Part shown: positions 1 through 64,000 of the stretch, piece after piece
How positions within the stretch are numbered: the first letter of the stretch is position 1
Layout of the letters: every line of letters begins with the position of its first letter
Source: Trichinella spiralis
Lineage: Eukaryota
Direction: 5' to 3'
Assembly: GCF_000181795.1 (NCBI RefSeq)
Contig: NW_003526941.1
Location: 9,278,607 to 9,342,606, forward strand
DNA: 64,000 nt
Notes under the pieces: model-generated
The model's database searches: none
Told to the model about the DNA's origin: nothing
The model's input: only the letters and a program-made list of their open reading frames with translations
Translations under genes and position numbers: made by a program

Positions 1-1703
1 TCCTCCGTTGCAGATGCATGGGATTGAAAGTGTTTTTTAGCATTTATGATAGATATTCCCTGGATGAACGGAAACGGTTTCTGTTTATTTCCGGGTGAAG
101 CGTTGTATATATGTATATATTTGTGTGTGTAATTGAAAATTTGGTGATGATAGTTTAGAAGAATAATGAACATAATTAAGCTGATAATATTCCAAGTGTT
201 AAGATTTACAGTTTTTGCCTGATTCAACAGTAGTTTGTATCTTTTTACATTGTAATTGTTGTAAATTTTGTAGAAAATGCAAAATTATTCTTCTTGTATT
301 AATTATATTCTTTTCTAATATTATTATTAATAATTGTTGTGTGAAATTGTGTATGTGTGTGTATATGCATTGGATAAAGTACCGAAGTGGGAGTGAATGA
401 AACCAACTGGAGACTGGAAGTTATTGATCTTTTTATTCGCCTGTCCTCTCTCGGTACCGACCGACAGATAACAACGACTGGCTGCATGCAATATTTTTCA
501 CAGAGCCCTTTTCAATTAGTCTTTCCTCACATTTGTTCGATTTGGTCGCAACATAGCGACCACCAAGCAATTTCCATTGCTTCACTTTTGTCGTTGTATA
601 TAAGCTTGTAAAAGAAAAATAAGAAGAAGCATATTTAAAAATGGTTCGTCAAAAGTGAACCACCGTTCATCGTTGATTATTCCATTTTACTTTGAAAAAA
701 TTAAGAAATATGAAAATAAATGCATTTGAAATATAAGTAATAATTATAAATTTTAAAAACGTTAATATATATTCTGAAATAGTTGTTAAAAGCAAAATTT
801 TGCAAGCTTCTGTTTAAAGTGTGTCGTGTTTTGTTAATTGTGGGTAGAATAAGTTGAAAAGTTTATTTTAATAAAATTATCAAATTTAAATTTTGCCGAG
901 AAAAAGGTTTATTTTTTGAAATTAAAAATTGAACAAACATTGGCAACTTTCTCACGCGCTTCTTTCCCATCGATCCTGTAGGCTAGTAGTCAGTCGTCAG
1001 CTAGCCGGTTTTGAATAATCAGAGGGCTTTATCGCTTGTGGCTCTGCTTAGCTGCGTTGTTTCGCATTTTGATTTGAATAAAACAGCTTGGCCAAATTTT
1101 TCTTCTCCACTCGCCTGCCTGCCTGGCATTGGAGCGATTTTTTCTGTTCTGCCTGCCCTCAGCTAGCAAATGGTGAACACATTGAATCTGTCTTTCGTTT
1201 ATAGTTTTGCTCATTAAGTGGATGAATAGATAAATCACAGTGGTGATTTTTTGCCAACAGCCGCCGATCTCTTTTGATCGACTGTAAGCCATGACGACGG
1301 CCTGCTCGGTGCGGCTGTTTCTCATTTGCTATTATTTCCGGCAGGCAGGCAGGCAGGCAGTTCAGCTTCTTGACTGTTCCAAAGGTCGTCGTCACTTTAG
1401 CCAAACTTGACGCTTTGGTTATTTTTTCTCAAAACTTGGCCAAACAATTTTCTCTTCTTATTTTATTTGGTTTTGTTTTTTTGCATTTCAATTATTAAAA
1501 AATAATAAAATACAGCGACTGTAGTTAATTTTCTGATAAGTAGGTTAATTGTTTTGGCGTGGATTTATTTCATCACTGTGCAAGCTTGTTTACTGTTTAC
1601 TGTTACTGCTGCGTTGTTTCTGGAGTGGGAAATTATTATTTTTTATGTTTAAAATTTCTGAAATACTGTAATTGATTTTCAAATAATAAGTTTACGTTTA
1701 TAG

Positions 1704-3761
1704 ATGGTTTTTGCAGAAGAAATCGATTGTTCATGCAATAACGCCGCACCTGAGTCGTCGACGGATGCTAACAGCGAAGAGCTGGCTGATCACGATGAAG
1801 AAACGCTTGAACTTGAGCCAGCTGAAAATTTACCGCGCAATGGTTCGTTAACAGCAGAAGCTCGTGACAAATCGAACGGTGAAGAGTCGACGCAAGATTT
1901 CAACGCTGTGGTGGAAAAAATGGAAATTAACAAGCACGCGGCAGCTGTGCAGCTGTCGAGAAAACCTCGAGTGTCTAGAAAATTTTCGAAAGCTAAAAAC
2001 GGCTCTGACGATTTGATGAATTTCAAGATGGCGGTGGCTGTGGAAAATGACGCCGTTGTCGAAAAAGCCGAATCTTTGAATACTACAGTAGGCGATGGTT
2101 CTTCCGAAACGTCTTCACCAGCATACAAGAAGTTGAAGCCGAACACTCCGTCGTGTAAGTAGTCGTGGTGCATATGTATGTCGTTAATTTTAATGTTCAA
2201 AAATTATTTAGCGGATGGTAAATTGTTTGGCAACGTTTATCAAGGGGAAAAGTCGTTTGTTTGTGAAATTTGCGGCAAAGCGTTCCGCTTTCGGAGCAAT
2301 TTGGCCGAACACAGGTCCGTGCATACGTCATTGAAGCCGTTCGTGTGTCTAATATGCGGCAAATCCAGTCGACTGAAGGGCAACTTGACCAAGCACATTT
2401 TGAAGCATCACATGCTTGAACAGGGGCCGAAATTGGAAAACAACGCCGATCCTTTTATCAAAAGAGGAAAAAAGACGGTTAAAGATCCGGCGGCGGCGGA
2501 TTTCCTGGAAAAAAGCATGCTTATTCTGAACAACAACGAACAGCATTCGGTCAATCTTGGCGGTCACTTGAAATTGAACAATAAAAAGATTGCCCAATCG
2601 GATGGCCATTTTTCTCCGCCGGACGACGACGGCGGCGGTTCATTTGGAAATTCCACTGTGGTCAGTTTCGGTTGTTCCACGTTTCAACAAAGGGGCGAGG
2701 ATAACAAGAATGAAGCTGCGAATGAGTCGCTCTCGGCATTCCAGCAACACTGTACGGAAGAAGCGGACCTCATTAGTCAGAAACAATTTTTCAGCGATTG
2801 TTCCACGGATGATATCGGTCCATCTTTACCTGCTTATCCGAAAGGGTTAACTTACCGTATGCTTTTCGGGCAGGATAATCAGATGCTTCAGAAAAACGTG
2901 CTGGCAAACGAAATTTCCGTCTCTTCTGACGATGCGGAAGATGTTCGCTCGTCAACGCCGACCGCAATTCCAATGTGGGCATTGGGTAAAACTTATTGTC
3001 GAATTTGTCACAAACATTTTCGCAAGCCATCCAATTTGACATTGCATCTTGTGATTAAGCATCATTATTTACCACCGAAGCAGATGCTTGAAGCTGGTTC
3101 TTTGAATGCTGGAAACATTGATTCAGCTAACGTGAACGATGATTTGCTTGATGATGATCACAATCTCAGCAAATTGTCTTTTCTAACACCATTTTCTCTA
3201 GAACAACAACGTCCACAGGCACAGTCACAGCCGCAACGACAACCACCACAACCACAACTGCAACCACCACAGTTACCACTACCAACTGCATCACTGCCGA
3301 TACCACAATTACAGTTACCACTACCGTCGTTATCACATCAGCAGCAACAGCAAGCTCAACAAGAATTACTCACATTGCTAATTTCTCGCAGTAATGCATT
3401 GTTCAAGAATCCTGCATTATTTTCCTTGGGGACAACCGGTGCAGCTAGTGACGTCATCGCTGCAGAAGCGACTGCATGTTCAAATAGCATGAAAGAGGTT
3501 GAACATGCTATTGCTAAGTTCAAGCAGGTCACTAATGATTCCGGTGATTCGAATCAAGTTGAAGCTGAATACAAAAAGTTGGAAACACGAATCATGAACG
3601 TGGAACGACAAATGGAAATATTTGTCAACATGTTGTTTGCCATTTTCCACATGCAAGGAGAAATGCAAAACTCGTTCAACGCTTTCAAGTGGGATACGAT
3701 GGAATGTTTCAAAAAGATGCAGAAATCTGAAATTCCTCGCCCTCGTGGTCGATCTACTTGA
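1704..3761 (+). CDS. C2H2 zinc-finger transcription factor (2 exons: 1704-2154, 2212-3761)
   Basis: ATG follows an acceptor-like TTTATAG. The GTAAGT...TTTAG intron 2155-2211 joins the two ORFs in frame. Two linked C2H2 fingers (CEICGKAFRFRSNLAEHRSVH-TSLKPFV-CLICGKSSRLKGNLTKHILKHH), a third finger (CRICHKHFRKPSNLTLHLVIKHH), a P/Q-rich region and a C-terminal coiled-coil-like segment. Confidence 0.9.
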
Positions 3762-5431
3762 GGAGAAAGAATACTTTTTCTTATTCCTACCTGAACCGAC
3801 TGGATGCTGAAGATTCAGTTGCTACCTGCCTCCACCTTTGATTTATTTATTTTAATTAAGTTTTCTATTATATATATAATATATAATATAATATATATTT
3901 ATATTTACATTTATTTATTTATTTATTTATTTATTTGTTGTTTGTTTGTTTATACTCCATACTCCTACGTCAAACGAGCATTTGCTCATTTTTCTCTTCA
4001 TATTACCTCCTTTACCAGTTTGCCTTGTTTAATCTGTCTTTTTTAATGAAAAGTTTTTGTTTTTAAGCATTTACAAGCTCTAGTCTTGTGTGCGCATTTT
4101 ATATGGGTTCGTATTACTTATTATTTATTCCATCTCTGGCATATATGCAATATTTTTTGCTTTTTTGAAATAGTTTTGATTTCTGCTTCAACGATCTGAA
4201 AACTGTTATTACTTTTTTAATCGATATTTGTTATTTTATGCATTTTTGAATTCCGCTGTTACAATAAAACAAAATGCTTTCGTTTTTCAATATGATAATT
4301 AAATTTTTTTTTAATTTCAATTTCAAAATGTACTGCATGTATTTGATGTCTGCTTGATTTTTTTTGGTTGCTTATTCACAATTCTAATAATTCAATTTTG
4401 AATAATACAGTTGCTATTTATTAAGTTGAAGTGGATTGATTGATTGATGCTTGCTGTTCATGGAAATAAGCAATTATCAATTTGATTATGTATATACATA
4501 TATATAACAAGCGAATTGAACAGAAAAAAACGAATTTCCATTTTCACCTTTAGCACTCACTCTACAGCACTGTTGTTCCATTTCAAGCGTGAACAGTAGC
4601 GTAAGTTAAACAGTTTTTCTCTAATATAACAACTAATTCATTAATATTATTATTCAGGTCATTAATCATTCGTTATAATTCATAAGATATTACGTAAAAA
4701 TAATTGAAAGCATTATTTGCATATACAAACACACCGATACATATATATGCAAATATTTACGCTAACTGAATGTCATTTATTATGCTTGTGCGTTTAGCGG
4801 TAATCTTTTCTACACATGGTATTTTCTCCACAGCTTTTCAGATCTTCGAATTGCAGCTTAAAAATTTATTCAATTCTACTTTATCTACAGGTGAACAAAG
4901 GTTTTGTATTAATGTAGTCATTGATGTTGTTAATTTCAAAATCTGTGATTTATTTATTTGTCATAAAATATTTGCATAAAATATTAAACTTATGAACTGA
5001 TGATGAGTGAGAACTTACAGACGGAAAAACATAATAATACGAATAAACAAATACTATATTTCACAGAGCCAAAGTGCAGTATGATTGATTAGTTACTTTT
5101 GATTTTTCGTTCTGAATTCAAATCTGCTAATAGCTATGTGGCTAGCAGTTGTTTATTTACTTTTCTCCACCGTTAATTCTGAACACCATTTGGTACGTTC
5201 TACACATTTCCATTAAATCAAAGGTATAATTGTCAAATGATATGAAATAAATAATTGCATAATATGGTACAATAAATTGTTATTATACGTGCATGTTTTG
5301 CTGTACTATATTAAATGTTACGAATAAAAAAGATGTTATGAATTATTGAATGATCTCTAAACATTCAAATGAAATTGTAGTAATGCCATTCAAATAATAA
5401 AAAAAAGACGTCCAAGGATACTTTTTTATAT

Positions 5432-6333
5432 TTCAATTTAGATTTTTTCCATTACAATAACTTTTGTGCTTTCATTTTAGGTATTTAAATTTCGATTATT
5501 CAGCTTTGCTTTCCTGATGAGCCGTGTTAGCCGATTCGTCATACTTGCCGGCAGATGTACGTACAACAGCAAAACCAATCTAGCAAACAACTTAACACAA
5601 CCAATTAAACACAACCAAGGTTTTATTTATACTTGTAAAAAGTGATTTTCTACATTTTCATCTCATTTTGTGCTCACAGACAGTAGCTTATACTATTTGT
5701 ATGTTGCTTTATTTCTGCAGTTCTTTTTCTTTTATTTTCTCAAAAATTCCATTTATACTCTTTCTAATTTTTGGAAAATTCTCCCGTATAGTTTATTTTG
5801 AGTTTGAGAAAACTCATAAATTGATAAATTTATTTTTACAAATACACAATATATTCCTTCAATATTATAAATTATCATAATAATATTATACATTTAAGTG
5901 CCATACTAACTCGGCGCCTTATTTTCCACTAGGTAAACATAACCTTGGTCAGAAAATTATATATTTAGTAATATGATGGTGAACACTGCCGACGGCATTC
6001 TGCTGAATGCATTTTATGTTATTCAAATTTTGAAGAGATTTCCTACATACAAAAGTCAGCTTATTATTTGACTATATTGCTGATGAAGAGACTGCGTTGC
6101 GTTATTTATTATTTGGTCATTTTTAGTGCATCATTTCTACAAATTCCACGTAAATGCTGAACAAAACATGCTGTTAATCACGAGCAGCTGGATATTTCAA
6201 CGGTTCTACCTATATCAGCGTCTACTTACTTTACTACCAACGGTCCTACTGCCAGGTATGAAGTTTTACTTATTTGTTGTTCTATCTTTATTAGTTTCTA
6301 TCATAATTTTGATCTTTCTTAACTCCCGGTCCA
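5432..6333 (+). repeat. Repeat arm A, inverted copy at ~23362-24265
   Basis: Reverse-complement match, e.g. 5470-5530 vs 24160-24222. The ORFs 6126+ and 23337-23567 are near-identical with scattered substitutions. The arm ends at the gap at 6334. Confidence 0.9.
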
Positions 6334-6343
6334 NNNNNNNNNN
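6334..6343. other. Scaffold gap (10 N)
   Basis: Run of N. Confidence 1.
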
Positions 6344-9300
6344 TCGCACAAATGCACATTCCACTTCACTTGAACCATCACAGGCTTCGGAGCAAAAGCT
6401 GGATACAACGACTTGTTGCAAGGGACGCAGAGCACTTCACACGACGATTCCAATACATCTACTGGCCACAAATGGTCGTAAACGTGGTAAGCCTGAAAAA
6501 TTTCTTTTCGTTTTCTTTACTTCTTCCATGCCAGTAAATTGTGTTACCGCTTTTGTTAAATCACAAGCTAACAGCCAAATACCACCGGATAAAATGCGCA
6601 CTGTACCCTTCGAATCAGCTGTGCAACAATTTCCTTTCTCTGTCACGCTATGAATGGGGTAAATATTATTTATTATTGAATAATGTGGTTGCTTTTTTTT
6701 GGAAATACTGAAAGAAATTTGTCAACTCACCACAGCCAAGTAAGAGTGGCTCCAGCGCTCAACGCCACTGCATAAGTTCCGAGCAGTTGGATCTTGTCTC
6801 CTACACTTTCGGTAGACCAGTTGAGAGCGTACAAGGAACAACGTAACGATGCTTGTTGACCGATGAAAGCTGAATTTTTACTTTTATTTTCATGCAAACA
6901 AATATCATTCAACGCCACATGCTTGCGTAAGTGATAAACTAATAAGTAAGTACTTGTTCCTTCTTTGTAAACGACGGCCAGTCGTTCACCTCTTGCAGTC
7001 ATGGTAACTATGGAACCATTTAAACAGCTAGTCCACAACGGGAAACCAGACAACGTGTAGACACGCAACAGCAATTTGTTGGACACAAACGCAACCCAAC
7101 CTTTGCCAATGCACAAACACTGCAGCAGATGTTGAATGTTACGATTGAAAAAGATAAAGGTATAAAGTATGGTTGATTGTATGTGTCAGAAAGGAAAAAC
7201 TTTACTTCAACACTTTCTGATTCAGGTAAATCTGCCGACCATTCTTTCGAAGCATCCCAAGAAGCGAAATGAGCGACGAAAATTTGACTGAACAATTTTA
7301 TTTTTTAAAAAAAAAAGTTTTTTCTCTTTGTTTCCTTCACATGTACCTGTTATTTGTGGCTGTTTTCGCAGAGGCGAATGCTATCGCTTCATCGGATAGA
7401 TCTCCGGCAAAAAATTCCGTAACTGCATTATCAAAATGGAGAGAATGATGAACAGACGGATCGTGAAATTCGACATCTATACCGTCCAGTTCACCGGAAA
7501 TTTGTTTCACCACTCCGAAGGCATTCCATTTCTGAAGAAAAGAGAAAAGAAATGTGAATAAGTAATTAATTGCATGAATTAGAAAATTACCATATAGCGT
7601 TTCTGATGATTGAGAGGTGTAGAAGCAGAGGCAAACGGTTTCAGTTCTGTCGATTTTGCCCACTTTTTAAAAATATGCAACATTTGCTCTTCAGAAAACA
7701 CTGCTGTTCCACCACCACCACCACCAGCAGGTGTACCGGCATCTTCGCTCAACTGCGTCATAAATTGAGATTTTATTGCTCCAAGATCGAAATCTTAATC
7801 AAAAACAAATTTCAATCATTTCTTTTTTTTAGATTGTGAAAGTTTCTATTTATTTGTTCTCTACCTTTGGAATCCTCGTCGTCAATTATAGCAATTTTAC
7901 GACCAACTGATAAAGCTGTTTCTGTATCTTTTTCATTCGCTGCTGTACTGTTCAAATTTTTCCACACACCAACGCAACCTTCTATATCTGCCAGCAACAA
8001 CGAGTCTTGTTCAAATGTATTCCAAATCATATCGGCCATAGTTTTCGATGTAGTTTCTCTGGAAAATATGGAAATACCTGAAGTTAGCTAACAAGCGGCT
8101 GAAAGAAGACCAGCAGTGAGAAGTTTTACTTGAAAAGGCAAGTCGACGTAACGACATCGTATATACACAATGAACCATCCATGTAAGCCGCCGCTAGCAT
8201 TTTCCCGCTCGGATCAAACACGCAGATACTACACGGCTAAAACATGAACTTCATTTAGAATGGAAATGAAAATATTCGGTAATGTGTAGTAGTTTGAGTG
8301 ATAATGAATTTTAATTCAAATGTCAAACTTTCTTACACTTGTTACATTTTCACATTGCAACTCCGATTTCAGATTCCAAGATTCTCTGGTGTACAGTTTG
8401 ACCACATTTTCAGATGGAACGGCCAAGAGCTTGAAATAGTATCAATGCAATCAGTAAAAAGTAACCCTCATAATGCAGTCAGTCTTACTTCGCTGGAATT
8501 TGGTGACCAGTCTATTTTAAGCATTGGATCTGACAAGCTGAAATGAAATTTTTATTCCATATTTGCCAACAATGAACCATCAGTCTGGATACCTACCTGA
8601 ATTCGGAAGAACTTTTCAATATTGGCAAGGATTTCATGCACTGGCTATCCGAAAGTCGCCATATTTTCACGCAGCTATCACACGAAGATGTAGCGGCGTA
8701 TGTTTCCGATGAATCCACCGCGACACTGAGCACAGGGCCACCGTGCCCTTCCAGAGAAGTGAATGACTTGTCCTCCACATTAACATACTTTACCGTGAAA
8801 TCACTGTAAAACATGAACAAAATTTCTGAATTAAAATACATTTCACTGTTTTTTTTCAGCCGTATCATTGAAAAAGGCAAAATCATAATGCGATATTAAC
8901 TTTTTTCAACAGTAAGAAATGTAATAATCTTACCAGCTGGAGACGAGAATATGGGTACCTGTGGGTGAAACGACGATTCTGGTAATTGGAAGAGAACAAC
9001 GAGTCACGGTGCATACGAACTCTCCATTAAGTAAATTGTATTCGTTTACGGTATTCGTTTCAGTTGCGACAAAAGCACGATTTCCCTTGAAAAATATTTC
9101 GATTTCACGTCAAGCCAGTCGAAAACAAACACAGACGGCAATTCATACTGAACAAGCAACGGCAGTGATACATTCAGTAATATCGTATGTTCTTGTTTCT
9201 TCCTGTTCGAAGTCTTTCCACGCTCGAATTTGACCATCTTCACCAGCGCTGATTATCAACCTAAAAAAATGTACATGAAAAGTTGTTTGCTAACATCAGA

Positions 9301-9403
9301 CATCAGCATAATTAATTATTTAATTTTACCGTTCTTCAGAATTCAGCGATAAACTCACTATTCCAGAAATATGGCCAAAACGAAATGGAACAAGCGATGC
9401 CAT
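6344..9403 (-). CDS. WDHD1: WD repeat and HMG-box DNA-binding protein 1 (AND-1/Ctf4) homolog, multi-exon, 3' end truncated at assembly gap
   Basis: Start MASLVPFRFGHISG at 9403. WD40 repeats (IISAGEDGQIRAW, LEGHGGPVLSVAVD...CVKIW). SepB-domain signature KPFASASTPLNHQKRYM/KWNAFGVV...DVEFHDPSVHHSLHF, then HFASWDASKEWSADLP and LLRVYTLSG. Exons are bounded by GT/AG. Confidence 0.85.
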
Positions 9404-9838
9404 CACTTCGAGCAGTCTGCGCGCCAATTCTTTCGGTACAGTAATATATTTATATATGATAATTAAGGTAACATTTTATAACTTTGGAATTGTCGTGTAA
9501 ATTTCGAAATAATACACTGAAAAATTGCATTGAACTTGCATTCAGTTATACGTATATATGATCCGCTTTGCTACATTTGCTTGGTAAAGATTTTGCATAC
9601 TGTAGCTGCCCTTGACCCGTAATATATTTGAAAAATTTTGAAATTTATAATTTTCATATAAATTCATGTATTCAATATAAGTTAAATTAATGAAATGTTT
9701 TGAAAATTTTAATTATAAATTTATAAATATCAGCTGAAATTTTAAACGTTCATGGTCGATTTTCTAAATTTGTACCTACTTTTTAAAAGAATAACCGTGT
9801 TTCTCTTGTATTCTAGAAAGGGAAAATTTGGCGGTAAA

Positions 9839-11398
9839 ATGATGGCAGCAAATTCAAATAATTTAGCAAAATTGGTTATCCGAGCTTTATTATCAATTGT
9901 ATCATATTATTCGTCACAAAATAAGAATTGCTCATCTCCAGATTTGTTTGCTTTACGTTTTATCGAAGGTTAGTTGGTGTAATTGTCAATTTCAATCGCC
10001 TCAAAATTTAATTTCCGTAATTTTGCATTTTATTTTTTTCTCTTTTGATCTTATTAGGACAAAGTCCGTTAATTTTGAAAGAGAGCAACTTTATCCGCGG
10101 TGCATTTGAAAATGATCTGATCAAATTGCAAGAAAATGTTTCATTGTTAGCAGAAAGAAAGGTGCATTGCGTACGACAAGCAGATGCTGAAATATTTGCA
10201 AAGGTGCGATTTTATTAGCCGAAAAGAACAAGAGAAAAATTATTTCTCATTTCTGTTTTTAGACTGAGTATTTTTCTCGCCAATTTACATTTTTCCCAAA
10301 GCGTTTGAATTTACAGCCTGTTCGTCGTTGGCGCCAGTTATCTCCAGAACTAGCTGGTGATACTTCAAGCGACAGCTATGAAATATTGAAGTTTACATTT
10401 TTGAACTGCGTATCGAAGCTGAATCAGGTGATGAAGTGTTCGCAAATAAATGGCAAAGGTACGAAAACAGACCAGAGCTGCAATTGGACATGCGACGACA
10501 TACCTGAGGAATGTTATCGATATTTGTTGCACGAAAAGCGTTTGCAGTGTTCTCATTTGGTTGGTCGAGTTTTGCTGACAGTTGCATTTGAAGTGGTATT
10601 TGTTTCTTATTTTTAATTATATCTGTAATTTTTCCCTTATCTTCAACACAATCCATTCAGGCAAACTGTTTGCGGACGTTGCAAAATCATCTTCGTGAAT
10701 TGAAATTCCGTGATGGCCTTATCGATTTGCGAACCGAATTGTGCTCAAATCTATTTTATTTACTCGAAAATAGATATACCGCCCGACGTGAACCTGAAAA
10801 GCAAGAACCTTTGGGCTTGGCCATGCGTACGCTCACAGTTTTCTTTCTTAATTAATTTTTCTTTTTTGAAGATTTAATGTATATTTTTTTGCATATATAT
10901 AGAATTTGCATGTGGTCATTTGGGTTATTATGAATTTCTTCGATTAAGTTGGCTTCCTTTACTTATCAACGGTCAGCACGAAAGCGGGTGCTACACTTCT
11001 GCGGGAAGTTCAGGTAGAATTTCGATTGTTGGTTTTATATTACAGTACTGATCAATTTTTTTATTCTTATCTTTGTAGACAAATGTGATGCTTGGACTAC
11101 TTCACTTGCAAGTTTAGTACTCGTTTCCTATTTGAGATGTCTTGGTATGAATGCATGTGATGTTACAAGCGGTGCTGGTCGTCCATTTGAATATTACGGA
11201 GATCAGCAACCTGAACAAGTCTACAATAGAAGTGTCCTTCAAGAATTGGATATGATCAGTACGATGAATATCAAATTCAACAAGATCTCTGATTTCACAC
11301 TTTACTGGTTTATTTTGGCGGTGGCGCTTTTTCTTTTCATCAGCATCAAATTGCAAAGTAAGAAACGACCTTCGTCAGGAATCAAGCAGAAAGTTTAA
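9839..11398 (+). CDS. UPF0764/C16orf89-like protein with C-terminal transmembrane helix, ~6 exons
   Basis: Exon chain with GT/AG borders encodes SYEILKFTFLNCVSKL...YLLHEKRLQCSHL, CGHLGYYEFLRLSWLPLLINGQHESGCY and KCDAWTTSLASLVL, resembling the C16orf89 CG..G...F....WL..I...Q...GC motif. Ends in hydrophobic FTLYWFILAVALFLFISI plus a basic tail. Confidence 0.6.
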
Positions 11399-12559
11399 AT
11401 AAATAAAAGTAAGTGAATTTCTTTCTTTTTTTATATTTAATTATACTTTGATAAATACTACGTTTTGCACAGCAGATGATGTTAAGTTTGTGCATGTGTT
11501 TGTTTTTCTTTTTCATCTACTGGGTTTGTCAAAAGTGCATTTCTCTTACATTGATCATGCGCTACGTGAGTTCTACACTAGCACATTACAGTTTTAGTTT
11601 CTACAGCAGAGCTTAAATAGTAAATGTAATAAATGGAAAAGTATTTTAAAATTTGCAGAAATTCTGTTTTGAGAAATTTTTTTTTCTATTGTAATAATTG
11701 AGATAATTTTGAATATTTCGAATAAGGTTCGGTATGCGTAGATTTTTCTTCTGTGAAATTTAAATATATTATTTTTCCACATTGAAATATTCGGTATTTG
11801 TTATATAGAGAGGGAAATTTTTCAGCTTATTTATTTTTGTTTAAATGCTACAACTGAGCAGAAGTAGTTATAAAACTTTTGTTGTGAAAATATGAAGTTT
11901 TTGATTTATTCGAATAATATTGGAGAAAATTTTTGAAAGTAATTTATTATTTTTTATCAGTTGGTTTCTGTCTGTTTGTTTTCTCATGTGAGAAAAGGAT
12001 AAATTTCAAAGCAAGTTCATTGTTATTCAGCAGTTTGTATAGTAAATTGGAATTTTAAAATTCTCTCATGGCAGATTGCTAGCAAGTTTTGCATATTATG
12101 CTGCTGCAAGTATTGGATGAATAGAATTATTATGGTTTTGTTTTTATTTAAAATTCACTTTTTTTACTGATGAAAACGTTGAGGAGGAGAGTTGTCAAGT
12201 GGAAGAGCAGTGATTAATCGGTTATGCGCACAGTTTATTATATATATATTGCGTGGTTGGTTTGAATTTGTTGATGAAATGACGAATGCAATTGAAATAT
12301 TTCAATGGTTATATTGTATTTTTAATTTGCCCAACTTAACTTGAAAAATGCATGATGCAGAAAGAATTGCAGTTTGATTAGAGTTTAGTGAAGTTCTGAT
12401 GCTGTGATTATTATTGAATGACCAGTGAAGTTGATATGAAACTTATTTCCAGACATTAGATGTCTTCCTTGAGCATCCATGCATCCATATTCTTGAATGC
12501 TGATCTATTGCTACCTTGTCTAGACAGAGTAGCATTGTCTCTTAAGCTGTGTGCCGAGA

Positions 12560-12569
12560 NNNNNNNNNN
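12560..12569. other. Scaffold gap (10 N)
   Basis: Run of N. Confidence 1.
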
Positions 12570-13503
12570 TTTCTATGTAAAAAATTATCAATATGTTTTC
12601 ACATCCCTATATATTAAAGTGAGATTATTTATCACTTGCTGCAGTTCGTCCGTCAAAATTCTATTCTTGCTCCGTTCAAAAAATCATTTCTTCACTAATA
12701 CGCTGTAATCTATTGTGCCGGCGAGATTTATCATATTCTCTGAATTTATGTGATCAATTGAAATCATTAATGAAAAAACCTTTTCTCTTCAACTATTTGA
12801 AATTTTATGCTCAATAGCTTAGCTATTTTTTGAAGAATGAAAACATTTTCTTAAAATGTTAGATTATAATTGATAAATTCAACGTGGCGTGCGATGCAAA
12901 ATTTCTGTGAACATAATCCACTGAATTTTGAATAAATAGCATGTAAATTTTGCACGATGCTTGCATTACAATATAGCAAATAGTGCCATTTTCAAACATT
13001 CTTTAACCACAACACTTATGCGTGATTTTCCGCAATTGATATAGACGTCGCGTTAGAGTAGTGCACTTGATAAAAATGAATGCACTTCTGCATTTCTTCA
13101 TTTGCAGAACATCTAGACAACTTTCAGCACAGTTTATGACAGTTGATTAGAATTTAAAAAATATTTCATTTATAATTTTCCCGTTAAATGTATTAATTCT
13201 GACAATCAACTGAAATGAATTTCTGAAAATAATCATATGCTCTATTGATTAATACTTGATTTTCTTAACGTAATCATTACAAGCTTTGGGATTGTCCAAA
13301 AATCCATGATTTTGTGCATTAATATGCTTATTATCAACTTTATGATTCCCTTAACTTTACATTGAAACTAAATATGTCGTTATTTTAATTTTCTTTCGCT
13401 TTTTCAAACATTATTCATTGCTTTTTTAAAAGTTCACTTTAAATGTAATAGTTTGCGATGGAAATGCACGCGAAATGCGACTAAAAATAAATAAATTAAC
13501 AAG
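12570..13503 (+). repeat. Repeat arm B, inverted copy at 20971-21903
   Basis: Essentially identical reverse complement (ends TTCTATGTAAAAAATTATC and TAAATTAACAAG both match; one 1-nt indel seen). Each copy abuts a gap. Confidence 0.92.
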
Positions 13504-13879
13504 TCATGTCAAATTTATGTAAATACTCTCAGTATTTATTGGATTAGTTTTGAGATATCTGCTTGTAACATCCATAATACAAATGGCATAGATTTCAAAA
13601 ACTGTAAAAAATTCTTAATGGTTAGTGGACGAGTGCAATTGATATTATACAATTTAGGTGCACTGCAATTTTCAATAATATGAAAGCGTTGATTTTATGA
13701 GAAATTTGGTAAATCACCTTGTTAAAATGAATAACATTTTACAGAAGAAATGAAATGATCACTGCAATAAGTTTTATATAAAAACCCATCATTTTGAATG
13801 ATTGTTAGTTAGAAAACGATATTTAATAAAGAAATTCCATAGGCAAAAAATGTTATATTGTAGACATGCTGTAATTATA

Positions 13880-14375
13880 AAAAAAATCAGGAACAATTGT
13901 TCGTAAAATAGCAGTTTTTTCAGCTGATAAAATCAGAAATTTTTGAATAAAAGTTATCAAAATGTTGTTTCTCAATTTATTATTGTAATTTATTTATTTT
14001 CTGTCGTACTATGCCCTCTAAAATCCTATTCTTGTCCCGTTTTCATGAGTAGTTTTTTGACAAATATGCCATTGGAAATTTCGCTAACAAGATACGCCAT
14101 GTTTTAAAAATTTTCCTGATTGATTGATACCATTTTAGCAAAGATTTCCTTTTCGAATAAACTTAGCTGTTTTTTGAAGCTTGAAAGAGGTTTATATAAA
14201 TTTCGGTTGTAATCGATACATGAATGCAAATTAGCAAACTGTCAAAAATTTGTATCAACATAATCTGAGGAACTTTGAATATATAGCATATAAATTTTCA
14301 CATTGATTATATCACAGCAAAGCAATGCTACCTTTCCAAACATTCTTCAACCACGCCCCTGATGCGTAATCTTTA
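13880..14375 (+). repeat. Diverged direct paralog of part of arm B
   Basis: Colinear shared blocks: CTATTCTTG, CTTAGCT.TTTTTTGAAG, AACATAATC...TTTGAAT..ATAGCAT.TAAATTTT, CAAACATTCTT.AACCAC. GGAACAATTGTTC is shared with ~21940-21955 (inverted). Confidence 0.65.
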
Positions 14376-15509
14376 GTAAATCAAACTGAATGAGCATTCT
14401 ACTAAAATATCTGTTTATAAGAATAGCGTTTTCGGTTTATATTAATGTTTTTCAACAGCTTTTTATTTTTTGTTTCAAGAAAAAACAGGTTGAAACGTCA
14501 GTTAAACAATCAGTTTACTGAAATTATTATTGTTAATGTCGCCGATCGTCGAACCGACGTTCCCTTCATCCTTGAAAATGACTCCTGAAAAATTTTATAA
14601 TTTCATTGTATTGTGAATTACACTGACTTATACATCTAAGTCACCGTTTTTGCACTTGTTTTTTCCTCTCATTGAGAAAATAACTCCATCTCCACTAATG
14701 TTTGTAGTATTGATAGATGGACGACAACGCCTGATCATTGGTACATTAAGGTTGAGTAAAGGAAAGCGATTCACTTTATTTATAGCAACCTTCACATCCT
14801 CCATCCTGCAACTTCTCCTTCCTACCTTCTTCCGTTGCTGTCCCGCCATGCTTTCTTTTCTAATGATCCCCATCATCGAGCAGTTAACGATGCTAACTTG
14901 AGCACAAATCGCGCTCAACTGAAAACTCTATCCACCCCATATTTCGAGCTGAATGAACTGCGCTTAGCTATTGCGACCAGATATAAATCTGATGATTTCT
15001 CCAAACTGCTATCTACTCGCCATATTTTCTTACTTATAAAGGCGATATTGCTTAACCCTGGCTATTTCTGATGCTTTTCTTTTATTCTTTTCATAAACTG
15101 CAATGGACAATGGTCACCCGCAGAATTTTCTTGAAGTTATTTTGCAAAAGCATAACCGTTTACCATCACGATGCGTCACTCGTGAAATTCTGTGCTGAGG
15201 TAAATTGCACGTTACACAATTTCTGGAATTATCATCATAAAATTTCATGTAAACGGTTTTATTTTCTATAAATCTTAAAACGTATTTCATTATCGAAACT
15301 ATTTTTACTAGATGACATTTTTTTATTATCTATATAATTTTGATTTGAAGAAAATCATTGGTAAAATATAAATTATTGTATCACCTCCTACTTTCAAGCA
15401 TCAAAATTCTTTCAACGCAACAAAAGCATTTCCGGTTATTTTTCGTAATTTTCAATGCCTCTGGTTAATAAATTTTCGTTTCAGCTAATTTCAGTAAAAT
15501 AAATTTGCA

Positions 15510-15567
15510 TAATAATGCTATGTTACGTAATAATGCAATATTACGTAGTAATGCAATACTGCGTAAT
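15510..15567. repeat. Short imperfect tandem repeat, ~18 bp x3 (TAATGCAATATTACGTAA-like)
   Basis: Directly visible. Confidence 0.7.
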
Positions 15568-16486
15568 TATATGAACTGTGTAAATAAAAACGTAATAAAT
15601 TTCATCATCTCGTTTAATAACGATGTTCATAACATTCATTCCACTGCGTTATTACTGACGGAAAATTAGGTTGTTCTTCCGGAGGCAAAGTAAATAGTCA
15701 TTTGCATAATTTACTTAATATTATACATTTAAACAGCACTTTGTTACATTAGGTTATTCAGTTGACTGCAGTGCTATCAGTCATGTGCGTGGTCAACTAT
15801 AATTCCGCTCCTCAACACCAACAATGAAATATCGGTAAGTTGGATTTGATAATGTTGTGGTGGTATGCTATGCATGTCATTTGCATCACTTTACTAATAT
15901 GGTGAATGGAAACTGACGGGTTTCTTTTCTATTGTTGTTATTGCTGACTTTCAGGTACATCAGATGCTGGAGAAGAAGAAGTACGTATTTCAGTTTTTTA
16001 TTTTGAGATTGCTGCATTAATATAATTTACTTTCAGAATTATATCAATGAATATGAAATAAACTGATTCTGAAAAGTAAGTAATTGAATATGGTTCCAAT
16101 GCATCGAAATAATTTTGCACTCTTTTTTATTTGTAATATGTTCATTTTTGTTTAATTGAGATTGTAGGCTAGCTACGCCATTAGCACCACATTACTTTGT
16201 AAAGACTGAAGGTAAAATTATTTCAATTTATATAACACTGCATTAATAACTTTTTAGGAAATTTCAACTTTCCTTATTCATTATCTCACTGCTCACTTTT
16301 CTTATTCATTGTTACATGACAAATAATGCAGCGATATTACCGGTATGTTTATACTTTTTGTACACTTTACTTAAACTATCAATAGCAGTTAATATTAAAC
16401 CTATATGAAAAAGCCCTATTATGAAAAGTATAACTTTTCAGAAGAAAAGATGAATAACAGTGCATCATAATTTTTGAATTCCATTC

Positions 16487-17650
16487 ATTTTGTAATCTAA
16501 TATTTTATCTTTGTTTTATTATTTTTTTAGTTTAACCATCTCTCTGGATGTTTCCATTGCGGTCTGTCATGTTCCTTCATCAGCTCCCCTTTCAGGATTA
16601 CCTCATCGTCAGAGTAAGATTTCATGCGGTTTGGAATTGCAATAGGTTACGTTCACGCAGTAGAACAGTTTCAGTTAGCTTGAATTTCATTCGTTTTTGA
16701 TCTGATGTATTTTTTTGATTTACTTAATCATTTTTTTTAGTTGAATCATCAACATGTCGATTTTTCTATCGTAAAAGACAAGTGTCCCAATTGTTCCTTT
16801 TATTTCCTAATTGTAAGAGTAAGAATGAATTTGATTTCTTTGACGTAATCTATTTATACGATGAAGAATATTTAAGAGGTTTGGATACACAGTACAATGT
16901 GCTACATTGGTTGGTTGAGCCGGCAGATTTGAGTATTTCACGTGTATTAAATTAGATAACATCTCTAATAACACATTGCATCATCTCAGCTGAACTGTTT
17001 TGGAGTTTTTTTCGCTCTGGACACCGTGGTATATCAGGATCATCAATTTGCTTGAATTTGCTGCTAATTGCAGTTCGGTATTTTGTATTTTGTAATCTAA
17101 TACTTTATTCTTTTAGTTTACCCATCTTTTTGAATGTTTCCATCGCGGTCAGTCATGTCCCTTCAGCAGCTCCCCTTTTAGGATTACCTCATTGTCAGAG
17201 TAATAATGAATTTCATGCGGTTTGTAATTGCAATTGGTTACGTTCAAACAGTGGGGCAGTTTCAGTTATCTTGAATTTCATTCGTTTTTGATCTGATGTA
17301 TTTCTTTGATTTACTTAATCCTTTTTTAGTTTAATCATCTCATTGTCGTTTCTTCTACCGTAAAAGACAAGTGTTCCAATTCTACCTTTTATTTTTTAAT
17401 TGTAAGAGTAAGAATGAATTTGATTTCTTTGACGTAATCTATTTATACGATCAAAAAGGTTTGGATACACAGTACAATGTGTTACACTGGTTGGTTGAGC
17501 CGGCAGATATGAGTATTTCACGTGTATTCACATCTCCAATAACAGATTGCATCATCTCAGCTGAACTGTTTTGGACATTCTTTCTCTCTGGACACCGTGG
17601 TATCTCAGGCTCATCAATATGTATGAATTTGCTGATTGCAGTTCGGTACG
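16487..17650 (+). repeat. Two diverged tandem units of ~590 bp (16487-17080, 17087-17650); 16522-17240 is arm C with an inverted copy at ~20215-20960
   Basis: Repeated blocks such as CAGCTCCCCTTT.AGGATTACCTCAT, GGTTTGGATACACAGTACAATGTG and CATCATCTCAGCTGAACTGTTTTGGA. The ORFs 17052+ and 20122-20433- share their first ~47 aa. Confidence 0.9.
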
Positions 17651-18143
17651 TTTAGTGTACAGATTTTGTTCATGATATCAGCAATGGATTTTTTCATATC
17701 TTCAAACTGCGACATTTCTTGTGATGGCGCTGTGAGTTGAAATTGTCGGTTCATTCCCCAGTGTTCCCAGTGTGATTTCACTTATCATGAGTAAGTCCCA
17801 TCATGGTTTCACTTATCAATAATGATTGTAATTTTAGCAGATTACGTTAAGAGTACGTATGCATCCTTGTAACGTACAGGTGCACTGGATTACGTCGTCC
17901 CGTAAAGCGTGTACTGATGCCAACGCGTTCACCTGGACATAAAGGCGTTTTCTAGATGCCCCAATGTGCCTTTGCTTACCACAGAAAGTAAGCATCGAGC
18001 TCCTAATTGCTGTACAGTTGTGATCACTTTGCTATTCTATGTATGTATATGTATATGCGTTTTCCGTTATTTCCGTTATTGACTTTCACTGTTTTTTAGA
18101 TGTCAAATCGCCAGTCGCATGCCGTTTGTCGTCCTTGATTGTC

Positions 18144-18400
18144 CAGGTAATCTGAAGGTTTAGGCAACCCTTCAGAATTAGATGATCATCCGGCATTCTG
18201 GTACCGCCCAGGTAAGCAGAGTAAAGGTAAGCAGAGTAAAGGTAAGTATGATAGCGCAGGTGAATAGAGTGAACGTAATGGTAAGTATGTCAGCGGATTC
18301 GTATAGAATAGAAATAGTCGACGAGGTAAGTATGAAGCATAGGTGAGTAGTGGACAAGGTAAGTATTTCTGGTAAGTAAAGGTAAATGGACAAGGTAAGT
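18144..18400 (+). other. Array of ~12 5' splice-site-consensus motifs (G|GTAAG / G|GTGAG / G|GTAAA)
   Basis: GT at about 18147, 18212, 18227, 18242, 18260, 18281, 18326, 18343, 18359, 18372, 18382 and 18394, with mostly non-repetitive purine-rich spacers. Confidence 0.85.
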
Positions 18401-18439
18401 CTGTGACGGGAAGGGGTGAACAAGTGGTAATAAGAGTAT

Positions 18440-18968
18440 AAAAAAGTCAATATGCAAATTTCTAAAAAAACCATTGAACACAGAAGCAATGAAACACCCT
18501 CAGGTGGTTTATGCAAATTTTAAATCGCCTGGGGAAAATATGCAAATTTTTATTTGCCCTGAGGCGTAGCCTGAGGCAACGCCTGGGGCTAAATTTCTGA
18601 AAAACCGAAATTTTTTGAAAAAATGCCTGAGGCATAGCCTGGGGCGTAGCCGGAGGGCATTAAAAATTTGCATATTACCCCCAGGCAATTAAAAATTTGC
18701 ATAATCACCCCTTAAGGTCAAATATTGTGCAAAAAATCGCCCTTGGCGTAGCCTAGGGGCAATATGCAAATTTTATTTGCCCTGAGGCGTAGCCTGAGGC
18801 AACGCCTGGGGCTAAATTTCTGAAAAATCGAAACTTTTTGAAAAAATGCCTGAGGCATAGCCTGAGGCGTAGCCTGAGGGCATTAAAAAATTTGCATATT
18901 ACCCCAAGGCAATTAAAAATTTGCATAACCAACCTTTAAGGGCAAAATAATGGTATAGCCTAAGGCTG
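18440..18968. repeat. Tandem of two ~224-bp imperfect palindromic units built from ATGCAAAT and GCCTGAGGC-type motifs
   Basis: 18538-18720 repeats at 18762-18945. ATGCAAAT at 18452, 18511, 18540, 18764 and ATTTGCAT at 18666, 18695, 18890, 18919. GCCTGAGGC at 18569, 18625, 18792, 18848, 18860, plus variants at 12-bp spacing. Confidence 0.9.
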
Positions 18969-19065
18969 TATTTTGAATTCGAAATTTTCAGTGATACTCT
19001 GTAGTGATTCATTTACGTGATTCCTTCAAGTGATGTACTTCATGTAGATGTGATATCCCTCTACA

Positions 19066-19153
19066 TCACTTACCTGACTTACCTTTTCATTTATACTTAC
19101 CTATTCCCTATATACTTACCTTCATACTTACCTTCCCTTTCGTAGACTTACCG
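19066..19153 (-). other. Array of 6 5' splice-site-consensus motifs (GGTAAGT on the minus strand)
   Basis: ACTTACC on the + strand at about 19068, 19077, 19095, 19114, 19125 and 19146; five are ACTTACCT (AG|GTAAGT). Confidence 0.85.
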
Positions 19154-20214
19154 TTACTTTCAGTTGAACGCAACGTGGCTGTTTGCATAGCCATGTTGCG
19201 ATTTAAAATCTAAAAGATCCTATAATACTTTCCTAAACGTACCTGGAAAACCTTCAAAACTCTGGTACCATAACGATTGCAAATGGATATCTGAAAAGGA
19301 ATAAATACCTGATAAACTGATAAACGTATATAAAAGTAATATGTACTTATAGTAGAGTATCACGTCATTCAAACAAGCAGTAACGCTTTCAAGTAACGCA
19401 TATTCAATAACGCAGTTACCAAAGAATGCCACTTCATCTAACAATTGTAATTTAGATTGTAAAAGTAGAGGATGGTAAAATTGATAAAACATCCATATTA
19501 TAAAAAGGAATTGACAATTCTTTCTTACTCTGTGATAAGCCATGTAGGACTGTTGGGAGACGTATTTGCCTAAACAAACACAGAGTGACATCGGCATTGT
19601 AGTCGGGGAATGATGCAATCCACAACCATAATGAACAGAATCTGCACTTACTGAATTTTGACATACCACTTTGGGAACGTCCTGATAGTAGCTCGCACTA
19701 ACGGTATAATTTACACGGACAACAGCGCTGATCGACTGTATTGCAATTCGATAACTGCTACCATTACAATCGTCTTCTTCTTATTCACCTTCTTCTTACT
19801 CTTATGATAAGCGAACCACAGCGGGAGGGTTCAGAAACGCTACTACGCCACCTTCAACTAACGCTGAGCGCCATCAGTAGGAATCCCATATCAGTTTGAA
19901 GGTGCTGATATCATCCATTACTATAATAATCAAAATGTGCACTGAATTATTTTTGTGATGACAGAATTAGAAAGCACTGAGGCAAACTTATCACAATGGA
20001 AAGAACTCATAAACAGTTCGACTGAAATGGCATTATCTGTTACTATTATAAATGTTATATAAATTTAATATAAAATTATAAATCTAAATATATCTAATAA
20101 TGTATGCTGCTTGTTGTCTAATTAAACAAACCGATTACTTACTGAATTTTGAAATACCTTTTGAAAGCGGTTATGGAAAGTCGAACTACCATCGTGGAAG
20201 TACAAGTACATTGA

Positions 20215-20960
20215 AACTGTTCTGTTGACGTAACCAATTGCACGTAACTTATTGCAATAACAAACCGCATGAAATTCATTATTACTCTGACGTTGAGGTA
20301 ATCCTAAAAGGGGAGCTGCTGAAGGGACATGACTGACCGCGATGGAAACATTCAAAAAGATGGGTAAACTAAAAGAATAAAGTATTAGATTACAAAATAC
20401 AAAATACCGAACTGCAATTAGCAGCAAATTCAAGCAAATTGATGATCCTGATATACCACGGTGTCCAGAGCGAAAAAAACTCCAAAACAGTTCAGCTGAG
20501 ATGATGCAATGTGTTATTAGAGATGTTATCTAATTTAATACACGTGAAATACTCAAATCTGCCGGCTCAACCAACCAATGTAGCACATTGTACTGTGTAT
20601 CCAAACCTCTTAAATATTCTTCATCGTATAAATAGATTACGTCAAAGAAATCAAATTCATTCTTACTCTTACAATTAGGAAATAAAAGGAACAATTGGGA
20701 CACTTGTCTTTTACGATAGAAAAATCGACATGTTGATGATTCAACTAAAAAAAATGATTAAGTAAATCAAAAAAATACATCAGATCAAAAACGAATGAAA
20801 TTCAAGCTAACTGAAACTGTTCTACTGCGTGAACGTAACCTATTGCAATTCCAAACCGCATGAAATCTTACTCTGCCGATGAGGTAATCCTGAAAGGGGA
20901 GCTGATGAAGGAACATGACAGACCGCAATGGAAACATCCAGAGAGATGGTTAAACTAAAA
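20215..20960 (-). repeat. Repeat arm C' (inverted copy of 16522-17240)
   Basis: Reverse-complement identity with a few substitutions (e.g. CATCGTCAGAG vs CATCGGCAGAG), diverging towards 20215-20295. Confidence 0.9.
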
Positions 20961-20970
20961 NNNNNNNNNN
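20961..20970. other. Scaffold gap (10 N)
   Basis: Run of N. Confidence 1.
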
Positions 20971-21903
20971 CTTGTTAATTTATTTATTTTTAGTCGCATT
21001 TCGCGTGCATTTCCATCGCAAACTATTACATTTAAAGTGAACTTTTAAAAAAGCAATGAATAATGTTTGAAAAAGCGAAAGAAAATTAAAATAACGACAT
21101 ATTTAGTTTCAATGTAAAGTTAAGGGAATCATAAAGTTGATAATAAGCATATTAATGCACAAAATCATGGATTTTTGGACAATCCCAAAGCTTGTAATGA
21201 TTACGTTAAGAAAATCAAGTATTAATCAATAGAGCATATGATTATTTTCAGAAATTCATTTCAGTTGATTGTCAGAATTAATACATTTAACGGGAAAATT
21301 ATAAATGAAATATTTTTTAAATTCTAATCAACTGTCATAAACTGTGCTGAAAGTTGTCTAGATGTTCTGCAAATGAAGAAATGCAGAAGTGCATTCATTT
21401 TTATCAAGTGCACTACTCTAACGCGACGTCTATATCAATTGCGGAAAATCACGCATAAGTGTTGTGGTTAAAGAATGTTTGAAAATGGCACTATTTGCTA
21501 TATTGTAATGCAAGCATCGTGCAAAATTTACATGCTATTTATTCAAAATTCAGTGGATTATGTTCACAGAAATTTTGCATCGCACGCCACGTTGAATTTA
21601 TCAATTATAATCTAACATTTTAAGAAAATGTTTTCATTCTTCAAAAAATAGCTAAGCTATTGAGCATAAAATTTCAAATAGTTGAAGAGAAAAGGTTTTT
21701 TCATTAATGATTTCAATTGATCACATAAATTCAGAGAATATGATAAATCTCGCCGGCACAATAGATTACAGCGTATTAGTGAAGAAATGATTTTTTGAAC
21801 GGAGCAAGAATAGAATTTTGACGGACGAACTGCAGCAAGTGATAAATAATCTCACTTTAATATATAGGGATGTGAAAACATATTGATAATTTTTTACATA
21901 GAA
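20971..21903 (-). repeat. Repeat arm B' (inverted copy of 12570-13503)
   Basis: Reverse-complement identity. Confidence 0.92.
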
Positions 21904-23361
21904 ATTTTAAATCTTCTCAGCTGAGAAAATTGCGCATTTCAGAACAATTGTTCCTGATTTTTCGTTTAGGCTTTACAGAACCCGTAAATTTACGAATTTT
22001 TGATTTACACAATCCTGTTTCTAGATAATGGTTTAGAAATGATAATTATTCGAAATGATAACTGCTAATTGCATATCTAAAGCGTGATGATTCTCAAGTA
22101 TGATGCTCATTCAGAATTTATATCCTCTGCAAACAGTCACACTGAAAAACCATATAAAGCGAAAGCAGAAAAGCATTAATAAATAGACTGAAAATAAAAG
22201 CAAATAGTCACAGGTTTGATAAACCTGAGATCCTCAAATGATATTGTTACGATCAGAATAGGATTCCAATAATGACAATTCAAGACAAGATATTCTAAAA
22301 TTTCATTTTCTCGGCAGATCAAGACTGTGCACTGCAATAATAATTGTTCTTGACTTCTGTTTAAGCATTACATCAACTATTTGCAATTAAGCAAATTCCC
22401 TAAATATTAATCATTCAGAAGAAATAGAGTTATTTTAAATTTGGTTGTTATAATAACAAATTATTATTAATATTACTTTGTTTGCTTCCTTTAGTTACAA
22501 CAACATGTTTTAACCCATTTGGCATGAGATCAACAATTGCGCATCATTTAAAATACATGTAATTCAAGTGTTCACAATATGATTTCCATTTCAGAATAAC
22601 CCATTTTATGGTTCGTTGCTGTTTTGCTATGTAACTGTTATGCAGATGTCTCAGTAGATTTGAATACATTCTACACTTGCATGATTTCAGTTGCTATAAG
22701 CTGTAAACTTATCTATTTTTATTCTATTTGATAATTGTTGCAAACAGAATATTTTGAAGTACATTTGAAAGAAGCATTACATTGTTCGAAGAAATAAGAA
22801 AATAAGTATTAAAAAGGATATGTTTCGTATCAGTAAAACGTTCTATGAACTTTGAAGACAACAATGAGCATTCTATTCAACGAAATTATTGTTTGCATTA
22901 CGAGAAGAAAACTTTCCGTCTGTACTTTGAGACAATCAGGTATTAATTGTATCAGTAGCAACAGTGATGGAATTTTGTATAAACAGATCGTAATAAATAG
23001 AGTGATAAACTGTGTGAAAATGAATGAGTTTTACGTTTGATGAGTAGTAAAAGTGTTTTTGAAAGTATCAATGAGGTAGAAAATATTTTTAATGAAAATC
23101 TTTCGATCACGTTTTACAAACGAGCATTGTAGTTTATATCTGAATTCCACATGTTGATCCTTAATTTCTTATTATATATTTGTATTTATTCAAAATAATT
23201 ATTATTCCCATTTCTGAATCACACTGCACATATTTCGTTATTGTGAAGTTGAAATGTATGTAATAAAATGCGAAATGTTTGATATAAAAAGTTTTAGTTT
23301 CAATTCACTAATGTTTAAAGTGTATGTGATCGTTCGCTAGTAAAAATGATCTTCTTCAATG

Positions 23362-24265
23362 GACCGTGTGTTAAGAAAGAAAAAAATTATGATAGAAACT
23401 AATAAAGATAGAACAACAAATAAGTAAAATTTCATACCTGGCAGTAGGACCGTTGGTAGTAAAGTAAGTAGACGCTGATGTAGACAGAACCGTTGAAACG
23501 TCCAGCTGCTTGTGATTAATAGTATTTTTTGTTCAGCATTTCCGTGGAATTTGTAGAAATGATGCACTGAAAATGACCAAATAATAAATAACGCAGCGCA
23601 GTCTCTTCATCAGCAATATAGTCAAATAATAAGCTGACTTTTGTATGTAGGAAATCTCTTCAAAATTTGAATAACATAAAATGTATTCAGCAGAATGCCG
23701 TCGGCAGTGTTCACCATCATATTACTAAATATATAATTTTCTGACCAAGGTTATGTTTACCTAGTAGAAAATAAGGCGCTGAGTTAGTATGGCACTTAAA
23801 TGTATAACATTATTATGATAATTTGTAATATTGATGGAATATATTGTGTATTTGTAAAAATAAATTTATCAATTTATGAGTTTTCTCAAATTCAAAATAA
23901 ACTATACGGGAGAATTTTCCATATATTAGAAAGAGTATAAATGGAATTTCTGAGAAAATAAAAGAAAAAGAACTGCAGAAATAAAGCAGCATACAAATAG
24001 TATAAGCTACTGTTCGTGAGCACGAAATGAGATGAAAATGTAGAAAATCACTTTTTAGAAGTATAAATAAAACCTTAGTTGAGTTTAATTGGTTGTGTTA
24101 AGTTGTTTGCTAGATTGGTTTTGCTGTTGTACGTACATCTGCCGGCAAGTATGACCAATCGGCTAACACGGCTCATCAGGAAAGCAAAGCTGAATAATCG
24201 AAATTTAAATACCTAAAATGAAAGCTCAAAACAAATTATTGTAATTGAAAAATGTAAATTGAATT
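23362..24265 (-). repeat. Repeat arm A' (inverted copy of 5432-6333)
   Basis: Reverse-complement similarity with multiple substitutions and small indels. Confidence 0.9.
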
Positions 24266-24517
24266 TTTCACGTAGACATTGCATGAGACATGTGAATTTG
24301 GAATTTCCATTTTCTGAAGATTTATTCTTCAACTCCGAGTTTACCTGACTCAGCGTTGCTTCAAAAATATTTCTTTATTAAATTTATTATTATTATTATT
24401 ATTAAAAGTCTTTTATTGTCATTTTTTACAAATACACAAATTATATAAAATGTTAATTTTTATATACATTTGGAACATGTGAGGTTAGAGGATTGGAAAA
24501 GTTTTGGTCGAGTGTTT

Positions 24518-25543
24518 TCATTTTTTCACATTATCCTCTTCTGATCCACTTGCTGTAAAACTTCTTTCTGACTTCTTCGAATTTTCATCACTGTCTGATC
24601 TGCTGGAGGATCTGTCTGAAGCTGTCAAAGATTCGTCGCTCTTTGCAGTTTTCTTGCTCTTTTTGAATTTTTTCGACTTGATTTGCTTCAATCGTTGCAT
24701 AATTTTGTCGCTGAGCTTGGTTTTCTGATCTTCACCAGCTTCCGTTTCACTAGCAGTTGTCAGTTTAGCTTCCTCTTTCGGATCTTGTATTTCTTGAAAT
24801 AGCAAATTTTTCGTTTTCGGATTCGATTTGTCCCTTTTGCTTTTCGATTTCACCTTTTCATCTACAAGCAAATGATCAGGATAAATTTTTTTGTTCCCAA
24901 TCAAATGACTGATTTCCATGCACACCTTTCTGAGGATGTTCGGCTGAGCTGTTGATTTCGTGCCGTTTACCGGCCGTTGCTGGGGTTCGTTTACCGGATC
25001 GCTGATTCCACTTCTTTCGCTTCAGATCACTCTTCTGAATATAACACTGGGGCTGCAGTTCCGCCTTATATTTGGCCGGTTCAGCTTTTCCACTGGCTAA
25101 CAAAATTTCACTTCAATTTCTCCATCACCAAGCAGTAGTCATCGATCAACAAAGTCATTCTTACTTTCGTCGTTCGGATCCCCTGATCTGTTGATTTGTT
25201 GTTGCCAATTTTTGCTGCTTTGCAATAATTTCAATTTCTCTTCCACCGATCTCACTTCATCATTCAGTTCTACCATTCTCAACTGTAGCCTTCTTTCTTC
25301 ACTGACCACGTCATTGCTGCTTCTACCCGGCACGTCGACTCGGCTGTCTTTCACTTTACTGCCGGTAGATGCTGTTGGTGAATTTTTCAATTTCACCATC
25401 ACTTTATCCATCATTCCACAAGTGAACAAACCAACAGCCTCTGGGATCATTCGAATTTGCCGTCCTGACCTTTGAGCTTCCCAAATTTTTTTCAACACCA
25501 CACCCACCACAACAACGAACAACACTGCAATAAGCCAATCCAT
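24518..25543 (-). pseudogene. Disrupted or lineage-specific gene: N-terminal membrane anchor, coiled coil, Lys/Ser-rich tail
   Basis: Three consecutive same-strand ORFs (25139-25543, 24876-25103, 24518-24925) with coding-like composition, separated by stops and frameshifts and lacking convincing intron signals. Starts MDWLIAVLFVVVVGVVLKK. Confidence 0.5.
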
Positions 25544-40155: not shown

Positions 40156-43100
40156 AAAAGCAATCAGTACCGATTTGCCGTATCTTCGAAACCTTCGAGC
40201 TGCTTGGAAATGACCATCTGCATGCCGAGCTGTTTTTGCATTTCTTTTTGCCTGGCTTCGAAAAACTCTTCGAGCACTTTGAGACGCGTCACCGCTTCCA
40301 TCGTCTGCATCTCCGCCTGCTGTTGGGCATTTTTCATCGAATCCCGTTCGCAGCGGAGCTGCTCCAATTCGGCTTCGACCGCCAATCTGCACCGTTGCTC
40401 TTTCTCGACTTCGGCGCGCATCTTTTCCAATTCTCCGTTCGACCGGCCCAACTGGGCGTACAATTTGGCCAAATCCAAGCCAACATCCACGTCGTCAGTC
40501 GGCTGTTCACTTCCTTCACAAACCCCCGTCGCCTCTTCGTCTTCTTCTACATTCCAGTCGGCAACGCCCTTCAACTGGTCGTTGGAACGTCGCCGACACT
40601 GCCACAATCTTTGGACCACCTCCTTCAGTCCGTGTATTTCGACTTTCGACGCCTCGAGTTCGGCCAACAACTGCCCTTCGCGTTGCTTCAATTCGACCGT
40701 CGAAGCCAGTTCCACTTCGCGCGACTGCAACTCTTCGACCAGCTTCTCGTTGCGACTCTTCTCCCATTCCAAATTGGCGTACAATTGTCGAATTTGTTCG
40801 TTCAACTGCTGCCGTTCAGCTTCGTGCCCGCGGTCCAGCTTGTCGGCTTCTTCTCGCAGTTCAACGAACCGTCGATCCGCGTCCTGCAATTGGCGATCCT
40901 TTTCGGCAATGGCCGCTTCCATCGCTTCCAGTCGACCCTCTTCCAAAAACTCACTACCCACCCCTCCACGAGCGTTTTCCAATTCACGACTGGCACGTAC
41001 CAGCTCGGCTTCGACACCCTTCAAAGCGGCATCTTTGCATTTCAATTCCGCCAATATGCGACTCTTCTCCTCTTGCAAATCGTCGGCCTGCTCCAACTTT
41101 TCCACCAGTCGCTCGTATTTGGAAAACAACCGCACATAATCGCTGTCGTTGGCGTAAACTTTTCGCTGCCAGCGTTTCCAAAGCAGACGATCGACCACGA
41201 AAACCATCAACGAAACGCAAGTCAAAATCAACAAACTCGAATCGTTCCAACCGAACGTCGTCGCTTTTGGAAGAAAAGTCTCCCCACTGGAGTCGTCAAC
41301 TGCGAACAACAGACTCCAGATGCTGGCAAATGCCCGTCGCGACTGGTCGAAATACAATTTCACACCTCGGATCAACAACGTCATGAGATCCGTCGAAGCG
41401 GGCATTTCAGGAACACCGACCACAGGCCGGCGGTTCGTCTCGTCGCACTGTTCCTCTTCCTTGTCGCACGTCTGCGATATCCAAGAATCTTCTCTTGGAA
41501 ATTCATCTGGAAAAGTTTCCTCAACTTTCACATTGTCATTGTCATCACTTGCATCATCAACTACGGAAGTGTAATTCGAAATCTCGCCACCCCCGGCAGC
41601 AGCACTACTGCTGCTTCTCGAATCATGATCATCATCATAAGACGAGCTAATGCTCAATTCTTTCTCTTCTTCTGAGCTTTTACCATCATCAGCAACAGCA
41701 CTGCTTCGTGAATCATGATGATCATCCGACGAGCTGACGTTCAACTCTTTCCCTTCTTCTGAGCTTTTACCATCACCACCACCACCACCACCAGCAGCAG
41801 CAGTACTGCTTTCTGGTCCATGATCAACATCAGACGAGTTGACGTTCAACTCTTTCCTTTCTTCTGATCTTCTACCATCATCAGCAACAGTACTGCTTCG
41901 TGAATCATGATGATCATCCAACGAGCTAACGTTCAATTCTTTCTTTACTTCTGAGCTTTCACCATCACCATCATCAGCCGCAGTACTGCTTTTTGGATCA
42001 TGATCTGTATCAAGCGAGCTGACGTTAAACTTTTTCCCTTCTTCTGAGCTTTTACCATCATCAGCAGCACTACCGCTTCTCGTATCATGATCATCATAAG
42101 ACGAGCTAATGTTCAATTCTTTCCCTTCTTCTGAACTTTTACCACCACCATCGGTAAAATTGTTCTCCTCTTTCAACTCATCTTTCATTTTATTCATCTC
42201 TTCTGTGAACAAACTGTCCCCATTCACAGCATCATCACCGGAAGGCAATTGCAAATTGTCGACGGTCGATTTTTGCAAATTTTTTGTAAGCTTCATGTCG
42301 ACACTTTTCACATCTTCCACCGGGTGATTTTTCAACTGAGAATCAACTTTGACCATATTTCTGTCCACTCCTGATTCTGCATTTTCAACAATTTTCGACA
42401 AATCGCTTAACGTTTCATTCAATTTCGAAGCATTGCCAATTTCTGCTTTGTCGGATGTGGCAGAAAAATTGGAAGCCGCAAACTGGTGCTGCTTCAGATC
42501 GTCGTCACCTTCCATACCGGGACCAGAACGTGCACTGCTAACGTTCGCATGTTCATCTTTTGCAACATCTGCATCTGATGAATGGCCATCATCACGCTGA
42601 ATATTGCTTTCTTCGTTCACTTGGCGTCGTTGTTCGTCAACCGGCAAAGCATCTCCATTCGCTTCTGCCAAATTTGGCAAAATTCCCTTCGATTTTCCAG
42701 TGCTACTGTTGGACAAAGTGGTCTGTAGAAAATCTTCAAATCGATCTTTGTCGTGCACAGTTTCACGGAAAATTGCCACATTTTCTTCAGAAGTGAAAAA
42801 TCGTCTCGCAGTGTCACTGCGAATTACCTGCACAAATTTCGCTCATAGAATAATCAAATGAGAACAATTCACAATTGCAAAACTCACTTGTCTACTGTGG
42901 AAATCTACCACGTACAAATTTTTATCTTCTTCTATAGCTGTTTCAATGAATTTTAAAAAGGCCGTAAAATTCAAACTTCTTGGAAAAATATGATCCTGAA
43001 AAGCACAATCAAAAATAAATACATACAGTTGTACGATCAACCGCAAACTACGCACTCAATTTGTACAGAAATATTTTTTTAATAATGTAAAAATTGAAAT

Positions 43101-44622
43101 ATTTCTTCAATTTTTTGCAAAATTAATGCAATCAAACTACAACAAAACATCAAAATTATCAAAACAAAAACAGTGACTTTGTTGCGGCAACATAAACATT
43201 ACAGTAATATACCATGTCAATAATGTTCGATGAAATTTTTCATGACGTATACATATCACACGTCACGACTTATATACACTCACTAGGTGAAACATATGAA
43301 AAATATTTTATTTAAAAAAAATGTTCAAATTGTTGACATTTAACCGCAAATATTCTCTGATAAATTGTTGATAAATCAACTAAGAATGAATATGAAACTG
43401 AATGTTAGCATGTTAAATTGGATTCGAAAACATTATTGCCAAATCTTTCATATTCAACAGAATAACATCAAGCTAATAAAAATGGACATTACACGACAAC
43501 TGTAAAACCCAAATATTGTTTTTTATATACAGCTAATTTGAATATTACCAAAATTGATAAACATATAATATTTCCTCTTTTCCACAATTACAACTGTATA
43601 ACAAGAGAATAATAAGTATTACTACTTTTGTTATATGAAAAATTTTAAAAACTATATATACGTTAATGAAAAATTACCTAAATGCTATTAAAGATTTTGA
43701 AGCTCTCAGAAAAATTGGCTAATGCATCGGAGACAAAAATAATGTATCGTCAACAGATGCAACAAAAAGATTAAAACTTCAAAATGTTTTAGTAAAACTA
43801 GGAAATATTAGTTAAGCATGACCTTCACAGGCGAAATAAAAACTTGTTTCACTTAGTACAATGATATGATAAACCGGAGCAACAACGTTCAATGTTGAAC
43901 AAAAATACAGGAAGAAACAGCAACTTATTTCCAATGCAAAAGTCGTGATAGCTATAAATTAAAGCTATCCGGAGGTTTCTATCTTTCAAATTCAAAAATA
44001 AACAAACAGAAAAAAGTCAATAAATGAAATAACAAACAAAAATTACTTGACAAAACACAGTCCAACCCTACTAAACAATACCCTTCAGAATAAGTATTTG
44101 AATGTTCAATACTTACGCTTTCATTTCCATACCAGAGATGTTTAGGGCCAATCGCATACACAGAAGCAGTGTCGTTTACTTTCAGAAAATACTTATCCGT
44201 GTGTAAATCTTCCACAACTAACGACGAAAACAGTTGAACTAAAATAAACACAAGACTACATCATAACAGAATCTAATAATAGCGATAATTAATATTCTGC
44301 CGCTTTTTGAAAATGGAAAATAAATTAAATACAAAACAAGTGCACAAATCAGCTGATTATTAATAACGGAACCAGTTGTTTATCATAAACAGAATTTTAA
44401 TTTCATTTATGACGTAAAAATAAAACTCTAAACTCTTCAAAAAATCTGCTGTAAAACAAAATCTGCTATCGAAAAATAAAAACAAAGCATACTAGAGCAA
44501 TTAGAGTTGGCGCATATTTGTAGGTCTGCACTCTCGTTACTAACTGGGTAAATACCATTAGCAAACCAAAAATATGCATACAAATAAAAATACATCACCG
44601 TTATAGAAATGAAACCAATCAT
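39156..44622 (-). CDS. MIA3: TANGO1/MIA3 (transport and Golgi organization 1) homolog; exons approx 44622-44493, 44229-44117, 42975-42889, 42827-40171, 40068-39156
   Basis: Signal peptide followed by ADLQICANSNCS (TANGO1/MIA KxCAD.ECS motif) and an SH3-like exon. Long acidic luminal region, TM helix (LLILTCVSLMVFVV), coiled coils with RLKVLEEFF...E..MQKQLG, and a C-terminal proline-rich domain with PPP motifs. Confidence 0.8.
40104..40154. repeat. (CAA)17 microsatellite within TANGO1 intron 40069-40170
   Basis: Directly visible. Confidence 0.95.
41590..42152 (-). repeat. Coding tandem repeat, ~7 units of ~25-31 aa (GKSSEEGKELNVSSSDDHHDSRSSAVADD) in the TANGO1 luminal region
   Basis: Repeated in the 889-aa ORF and at DNA level (CTTCTGAGCTTTTACCATCA, GACGAGCT.ACGTTCAA). 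Confidence 0.92.
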
Positions 44623-47010
44623 TCAGTTCGTATAAAACTACAGTAATAAATAAGCATAAGTGGAATAAAGGAACTTATAATCAGTGCAAAAACAAAAAAT
44701 ACAGTCGCAGATAATAAAGTATAAAAAAGTGTAGTGTAAAAACGATTGTGTAGAAAAGTTATTTATAAAATTGAATATTCTAAATATCACTAAATTTAGT
44801 CGAAATTAGAAATATTCTAAAATATTTATTAAACGCATTTTAGGTTAAATTTTTGGTTTCAACATTTAAAGCTTGAACATTCAATTTTCAGTTTCCCAAA
44901 ATTAATCAACTCATGCTTATGCAACAATATAGTATATAAAAACATTTTTTTCAATTTACGTTGCCAAAATGTATACTGTATTTCAATAATATTGTCGATC
45001 AACAAGTTTATTCTTACTGTAGCTCAGTTTTATTTTTGAATGTATTGTGATTGAGAATATTCTTGTTATTGGTGAAAGTTATACAGTTTGTTTTTGTATA
45101 GATTAAATTCGTATTTGTAAACTATTACATTGAAAATTTAGAAATGAACGGAGCGTATGGAGTAAAAGATTATTCGTCAAAGCATTCTTTTCCAAAATCT
45201 GTAGTAATTACTTTGATTAATATATTGACAAATAGTACATCACGGTTGACTTTGGAAGACAAATGCCAAAGTGTTTCGGAAATACTATACTCCGCGATTT
45301 CAAATACTTTCATAAATTGGCACTAGGACTCTAGAAGTGTACACAGGAATAAAGAGATTGAAACTGAACAACAGGCGCTAAACTATCAGATTGAGATTGT
45401 GGGAAAAATATAATTAATTAATTTGCTGTTGCTGGATGGAATTTATGATTTTTTAATATGCCTGAGTGTATTTAGTTTGTGTTTGCACCATCAAATGGTG
45501 GCATGTGGAACGACGTCTAAGTGGTTTGAGTGGAAGAGATTGTGCATGAGCATGGGAGAGAATAATTAAAGAGAGACGAAGAGAGCGTAGTGTTACAACG
45601 TGCAGTGCTGTAAAATTTGAGGAAAACAAACAAAGTAGACATTATGACATCAATGATGTAATAAAATAAAACTATTGTTCAGCTATTAGTAAATAAAATT
45701 TATTTACAAAATAAATTCAGTCAAAGCTATCTTAAAAAGTAGGAAAAAATTTAAAAATTATTTGCATAATATTTATTGAAGGAGATTGGATTAATGAACT
45801 AAAAAACATACAAATTTCCAAAAAGTGAAATTATTATTTCAATATTTGTAATGTGAAAGTGTGAAGTGATACGACTGATGGTGGAAAATGGAAATCGATT
45901 ACGTGGAACGCCCACCGACGCAGTTTAATATTTACAATACAATTATCATAATTAATAACGCGATTTAGGTGTTCTATCAGAGTGCGTTAAGAATTTTGTC
46001 GCGAGGTCAAAAACGCATTGCCCAGCCAGATCTGGTAGTTCGCGGGCGACTAAATTAAAACTAGGCCAGCCGAAGGGAAATAATAAAGTTGAGAAAAACG
46101 GTCGAAAAATCTTCGCCAAACAAGTGAAATAATTCATACGCGTATCAATTGTATTTTGCAAATGAATTTTACATTTAAATCAAAAATTATAATCAACGGA
46201 AAGTTTCATTTTTCACAATAATTGCTGCAGATGAAAACTACATACTATACACACATATTAAAAAAGTATTTTTGCATTTGTATTTGTAACAAAATCAGCA
46301 GAATCAGAAAATAACAGTGAAAATCTGTTTGAAATAATAAAAGAAAAAAGCATACCCTTCCATTTGCTGTCAGTGGTGTAAATTGATAATTTTGATGAAA
46401 ATTAATAATAATAATAATGAACTACATGAGGAAGAAAAAGAAAAACAGTGAAAATGTAGTGAAGCATCATTTGGTAGATGAAACAATCAGAATAAGATGA
46501 ACAATAACAACGGCCAAATGTTGAATCGGTGTACAAATTAGGGCGAGGGGAAAAATTCAATAACAAAAAGTTGCAAAATCCATACACCGGACCCAGACAG
46601 TATCAACGCCCACGCAGCAAAATTCAAAATTTCTACTTCTATAGTAAAAAAGAAAACATAATTCAGGATGATAATATTTAAATTTACAAAAATGACACGA
46701 ATAATTTTTTTTTCTATAATAATTTTCAAGCATTCAAAATTGTTTCTCATTGAAATTTAATCAATAATTTATTGGCTCATATTTCATTTTTATTTTTTAT
46801 TAACCAAAATAAAATTTATTGTATGCAAATTAAATTGAATAGAATTAAAAAAAAACATGATGAATAATTATGTTTAAAGGTACTTTAAAAATTTTTCCAT
46901 CACGCCAATAGGATTTAAAGTACTAATTTTAAATTTTTTTAAATTAATATTTCTGACTGCTTGTGTTGGTTTAGTTGACTTTATTGTTTGATCCAAATCT
47001 GTAGTAAAGA

Positions 47011-47370
47011 ATGACGAACGACAATTGCAATAGGCTAAAGATTTCAACATCATTCGAGAAACCAAAATATTCTCGACGTATTCAAGAAATTCGCAGGTCG
47101 AATAGGGAAATTTTTGAAAAAAGCAGCGAATGGCGCAAGTTGACCGAGAAAATGGAAGAATACAAAGCTGCCAGGAAAGAGGCGATTAATTCAAATGACG
47201 ACAATCAAGCAGCAGCTTCTCCTGCCAACCGAAACATCTTACCTGAACAACAAGCAGAACAAACTTCTAGCACAAATGCTGAAAATAACACCATCATGAA
47301 TTATATACCGACTTTCTTCGCCGGTCTCATTTTATGCATAATTGATCATTTGATATCGAACTTATTCTAA
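47011..47370 (+). CDS. Hypothetical single-exon protein, helical N-terminus and C-terminal hydrophobic anchor
   Basis: 119-aa ORF with coding-like composition in AT-rich surroundings. Ends YIPTFFAGLILCIIDHLISNLF. Confidence 0.5.
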   Translation: MTNDNCNRLKISTSFEKPKYSRRIQEIRRSNREIFEKSSEWRKLTEKMEEYKAARKEAINSNDDNQAAASPANRNILPEQQAEQTSSTNAENNTIMNYIPTFFAGLILCIIDHLISNLF

Positions 47371-48617
47371 TTTCAAAACTTTTTCTTCAACATGATATAA
47401 TGTTCAGTTAACGAGAATTTTGTAATCAAAAATTATAAATATATTTGTTCTGTCATAATATTTCAAAAAAAAAAATCAATTAAAATTTATTTTTAATTTC
47501 CTACGCACTGTTTGATATCAATATTGCGATAAAATTATTTCTGATCTTTCCGTTTTCAAACAAATTAATTTTGCTGCTCGAACAAACTCTGTTACCGAGA
47601 ATATAAGTTCCATTTAATGATAAAGATATTAAGGCGCACAAAACACAGTATTGACCAACAACAAATATTAAAATTTACAGTTAAAAATAAAACTCTTACT
47701 TAATGATGTTTTCGGTGTTTGTCCTTTTTTGTCACGCTGTTGTGCATCATACTGTAGTGTAGTAGCGTGATATTTTTAATGAAAATTATAAAAAAATTAG
47801 TGATGTTCAATTAGTGATTCAGTTTTTTGCTGCGTTCAGTGTAAGCTAATAACAACGTACTACATTAAGCTTCCAATATTGTCAGAAAATGCAGTTGCCA
47901 CTGCTTATCACGAATGCCACTAATTGAAGCCTGCAGTAATCGAGTAAGTAAACATTTGAAAAAATTTGAATAAATTAACGTTATCTTATTTTCTCTTTTC
48001 AACACAATCTACAGTTGTAGTATACTGCGTAAAAAATTACTGTTTCTTTTAATGTGCTGTAAAATTATTCATAGCATAAAGTGTCAAGAGGAGATTGATT
48101 GTATTTTCAGATCGCATTTGTTAAAGTCTATTAAAATTAAATTTAATATCTACGAGGTATTGCAATTAAGTAGCAGCTAATCTGCTTGCAAATAATCTCG
48201 TTTAATTCAGAATAAATTATTTGCCACAACTTTGTGATTCACGAGTATAATTTTACTGATTGTCTATTTTTATTGGTTTTCAACTATTTTTGTACGATTA
48301 TCAGACATAGAAATGTTTGTCATTTGTAAATTTCATTTGCGTATATACATATATAAAGCGAAATGTTATTTGCGCAAGCAATGAAAATATTTCAGTTGAA
48401 GTTCTTTCAATTTAAAGAGGCAATGAATAACAAGAATATATTTTATAAAAAATTTTTATTAAATTTAAATATAAAATGACATATTAATTTATAAGTGATT
48501 ATTAGTTAAAATAATACAATGATAATAATAATTGTAATAATAATAATGAAAAAACAGTAATTGAGAAATTGAAAAAAATTAGTTTCGTTAAGTTGGTTAA
48601 AATTGTCTTTAAAATTA

Positions 48618-50355
48618 TTACACGGCAGTCTCTGCTTCTTCATTGTTTTTGTCCTCGCCCTGGTCAGAATTATTTTTATCCTATAAAAATAGAAGCATAT
48701 AAGTAAGTATATATTTGAATATGAATAATGTCGAGTAGCATAAATCTAAATTATTGCATTACTTTTGGGTTTTCGGAGAAATCTTCTGCCATTAAAGTGG
48801 CACTTATTTCTATTTTAACATCAAGATCATATTTATCTTCAGAAGTGTTTTCAACAAATTTCAATTTTTTCTTTATCGACTTTATCAATTCATCTTCGTC
48901 AATGCAGTCAATTATCAAATTTTGCAAAGCACGTTCGTTTAACTCGTAATCGAGTGGGATTTTAAACTCTTTGTTGTATAGTGTTGATGATTGATCTTGA
49001 ACTGATTGATGCTTCGAATCAGACATTGCTGCAGCATATCCGGTATGATTTTCCATATATTTCTGTAACTGTTCTGTACCTTGTTCTTCTTTTGTGCCAG
49101 TTTCTTCTCTTTTGTGATATTCTCGTTCTATATCTTCAATTGTACAGTCATCATACTCCCCTTTTTCTTTGTATTTTTCAGATTCACTTTCTTTGAATTC
49201 GAACTCATTTTCTGTTGTTTCATCAGTTTCTTCGTTTTCATCTTTCTCTTGGACTTTGTTTTCATATTTATTTCCATATTCTGTGGTATAATGGCCACTT
49301 GTAAATTCGGATTCATCGTTACTTTCATTTCTGGGATTAGTATCTGCCAAGTATTCTTCATCCATCCATAAATTATCCACGGATTTTGTTCTTTCATCTA
49401 TGAGATATGTCTCAGGAGGATCTTTTGTGCATTTGGTTTTTATGAAGTATTCAACTTCTTTTTTGCCTTTTTTCACTAACTTGTCACTTATCTCATAGTT
49501 ATGGAATGTTGATTCAACATTTCCCAAGCAGAGTAGCGTAATACAGTAAGAAATAAATGCGTTAGCATCCTCACTATCTGGGAATCGAATTTTCAGTGTG
49601 AACAATGATGCTTCATTTGGTACTTCTAATCTTAAGGATAGAACCTGTCCTTCTCGTCGTATAAACTTCACTTGCTGCCATTGAAAATAATTGACTTCGT
49701 CAAAAATACCAAATATCTTGATCCCATGGATATTTACATGGAAAAAACTGGATTGTTCTTCATCAGTGTAGAATACTTCATGCCCATATACGTCTGCATT
49801 TGTTGCAACTTTCAAATATTCTTCCATTGCTTGGAAACGATCATCAAATGAAAGTTTGTTGAATTCGATTATCACATCATTGTTCCATTTCTCTTTTTCC
49901 ACGTTGTACTTTGTTGTAGTCCAAGATGGCATTGGTGAACTGCTGACACGTCCGTTTTTAAATCTGTCAACATCTTCTATATATTTTTCATAAAATGCGA
50001 TGGCCATCATCTTTACAGCATATTCGTATGGTGGAATAAGTTTTCCATTCCATACTCTTTCATATGTATTGGTGTACATAATTTTAAGCAAAACTGGGTT
50101 TTTCATGAACTTACAATCAACGGGTGGATAGCAAATTGGTATGACTTTCAGGGTTGCCTCTTTTTCTTTAACATACTTTCCAATTTTTTCATCTTTTTCC
50201 AGCACGTGATCTTGGTATGTTACTATAAAAATTTGGTAATCGTTGATAGCTAGTGGCGGGAAGATTTTCTTCAAAATTTTGTTGACAGTTGTGCTTTTTT
50301 TGACAATGTAATTGAGTACGATAAATTCCATCTCAACGCTCAGTTTTAGTTTCAT
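48618..50355 (-). CDS. Divergent ERM/merlin-like FERM-domain protein, copy 2 (exons 50355-48763, 48680-48618; alternative ATG at 50376)
   Basis: Colinear paralog of 27808-29545, with QAMEEYLKVATNADVYGHEVF and the same terminal intron and exon. Confidence 0.8.
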
Positions 50356-50780
50356 GTTTCTCGTGTGGAAGAACATGGAAGAATGAATAGAGTTGTTAAA
50401 ACATGTTGCACATCAATGAGCAATTTAAACTAAAGCTGCTTTAAAATGTCATAAAATGTGAAGTTTTTTAATGTTTGAAAGTCGTTTGTTTAAATTGATT
50501 TTGGTGTAAATATAAATTTAATGTAAATCGAAATATAAATTTTTGGAATTTGCAGCTGATATAAATAAATTAAAATTGTAAATATAAAATATGTTGATTT
50601 GATTGCAGTATATGTCAACTGTTCTATTATAATTGTGTGCATTTTTAGTATGTATCAAATAAATTTGTTTGAAATAAGTTGTCGCAATAACTTCTGTTTT
50701 GAGATTGACAATTGAAAGTATTTTAATTTTTTTGCGCATCGATTAACTTAATTACTGAAAACAAAAAAAAATCTTGTTGT

Positions 50781-53700
50781 TTAAAACCAAATCATCTGCT
50801 TGCAATTATAGCAGCACAAAGTGTTCGATGGAAATGCAAAAAATTGCAAGCCCTGTCCAGCAATGCAAACGATGACCGTATGGGCAATAATTTGAGCGCA
50901 GATGGCCAGTGGATCGGCAATGTCGATGAACTGGGCATAACAGAGGTGAAAATCCATGTCCACACACGCGTGCCATAAGTAAAGTCGTTCATCAGTAGAA
51001 ATGGATAAAAAAACCCTTTCATTGATTGAACAAACAGCAGTGACAGTGGACAATGAAGGTGGTTTCAGTTGTTTGAAATCAACTTCATCCTGATTTTGAA
51101 AAAGTTGAATATTGGTTGTGAATAAATTTCCCGACTCTGCTCCAATGACGTACCAGAATGCTGATCCGTCGCATGGACGACACTGAATAGATGACAAGCC
51201 ACATTTTTCGACTAACATTTGCATATGCCACTCTTTTTGCTCTTGACCAACGAAAAACTCACTTCCAGTGTTCACTTGTCTCACATATAGCTGACCGTTT
51301 GTACAAACAGCTGCACAAATGGCGCACTGTTTATTGTCGTCACGATTCACAAGCTTCATGGAAGCTATGAAAGAGTTACAGGGCAACATTAGTCGATCGC
51401 TTCGATCGACCACTTCAGCGTTGGTTTCATTCCACAGGAAAGCTTTCACATATCCGTCACATCTGGCTGCCAAAATCAGATACTGATTCTCACCATCGGC
51501 CATTTTCATCGGCATGTGGTCAACGGCTACATAACGAAAATCGCTTTCATCCTTCATTGAACCGCAAGGCCGTAGACCTTGTTGCTTCTGCACCAACCAG
51601 CAGCACAACTGCCCTCGGCCTCCAGCGGAAACTAACAAATTTTCACAACAACGTATCGAAAATATTGCCGATATGTGCAAATAGTATCTTCTGACCAAAG
51701 ATAATTGTCGTCCATTTTGGTCCAGATTCCACAAACACAAAGAAGTATCATCGCTGGACGAGACGAACATTGTACGACTGATGAAACACAAATCTGTAAT
51801 TCGACGCACATGTGCACCTCGTTGGATGCAGTTGATTTGCGGTTGCCAATTCAAAATTTCAACCTGACCACGTTTAACAAATGCAAGATGAAAATTCAAT
51901 TTCGAACAACATCTCTGCTCTTGGATAATCAAATCATAGGACCGATGGCCACCACCGCAATGAATTTCTGACAACATTTCGCCGGAATTGAAGTCGAAAA
52001 TTCGAAAATGATCCGCATGAAAGCCCACAATAAGCTGACGCTGTTGGTTGAAAACAATGAACCGACTAGGCCACTCCATGCCTCGACAAACCCTCTCGTG
52101 GGCAGGCTTCTCGTTCAGCTTTTCAATATTCCACGTATTCACGCAACCGTCTCTGCCTGTACTGTAAAATATTCCATTCAACAACATGAATGCTGTCACT
52201 CCATGTGATCCATGTATACGAAAATAACTGTACATTGGTCGACTCTAAAATTTAACATGAGCATGTAGAATAAAAATGACAACGAAGATGTATGTATTTT
52301 GAATAACCCAAACGATCAATGAATGATTAAAATTGAAATTCATACTATAGTGCTTTTTTGCTCTTTGTCAAATAGAAAAAAATGTACAGATCCATTGCGG
52401 TCACCGACAGCTAAAAAGCAACCTGAAGAGCTTTGTACAAGCATTGCTGCGGATGGCCACCGCTGTCTTCCATTTGGTAAAGTCAATTCAATTCGAATTA
52501 ATTTTGCTTCTCGTTTATTGCTAACGTCGAATAAGTGCATGCGGCCTTGTTCAGTGCAAGCTAACAGCATATTGCCATTGTCAATTAAATGTAAGCTAAA
52601 ATACTTTTGACATTGCACAACACCGGAGCAGTCGTGTAAATTTTCTTCATCAAAAAGATACAGACTACCTTTCAGGCCACCGAAAACGATCAGACCATTT
52701 TCTTTCGATTGATCTACAGCGCATGATCTGAGATTGCTATCCGTAAGTAATAAACGTTTGGAATTTTTGTGAAAATGATATACATTTCCACTAGATGAAA
52801 TGCAAAACAGAGACGATGGTTCAACGGTTGTTATGTGAACAGTTTTCAATATATCACTGTCGGCTAACGAATTGAACTGATAATGGACAATGGACGAGAG
52901 TAAATTCAAGGAAAAGCATGCACCTGAATCAGAACCCAAAATTGCCTTTTCTGATTCGGAATCGTAATGCAAAGCACGAAGATTACCTTTCTTGGTTTCA
53001 GTTCTCGAAACGAGCTCGCCATTTTGTTTCCACAAACAAACTATTCCATCTTCACCTGCGGTAATAATTCTGTCATTTGCAAAGCGAGTCCGCCATACAC
53101 GTCCATGATGTTCTCGCAAAATGTGCGTGAGAATTATTTCACAACTTTCCCATTGCCTCCACGACAGATACTGACCAGAAACTAATGAAAAATGATGCAA
53201 CTTCCACAAACAACAACTTCGATCATCCGATACTGAGCACAATAGTTGACTATGCAGCGAATAGTCGATATCAAAAATAGCTCCATCGTGAGCGTCGAAA
53301 ATTTTAAAAGGATTCCCATTCGAATAGTAAGGAGACCAGATGAATATTTGTTTAGATGCATTACCATTGACAATGAACAATTCGTTATCATGCATTCCAA
53401 AAATTCGACTGCAGTAGGATACGCATTGCTTGGTACATTGTACATGTTGAAGTTGTTCGAGTTCAACGTTGTATACCAAAGCCACATTGCGAGAAGTGAC
53501 AAGCAAAATTCTGTTTCCAGTGAGAACTTTAGCTGAGCATATCCAGTCGTTAATGTTGCATGTTTCAGTAAGAAAAGAAATATTCAATTCATTTTGAGAA
53601 TCTTCAAAAAAGCGACCAATTCGAAAAGAGCGCACCCCGTAAAAACAGGCAATCGATTTGTAGAAATCCAAACCATGAATTGCATCGCTAGGAAATATTT

Positions 53701-53872
53701 CGTATCTTGCATACTTTTCCAATTCAGAAGACTCGAAGATTACTAACTGACGACCTTGGCCAGTGAGATAATAATTTCGCTCACCGTGTTTTATATTTGT
53801 GACAAATCTGTGAGGCAATATTCTATCCATTTGACTGGAAGAATATTCTGTTGGATTCATTTTCATTTCCAT
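50781..53872 (-). CDS. WDR6: WD repeat protein 6 (Trm734/WDR6), 2 exons: 53872-52346, 52244-50781
   Basis: Multiple WD40 repeats (AHDGAIFDIDY...CSVSDDRSCCLW, HHGRVW...ITAGEDG, YSTGRDG), the WDR6-type CGGGHRSY motif and HISA...LVSAGGRGQL. A phase-0 GTATGA...TTTAG intron joins the two ORFs. Confidence 0.85.
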
Positions 53873-54850
53873 TTAAGAATTCAATTGAATCCTAAAAAGA
53901 TTAATTTTACAATTATTCTACTTTTTAAATTGTCTTAGTGAAACATCTTTATCAGAAAATATGATAAATTCCAGCACCACTTCAGCTTAACTGTAGTTTG
54001 GAATATTCAATATAAGTACTTGTAAATTTAGGAAAAAAAGATATTTGCTACAAAATTAGTCAAATAATAATAAATTAATGTCATAAATATGTCGCATAGT
54101 TCAGAAAAAAATTAACAAAGTTATGCCGCTTATCTGTACAATTCAAAAACATTTCTTACTGTAAAAATGATATTGTTAAAAATAACCAAATTATGTATTA
54201 CACTTAGATTCCTCCATTTAACTTTTTTTTGAATTGATCGCTCTAGTTTTTAATACAAAAATAACATTCAAGTTCAAAATATAGTATATACTACAGTACA
54301 TTATATTGAGTAAAATTTGTTTGTTTGTATTTTGCTTTGAACTAATAAGCTTATAGTACAACTTTATGTTTAAGCGATAAACGCATATTAATTATATATA
54401 TGTATGCTGTTTTCTCATTCCTACAGCTATACACAGTTTCATTAAAATCTGTTATTTCCAACAGTTATTAATTCACAATGATTTATTTATTATTACTTAT
54501 ATTATCATAGGCCCATTTCAATTCATTCTTTTAAAATGAGCCTATAAACATGAAAAACGTTAATGCATTCTTTAAAATTTCTGATCGTTATATTGCATAA
54601 TATAGTGATCAGTACATAAAACAGTATAAATAGCAATAAATATTGAAATAAAACGCTTTTTTTTAATAACTAGACTTTACCACATTACAAACTTTGCAAC
54701 TTCGCTTAAAGACATCAAGAATCAAATATATAATAATAAACAACATTTCAAATCTTAAGAAAGTTTCGACAATACAAAAAGTGGTACACTTATACATAGC
54801 AATTTTGATCTGATATGGGAAATTTTGATAACGAATAATTCGCCTTTCTT

Positions 54851-56014
54851 TTAATCTCGACGCAGTTTAACTCGTCTTGTCTCAGATAGGGCATTTGATT
54901 TTTCATTTCCTGGAGGATGAGATGCAGTTCCTAAATTGCAATTCAAGAAATAAATATGTGGCGCATAAAAATCATAGTTCTCAAACAACAGATGGAAGAA
55001 AACTTGCCGAATTAATGGCAAGAACTAAAGATTGAAAATTTAAAAGACTCACCCCATACGATTTGATTGAAGAAATCCCCAGCTAAATACAAAATATTCA
55101 GCACCGCAATTAATAATATCAGGAAAATGATCTTCTCTTGTACAGAAAGTACGTCAAACACACCATACAACCAATAACCGGCGATGAAATAATTCACTAC
55201 TAGTCTAAAAAATTTAAAAGTTATTTAAATATTTGATGTTTAAATAATTTAATTGAATAATTTGTGTAATGTTACGATAATTCGTAAACAAGCGCAAGCA
55301 AAGTTAAAATCGTCAGGCCTCGCAGTTTAGTTGGATATCGGTGACAAACAAGCAAACTATCAACAAGAATAAAAGGAAGTGGTGCGACGTGCTAAAACGA
55401 ACATAACCTCTCTAAACGGATTGTATATTTGCAGCAATAAATCAATTTTCTTACTAAAACATTGTTATACCAACTGGGGATAATTTCATCAAGATAATCT
55501 GGATAAACCATTTCACGGTCAATTGCATATAAAATCCAAAACATCAAAACTACAAACTAAATGCAAACCGTTTCATCTGTAGCTTTGAAGAGACAAAAAG
55601 CTTCAACATCAAAAAAACACCAAAAAGAAGAACTGCAACTTACCACACCGATGGGCAAAGCAATTACTGCATAAGTGAAATCACAAACGGAATGTAACTT
55701 GGATTTTGGATAGTAAGTTGGAGGGGCTGGATGAGCTCTATGAGGTCCAACATCAGTACGTTCGGCCAATCGATCGGTGAACGCTCGGAAAACACAAAGC
55801 CAAAAGTATGCAAAATGGCAAATCTAAAACGGATAAAAATTTCACCGACTGTTTAAACTGTTTCTGAAATATTTACAAAGTTCAAATATGTAAGAAAGCG
55901 CAGTTTCAAAAACCAGCATCCATTTTTGGGAAGAGTCGGAACGTACAACACATCGTACACCAAAGAGAAAGTATAAGTAGCAGCAATTAAACAATACGTG
56001 GCCAAGCGCAACAT
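54851..56014 (-). CDS. FAR-17a/AIG1/ADTRP family membrane hydrolase, 6 exons
   Basis: Manual splicing gives MLRLATYCLIAATY...WFLKLRFLTYLNF|ICHFAYF...IALPIGV|FVVLMFWILYAIDREMVYPDYLDEIIPSWYNNVL|HVAPLPFILVDSLLVCHRYP...|...GYWLYGVFD...|GTASHPP...RD*. It matches family motifs KFLT, FW.LY..DRE.VYP..LD..IP.W.N...H and YP; the catalytic Thr and His positions are retained. Confidence 0.85.
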
Positions 56015-57284
56015 TTTTCCAAGTTGGGATAAAAATTTCCGTCTAAAAATTAATCAGATGAATTATAAAAATGAAAAATGATTCGCGTTGTTGGCTAAAT
56101 AATAACAATAATAAGCATGAATAAGTTGCACAGAAACAGCGCAAAGGATGTTGTAAAGCGTAGTCAGTCAGAAATCGAAATTATTGGCGAAAGTTTAATT
56201 AACCTTGCAATGCGACAAACATGCATTTGGCAACAGATCAATATTACTCAGATCAAAACGGTTGAATTTGTAGAATTCTGATTTTTAAGTTCTCAAGAAA
56301 TAAATTTCTACTGCTTGCAGTTTAATACTATAAATACATTTGCATTTGGGAAAGTTCAGCAGTTGCTAAGTGCTACAGTAAATGACAATTGCGTATTTGC
56401 AGGACTTATGAAAAGCAGAAAAAATGCTTTGCTACAAAGTGATAAACAAGTAATGTAAAATGGCTCTTAAAAAGAAAAAACTTAGTTTTACACACTGTGC
56501 AGTGTTGTTGTCATTATTCCACATTTACTGGTAAAAAATATTGAAACTTTTTATTTAAATCAGTAAAAAAATTTTTATTTTATAATTTAAAATAGAATTT
56601 CCTAATAAATTACTTAATATTTGAAATAAATTTGCTTTGTTATATTACGTTTGTGATATTTGGTGAACATTTTTGCTTCTAACTCAAGTTTTGTATAATT
56701 TCATTTACTTTCAACTTATTTTGTAATAATTAAAGATTTATTTGAAATGTTCAACATTGAAACGTATTTAATATATTGTTCAAACTGATGCAATTTAGAA
56801 ACTTCCTTTTACTAAAATTGAACTTGATTATATAGTTACAGTATTAATTAATCATCGTTTGATTGTTCTTGGAGGTTGAATCATTGTAAACTGTTGAACT
56901 GAAATTACTTGTTGATCTGTTAAAAATTTATTTACGTGGTAGTTATTTGTAATTACTTGCCAAGTTATAAATTGGAAAGGTTGTTTACTTATCTTTTACT
57001 TACTATATTTTTTTATAGCTTTTTTTATTTTCCACCGGTAAATTCAAGTGTTTCCTCATGTGTGTATCCATGGATTATTATTTTGACAGTGCAACGATTT
57101 TATGCCTATCTGTTTTAGCAGTATCCGAGGTGTTATGGTTATTTAAAAGCTCTAATACTGCAAATAAAAGTAAGTACTATCGATTGTTATATAATGTTAC
57201 ATGTTAACATACTGAAACTCATGGTTCATTCAAATTAAATACGAGGAGGTTGTTGTTTTCTAATTTCCTTTTACTAATTTTCAG

Positions 57285-60200
57285 GGTTCGAAGTGACATT
57301 TTATGCTTTACTTACCATTTGTTGTATTATTTGTTTAAAGTTTGGAATTCTGTCAAGGTAAAAAAATGATGAAATTTTATTGACCTTTTTTCCTTCTTCC
57401 TTATTTACTTTTATTATTTAGAACGCAAATGCTCTGGACTTTGGTTACCATGCCATCGAGGGCATCGATGTCCACTACAAATTTAACAAAACTGGAGGTA
57501 TATATATTGATCAAAAATTTCTTCACTAAAGCATCGTTTGATTTTAGATCTCACAGTTGTTAAGCGATGTTTTCCCATTCTTGCCAAATTTTATTAGTGG
57601 TTTTCTTGTACTTTGCGGTAATTATTTTTAATTTCACGTATATATGTTTGAATGTGTTGTTTATAGGCATTGCTGATTTTAAAAATGCAGCTGTTTATGT
57701 GATCTCTACTGCCTCAACTCATGTCGCTTTATTCCTCTCTTTGCTGATTGTTTGTAAATTTTCTCAGGTATTGAATTATTTAAAATATTTTCCTACTTCA
57801 TAAATTATACAAATTTTAATTTTAATAATCGCGCCAAACTATTGAACTTATAAATATTTTGATAATAAAGACTGTTTATATTAGCCATCTTAACGTAATG
57901 TTTAAATGCATGGAATTATTTGCTTTTGTTTTGTTTTAAAAATTCCGTAAATATTTTCTTGCTGAATATCCTGTTTTAATAAAATTGAATTTTAGTCATA
58001 TTCTAAATCAAAAAAATTGTTCAATAAAGTTCGTCGAAAGACTTCAGTCATGCCTTATTTCTCTGTTGTGGTAAGTTTATATGTAAATTTATTCTTAATT
58101 TTTCTTTACATGAATAATTTAGATTATTTTTGTTGCTGTACTACTTCGATTTGTTGACAAAAGTTATCTAACAGAAGAATTTATAAATATTACCAACACT
58201 GCCAGTTTCTCATTTGTTACATTGTGGTTTGCATATTTTCAACTGCTTAAGAGGATTATTTGTCCACCAACCGGGTATCGACACCCCATGGACAGTTGTG
58301 TTCAGCCCATGACAAAAAGTGTTCAGACAATATCTGAAAAGGAAACCATTCATAAAGGTGAGCAAAGTTTTTAAAATTGTTTTCAGTTGGCAGATTTTAT
58401 TTTTTTAACTTATAAAATTATAACAGTGGAATATGAAATTTTAGTTGAAAGAAAAAATGCAGCAGTGGAAGCGTATTTGGATTGTTCTACTCCGTTGCAT
58501 TCAACTTTTGTTTTGACAAAGCCGGTTCGTTCAGTGGAAGATCTTTGTGAATTGCTTAATCACAAAGTAAGTGAATTATTGAGAGTAATTTTTGCTGTTT
58601 TAATGTATAATTCGTTTCAAGGATCAAGTGAAAACAATGTCAGATGAAGAAGTATTGCTTCTGTTGAAAAAAGGAAAGATGCAGAGTTATTCTTTGGAAT
58701 CGTTATTAGAAGAGTCGAGAGCTGTTTACATAAGGTTAATTGCATAATTGGTGGTTTTCAGTTATTAATCATATTTTGTGCAGGCGGTTGTGGTTTTCTG
58801 ATCTCTGCAGCAAAAACCAAAGTGTAGATTGTATTCCTCATCAAAATTATGATTATTCACTTTCTTCGAACGCTTGCTGTGAAAACACGCTTGGTTATAT
58901 ACCAGTTCCTGTCGGTTTTGCCGGACCGTTGAAAGTGGACGATCGAACTGTCTACATACCATTATCCACTACCGAAGGTTGTCTGGTGGCGAGCTTGAAT
59001 CGTGGCTGTCGTGCTTTGCAGGTTTGTGTATAATTGTAAAATTTCTTCAAATTCTTTTTTTAACGAAAATTCTTATTTTTTCAGTTGAGCGCTGGTGTTC
59101 GTACTGTTCTTCTTGGTGATCGAATGACTAGAGGACCTGTTGTATGCTTTGAAGATATTGTACAAGCGCATGAGTTTAAACTTTGGATAGAGAATGAAGA
59201 TAATTATCTTCTTCTTAAAAATATCTTCAATAGTACTAGTAGGTAAGTTGATGCGCATAGTTTGTTTGTTTGTTTTTTAATTTTAATAAGATAATATTAA
59301 GTATGTTTTAAATTTGATAGATATGCCAAATTGACTGCCATTGATGTAGCACTTTCTGGTCGTTTTGTATATTTACGCTTCAGCGCTACAACAGGCGATG
59401 CAATGGGTATGAACATGATCTCCAAAGGAGTTGAGCTGGTGCTCAGTGAATTACAGCACAATTATTTTCCAAATATGAAAATAATTAGCTTGAGCGGAAA
59501 TTATTGTGTTGACAAAAAAGCTTCGGCAATGAATTGGATTGTAGGGCGTGGTAAGTCCGTCAGTTGTGAAGCGGTTGTACGTAGAAGCGTCGTCACTGAC
59601 GTAAGTTTATTCTGTTGTGTTTGTTATTTTGTTTATTTTGAAGGTGTAATTTGTTAATTGCAAACTGGTTGTTTAATTTAATTTAATTTATTTTTCAGAT
59701 TTTGAAAACTGACGTCGATTCATTGGTCGAATTGAACACGTTGAAAAATTTAGTCGGCTCAGCCAGGGCCGGTGTACTTGGCGGATTTAACGCCCATTCT
59801 GCCAATATAGTGGCGGCAATTTTTCTTTCAACTGGGCAGGTTTGAATTTTTTTTGGTTCGATTTCAAATTATTTATTATTATAAATTAATTTAAAATGTA
59901 AAGGATATTGCCGAAGTTGTGGGCAGTAGTCAGTGTTTGACGTTTTTGGAAAAGACCGAAAATGGCGACTTGCGCATTTCTTGCACAATGCCAACTTTGG
60001 AAGTGGGTACTGTAGGTGGGGGAACAGTTTTGCCGGCGCAGAAAGCTTGCTTGGAGGTAATAAATTGATTGTTGTTTTTCCAATTTATGCAAATAATAAA
60101 ATGATCATATCAGATTCTCGGCTGTGCCGGAAGTTGCGATGAATTTCCTGGAAACAACGCCCGTCGTTTTTCGAGAATCATCTGCGCCGCAGTGCTGGCT

Positions 60201-60395
60201 GGTGAATTATCTCTGTTGTCAGCATTGTGTGCTGGGCATTTGGTTCGCAGTCACATGCGCTATAATCGGTCGAATTTGAAACTGAAATCTGCCACCGTTG
60301 AGGATTCATTTTTGGAACAATTTACCACTTTGACAAACCGAGCCTTGAAGCCGAAGAACATCGCACCACAGTCCTGTTCAACTGTATTCATGTGA
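57285..60395 (+). CDS. HMGCR: 3-hydroxy-3-methylglutaryl-CoA reductase (class I), multi-exon; 5' start uncertain (~57.1-57.3 kb)
   Basis: [96 protein letters not shown] and [11 protein letters not shown]...[11 protein letters not shown]. Hydrophobic upstream exons. Confidence 0.95.
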
Positions 60396-60981
60396 AATTG
60401 TAATGTAATTTTTGATGATTTAAAGTATAAACTTCTTCTTCGACTGCTTGATATATCTTTCTTTCTCTCTCTGTACATGTGTGTGTGTGTGTGTTCAGCA
60501 TTATTATTTCCTGCCATTGTGATTCAACTAGTGTAAAGCATTCATGTTTTTCTTTGTTTTTCTTTTTTTTGCTCTATTGTTTACTTGTTTATATAATCTC
60601 ATATGAATGAATGAATATGTGAAAATTGAACGAAGCAAAGTAACAGCAAAAGTTTATTTTCCACTTTTTGCGTAAACGGCGGCTTGTGTCAATTGGTGAA
60701 TATTTTAGCTTTGCACAAGTGCGATCGTAGCTTTTCATCTGACTGAGTTGATGCCGTCAAGCAGAAGAAGCAGCTGTGTTGTTGCTTTGTCGAAAAGCAA
60801 TGTTATGTATATAAGTGTTTATATTATCATTATTGCAGCCGACGGCGATCATCGCTTTGCAGGCGGTTGAAACTTTGCTAGAGCTGCATATATATTATAT
60901 ATACGTAGTGTGTTCGAGGGAAACCTTTTGAAAGGCGCGTTCATTGCTTCTTTGCTTGTTGTTCATTATTTTAAATTAAAC

Positions 60982-61802
60982 ATGGCCGAAGATGTGGCTG
61001 GCAAATTCAGAGAGGCCGGTATTGTACCGGACGTTTTGGACAAGGCACCGACGGAAAAATTGGAAGTACTGTTTCCAGGAAAGCCGGCCGTTAACTTGGG
61101 CGATACATTTCACACTCTCGATGTACGTCATGCTCCGAAAGTTAGTTATCCAGGAAAAGAAGGCCATTATTACTCTTTGATTATGATAGGTAATTGTTTT
61201 TTTTTCTCTTTGAAATTTATAATTAAATAATCAACTGTTTGTTCAAATATTCAGATCCGGATAATTTGAGCCGTGAAAATCCATGCCAAGCTGAATGGAT
61301 TCAGTGGATGGTTTTAAATATACCATACGATGCAATTTCTGCAGGAATGATGTCACGTCATCTTGTTGGCTATATGATACCTGGTCCTCAACCAAGAACT
61401 GGTAAAAGTTTATCATTTAATAATTAAGAATCTGACAACAGTGAACAATTTTACGTCGATTATTTTTATTTTTATTGATTATGCTAATTAAGGGTTTGAA
61501 TTATTTTAATGATGGTAATTTGTATTTGTCACAAATAATTGAAAACAACTTGATGTGTGTGTGATTTGATTCTTAGGCTTGCATCGTTTTGTGTTTTTGC
61601 TGTTCGAACATCACATGCGTAAATTGAATCAGCCGAGCATAAAAAGCCGGGCCAAATTCAAAGTTCGTGAATTTATGGCAAAACACAAACTGAGTAAGCA
61701 ACTCAAGTTGAAATATTGTTGTTTATCGATTATTTACGTCATTCGTACGTTTCAGGTGATCCAGTTGCTGGAAATTACTTTCTATCCCAACACGACGGTT
61801 GA
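60982..61802 (+). CDS. Phosphatidylethanolamine-binding protein (PEBP/OV-16-like); exons 60982-61189, 61255-61401, 61577-61693, 61756-61802
   Basis: F...GIVPDVLDKAP, YYSLIMIDPD, WMVLNIP, PGPQPRTGLHRFVFLLF, RAKFKVREF and PVAGNYFLSQ. All introns are GT-AG and in frame. Confidence 0.92.
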
Positions 61803-64000
61803 GATCGCCTTGATCACTCTCGTCAGCTTTAAAGCTTTTCTTTTTATTTAGACTGATTCAAAGAAAAAACAATTCTGATAGCAGCTCAGTATTTCTACTC
61901 CGTAAACGATTTTTTAGACTGAAATGTTAGCTTTTTCATCTTTTCATTTTCACTAACTGAAATTAAATCTCAAGCTCATTAAAGTAAAAAGTACAAATTT
62001 TGTTATTTTCGGCTTTTTTTGAATTTTATCTAATGTACAATATTACTGTAGTTTTTTTTACTAATTGCAGGTTTTAAATAGATAAAAAGTAATAAAGTTT
62101 ATTGGATGATTAATGTATAAATGGAATAAATTTAAATGATGATGATGATATTGAATCGTCAAATGACAATTTATTATTATTATTATTGTTCTTATCATCA
62201 TGGCATCATAGTGATTACAAAAAATAAAAGAATTTTCAAGTAGTAATGAATTGAAGATGATTGAAATGATGAAACGTGCGTAGCAACAGTTTATATTTTT
62301 CAAAAATATAATTTAAAAAATAAATTCAAAAATAATCATTAAAATTTATCAAATGATGTGTGCAATGTGACTGTACAATTACAGTACGTCATGATTTACT
62401 TTTAAGTTTTATGGTCTTTTTTTGCTTTGGTAATAAAATTAAATGATGCGGGAAAGGTAATGTTTATTTTTTTCGTGATTTTTTTAATTAATTTTACCAC
62501 TTTGAATGTCCTGTTTATAAGTTGTTGATCGATTTTGTTTGTTTTGCCAAATCAGTTTGTTTACAAGAATGATTCTGTTTGTTCTATAAAAATAAGTGAA
62601 CTGTAGTTGAAGTTGTTTTTTTCTCTACTACTTTAATACCTTTTTTTCCTTGGGATATTGTAAAAAAAGTAGTTCTCGTTTTGAAAGAAAGTTGCTGTTG
62701 TTCACTGAAGCAATTTTGTAGCTGTTCGTTCCAATAGTGTATAATGATGATAATGTACTTGATGAAAAAAAAGAAATGTATTTTTCATTTAATAATAAAA
62801 TTTTGATTACGGCAGTTGTTCAACTGGAATTTCTGGAAATATTTTTGAAGATTGAATAAGATGCCGGCTGCGAATGTGGGCAACGCAGGCGATATGCACG
62901 AATTTGAAACATTCGAAACAAAAGATAAAGCAATCTTCAGGGTCAGTTAATTAAATTCAACTTCATCTTATTTTAAACTTGCTCCGAGAGAGAGAAAAAA
63001 AATTATTCCAAATAAAAAAGGTGTTATTACTCCAGTTATACTTGTTTTGTTAAAAAGTGTAACTTATTCAATTAAGGTCACCGGAGAATGATTTAAAAGG
63101 GAAATTAAAATTGCTTTTCCACTTTCGATTCAGAATCACTGCTGGTCTGAAGAGTCGCTTGCAAAATGCGCCTATCAATTTGCTTCTTCATCGCTTTCAT
63201 CGGATGCATGATCACATCACCTGCATTTGTTGACTGTAATAGCAGAACTCAGTCTATTCTCATATATATATATTTATACTTTGGCATTTAGCTGAACATA
63301 CCGATCAAAGACAGACCATCGATCGTAGTCGTTTTGTTGCCAATACTTTTGCCGACAGTAATAAAAAGGGATTTTATTGATTTTTAAAATTATTTTATCA
63401 CTTTAACATTTTATTAGCTGAACATGAAATTGACAACAGATTGAAAAGACATGCCATCGTTGTTATTCCTCGTCCCAGTAAAAAATTTTTTGGAACATCA
63501 GTCATTTCTCTTGTTTTCGTTGATGTTCAATTTGTGATTTTTAATTTTAGAATTTGGTTCATCTTCAAGTTCTGAAGATCGCAGTTCACGATCATCGCTC
63601 CATTCCATTCACTAATTTCTCAGTGAATTTTCCACAAACAGTCAGCTTTCAAATATTATCAACGTTTTGTTGTCAACGTTTACAATTTTATACCGGCATA
63701 TTTTGTCTATACATCGATTTTACAAGCATATACAGATAGATGTTCTTTTGAGATACATTTATGAACAAATTTTGATTCTGAAAGTTATTCTATTAAAATA
63801 GAATGCAAAATTGTTGACCACGTTTATTCTGCTGTTGCAAACTCATACCACCAGTTTTCATGTCATATTTTATCCATTTTAGAAATAATATGGTTCTGTG
63901 AAGTTCAGATAAAAACATATACTGTCATAATAAATTGAAAAAACGACAACTGCAACATTCTGAAACATTACAAGGTGCTACTTTACAATTTTTAATTCAC

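What the first reader, a model, noticed from the sequence alone, without database searches (positions are those of the whole stretch)
5432..24265. Nested inverted repeats reconstruct as one ~7-kb-arm palindrome collapsed by the assembler
Seen: order A(5432-6333) gap ... gap B(12570-13503) y(13504-16521) C(16522-17240) centre C'(20215-20960) gap B'(20971-21903) x(21904-23361) A'(23362-24265). Each gap lies where the partner arm has a single-copy segment: x is missing between A and B, and y is missing between C' and B'. The C/C' midpoint (~18.7 kb) coincides with the palindromic core. A/A' and C/C' carry substitutions, so they are not a pure assembly echo. Inference: the true locus is A-x-B-y-C / ~3 kb spacer / C'-y'-B'-x'-A', with near-identical arm interiors maintained by recent origin or arm-to-arm gene conversion. 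Read-through would give long dsRNA, a candidate hairpin/endo-siRNA source.
Basis: partly seen in the sequence, partly recalled or inferred. Interest (0 to 1): 0.72.

Follow-up and report, generated by a model that had tools for sequence, protein, structure and literature searches.

The report
Collapsed 17-kb palindrome in Trichinella
The mirror-image repeats in this Trichinella worm scaffold are likely the broken-up pieces of one real 17-kb DNA palindrome around two old, facing copies of a predicted worm-specific gene, with an unrelated 6-kb piece likely misplaced in a gap; such inverted gene pairs are known in nematodes, and a role in making silencing RNA is untested.

Summary
The repeats and three 10-N gaps are as described. 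The organism is Trichinella (T. spiralis-like). One unbranched 4.35-kb contig runs A'-end, x, B, y. No shown contig breaks at x|B, B|y, y|C or x|A', a pattern that in a toy graph only palindromic layouts give. B/B' is an assembler echo of one node. Arm depth is about 2x a single-copy gene (1.75, 2.6, 1.9), but x is 1x in one run. Two corrections. (2) The centre is not a unique spacer: its halves are old inverted paralogs, spliced towards a hairpin core, and about as deep as the arms, so further copies exist. Gene models of two other species follow the window's order from C' into the core, which suggests age and concerted evolution rather than recent origin. Hairpin or siRNA output could not be tested. 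Verdict: a real inverted duplication of a known kind, plus a scaffolding error.

The parts
5432..6333 (.). A: outer, diverged end of the left arm (95.2% to A')
   Evidence: an X3 contig joins the left flank to A and ends at 5497, 30 nt past an A-specific cluster of differences
6334..6343 (.). 10-N gap; inferred true continuation is the mirror of x
6344..12467 (.). foreign contig, likely mis-scaffolded: WDHD1 (And-1/Ctf4) aa 1-671 of 1012 on the minus strand (9403-6346), cut at the gap, plus a spliced plus-strand gene without a convincing Pfam hit
12468..12559 (.). 92-nt tail that no shown contig of the 4 runs follows
   Evidence: table 8
12570..13503 (.). B: arm interior, printed twice by the assembler (100% to B')
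13504..15348 (.). y, left part: arm interior, inferred two copies collapsed into one
   Evidence: depth 1.75, 2.64, 1.90 x the WDHD1 block
15349..15915 (.). very high-copy element inside y (bin depth about 100-200x the WDHD1 block); contigs break here
   Evidence: tables 2, 8
15916..17648 (+). 5' and middle exons (predicted) of a Trichinella hypothetical gene; includes C (16525-17247) and a tandem unit 16519-17080 / 17105-17648 at 86%
17649..18494 (+). centre-left: distal exons, one intron spliced on the plus strand (about 17791-17837), array of 8 GGTAAG donor-like motifs at 18211-18399
   Evidence: (table 5c)
18495..18950 (.). palindromic core: two tandem imperfect hairpins, high-copy repeat, with ATGCAAAT and GCCNNNGGC motifs; symmetry axis of the locus
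   Evidence: (z = -15.2)
18951..20237 (-). centre-right: diverged inverted paralog of centre-left, one intron spliced on the minus strand (about 19651-19570), array of 6 GGTAAG motifs at 19069-19152
20238..20960 (-). C': mirror of C
20961..20970 (.). 10-N gap; inferred to hide the mirror of y (3.0 kb)
20971..21904 (.). B'
21905..23359 (.). x: arm interior, inferred two copies in X1 and X3, apparently one in X6
23360..24263 (.). A': outer end of the right arm

Best explanation
The window shows a likely 17-kb inverted duplication (two arms of about 7 kb around a 3-kb diverged middle) that the assembler likely collapsed and printed piecemeal, with an unrelated WDHD1 contig likely dropped into the left gap. 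Shown: the repeats, the path x-B-y, the inverted homology of the centre halves, and splicing on opposite strands towards the core. Inferred: an old inverted duplication of a Trichinella multi-exon gene made a convergent pair around a high-copy hairpin repeat. Arm-to-arm gene conversion likely keeps x-B-y-C near identical while the outer end (A, 95%) and the middle (about 50-60%) drift. At least one more copy of the inner gene likely exists elsewhere or in tandem, which would explain the depth of the centre and could have supplied the false scaffold links. No RNA function is needed to explain the structure.
For: (4 of 24 listed runs laid; 32 of 1,324 pieces shown). X1 contig 5 (4,354 nt, 3 differences) runs 23479-20971 on minus, then 13504-15348 on plus. 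x|B is spanned in X1 and X3; B|y, y|C and x|A' in X1, X3 and X6. X1 and X3 both end at 23479 = A 6214, the first base after the longest cluster of A/A' differences. Toy graph: forks at 4 of 4 junctions for the assembled layout, 2 of 4 for one arm, 0 of 4 for palindromes. Depth against the WDHD1 block: B-y 1.75, 2.64, 1.90; 15916-16729 is 1.33-1.57 x B-y, fitting 3 copies to 2. Left-flank and right-flank genes share one 1,063,593-bp contig in a named T. spiralis record, and WDHD1 is on another. WDHD1 contigs run on 4,935, 2,078 and 5,019 nt past 6344 with no shown piece on A. Centre halves align inverted (score 130; 15 control segments -262 to -126). T. nativa model P0040 follows C', centre-right, core, centre-left; T. 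patagoniensis P0038 puts a y-end exon before C' (9 aa, E 0.09). The two arms share 54 of 56 residues with each other but 44-49 of 53-54 with other species.
Against: The tool states that contig depth is no copy number. Centre-right is about as deep as the arms (B-y/centre-right 0.95, 1.27, 0.89; one centre predicts 2); only centre-left in X3 fits (0.55 of B-y). In X3 the left-flank contig is 2.3x the WDHD1 block, and against that flank x and y are only 1.15-1.3x. In X6 x-A' is one unbranched contig at 0.99x. The X1 baseline is noisy (7.3-15). No contig crosses the high-copy element 15349-15915 or the core, so neither arm is shown end to end. The conversion test rests on automatic gene models, P0039's left-type call is weak (score 58 vs 40), and part of C' may be an echo of C. 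A named scaffold carries both WDHD1 and a copy of the inner gene (vs 25), so WDHD1 may lie near this region; that record may not be independent of the window.
Confidence: 0.6

Rival explanations
1. Larger amplicon: the two arms are inverted, but the middle holds two or more centre units in tandem, so the locus is longer than 17 kb.
For: Centre about as deep as the arms in X1 and X6. T. spiralis model P0037 continues after centre-left into further same-orientation copies of C and centre-left exons. The same fork-free topology arises (M3).
Against: Two full centres predict 15916-16729 at 2x the arms; observed 1.33-1.57. X3 centre-left is 0.55 of B-y.
Confidence: 0.2
2. x-B-y is single copy, at least in some isolates: contig 12570-20960 is flipped and overlaps the next contig by B, while A and C' are short separate duplicates. 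Copy number may vary between isolates.
For: X3 left flank 44.6 vs x 58.9 and y 51.2; X6 x at 0.99x; arms equal to the centre in depth.
Against: It predicts forks at y|C and x|A' (M2); shown contigs cross both in 3 of 3 DNA runs. It needs the WDHD1 block at half depth or less in all three runs.
Confidence: 0.12
3. A and A' are allelic haplotypes misjoined in one scaffold.
For: The runs differ from the window by about 0.4-1.3% at WDHD1, so haplotypes do diverge.
Against: A/A' differ by 5%. Their outer flanks are non-homologous and carry genes found on one contig in a named record. The X3 flank contig passes 5432 unbranched.
Confidence: 0.05
4. The layout is right as assembled, with small gaps and three separate short inverted repeats.
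For: It is the deposited order.
Against: WDHD1 lacks 341 of 1012 aa anywhere in the window. Contigs run x-B-y unbranched and leave the window at 6344 and 12467.
Confidence: 0.03

Closest known systems
Inverted paralogous gene pairs of Caenorhabditis, e.g. the convergent hsp-16 palindrome T27E4.8/.3/.9/.2 (Zhao et al. 2007, PMC1803023; parts 1-2 of 4 of the text read)
   Same: Convergent paralogs in mirror arrangement; arms more alike within a species than between species; middle diverges faster; gene conversion proposed.
   Different: Arms of about 7 kb, largely without recognised genes; a clade I nematode; inner gene of no known family; high-copy double-hairpin core with donor-site arrays facing it; copy number appears to vary.
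Mammalian X/Y palindromes with arm-to-arm conversion (search listing and abstract starts only)
   Same: Long near-identical inverted arms around a spacer; hard to assemble.
   Different: Those are over 10 kb and over 99% with a unique spacer; here the spacer is itself old inverted homology, and sex linkage is unknown.
Collapsed inverted repeat with a mis-scaffolded contig (general assembly knowledge, recalled)
   Same: Repeat interior printed once, identical overlap at gap edges, nominal gap size, foreign contig inserted.
   Different: Nothing essential.
Hairpin-RNA (hpRNA) endo-siRNA loci (definition from passages of PMC3212509); T. spiralis Dicer-type 23-25 nt siRNAs (passages of PMC4323106)
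   Same: Inverted arms and a strongly folding core could give dsRNA in a species with Dicer-made siRNAs and no piRNAs.
   Different: No read-through transcript or small RNA shown; the RNA seen is spliced on opposite strands. PMC4323106 proposes RdRP as the dsRNA source and reports that dense siRNA clusters are virtually absent.

Membership tests
Long inverted repeat with convergent paralogs | Two homologous arms in inverted orientation in cis | tested here: met
   met by topology, not by a spanning read
Long inverted repeat with convergent paralogs | Paralogous genes facing each other | tested here: met
   Inverted homology; one intron on each strand in run X16; the RNA could come from other copies
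Long inverted repeat with convergent paralogs | Structure conserved across species with arms more alike within than between species | tested here: inconclusive
   54 of 56 vs 44-49 of 53-54 residues; automatic gene models only, possible echo in C'
Collapsed two-copy repeat | About 2x depth over the interior | tested here: inconclusive
   B-y 1.75, 2.64, 1.90; x 1.75, 3.04, 0.99 against WDHD1; about 1x against centre-right and 1.15-1.3x against the X3 flank
Collapsed two-copy repeat | Unbranched interior with forks only at its ends | tested here: met
Classical palindrome with unique spacer | Single-copy, non-homologous spacer | tested here: not met
   Halves homologous; depth near that of the arms
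hpRNA / endo-siRNA locus | One transcript spanning both arms | not testable with these tools
   Only contigs available, no raw or long RNA reads
hpRNA / endo-siRNA locus | Dicer-sized small RNAs from the duplex | not testable with these tools
   No small-RNA run listed; supplements of PMC3212509 unreadable
hpRNA / endo-siRNA locus | Stable fold-back | tested here: met
   Core only: -220 kcal/mol, z -15.2, 0 of 100 shuffles; expected of any palindromic repeat

The most novel reading that the evidence does not exclude
The cassette is a dedicated dsRNA locus kept across encapsulated Trichinella: two convergent genes end in arrays of 5' splice-site motifs (8 on plus, 6 on minus, against 0.1 per kb elsewhere) facing a double hairpin. 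These arrays would favour read-through across the core and feed Dicer with siRNAs against a high-copy repeat and the gene family itself, in a nematode without piRNAs, with the palindrome maintained by conversion.
Probability: 0.12. Interest if true: 0.7.

Novelty: new member of a known kind. Interest (0 to 1): 0.4.

Why it matters
Practically, this scaffold is wrong at three gaps: WDHD1 is truncated and misplaced, and about 4.5 kb of arm is missing, which would distort synteny, gene counts and variant calls. Biologically, it extends conversion-maintained inverted gene pairs from Caenorhabditis to a clade I parasite, points to a copy-number-variable, lineage-specific gene family, and gives a defined place to test whether Trichinella makes siRNAs from fold-back or convergent RNA rather than only through RdRP.

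Tried and rejected
No whole genome is held, so genome-wide copy counts were impossible. Rfam: 0 matches at E<=1 over 4000-26500. Pfam: none for P0037-P0040 and two y ORFs, and none above cut-off for the six arm and centre ORFs. The run search reported no RNA holder listed on record; X16 is a guessed RNA run, though it shows spliced joints. In X16 the bins over A, x, B and left y have depth 0-2 against 150-290 over WDHD1; lack of cover in contigs is not used as evidence. The miRNA/siRNA supplements of PMC3212509 are unreadable and may hold small RNAs from this locus. Earlier scan findings: none. Literature searches (top listings only) showed no paper on this locus. Rejected: A as the 3' end of WDHD1 (no match for aa 672-1012). 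GC content as the cause of centre depth (centre-right 35.6% vs WDHD1 35.4% GC, yet about 2x). Partial WDHD1 models P0011 and P0012 end at the same exon as the window's gap; they may share an assembly history with the window and are not counted as support. Codon-position bias in the tandem exon unit gave no clear coding signal.
Full report
Observation. All three inverted pairs and the three 10-N gaps are present: A/A' 95.2%, B/B' 100%, C/C' 99.0%. The C/C' axis (18742.5) falls between two tandem imperfect hairpins that fold far better than shuffles (z -15.2). Homologues place the window in Trichinella; TANGO1 is 99% identical to a T. spiralis protein and 91% to T. britovi.

Between gaps 1 and 2 lie 6,216 nt carrying WDHD1 aa 1-671 of 1012, cut at the gap; the rest of the gene is nowhere in the window. 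Contigs of three DNA runs from three studies run on 4,935, 2,078 and 5,019 nt beyond 6344 with no shown piece on A, and contigs of all four runs leave the window at 12467 (32 of 1,324 pieces shown). In a named T. spiralis record the zinc-finger gene (left flank), TANGO1 and the receptor kinase (right flank) share a 1,063,593-bp contig, while WDHD1 is on a 1,021,255-bp contig. The block is therefore most likely mis-scaffolded, and the two flanks are in cis.

Topology of the arms. One X1 contig of 4,354 nt runs from 23479 through x and B' and continues as y to 15348 with three differences. Shown contigs cross x|B in X1 and X3, and B|y, y|C and x|A' in X1, X3 and X6. X1 and X3 both stop at 23479, which is A position 6214, directly after a cluster of 12 A/A' differences forming a 147-nt bubble (that such a bubble exceeds the assembler's popping limit is recalled, not tested). 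A toy k=31 graph predicts persistent forks at 4 of 4 junctions for the assembled layout, 2 of 4 for a single arm and 0 of 4 for palindromes. So B/B' is one node printed twice, and both A-type paths appear to lead into x. No contig crosses the high-copy element at 15349-15915 or the core, so the full arms remain inferred.

Depth. The tool warns that contig depth is no copy number. Against the WDHD1 block, B-y is 1.75, 2.64 and 1.90 and x is 1.75, 3.04 and 0.99 in X1, X3 and X6. This meets the 2x prediction for y and, in two runs, for x. Against it: centre-right is 1.84, 2.08 and 2.14, centre-left 2.23, 1.46 and 2.50, and the X3 left flank 2.3. The segment 15916-16729 is 1.33-1.57 times B-y. The simplest whole-number reading is WDHD1 1, arms 2, centre 2, inner 5' segment 3, meaning one extra copy of the inner gene. 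The X3 flank and X6 x stay unexplained; isolate-level copy variation is possible.

The centre. Its halves are homologous in inverted orientation down to the core (global score 130 vs -262 to -126 for 15 control segments; local 241 vs at most 128 in 20 shuffles). The guessed RNA run X16 shows joints at 17789-17838 and 19567-19651 that match GT-AG introns on the plus and minus strand, which means splicing towards the core from both sides, here or at paralogous copies. A 39-aa exon found 4 Trichinella hypothetical proteins among 1.84 billion, none with a Pfam family. P0040 (T. nativa) follows C', centre-right, core and centre-left in the window's order, and P0038 (T. patagoniensis) follows C', centre-right and core, with a short y-end exon in front. 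P0037 (T. spiralis) shows extra same-orientation copies and lies on a 579,249-bp scaffold, the same length as that of a WDHD1 model; this could be the source of the false links, or the same misjoin in a related assembly. Each half ends in an array of GGTAAG motifs facing the core (8 and 6; 13 elsewhere on both strands). The core carries ATGCAAAT and GCCNNNGGC motifs (their POU and AP-2 labels are recalled).

Mechanism. Shown: repeats, path x-B-y, foreign contig, inverted homology of the centre. Inferred: an old inverted gene duplication, arms homogenised by gene conversion, collapse in assembly. Over two exon blocks the arms share 54 of 56 residues, against 44-49 of 53-54 with other species, whose left-type and right-type models share 49 of 53-54 with each other. 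This fits concerted evolution but rests on automatic models, one weak type assignment and a C' that may be partly an echo. A second inverted pair in the window (FERM genes) has a 1.25-kb patch at 98-100% beside 57-89%, the pattern conversion would leave.

Comparison. The closest described case is the convergent and divergent inverted gene pairs of Caenorhabditis (PMC1803023, parts 1-2 of 4 read). T. spiralis makes Dicer-type 23-25 nt siRNAs without piRNAs, proposed to come through RdRP, with dense clusters virtually absent (PMC4323106, 12 of 21 passages seen). PMC3212509 (12 of 17 passages seen; supplements unreadable) names hpRNA as a class but reports antisense and transposon sources. The hairpin-RNA reading is possible for the core and for C/C' but untested. 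Seven literature searches listed nothing on this locus.

Verdict. Observation confirmed; interpretation partly supported. Interest 0.4.

Noticed in passing
window 27496-30351 and 47813-50647: Second inverted pair (FERM-domain ORFs, 88.6% overall): 98-100% over 28990-30239 but 57-89% over the 5' half, like a conversion tract. It brackets the receptor kinase and TANGO1, whose accession order in a named record (zinc finger 856, TANGO1 854, kinase 853) differs from the window's order, hinting at an inversion.
   Followed up: partly
window 8277-9816: Run X16 shows plus-strand GT-AG joints (8277-8372, 9270-9340, 9434-9816), the first two inside the minus-strand WDHD1 gene: a head-to-head antisense overlap of about 1.1 kb.
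   Followed up: partly
window 12468-12559: 92-nt contig tail (43% GC) that no shown contig of the four runs follows; likely a chimeric end.
   Followed up: partly
window 15349-15915: Very high-copy element (bin depth 1,284, 3,915, 17,411) with three ATTTGCAT sites just upstream of the inner gene; no Rfam match.
   Followed up: partly
window 16519-17660: In the tandem unit, predicted exons differ more than introns (40 of 302 vs 17 of 249 columns, Fisher p 0.016); exon borders are predicted only.
   Followed up: partly
window 22091-23850: Run X6 has one x-A' contig at 1x depth with 20 extra letters at 23281/23291, while B-y is 2x: possible structural variation between isolates.
   Followed up: no
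window 12818-13029, 13882-14373, 21445-21962: Older degenerate repeat (66-71%) shared by B, the edge of x and y.
   Followed up: no
window 41587-42152: Degenerate tandem repeats inside the TANGO1 coding region.
   Followed up: no
protein P0015: A 77-aa T. spiralis protein labelled as a toxin by its source has the same last 40 residues as WDHD1 models P0013 and P0014; likely a mislabel.
   Followed up: partly

What the first reader, a model, noticed from the sequence alone, without database searches (positions are those of the whole stretch)
18144..19153. Two inward-facing arrays of 5' splice-site (U1-binding) consensus motifs bracket a palindromic core
Seen: ~12 donor-like motifs (mostly GGTAAG, six GGTAAGT) in ~260 bp on the + strand (18144-18400) and six GGTAAGT in ~90 bp on the - strand (19066-19153). 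The two arrays are not reverse-complement copies of each other and their spacers differ, so only the motif is conserved, which simple slippage does not predict. Both point toward the ATGCAAAT/GCCTGAGGC core, and the module sits at the axis of a large inverted duplication. Established: AG|GTAAGT pairs with the U1 snRNA 5' end, and U1 binding can define donors, suppress premature polyadenylation and retain RNA on chromatin. Inference: a strand-symmetric device that loads U1 on, or traps splicing of, any transcript entering from either side. It could be a splice-trap or boundary, a multi-donor trans-splicing cassette, or a mobile element that splices itself out of host transcripts in either orientation. 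I do not recognise it as a described element.
Basis: partly seen in the sequence, partly recalled or inferred. Interest (0 to 1): 0.88.

Follow-up and report, generated by a model that had tools for sequence, protein, structure and literature searches.

The report
Splice-donor clusters ending convergent worm RNAs
In the parasitic worm Trichinella, two spliced RNAs that likely code for no protein run toward each other across a large inverted duplication, and each ends in a cluster of near-perfect intron-start signals that were not seen used for splicing and that likely bind the splicing factor U1 to keep the RNA in the nucleus.

Summary
The arrays are real: 6 GGTAAGT on + (18241-18400) and 6 on - (19068-19152), versus about 0.2 expected in local shuffles. 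The DNA is Trichinella, matching T. spiralis. Stranded RNA shows two spliced transcripts running inward onto the core; their upstream introns are removed, but no joint starts at an array donor in 5 runs, and contigs cross the arrays unspliced. Depth is low and hidden loose-end rows leave trans-splicing untested. The arms are old inverted copies of one non-coding, many-exon unit (61-64% alike inside, 99-100% outside), so the symmetry is inherited from duplication. The core is a separate dispersed Trichinella repeat. Arm plus core is shared by 8 Trichinella taxa, but donor number turns over: where T. spiralis has four donors, T. nativa/T6 have one. Best reading: terminal clusters of unused donors that likely load U1 and retain or destabilise the RNAs (0.4). 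Rivals: neutral slippage (0.3), trans-splicing (0.15), read-through hairpin (0.1). A new variant of a known mechanism; not a mobile self-splicing cassette on present evidence.

The parts
18144..18402 (+). Left donor cluster: 12 donor-like sites (GT at 18147, 18212, 18227, 18242, 18260, 18281, 18326, 18343, 18359, 18372, 18382, 18395)
   Evidence: crossed unspliced by contigs of X13, X14, X16 and partly X19
19066..19153 (-). Right donor cluster: six GGTAAGT (GT at 19151, 19131, 19119, 19100, 19082, 19073)
   Evidence: crossed unspliced by X13 record 5, X14 record 12 (the same record has the upstream intron removed) and X19 record 8
18450..18965 (.). Core: two about 223-bp self-palindromic units (18527-18722, 18751-18946, 93% alike) rich in ATGCAAAT and GCCNNNGGC; a dispersed Trichinella repeat
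   Evidence: many variant loose ends and much higher summed contig depth than the flanks; also in T. pseudospiralis and at other T. murrelli loci
15623..18420 (+). Left many-exon, likely non-coding transcription unit (5' end not mapped; 15623 is only the first place hit by relatives' gene models)
   Evidence: RNA on + over 17250-18420 in stranded run X22; start from tblastn of predicted proteins
17402..17458 (+). GT-AG intron of the left transcript
   Evidence: joint 17401/17459: 3 reads in X22, one X14 contig
19052..20960 (-). Right many-exon, likely non-coding transcription unit; continues into the assembly gap at 20961-20970
   Evidence: RNA on - over about 19050-20237 in X22; stops in all three frames of the spliced form
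19291..19346 (-). Last observed intron of the right transcript (GT-AG), upstream of the donor cluster
   Evidence: joint 19290/19347: X13 and X14 contigs, 1 read in X22
19438..19528 (-). GT-AG intron of the right transcript
   Evidence: joint 19437/19529: X14 and X13 contigs
19570..19651 (-). GT-AG intron of the right transcript (read in an allele with a small difference at the acceptor side)
   Evidence: joint 19567/19651: 3 reads in X22, one X14 contig
19921..20157 (-). GT-AG intron of the right transcript
   Evidence: joint 19920/20158: one X14 contig
17540..17840 (+). Diverged inner arm, homologous (61-64%) to 20042-19755 on the - strand
   Evidence: blastn E 6e-10 and 2e-09; shared about 190-bp repeat unit
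16525..17247 (+). Outer palindrome arm, 99% complementary to 20238-20960; holds a 586-bp tandem unit
20238..20960 (-). Outer palindrome arm (right)
12570..13503 (+). Far arm, 100% complementary to 20971-21904; both begin at assembly gaps, so about 3 kb of the right arm is likely collapsed into the gap
   Evidence: the collapse is inferred
19010..19050 (-). Predicted 11-bp hairpin just past the last right-hand donor, near where RNA coverage ends in X22 and X19

Best explanation
The two arrays are clusters of strong 5' splice-site motifs at the 3' ends of two convergent, spliced, likely non-coding RNAs that arose by an old inverted duplication; they were not seen used for splicing and likely load several U1 snRNPs that would keep the RNAs in the nucleus and block or destabilise their 3' end formation. 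Shown: the motifs, the convergent spliced transcription, the lack of an open frame, the homology of the arms, retention of the arrays in the commonest RNA form. Inferred: that U1 binds, that the clusters grew by short slippage events and were kept by selection, that the transcripts end shortly after the clusters, and the effect on export or decay (by analogy with human work). The core is a separate dispersed repeat lying between the two 3' ends.
For: Direction: left-arm RNA is + and right-arm RNA is -, consistent with the GT-AG joints in the same reads. Five upstream introns are removed through weaker donors such as AA/GTACAT and GA/GTAAGA, while 0 listed joints start at any of the 17 array donors in 5 runs although TTTTTCAG-type acceptors lie 250-500 nt downstream. 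X14 record 12 and X13 record 5 run from the spliced 19347/19290 joint through the right array into the core. Across the 17 sites identity is 0.82-1.0 at -2 to +6 and 0.71 at +7, with only G for A at +3, and falls to 0.35-0.59 at +8 to +15. Spacers are near random (0.37-0.40 vs 0.29-0.33) while motifs are 0.88 alike. The spliced right RNA has 14-17 stops per frame over 720 nt; relatives' gene models read the same DNA in different frames; no Pfam family passes cut-off in 27 peptides; no Rfam match above threshold. Short matches to array words lie next to core copies at other loci (joints 18703/19068, 18703/19084, 19104/19252; sides only 20-21 nt). In human cells a 5' splice-site motif in the terminal exon inhibits export and 3' processing (PMC4380460, abstract) and with a poly(A) junction triggers nuclear decay (10.1101/2024.07.23.604837, abstract).
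Against: U1 binding, nuclear location and 3' ends were not measured. Raw-read depth over the arrays is only 2-8 and comes from few molecules; 69 and 32 loose-end rows were hidden, so rare or trans use cannot be excluded; contigs drop rare forms, and X13, X14, X19 are RNA only by guess. Most reads are 90-99% alike, so they may come from another allele or paralog. Donor number is not conserved: the stretch with four donors in T. spiralis has one determined GGTAAGT in T. nativa/T6 and the first site reads GGTAAC. Of 11 listed allele differences in the arrays 4 fall in the motif footprint, about the 5 expected from its 136 of 286 share (the variant tables were cut to 40 rows), so no purifying selection is shown. 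Sites were selected by motif, which inflates motif identity. Retention by U1 has not been shown in nematodes in anything I read.
Confidence: 0.4

Rival explanations
1. Neutral by-product: one or two ancestral donors at the end of a decaying, still transcribed pseudogene were multiplied by short slippage events; the clusters do nothing that selection sees.
For: Recent short duplications are visible (15-nt unit at 18210-18246 and 19-nt unit at 19077-19122; families D6-D8); spacers are related above chance on the left; T. nativa/T6 lack three of four donors in one stretch; allele differences do not avoid the motif; the arms are themselves decayed tandem repeats.
Against: Spacers have drifted close to random while 17 motifs stay near consensus; both arms, only 61-64% alike, carry a cluster at the same place; one perfect GGTAAGT is kept in T. 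nativa/T6 with changed flanks; array words recur beside other core copies.
Confidence: 0.3
2. Multi-donor cassette for trans-splicing or back-splicing: the transcript ends after the cluster, bound U1 holds the RNA in a spliceosome, and one donor joins an acceptor on another RNA (or an upstream acceptor), as at Drosophila mod(mdg4).
For: Anatomy fits: last donor followed by further U1-type sites and no cis joint; coverage falls across the left array (about 6.5 to 1.6 in X22, 8.9 to 4.5 in X19) and ends past the right one (0 at 18940-19033 in X22 and X19). mod(mdg4) uses a U1-binding pseudo-donor (PMC4387717, passages) and poly(A)-independent termination (PMC6237743, abstract).
Against: No loose end or go-back joint at an array donor among the rows shown; the upstream exons code for nothing, so there is no obvious product; no Sm-type site within the stretches scanned after the donors, so not an SL RNA; X13 and X14 contigs continue into the core.
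Confidence: 0.15
3. Read-through device for double-stranded RNA: U1 on the clusters prevents termination, so RNA runs through the core into the opposite arm and folds back (or meets the convergent RNA), feeding Dicer and DNA methylation, possibly against the dispersed core repeat.
For: Outer arms are 99-100% complementary; in a read-through RNA the two arrays are predicted to pair with each other (about 66 pairs, no shuffle control); some opposite-strand reads lie on both arms (up to 1.9 and 2.7 deep); T. spiralis makes Dicer-type 23-25 nt RNAs linked to DNA methylation (PMC4323106, passages).
Against: X22 has no coverage at 18423-18469 and 18940-19033; opposite-strand reads may come from paralogs or library leak; no small-RNA data were examined; array-array pairing follows trivially from the inverted motif.
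Confidence: 0.1
4. A mobile element with subterminal motif arrays (or one that splices itself out of host transcripts).
For: Inward-facing short motifs with variable spacers resemble transposon subterminal repeats (recalled); the core is dispersed, and array words lie next to some other core copies.
Against: No terminal inverted repeat or target duplication bounds arrays plus core; no joint removes the core; the arrays belong to the arms, which are homologous far beyond them; the arrangement is fixed in 8 taxa; no transposase is seen in the arms.
Confidence: 0.05

Closest known systems
5' splice-site motif in a terminal exon as nuclear retention and decay signal (U1-70K, ZFC3H1/PAXT; PMC4380460 abstract; 10.1101/2024.07.23.604837 abstract)
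   Same: Unspliced consensus donors left in the last part of a spliced, likely non-coding RNA.
   Different: Known mainly from human reporters and misprocessed transcripts with one motif; here 6-12 motifs are packed into 90-260 nt, on two convergent RNAs in a nematode; retention not tested.
Drosophila mod(mdg4)/lola trans-splicing donor intron with U1-binding TSA (PMC4387717 passages; PMC6237743 and PMC13490949 abstracts)
   Same: Last donor followed by further U1-type pseudo-donors; transcript may end without a cis acceptor being used.
   Different: mod(mdg4) is protein-coding with known acceptor exons and one conserved core motif; here no acceptor partner, no coding product and no trans joint were found.
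Papillomavirus late 3' UTR elements and U1 interference (PMC11240274, PMC2367729; search listing and start of abstract only; the tandem-donor detail is recalled)
   Same: U1 sites in a terminal exon that would inhibit polyadenylation; several sites act together (recalled).
   Different: Viral mRNA control elements or engineered U1; not genomic lncRNA pairs in a palindrome.
Trichinella spliced-leader RNAs (PMC7668243, passages)
   Same: A donor used in trans in the same organism.
   Different: SL RNAs are short, have one donor, three stem-loops and an Sm site; here donors are tandem within long spliced RNAs and no Sm-type site was found.

Membership tests
Terminal-exon 5' splice-site retention element | Consensus 5' splice-site motif | tested here: met
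   17 sites, AG/GTAAGT-type consensus; pairing judged against the recalled U1 consensus
Terminal-exon 5' splice-site retention element | Motif stays unspliced in an otherwise spliced RNA | tested here: met
   right arm: X14 record 12 and X13 record 5; weak for the left arm, where crossing contigs show no removed intron; low depth
Terminal-exon 5' splice-site retention element | Motif lies in the last exon, before the 3' end | tested here: inconclusive
   coverage ends near 19050 in X22 and X19 but continues into the core in X13 and X14; no end pile-up
Terminal-exon 5' splice-site retention element | U1 binding and nuclear retention or decay depend on the motif | not testable with these tools
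   needs fractionation, pull-down or reporter
mod(mdg4)-type trans-splicing donor | Chimeric joints from the donor to acceptors on other transcripts | tested here: inconclusive
   none in rows shown; 69 and 32 loose-end rows hidden
mod(mdg4)-type trans-splicing donor | Common coding exons upstream of the donor | tested here: not met
   stops in all frames; no Pfam match
mod(mdg4)-type trans-splicing donor | U1-binding motif conserved across species | tested here: inconclusive
   one GGTAAGT kept, three absent in T. nativa/T6, inferred from two predicted proteins
Spliced-leader RNA gene | Single donor followed by an Sm-binding site in a short RNA | tested here: not met
   no Sm-type site in 18200-18520 (+) or 18950-19160 (-); no Rfam match; long spliced RNAs
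DNA transposon / MITE with subterminal repeats | Terminal inverted repeats and target-site duplication bounding arrays plus core | tested here: not met
   no such bounding repeat among the inverted repeats listed (25 longest of 47 shown)
DNA transposon / MITE with subterminal repeats | Dispersed copies of the whole unit | tested here: inconclusive
   core dispersed; 20-21 nt array words beside at least two other core copies; no genome held
Ordinary minisatellite | Spacers as conserved as the motif, regular period | tested here: not met
   spacings 9-45 nt; spacer identity 0.37-0.40 vs motif 0.88; only two short stretches found by TRF

The most novel reading that the evidence does not exclude
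Trichinella carries a family of spliced non-coding RNAs that end in purpose-kept clusters of 6-12 U1 sites; at this palindrome two of them face each other across a dispersed repeat, forming a natural spliceosome-loading device that either tethers the RNAs on chromatin, donates exons in trans, or drives read-through hairpin RNA into the Dicer pathway of a worm that lacks piRNAs.
Probability: 0.2. Interest if true: 0.8.

Novelty: new variant of a known kind. Interest (0 to 1): 0.45.

Why it matters
Unused donors are known to hold RNAs in the nucleus, but mostly from human reporters and faulty transcripts. A natural, dense, independently renewed cluster at the ends of a non-coding RNA pair would be a clean test of what several U1 particles do at a 3' end (retention, decay, read-through or trans-splicing), in a nematode lineage with SL trans-splicing, DNA methylation and no piRNAs. 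It also shows that the hypothetical proteins annotated here in nine Trichinella taxa are likely false gene models.

Tried and rejected
No whole genome is held, so the genome-wide density scan and core co-occurrence test could not be run. Coding repeat (Gly-Lys or Val-Ser): spacings are not all multiples of three and frames have stops: rejected. By-eye likeness of arm peptides to chemoreceptor TM3-TM4: no Pfam support in 27 peptides: dropped. snoRNA, miRNA or SL cluster: only one sub-threshold Rfam match (MIR5070, E 0.64, on the core hairpin), no shared fold among the repeat units beyond scattered hairpins, no tRNA: rejected. Recursive-splicing ratchet points: only the sites at 18147 and perhaps 18212 follow a pyrimidine-rich AG; the rest sit in purine-rich spacers (C content 5-8%): not favoured. 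Selection test on allele differences: no signal, tables truncated. Donor accessibility by folding: left sites mostly less paired than average, right sites not: uninformative. Earlier-findings look-ups by place and sequence were empty. Paper searches for a description of this locus or repeat found none; the library lacks most subscription and older papers, where early Trichinella repeat descriptions may lie (recalled), and no supplements were read.

Full report
Observation. The arrays are in the sequence as stated. The + strand carries 12 donor-like sites from 18147 to 18395, of which 8 are GGTAAG and 6 GGTAAGT; the - strand carries 6 GGTAAGT at 19068-19152. Twelve of the window's 20 GGTAAGT lie in these two stretches. 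In 2000 dinucleotide shuffles of each stretch the mean count was about 0.2 and none reached 6. Over the 17 sites from 18212 onward, column identity is 0.82-1.0 from -2 to +6, 0.71 at +7 and 0.35-0.59 from +8 to +15; the only change at +3 is A to G. This is the footprint of U1 pairing (established knowledge), though the sites were chosen by the motif. Spacers run 9-45 nt between sites and are 0.37-0.40 alike against 0.29-0.33 by chance, significantly so only on the left; motifs are 0.88 alike. The two arrays align no better than spacer-shuffled controls (206 of 1000 reach the score).

Organism and setting. An ORF in the right flank matches T. spiralis Tsp_12203 at 99% over 38% of its length, and all 4 hits are Trichinella hypothetical proteins. 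The module sits at the axis of a palindrome: 16525-17247 pairs with 20238-20960 at 99%, and 12570-13503 with 20971-21904 at 100%, both of the latter starting at assembly gaps, so part of the right arm is likely collapsed. Inside these arms the two sides are still homologous at 61-64% (17540-17840 with 20042-19755) and are built of a decayed repeat of about 190 bp that carries its own donor and acceptor signals. The inward-facing symmetry of the arrays therefore follows from an old inverted duplication of one unit; the near identity of the outer arms suggests later homogenisation (inferred).

The core. 18450-18965 holds two self-palindromic units of about 223 bp, 93% alike. In laid contigs its summed depth is several hundred to about 1100 against about 7-55 on the flanks in X13 and X14, with many variant loose ends; the tool warns that this is no copy number, but the variants show other copies. 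Its translation is found in 11 predicted proteins, all Trichinella, including one of T. pseudospiralis and two of T. murrelli that match only the core. It is best treated as a separate dispersed repeat.

Transcription. Five of 24 listed runs were laid. X22 is raw stranded RNA: first mates lie on - over the left arm and on + over the right arm, so RNA runs + on the left and - on the right, toward the core; the GT-AG joints in the same reads agree with this. Five introns are seen: 17402-17458 (+), and 20157-19921, 19651-19570, 19528-19438, 19346-19291 (-). They use weaker donors than those in the arrays. No listed joint in any of the 5 runs starts at an array donor, although acceptor-like TTTTTCAG sites lie in the core downstream. 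X14 record 12 and X13 record 5 pass from the spliced 19347/19290 joint through the whole right array into the core; X19 record 8 crosses it and stops at 19052. Left-array contigs (X13, X14, X16) also cross unspliced but show no removed intron, so they may be DNA or nascent RNA. Limits: raw depth over the arrays is 2-8 from few molecules, most reads are 90-99% alike to the window (another allele or paralog), contigs drop rare forms, and 69 and 32 loose-end rows were not shown, so joints to acceptors outside the stretch are untested.

Coding or not. Joining the right-arm exons by the observed joints (seen in different runs) gives 720 nt with 14-17 stops per frame and at most 40 codons from a Met. 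Predicted proteins from nine Trichinella taxa hit the arms but read the same DNA in different frames, and none of 27 peptides passes a Pfam cut-off. Rfam gives one sub-threshold match in 12.5 kb. The units are likely long non-coding RNAs or transcribed pseudogenes.

Conservation. Gene models run from an arm into the core in 8 taxa (T. spiralis, nelsoni, murrelli, nativa, britovi, patagoniensis, T8, T9), and T. nativa and T6 models run from the right arm onto the minus strand of the left arm, so the convergent layout is shared. No arm hit came from T. pseudospiralis among the hits returned. The T. nativa and T6 peptides are two frames of one DNA over 46 nt (best of 300 random pairs: 10 nt), which fixes one GGTAAGT at the place of the 19100 donor and GGTAAC at the place of the 19151 donor; the two donors between are absent. 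So one perfect donor is kept while the number turns over. Among 11 listed allele differences in the arrays, 4 are in the motif footprint, about as expected by chance; two keep or improve the consensus (18232, 18374) and two remove the weak site at 18260 in one run. Joints 18703/19068, 18703/19084 and 19104/19252 in X13 and X14 point to at least two other loci where array words lie beside a core copy, but the matching sides are only 20-21 nt.

Mechanism. I commit to terminal clusters of unused donors that likely load U1 and retain or destabilise the RNAs (0.4). In human cells such a motif in the last exon inhibits export and 3' processing (PMC4380460, abstract read) and together with a poly(A) junction recruits nuclear decay (10.1101/2024.07.23.604837, abstract read). 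Rivals are neutral slippage in a decaying transcribed pseudogene (0.3), a trans- or back-splicing donor like mod(mdg4) (0.15; PMC4387717 passages read, PMC6237743 and PMC13490949 abstracts read), read-through into a hairpin for Dicer (0.1; PMC4323106 passages read; the arrays are predicted to pair with each other in a read-through RNA, without a shuffle control), and a mobile cassette (0.05). It is not an SL RNA gene (PMC7668243 passages read).

Novelty. Five paper searches found no description of this locus or repeat; the library is partial and no supplements were read. It works like a known kind of element (unused donors in a terminal exon) but membership is unproven because binding and retention were not testable. 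The density of the clusters, the paired convergent layout and the turnover of donors make it a new variant worth a direct look, not a demonstrated new system. Interest 0.45.

Noticed in passing
window 27541-30351 (+) and 47813-50613 (-): A second inverted duplication in the window: two intronless FERM-domain ORFs (27730-29412, 48751-50412) whose 3' halves are 94-98% identical while the 5' halves are 79% alike, suggesting partial gene conversion.
   Followed up: partly
window 5432-6333 and 23360-24263: A further inverted pair (95-96%, about 900 bp), one copy ending at the assembly gap 6334-6343; relation to the main palindrome unclear.
   Followed up: no
window 18450-18965: The core is an apparently undescribed dispersed Trichinella repeat dense in octamer (ATGCAAAT) and GCCNNNGGC words, which recall POU and AP-2 binding sites (recalled); it is present in T. 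pseudospiralis too and pollutes gene models.
   Followed up: partly
window 17560-18570, runs X13, X14, X19, X22 versus X16: Two sequence types about 3% apart with indels: X16 matches the window exactly over 17950-18604, the other runs carry a shared different type; allele or paralog not resolved.
   Followed up: partly
window 19844-19884 and 17852: Loose ends in X22 (13 and 8 reads) show further expressed paralogs of the 190-bp arm unit elsewhere in the genome; a T. spiralis model (T01_6072) suggests tandem copies.
   Followed up: no
window 12580-13029 and 13949-14373: A decayed direct repeat (61-71%) inside the far left arm.
   Followed up: no
window about 26100-27250: By eye, a decayed hAT-like transposase remnant with stops; not tested.
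   Followed up: no
window 40164-42842 (-) and 50781-53872 (-): A long coiled-coil membrane-protein ORF with an 87/180-bp internal repeat, and two adjacent long WD40 ORFs; ordinary genes.
   Followed up: no
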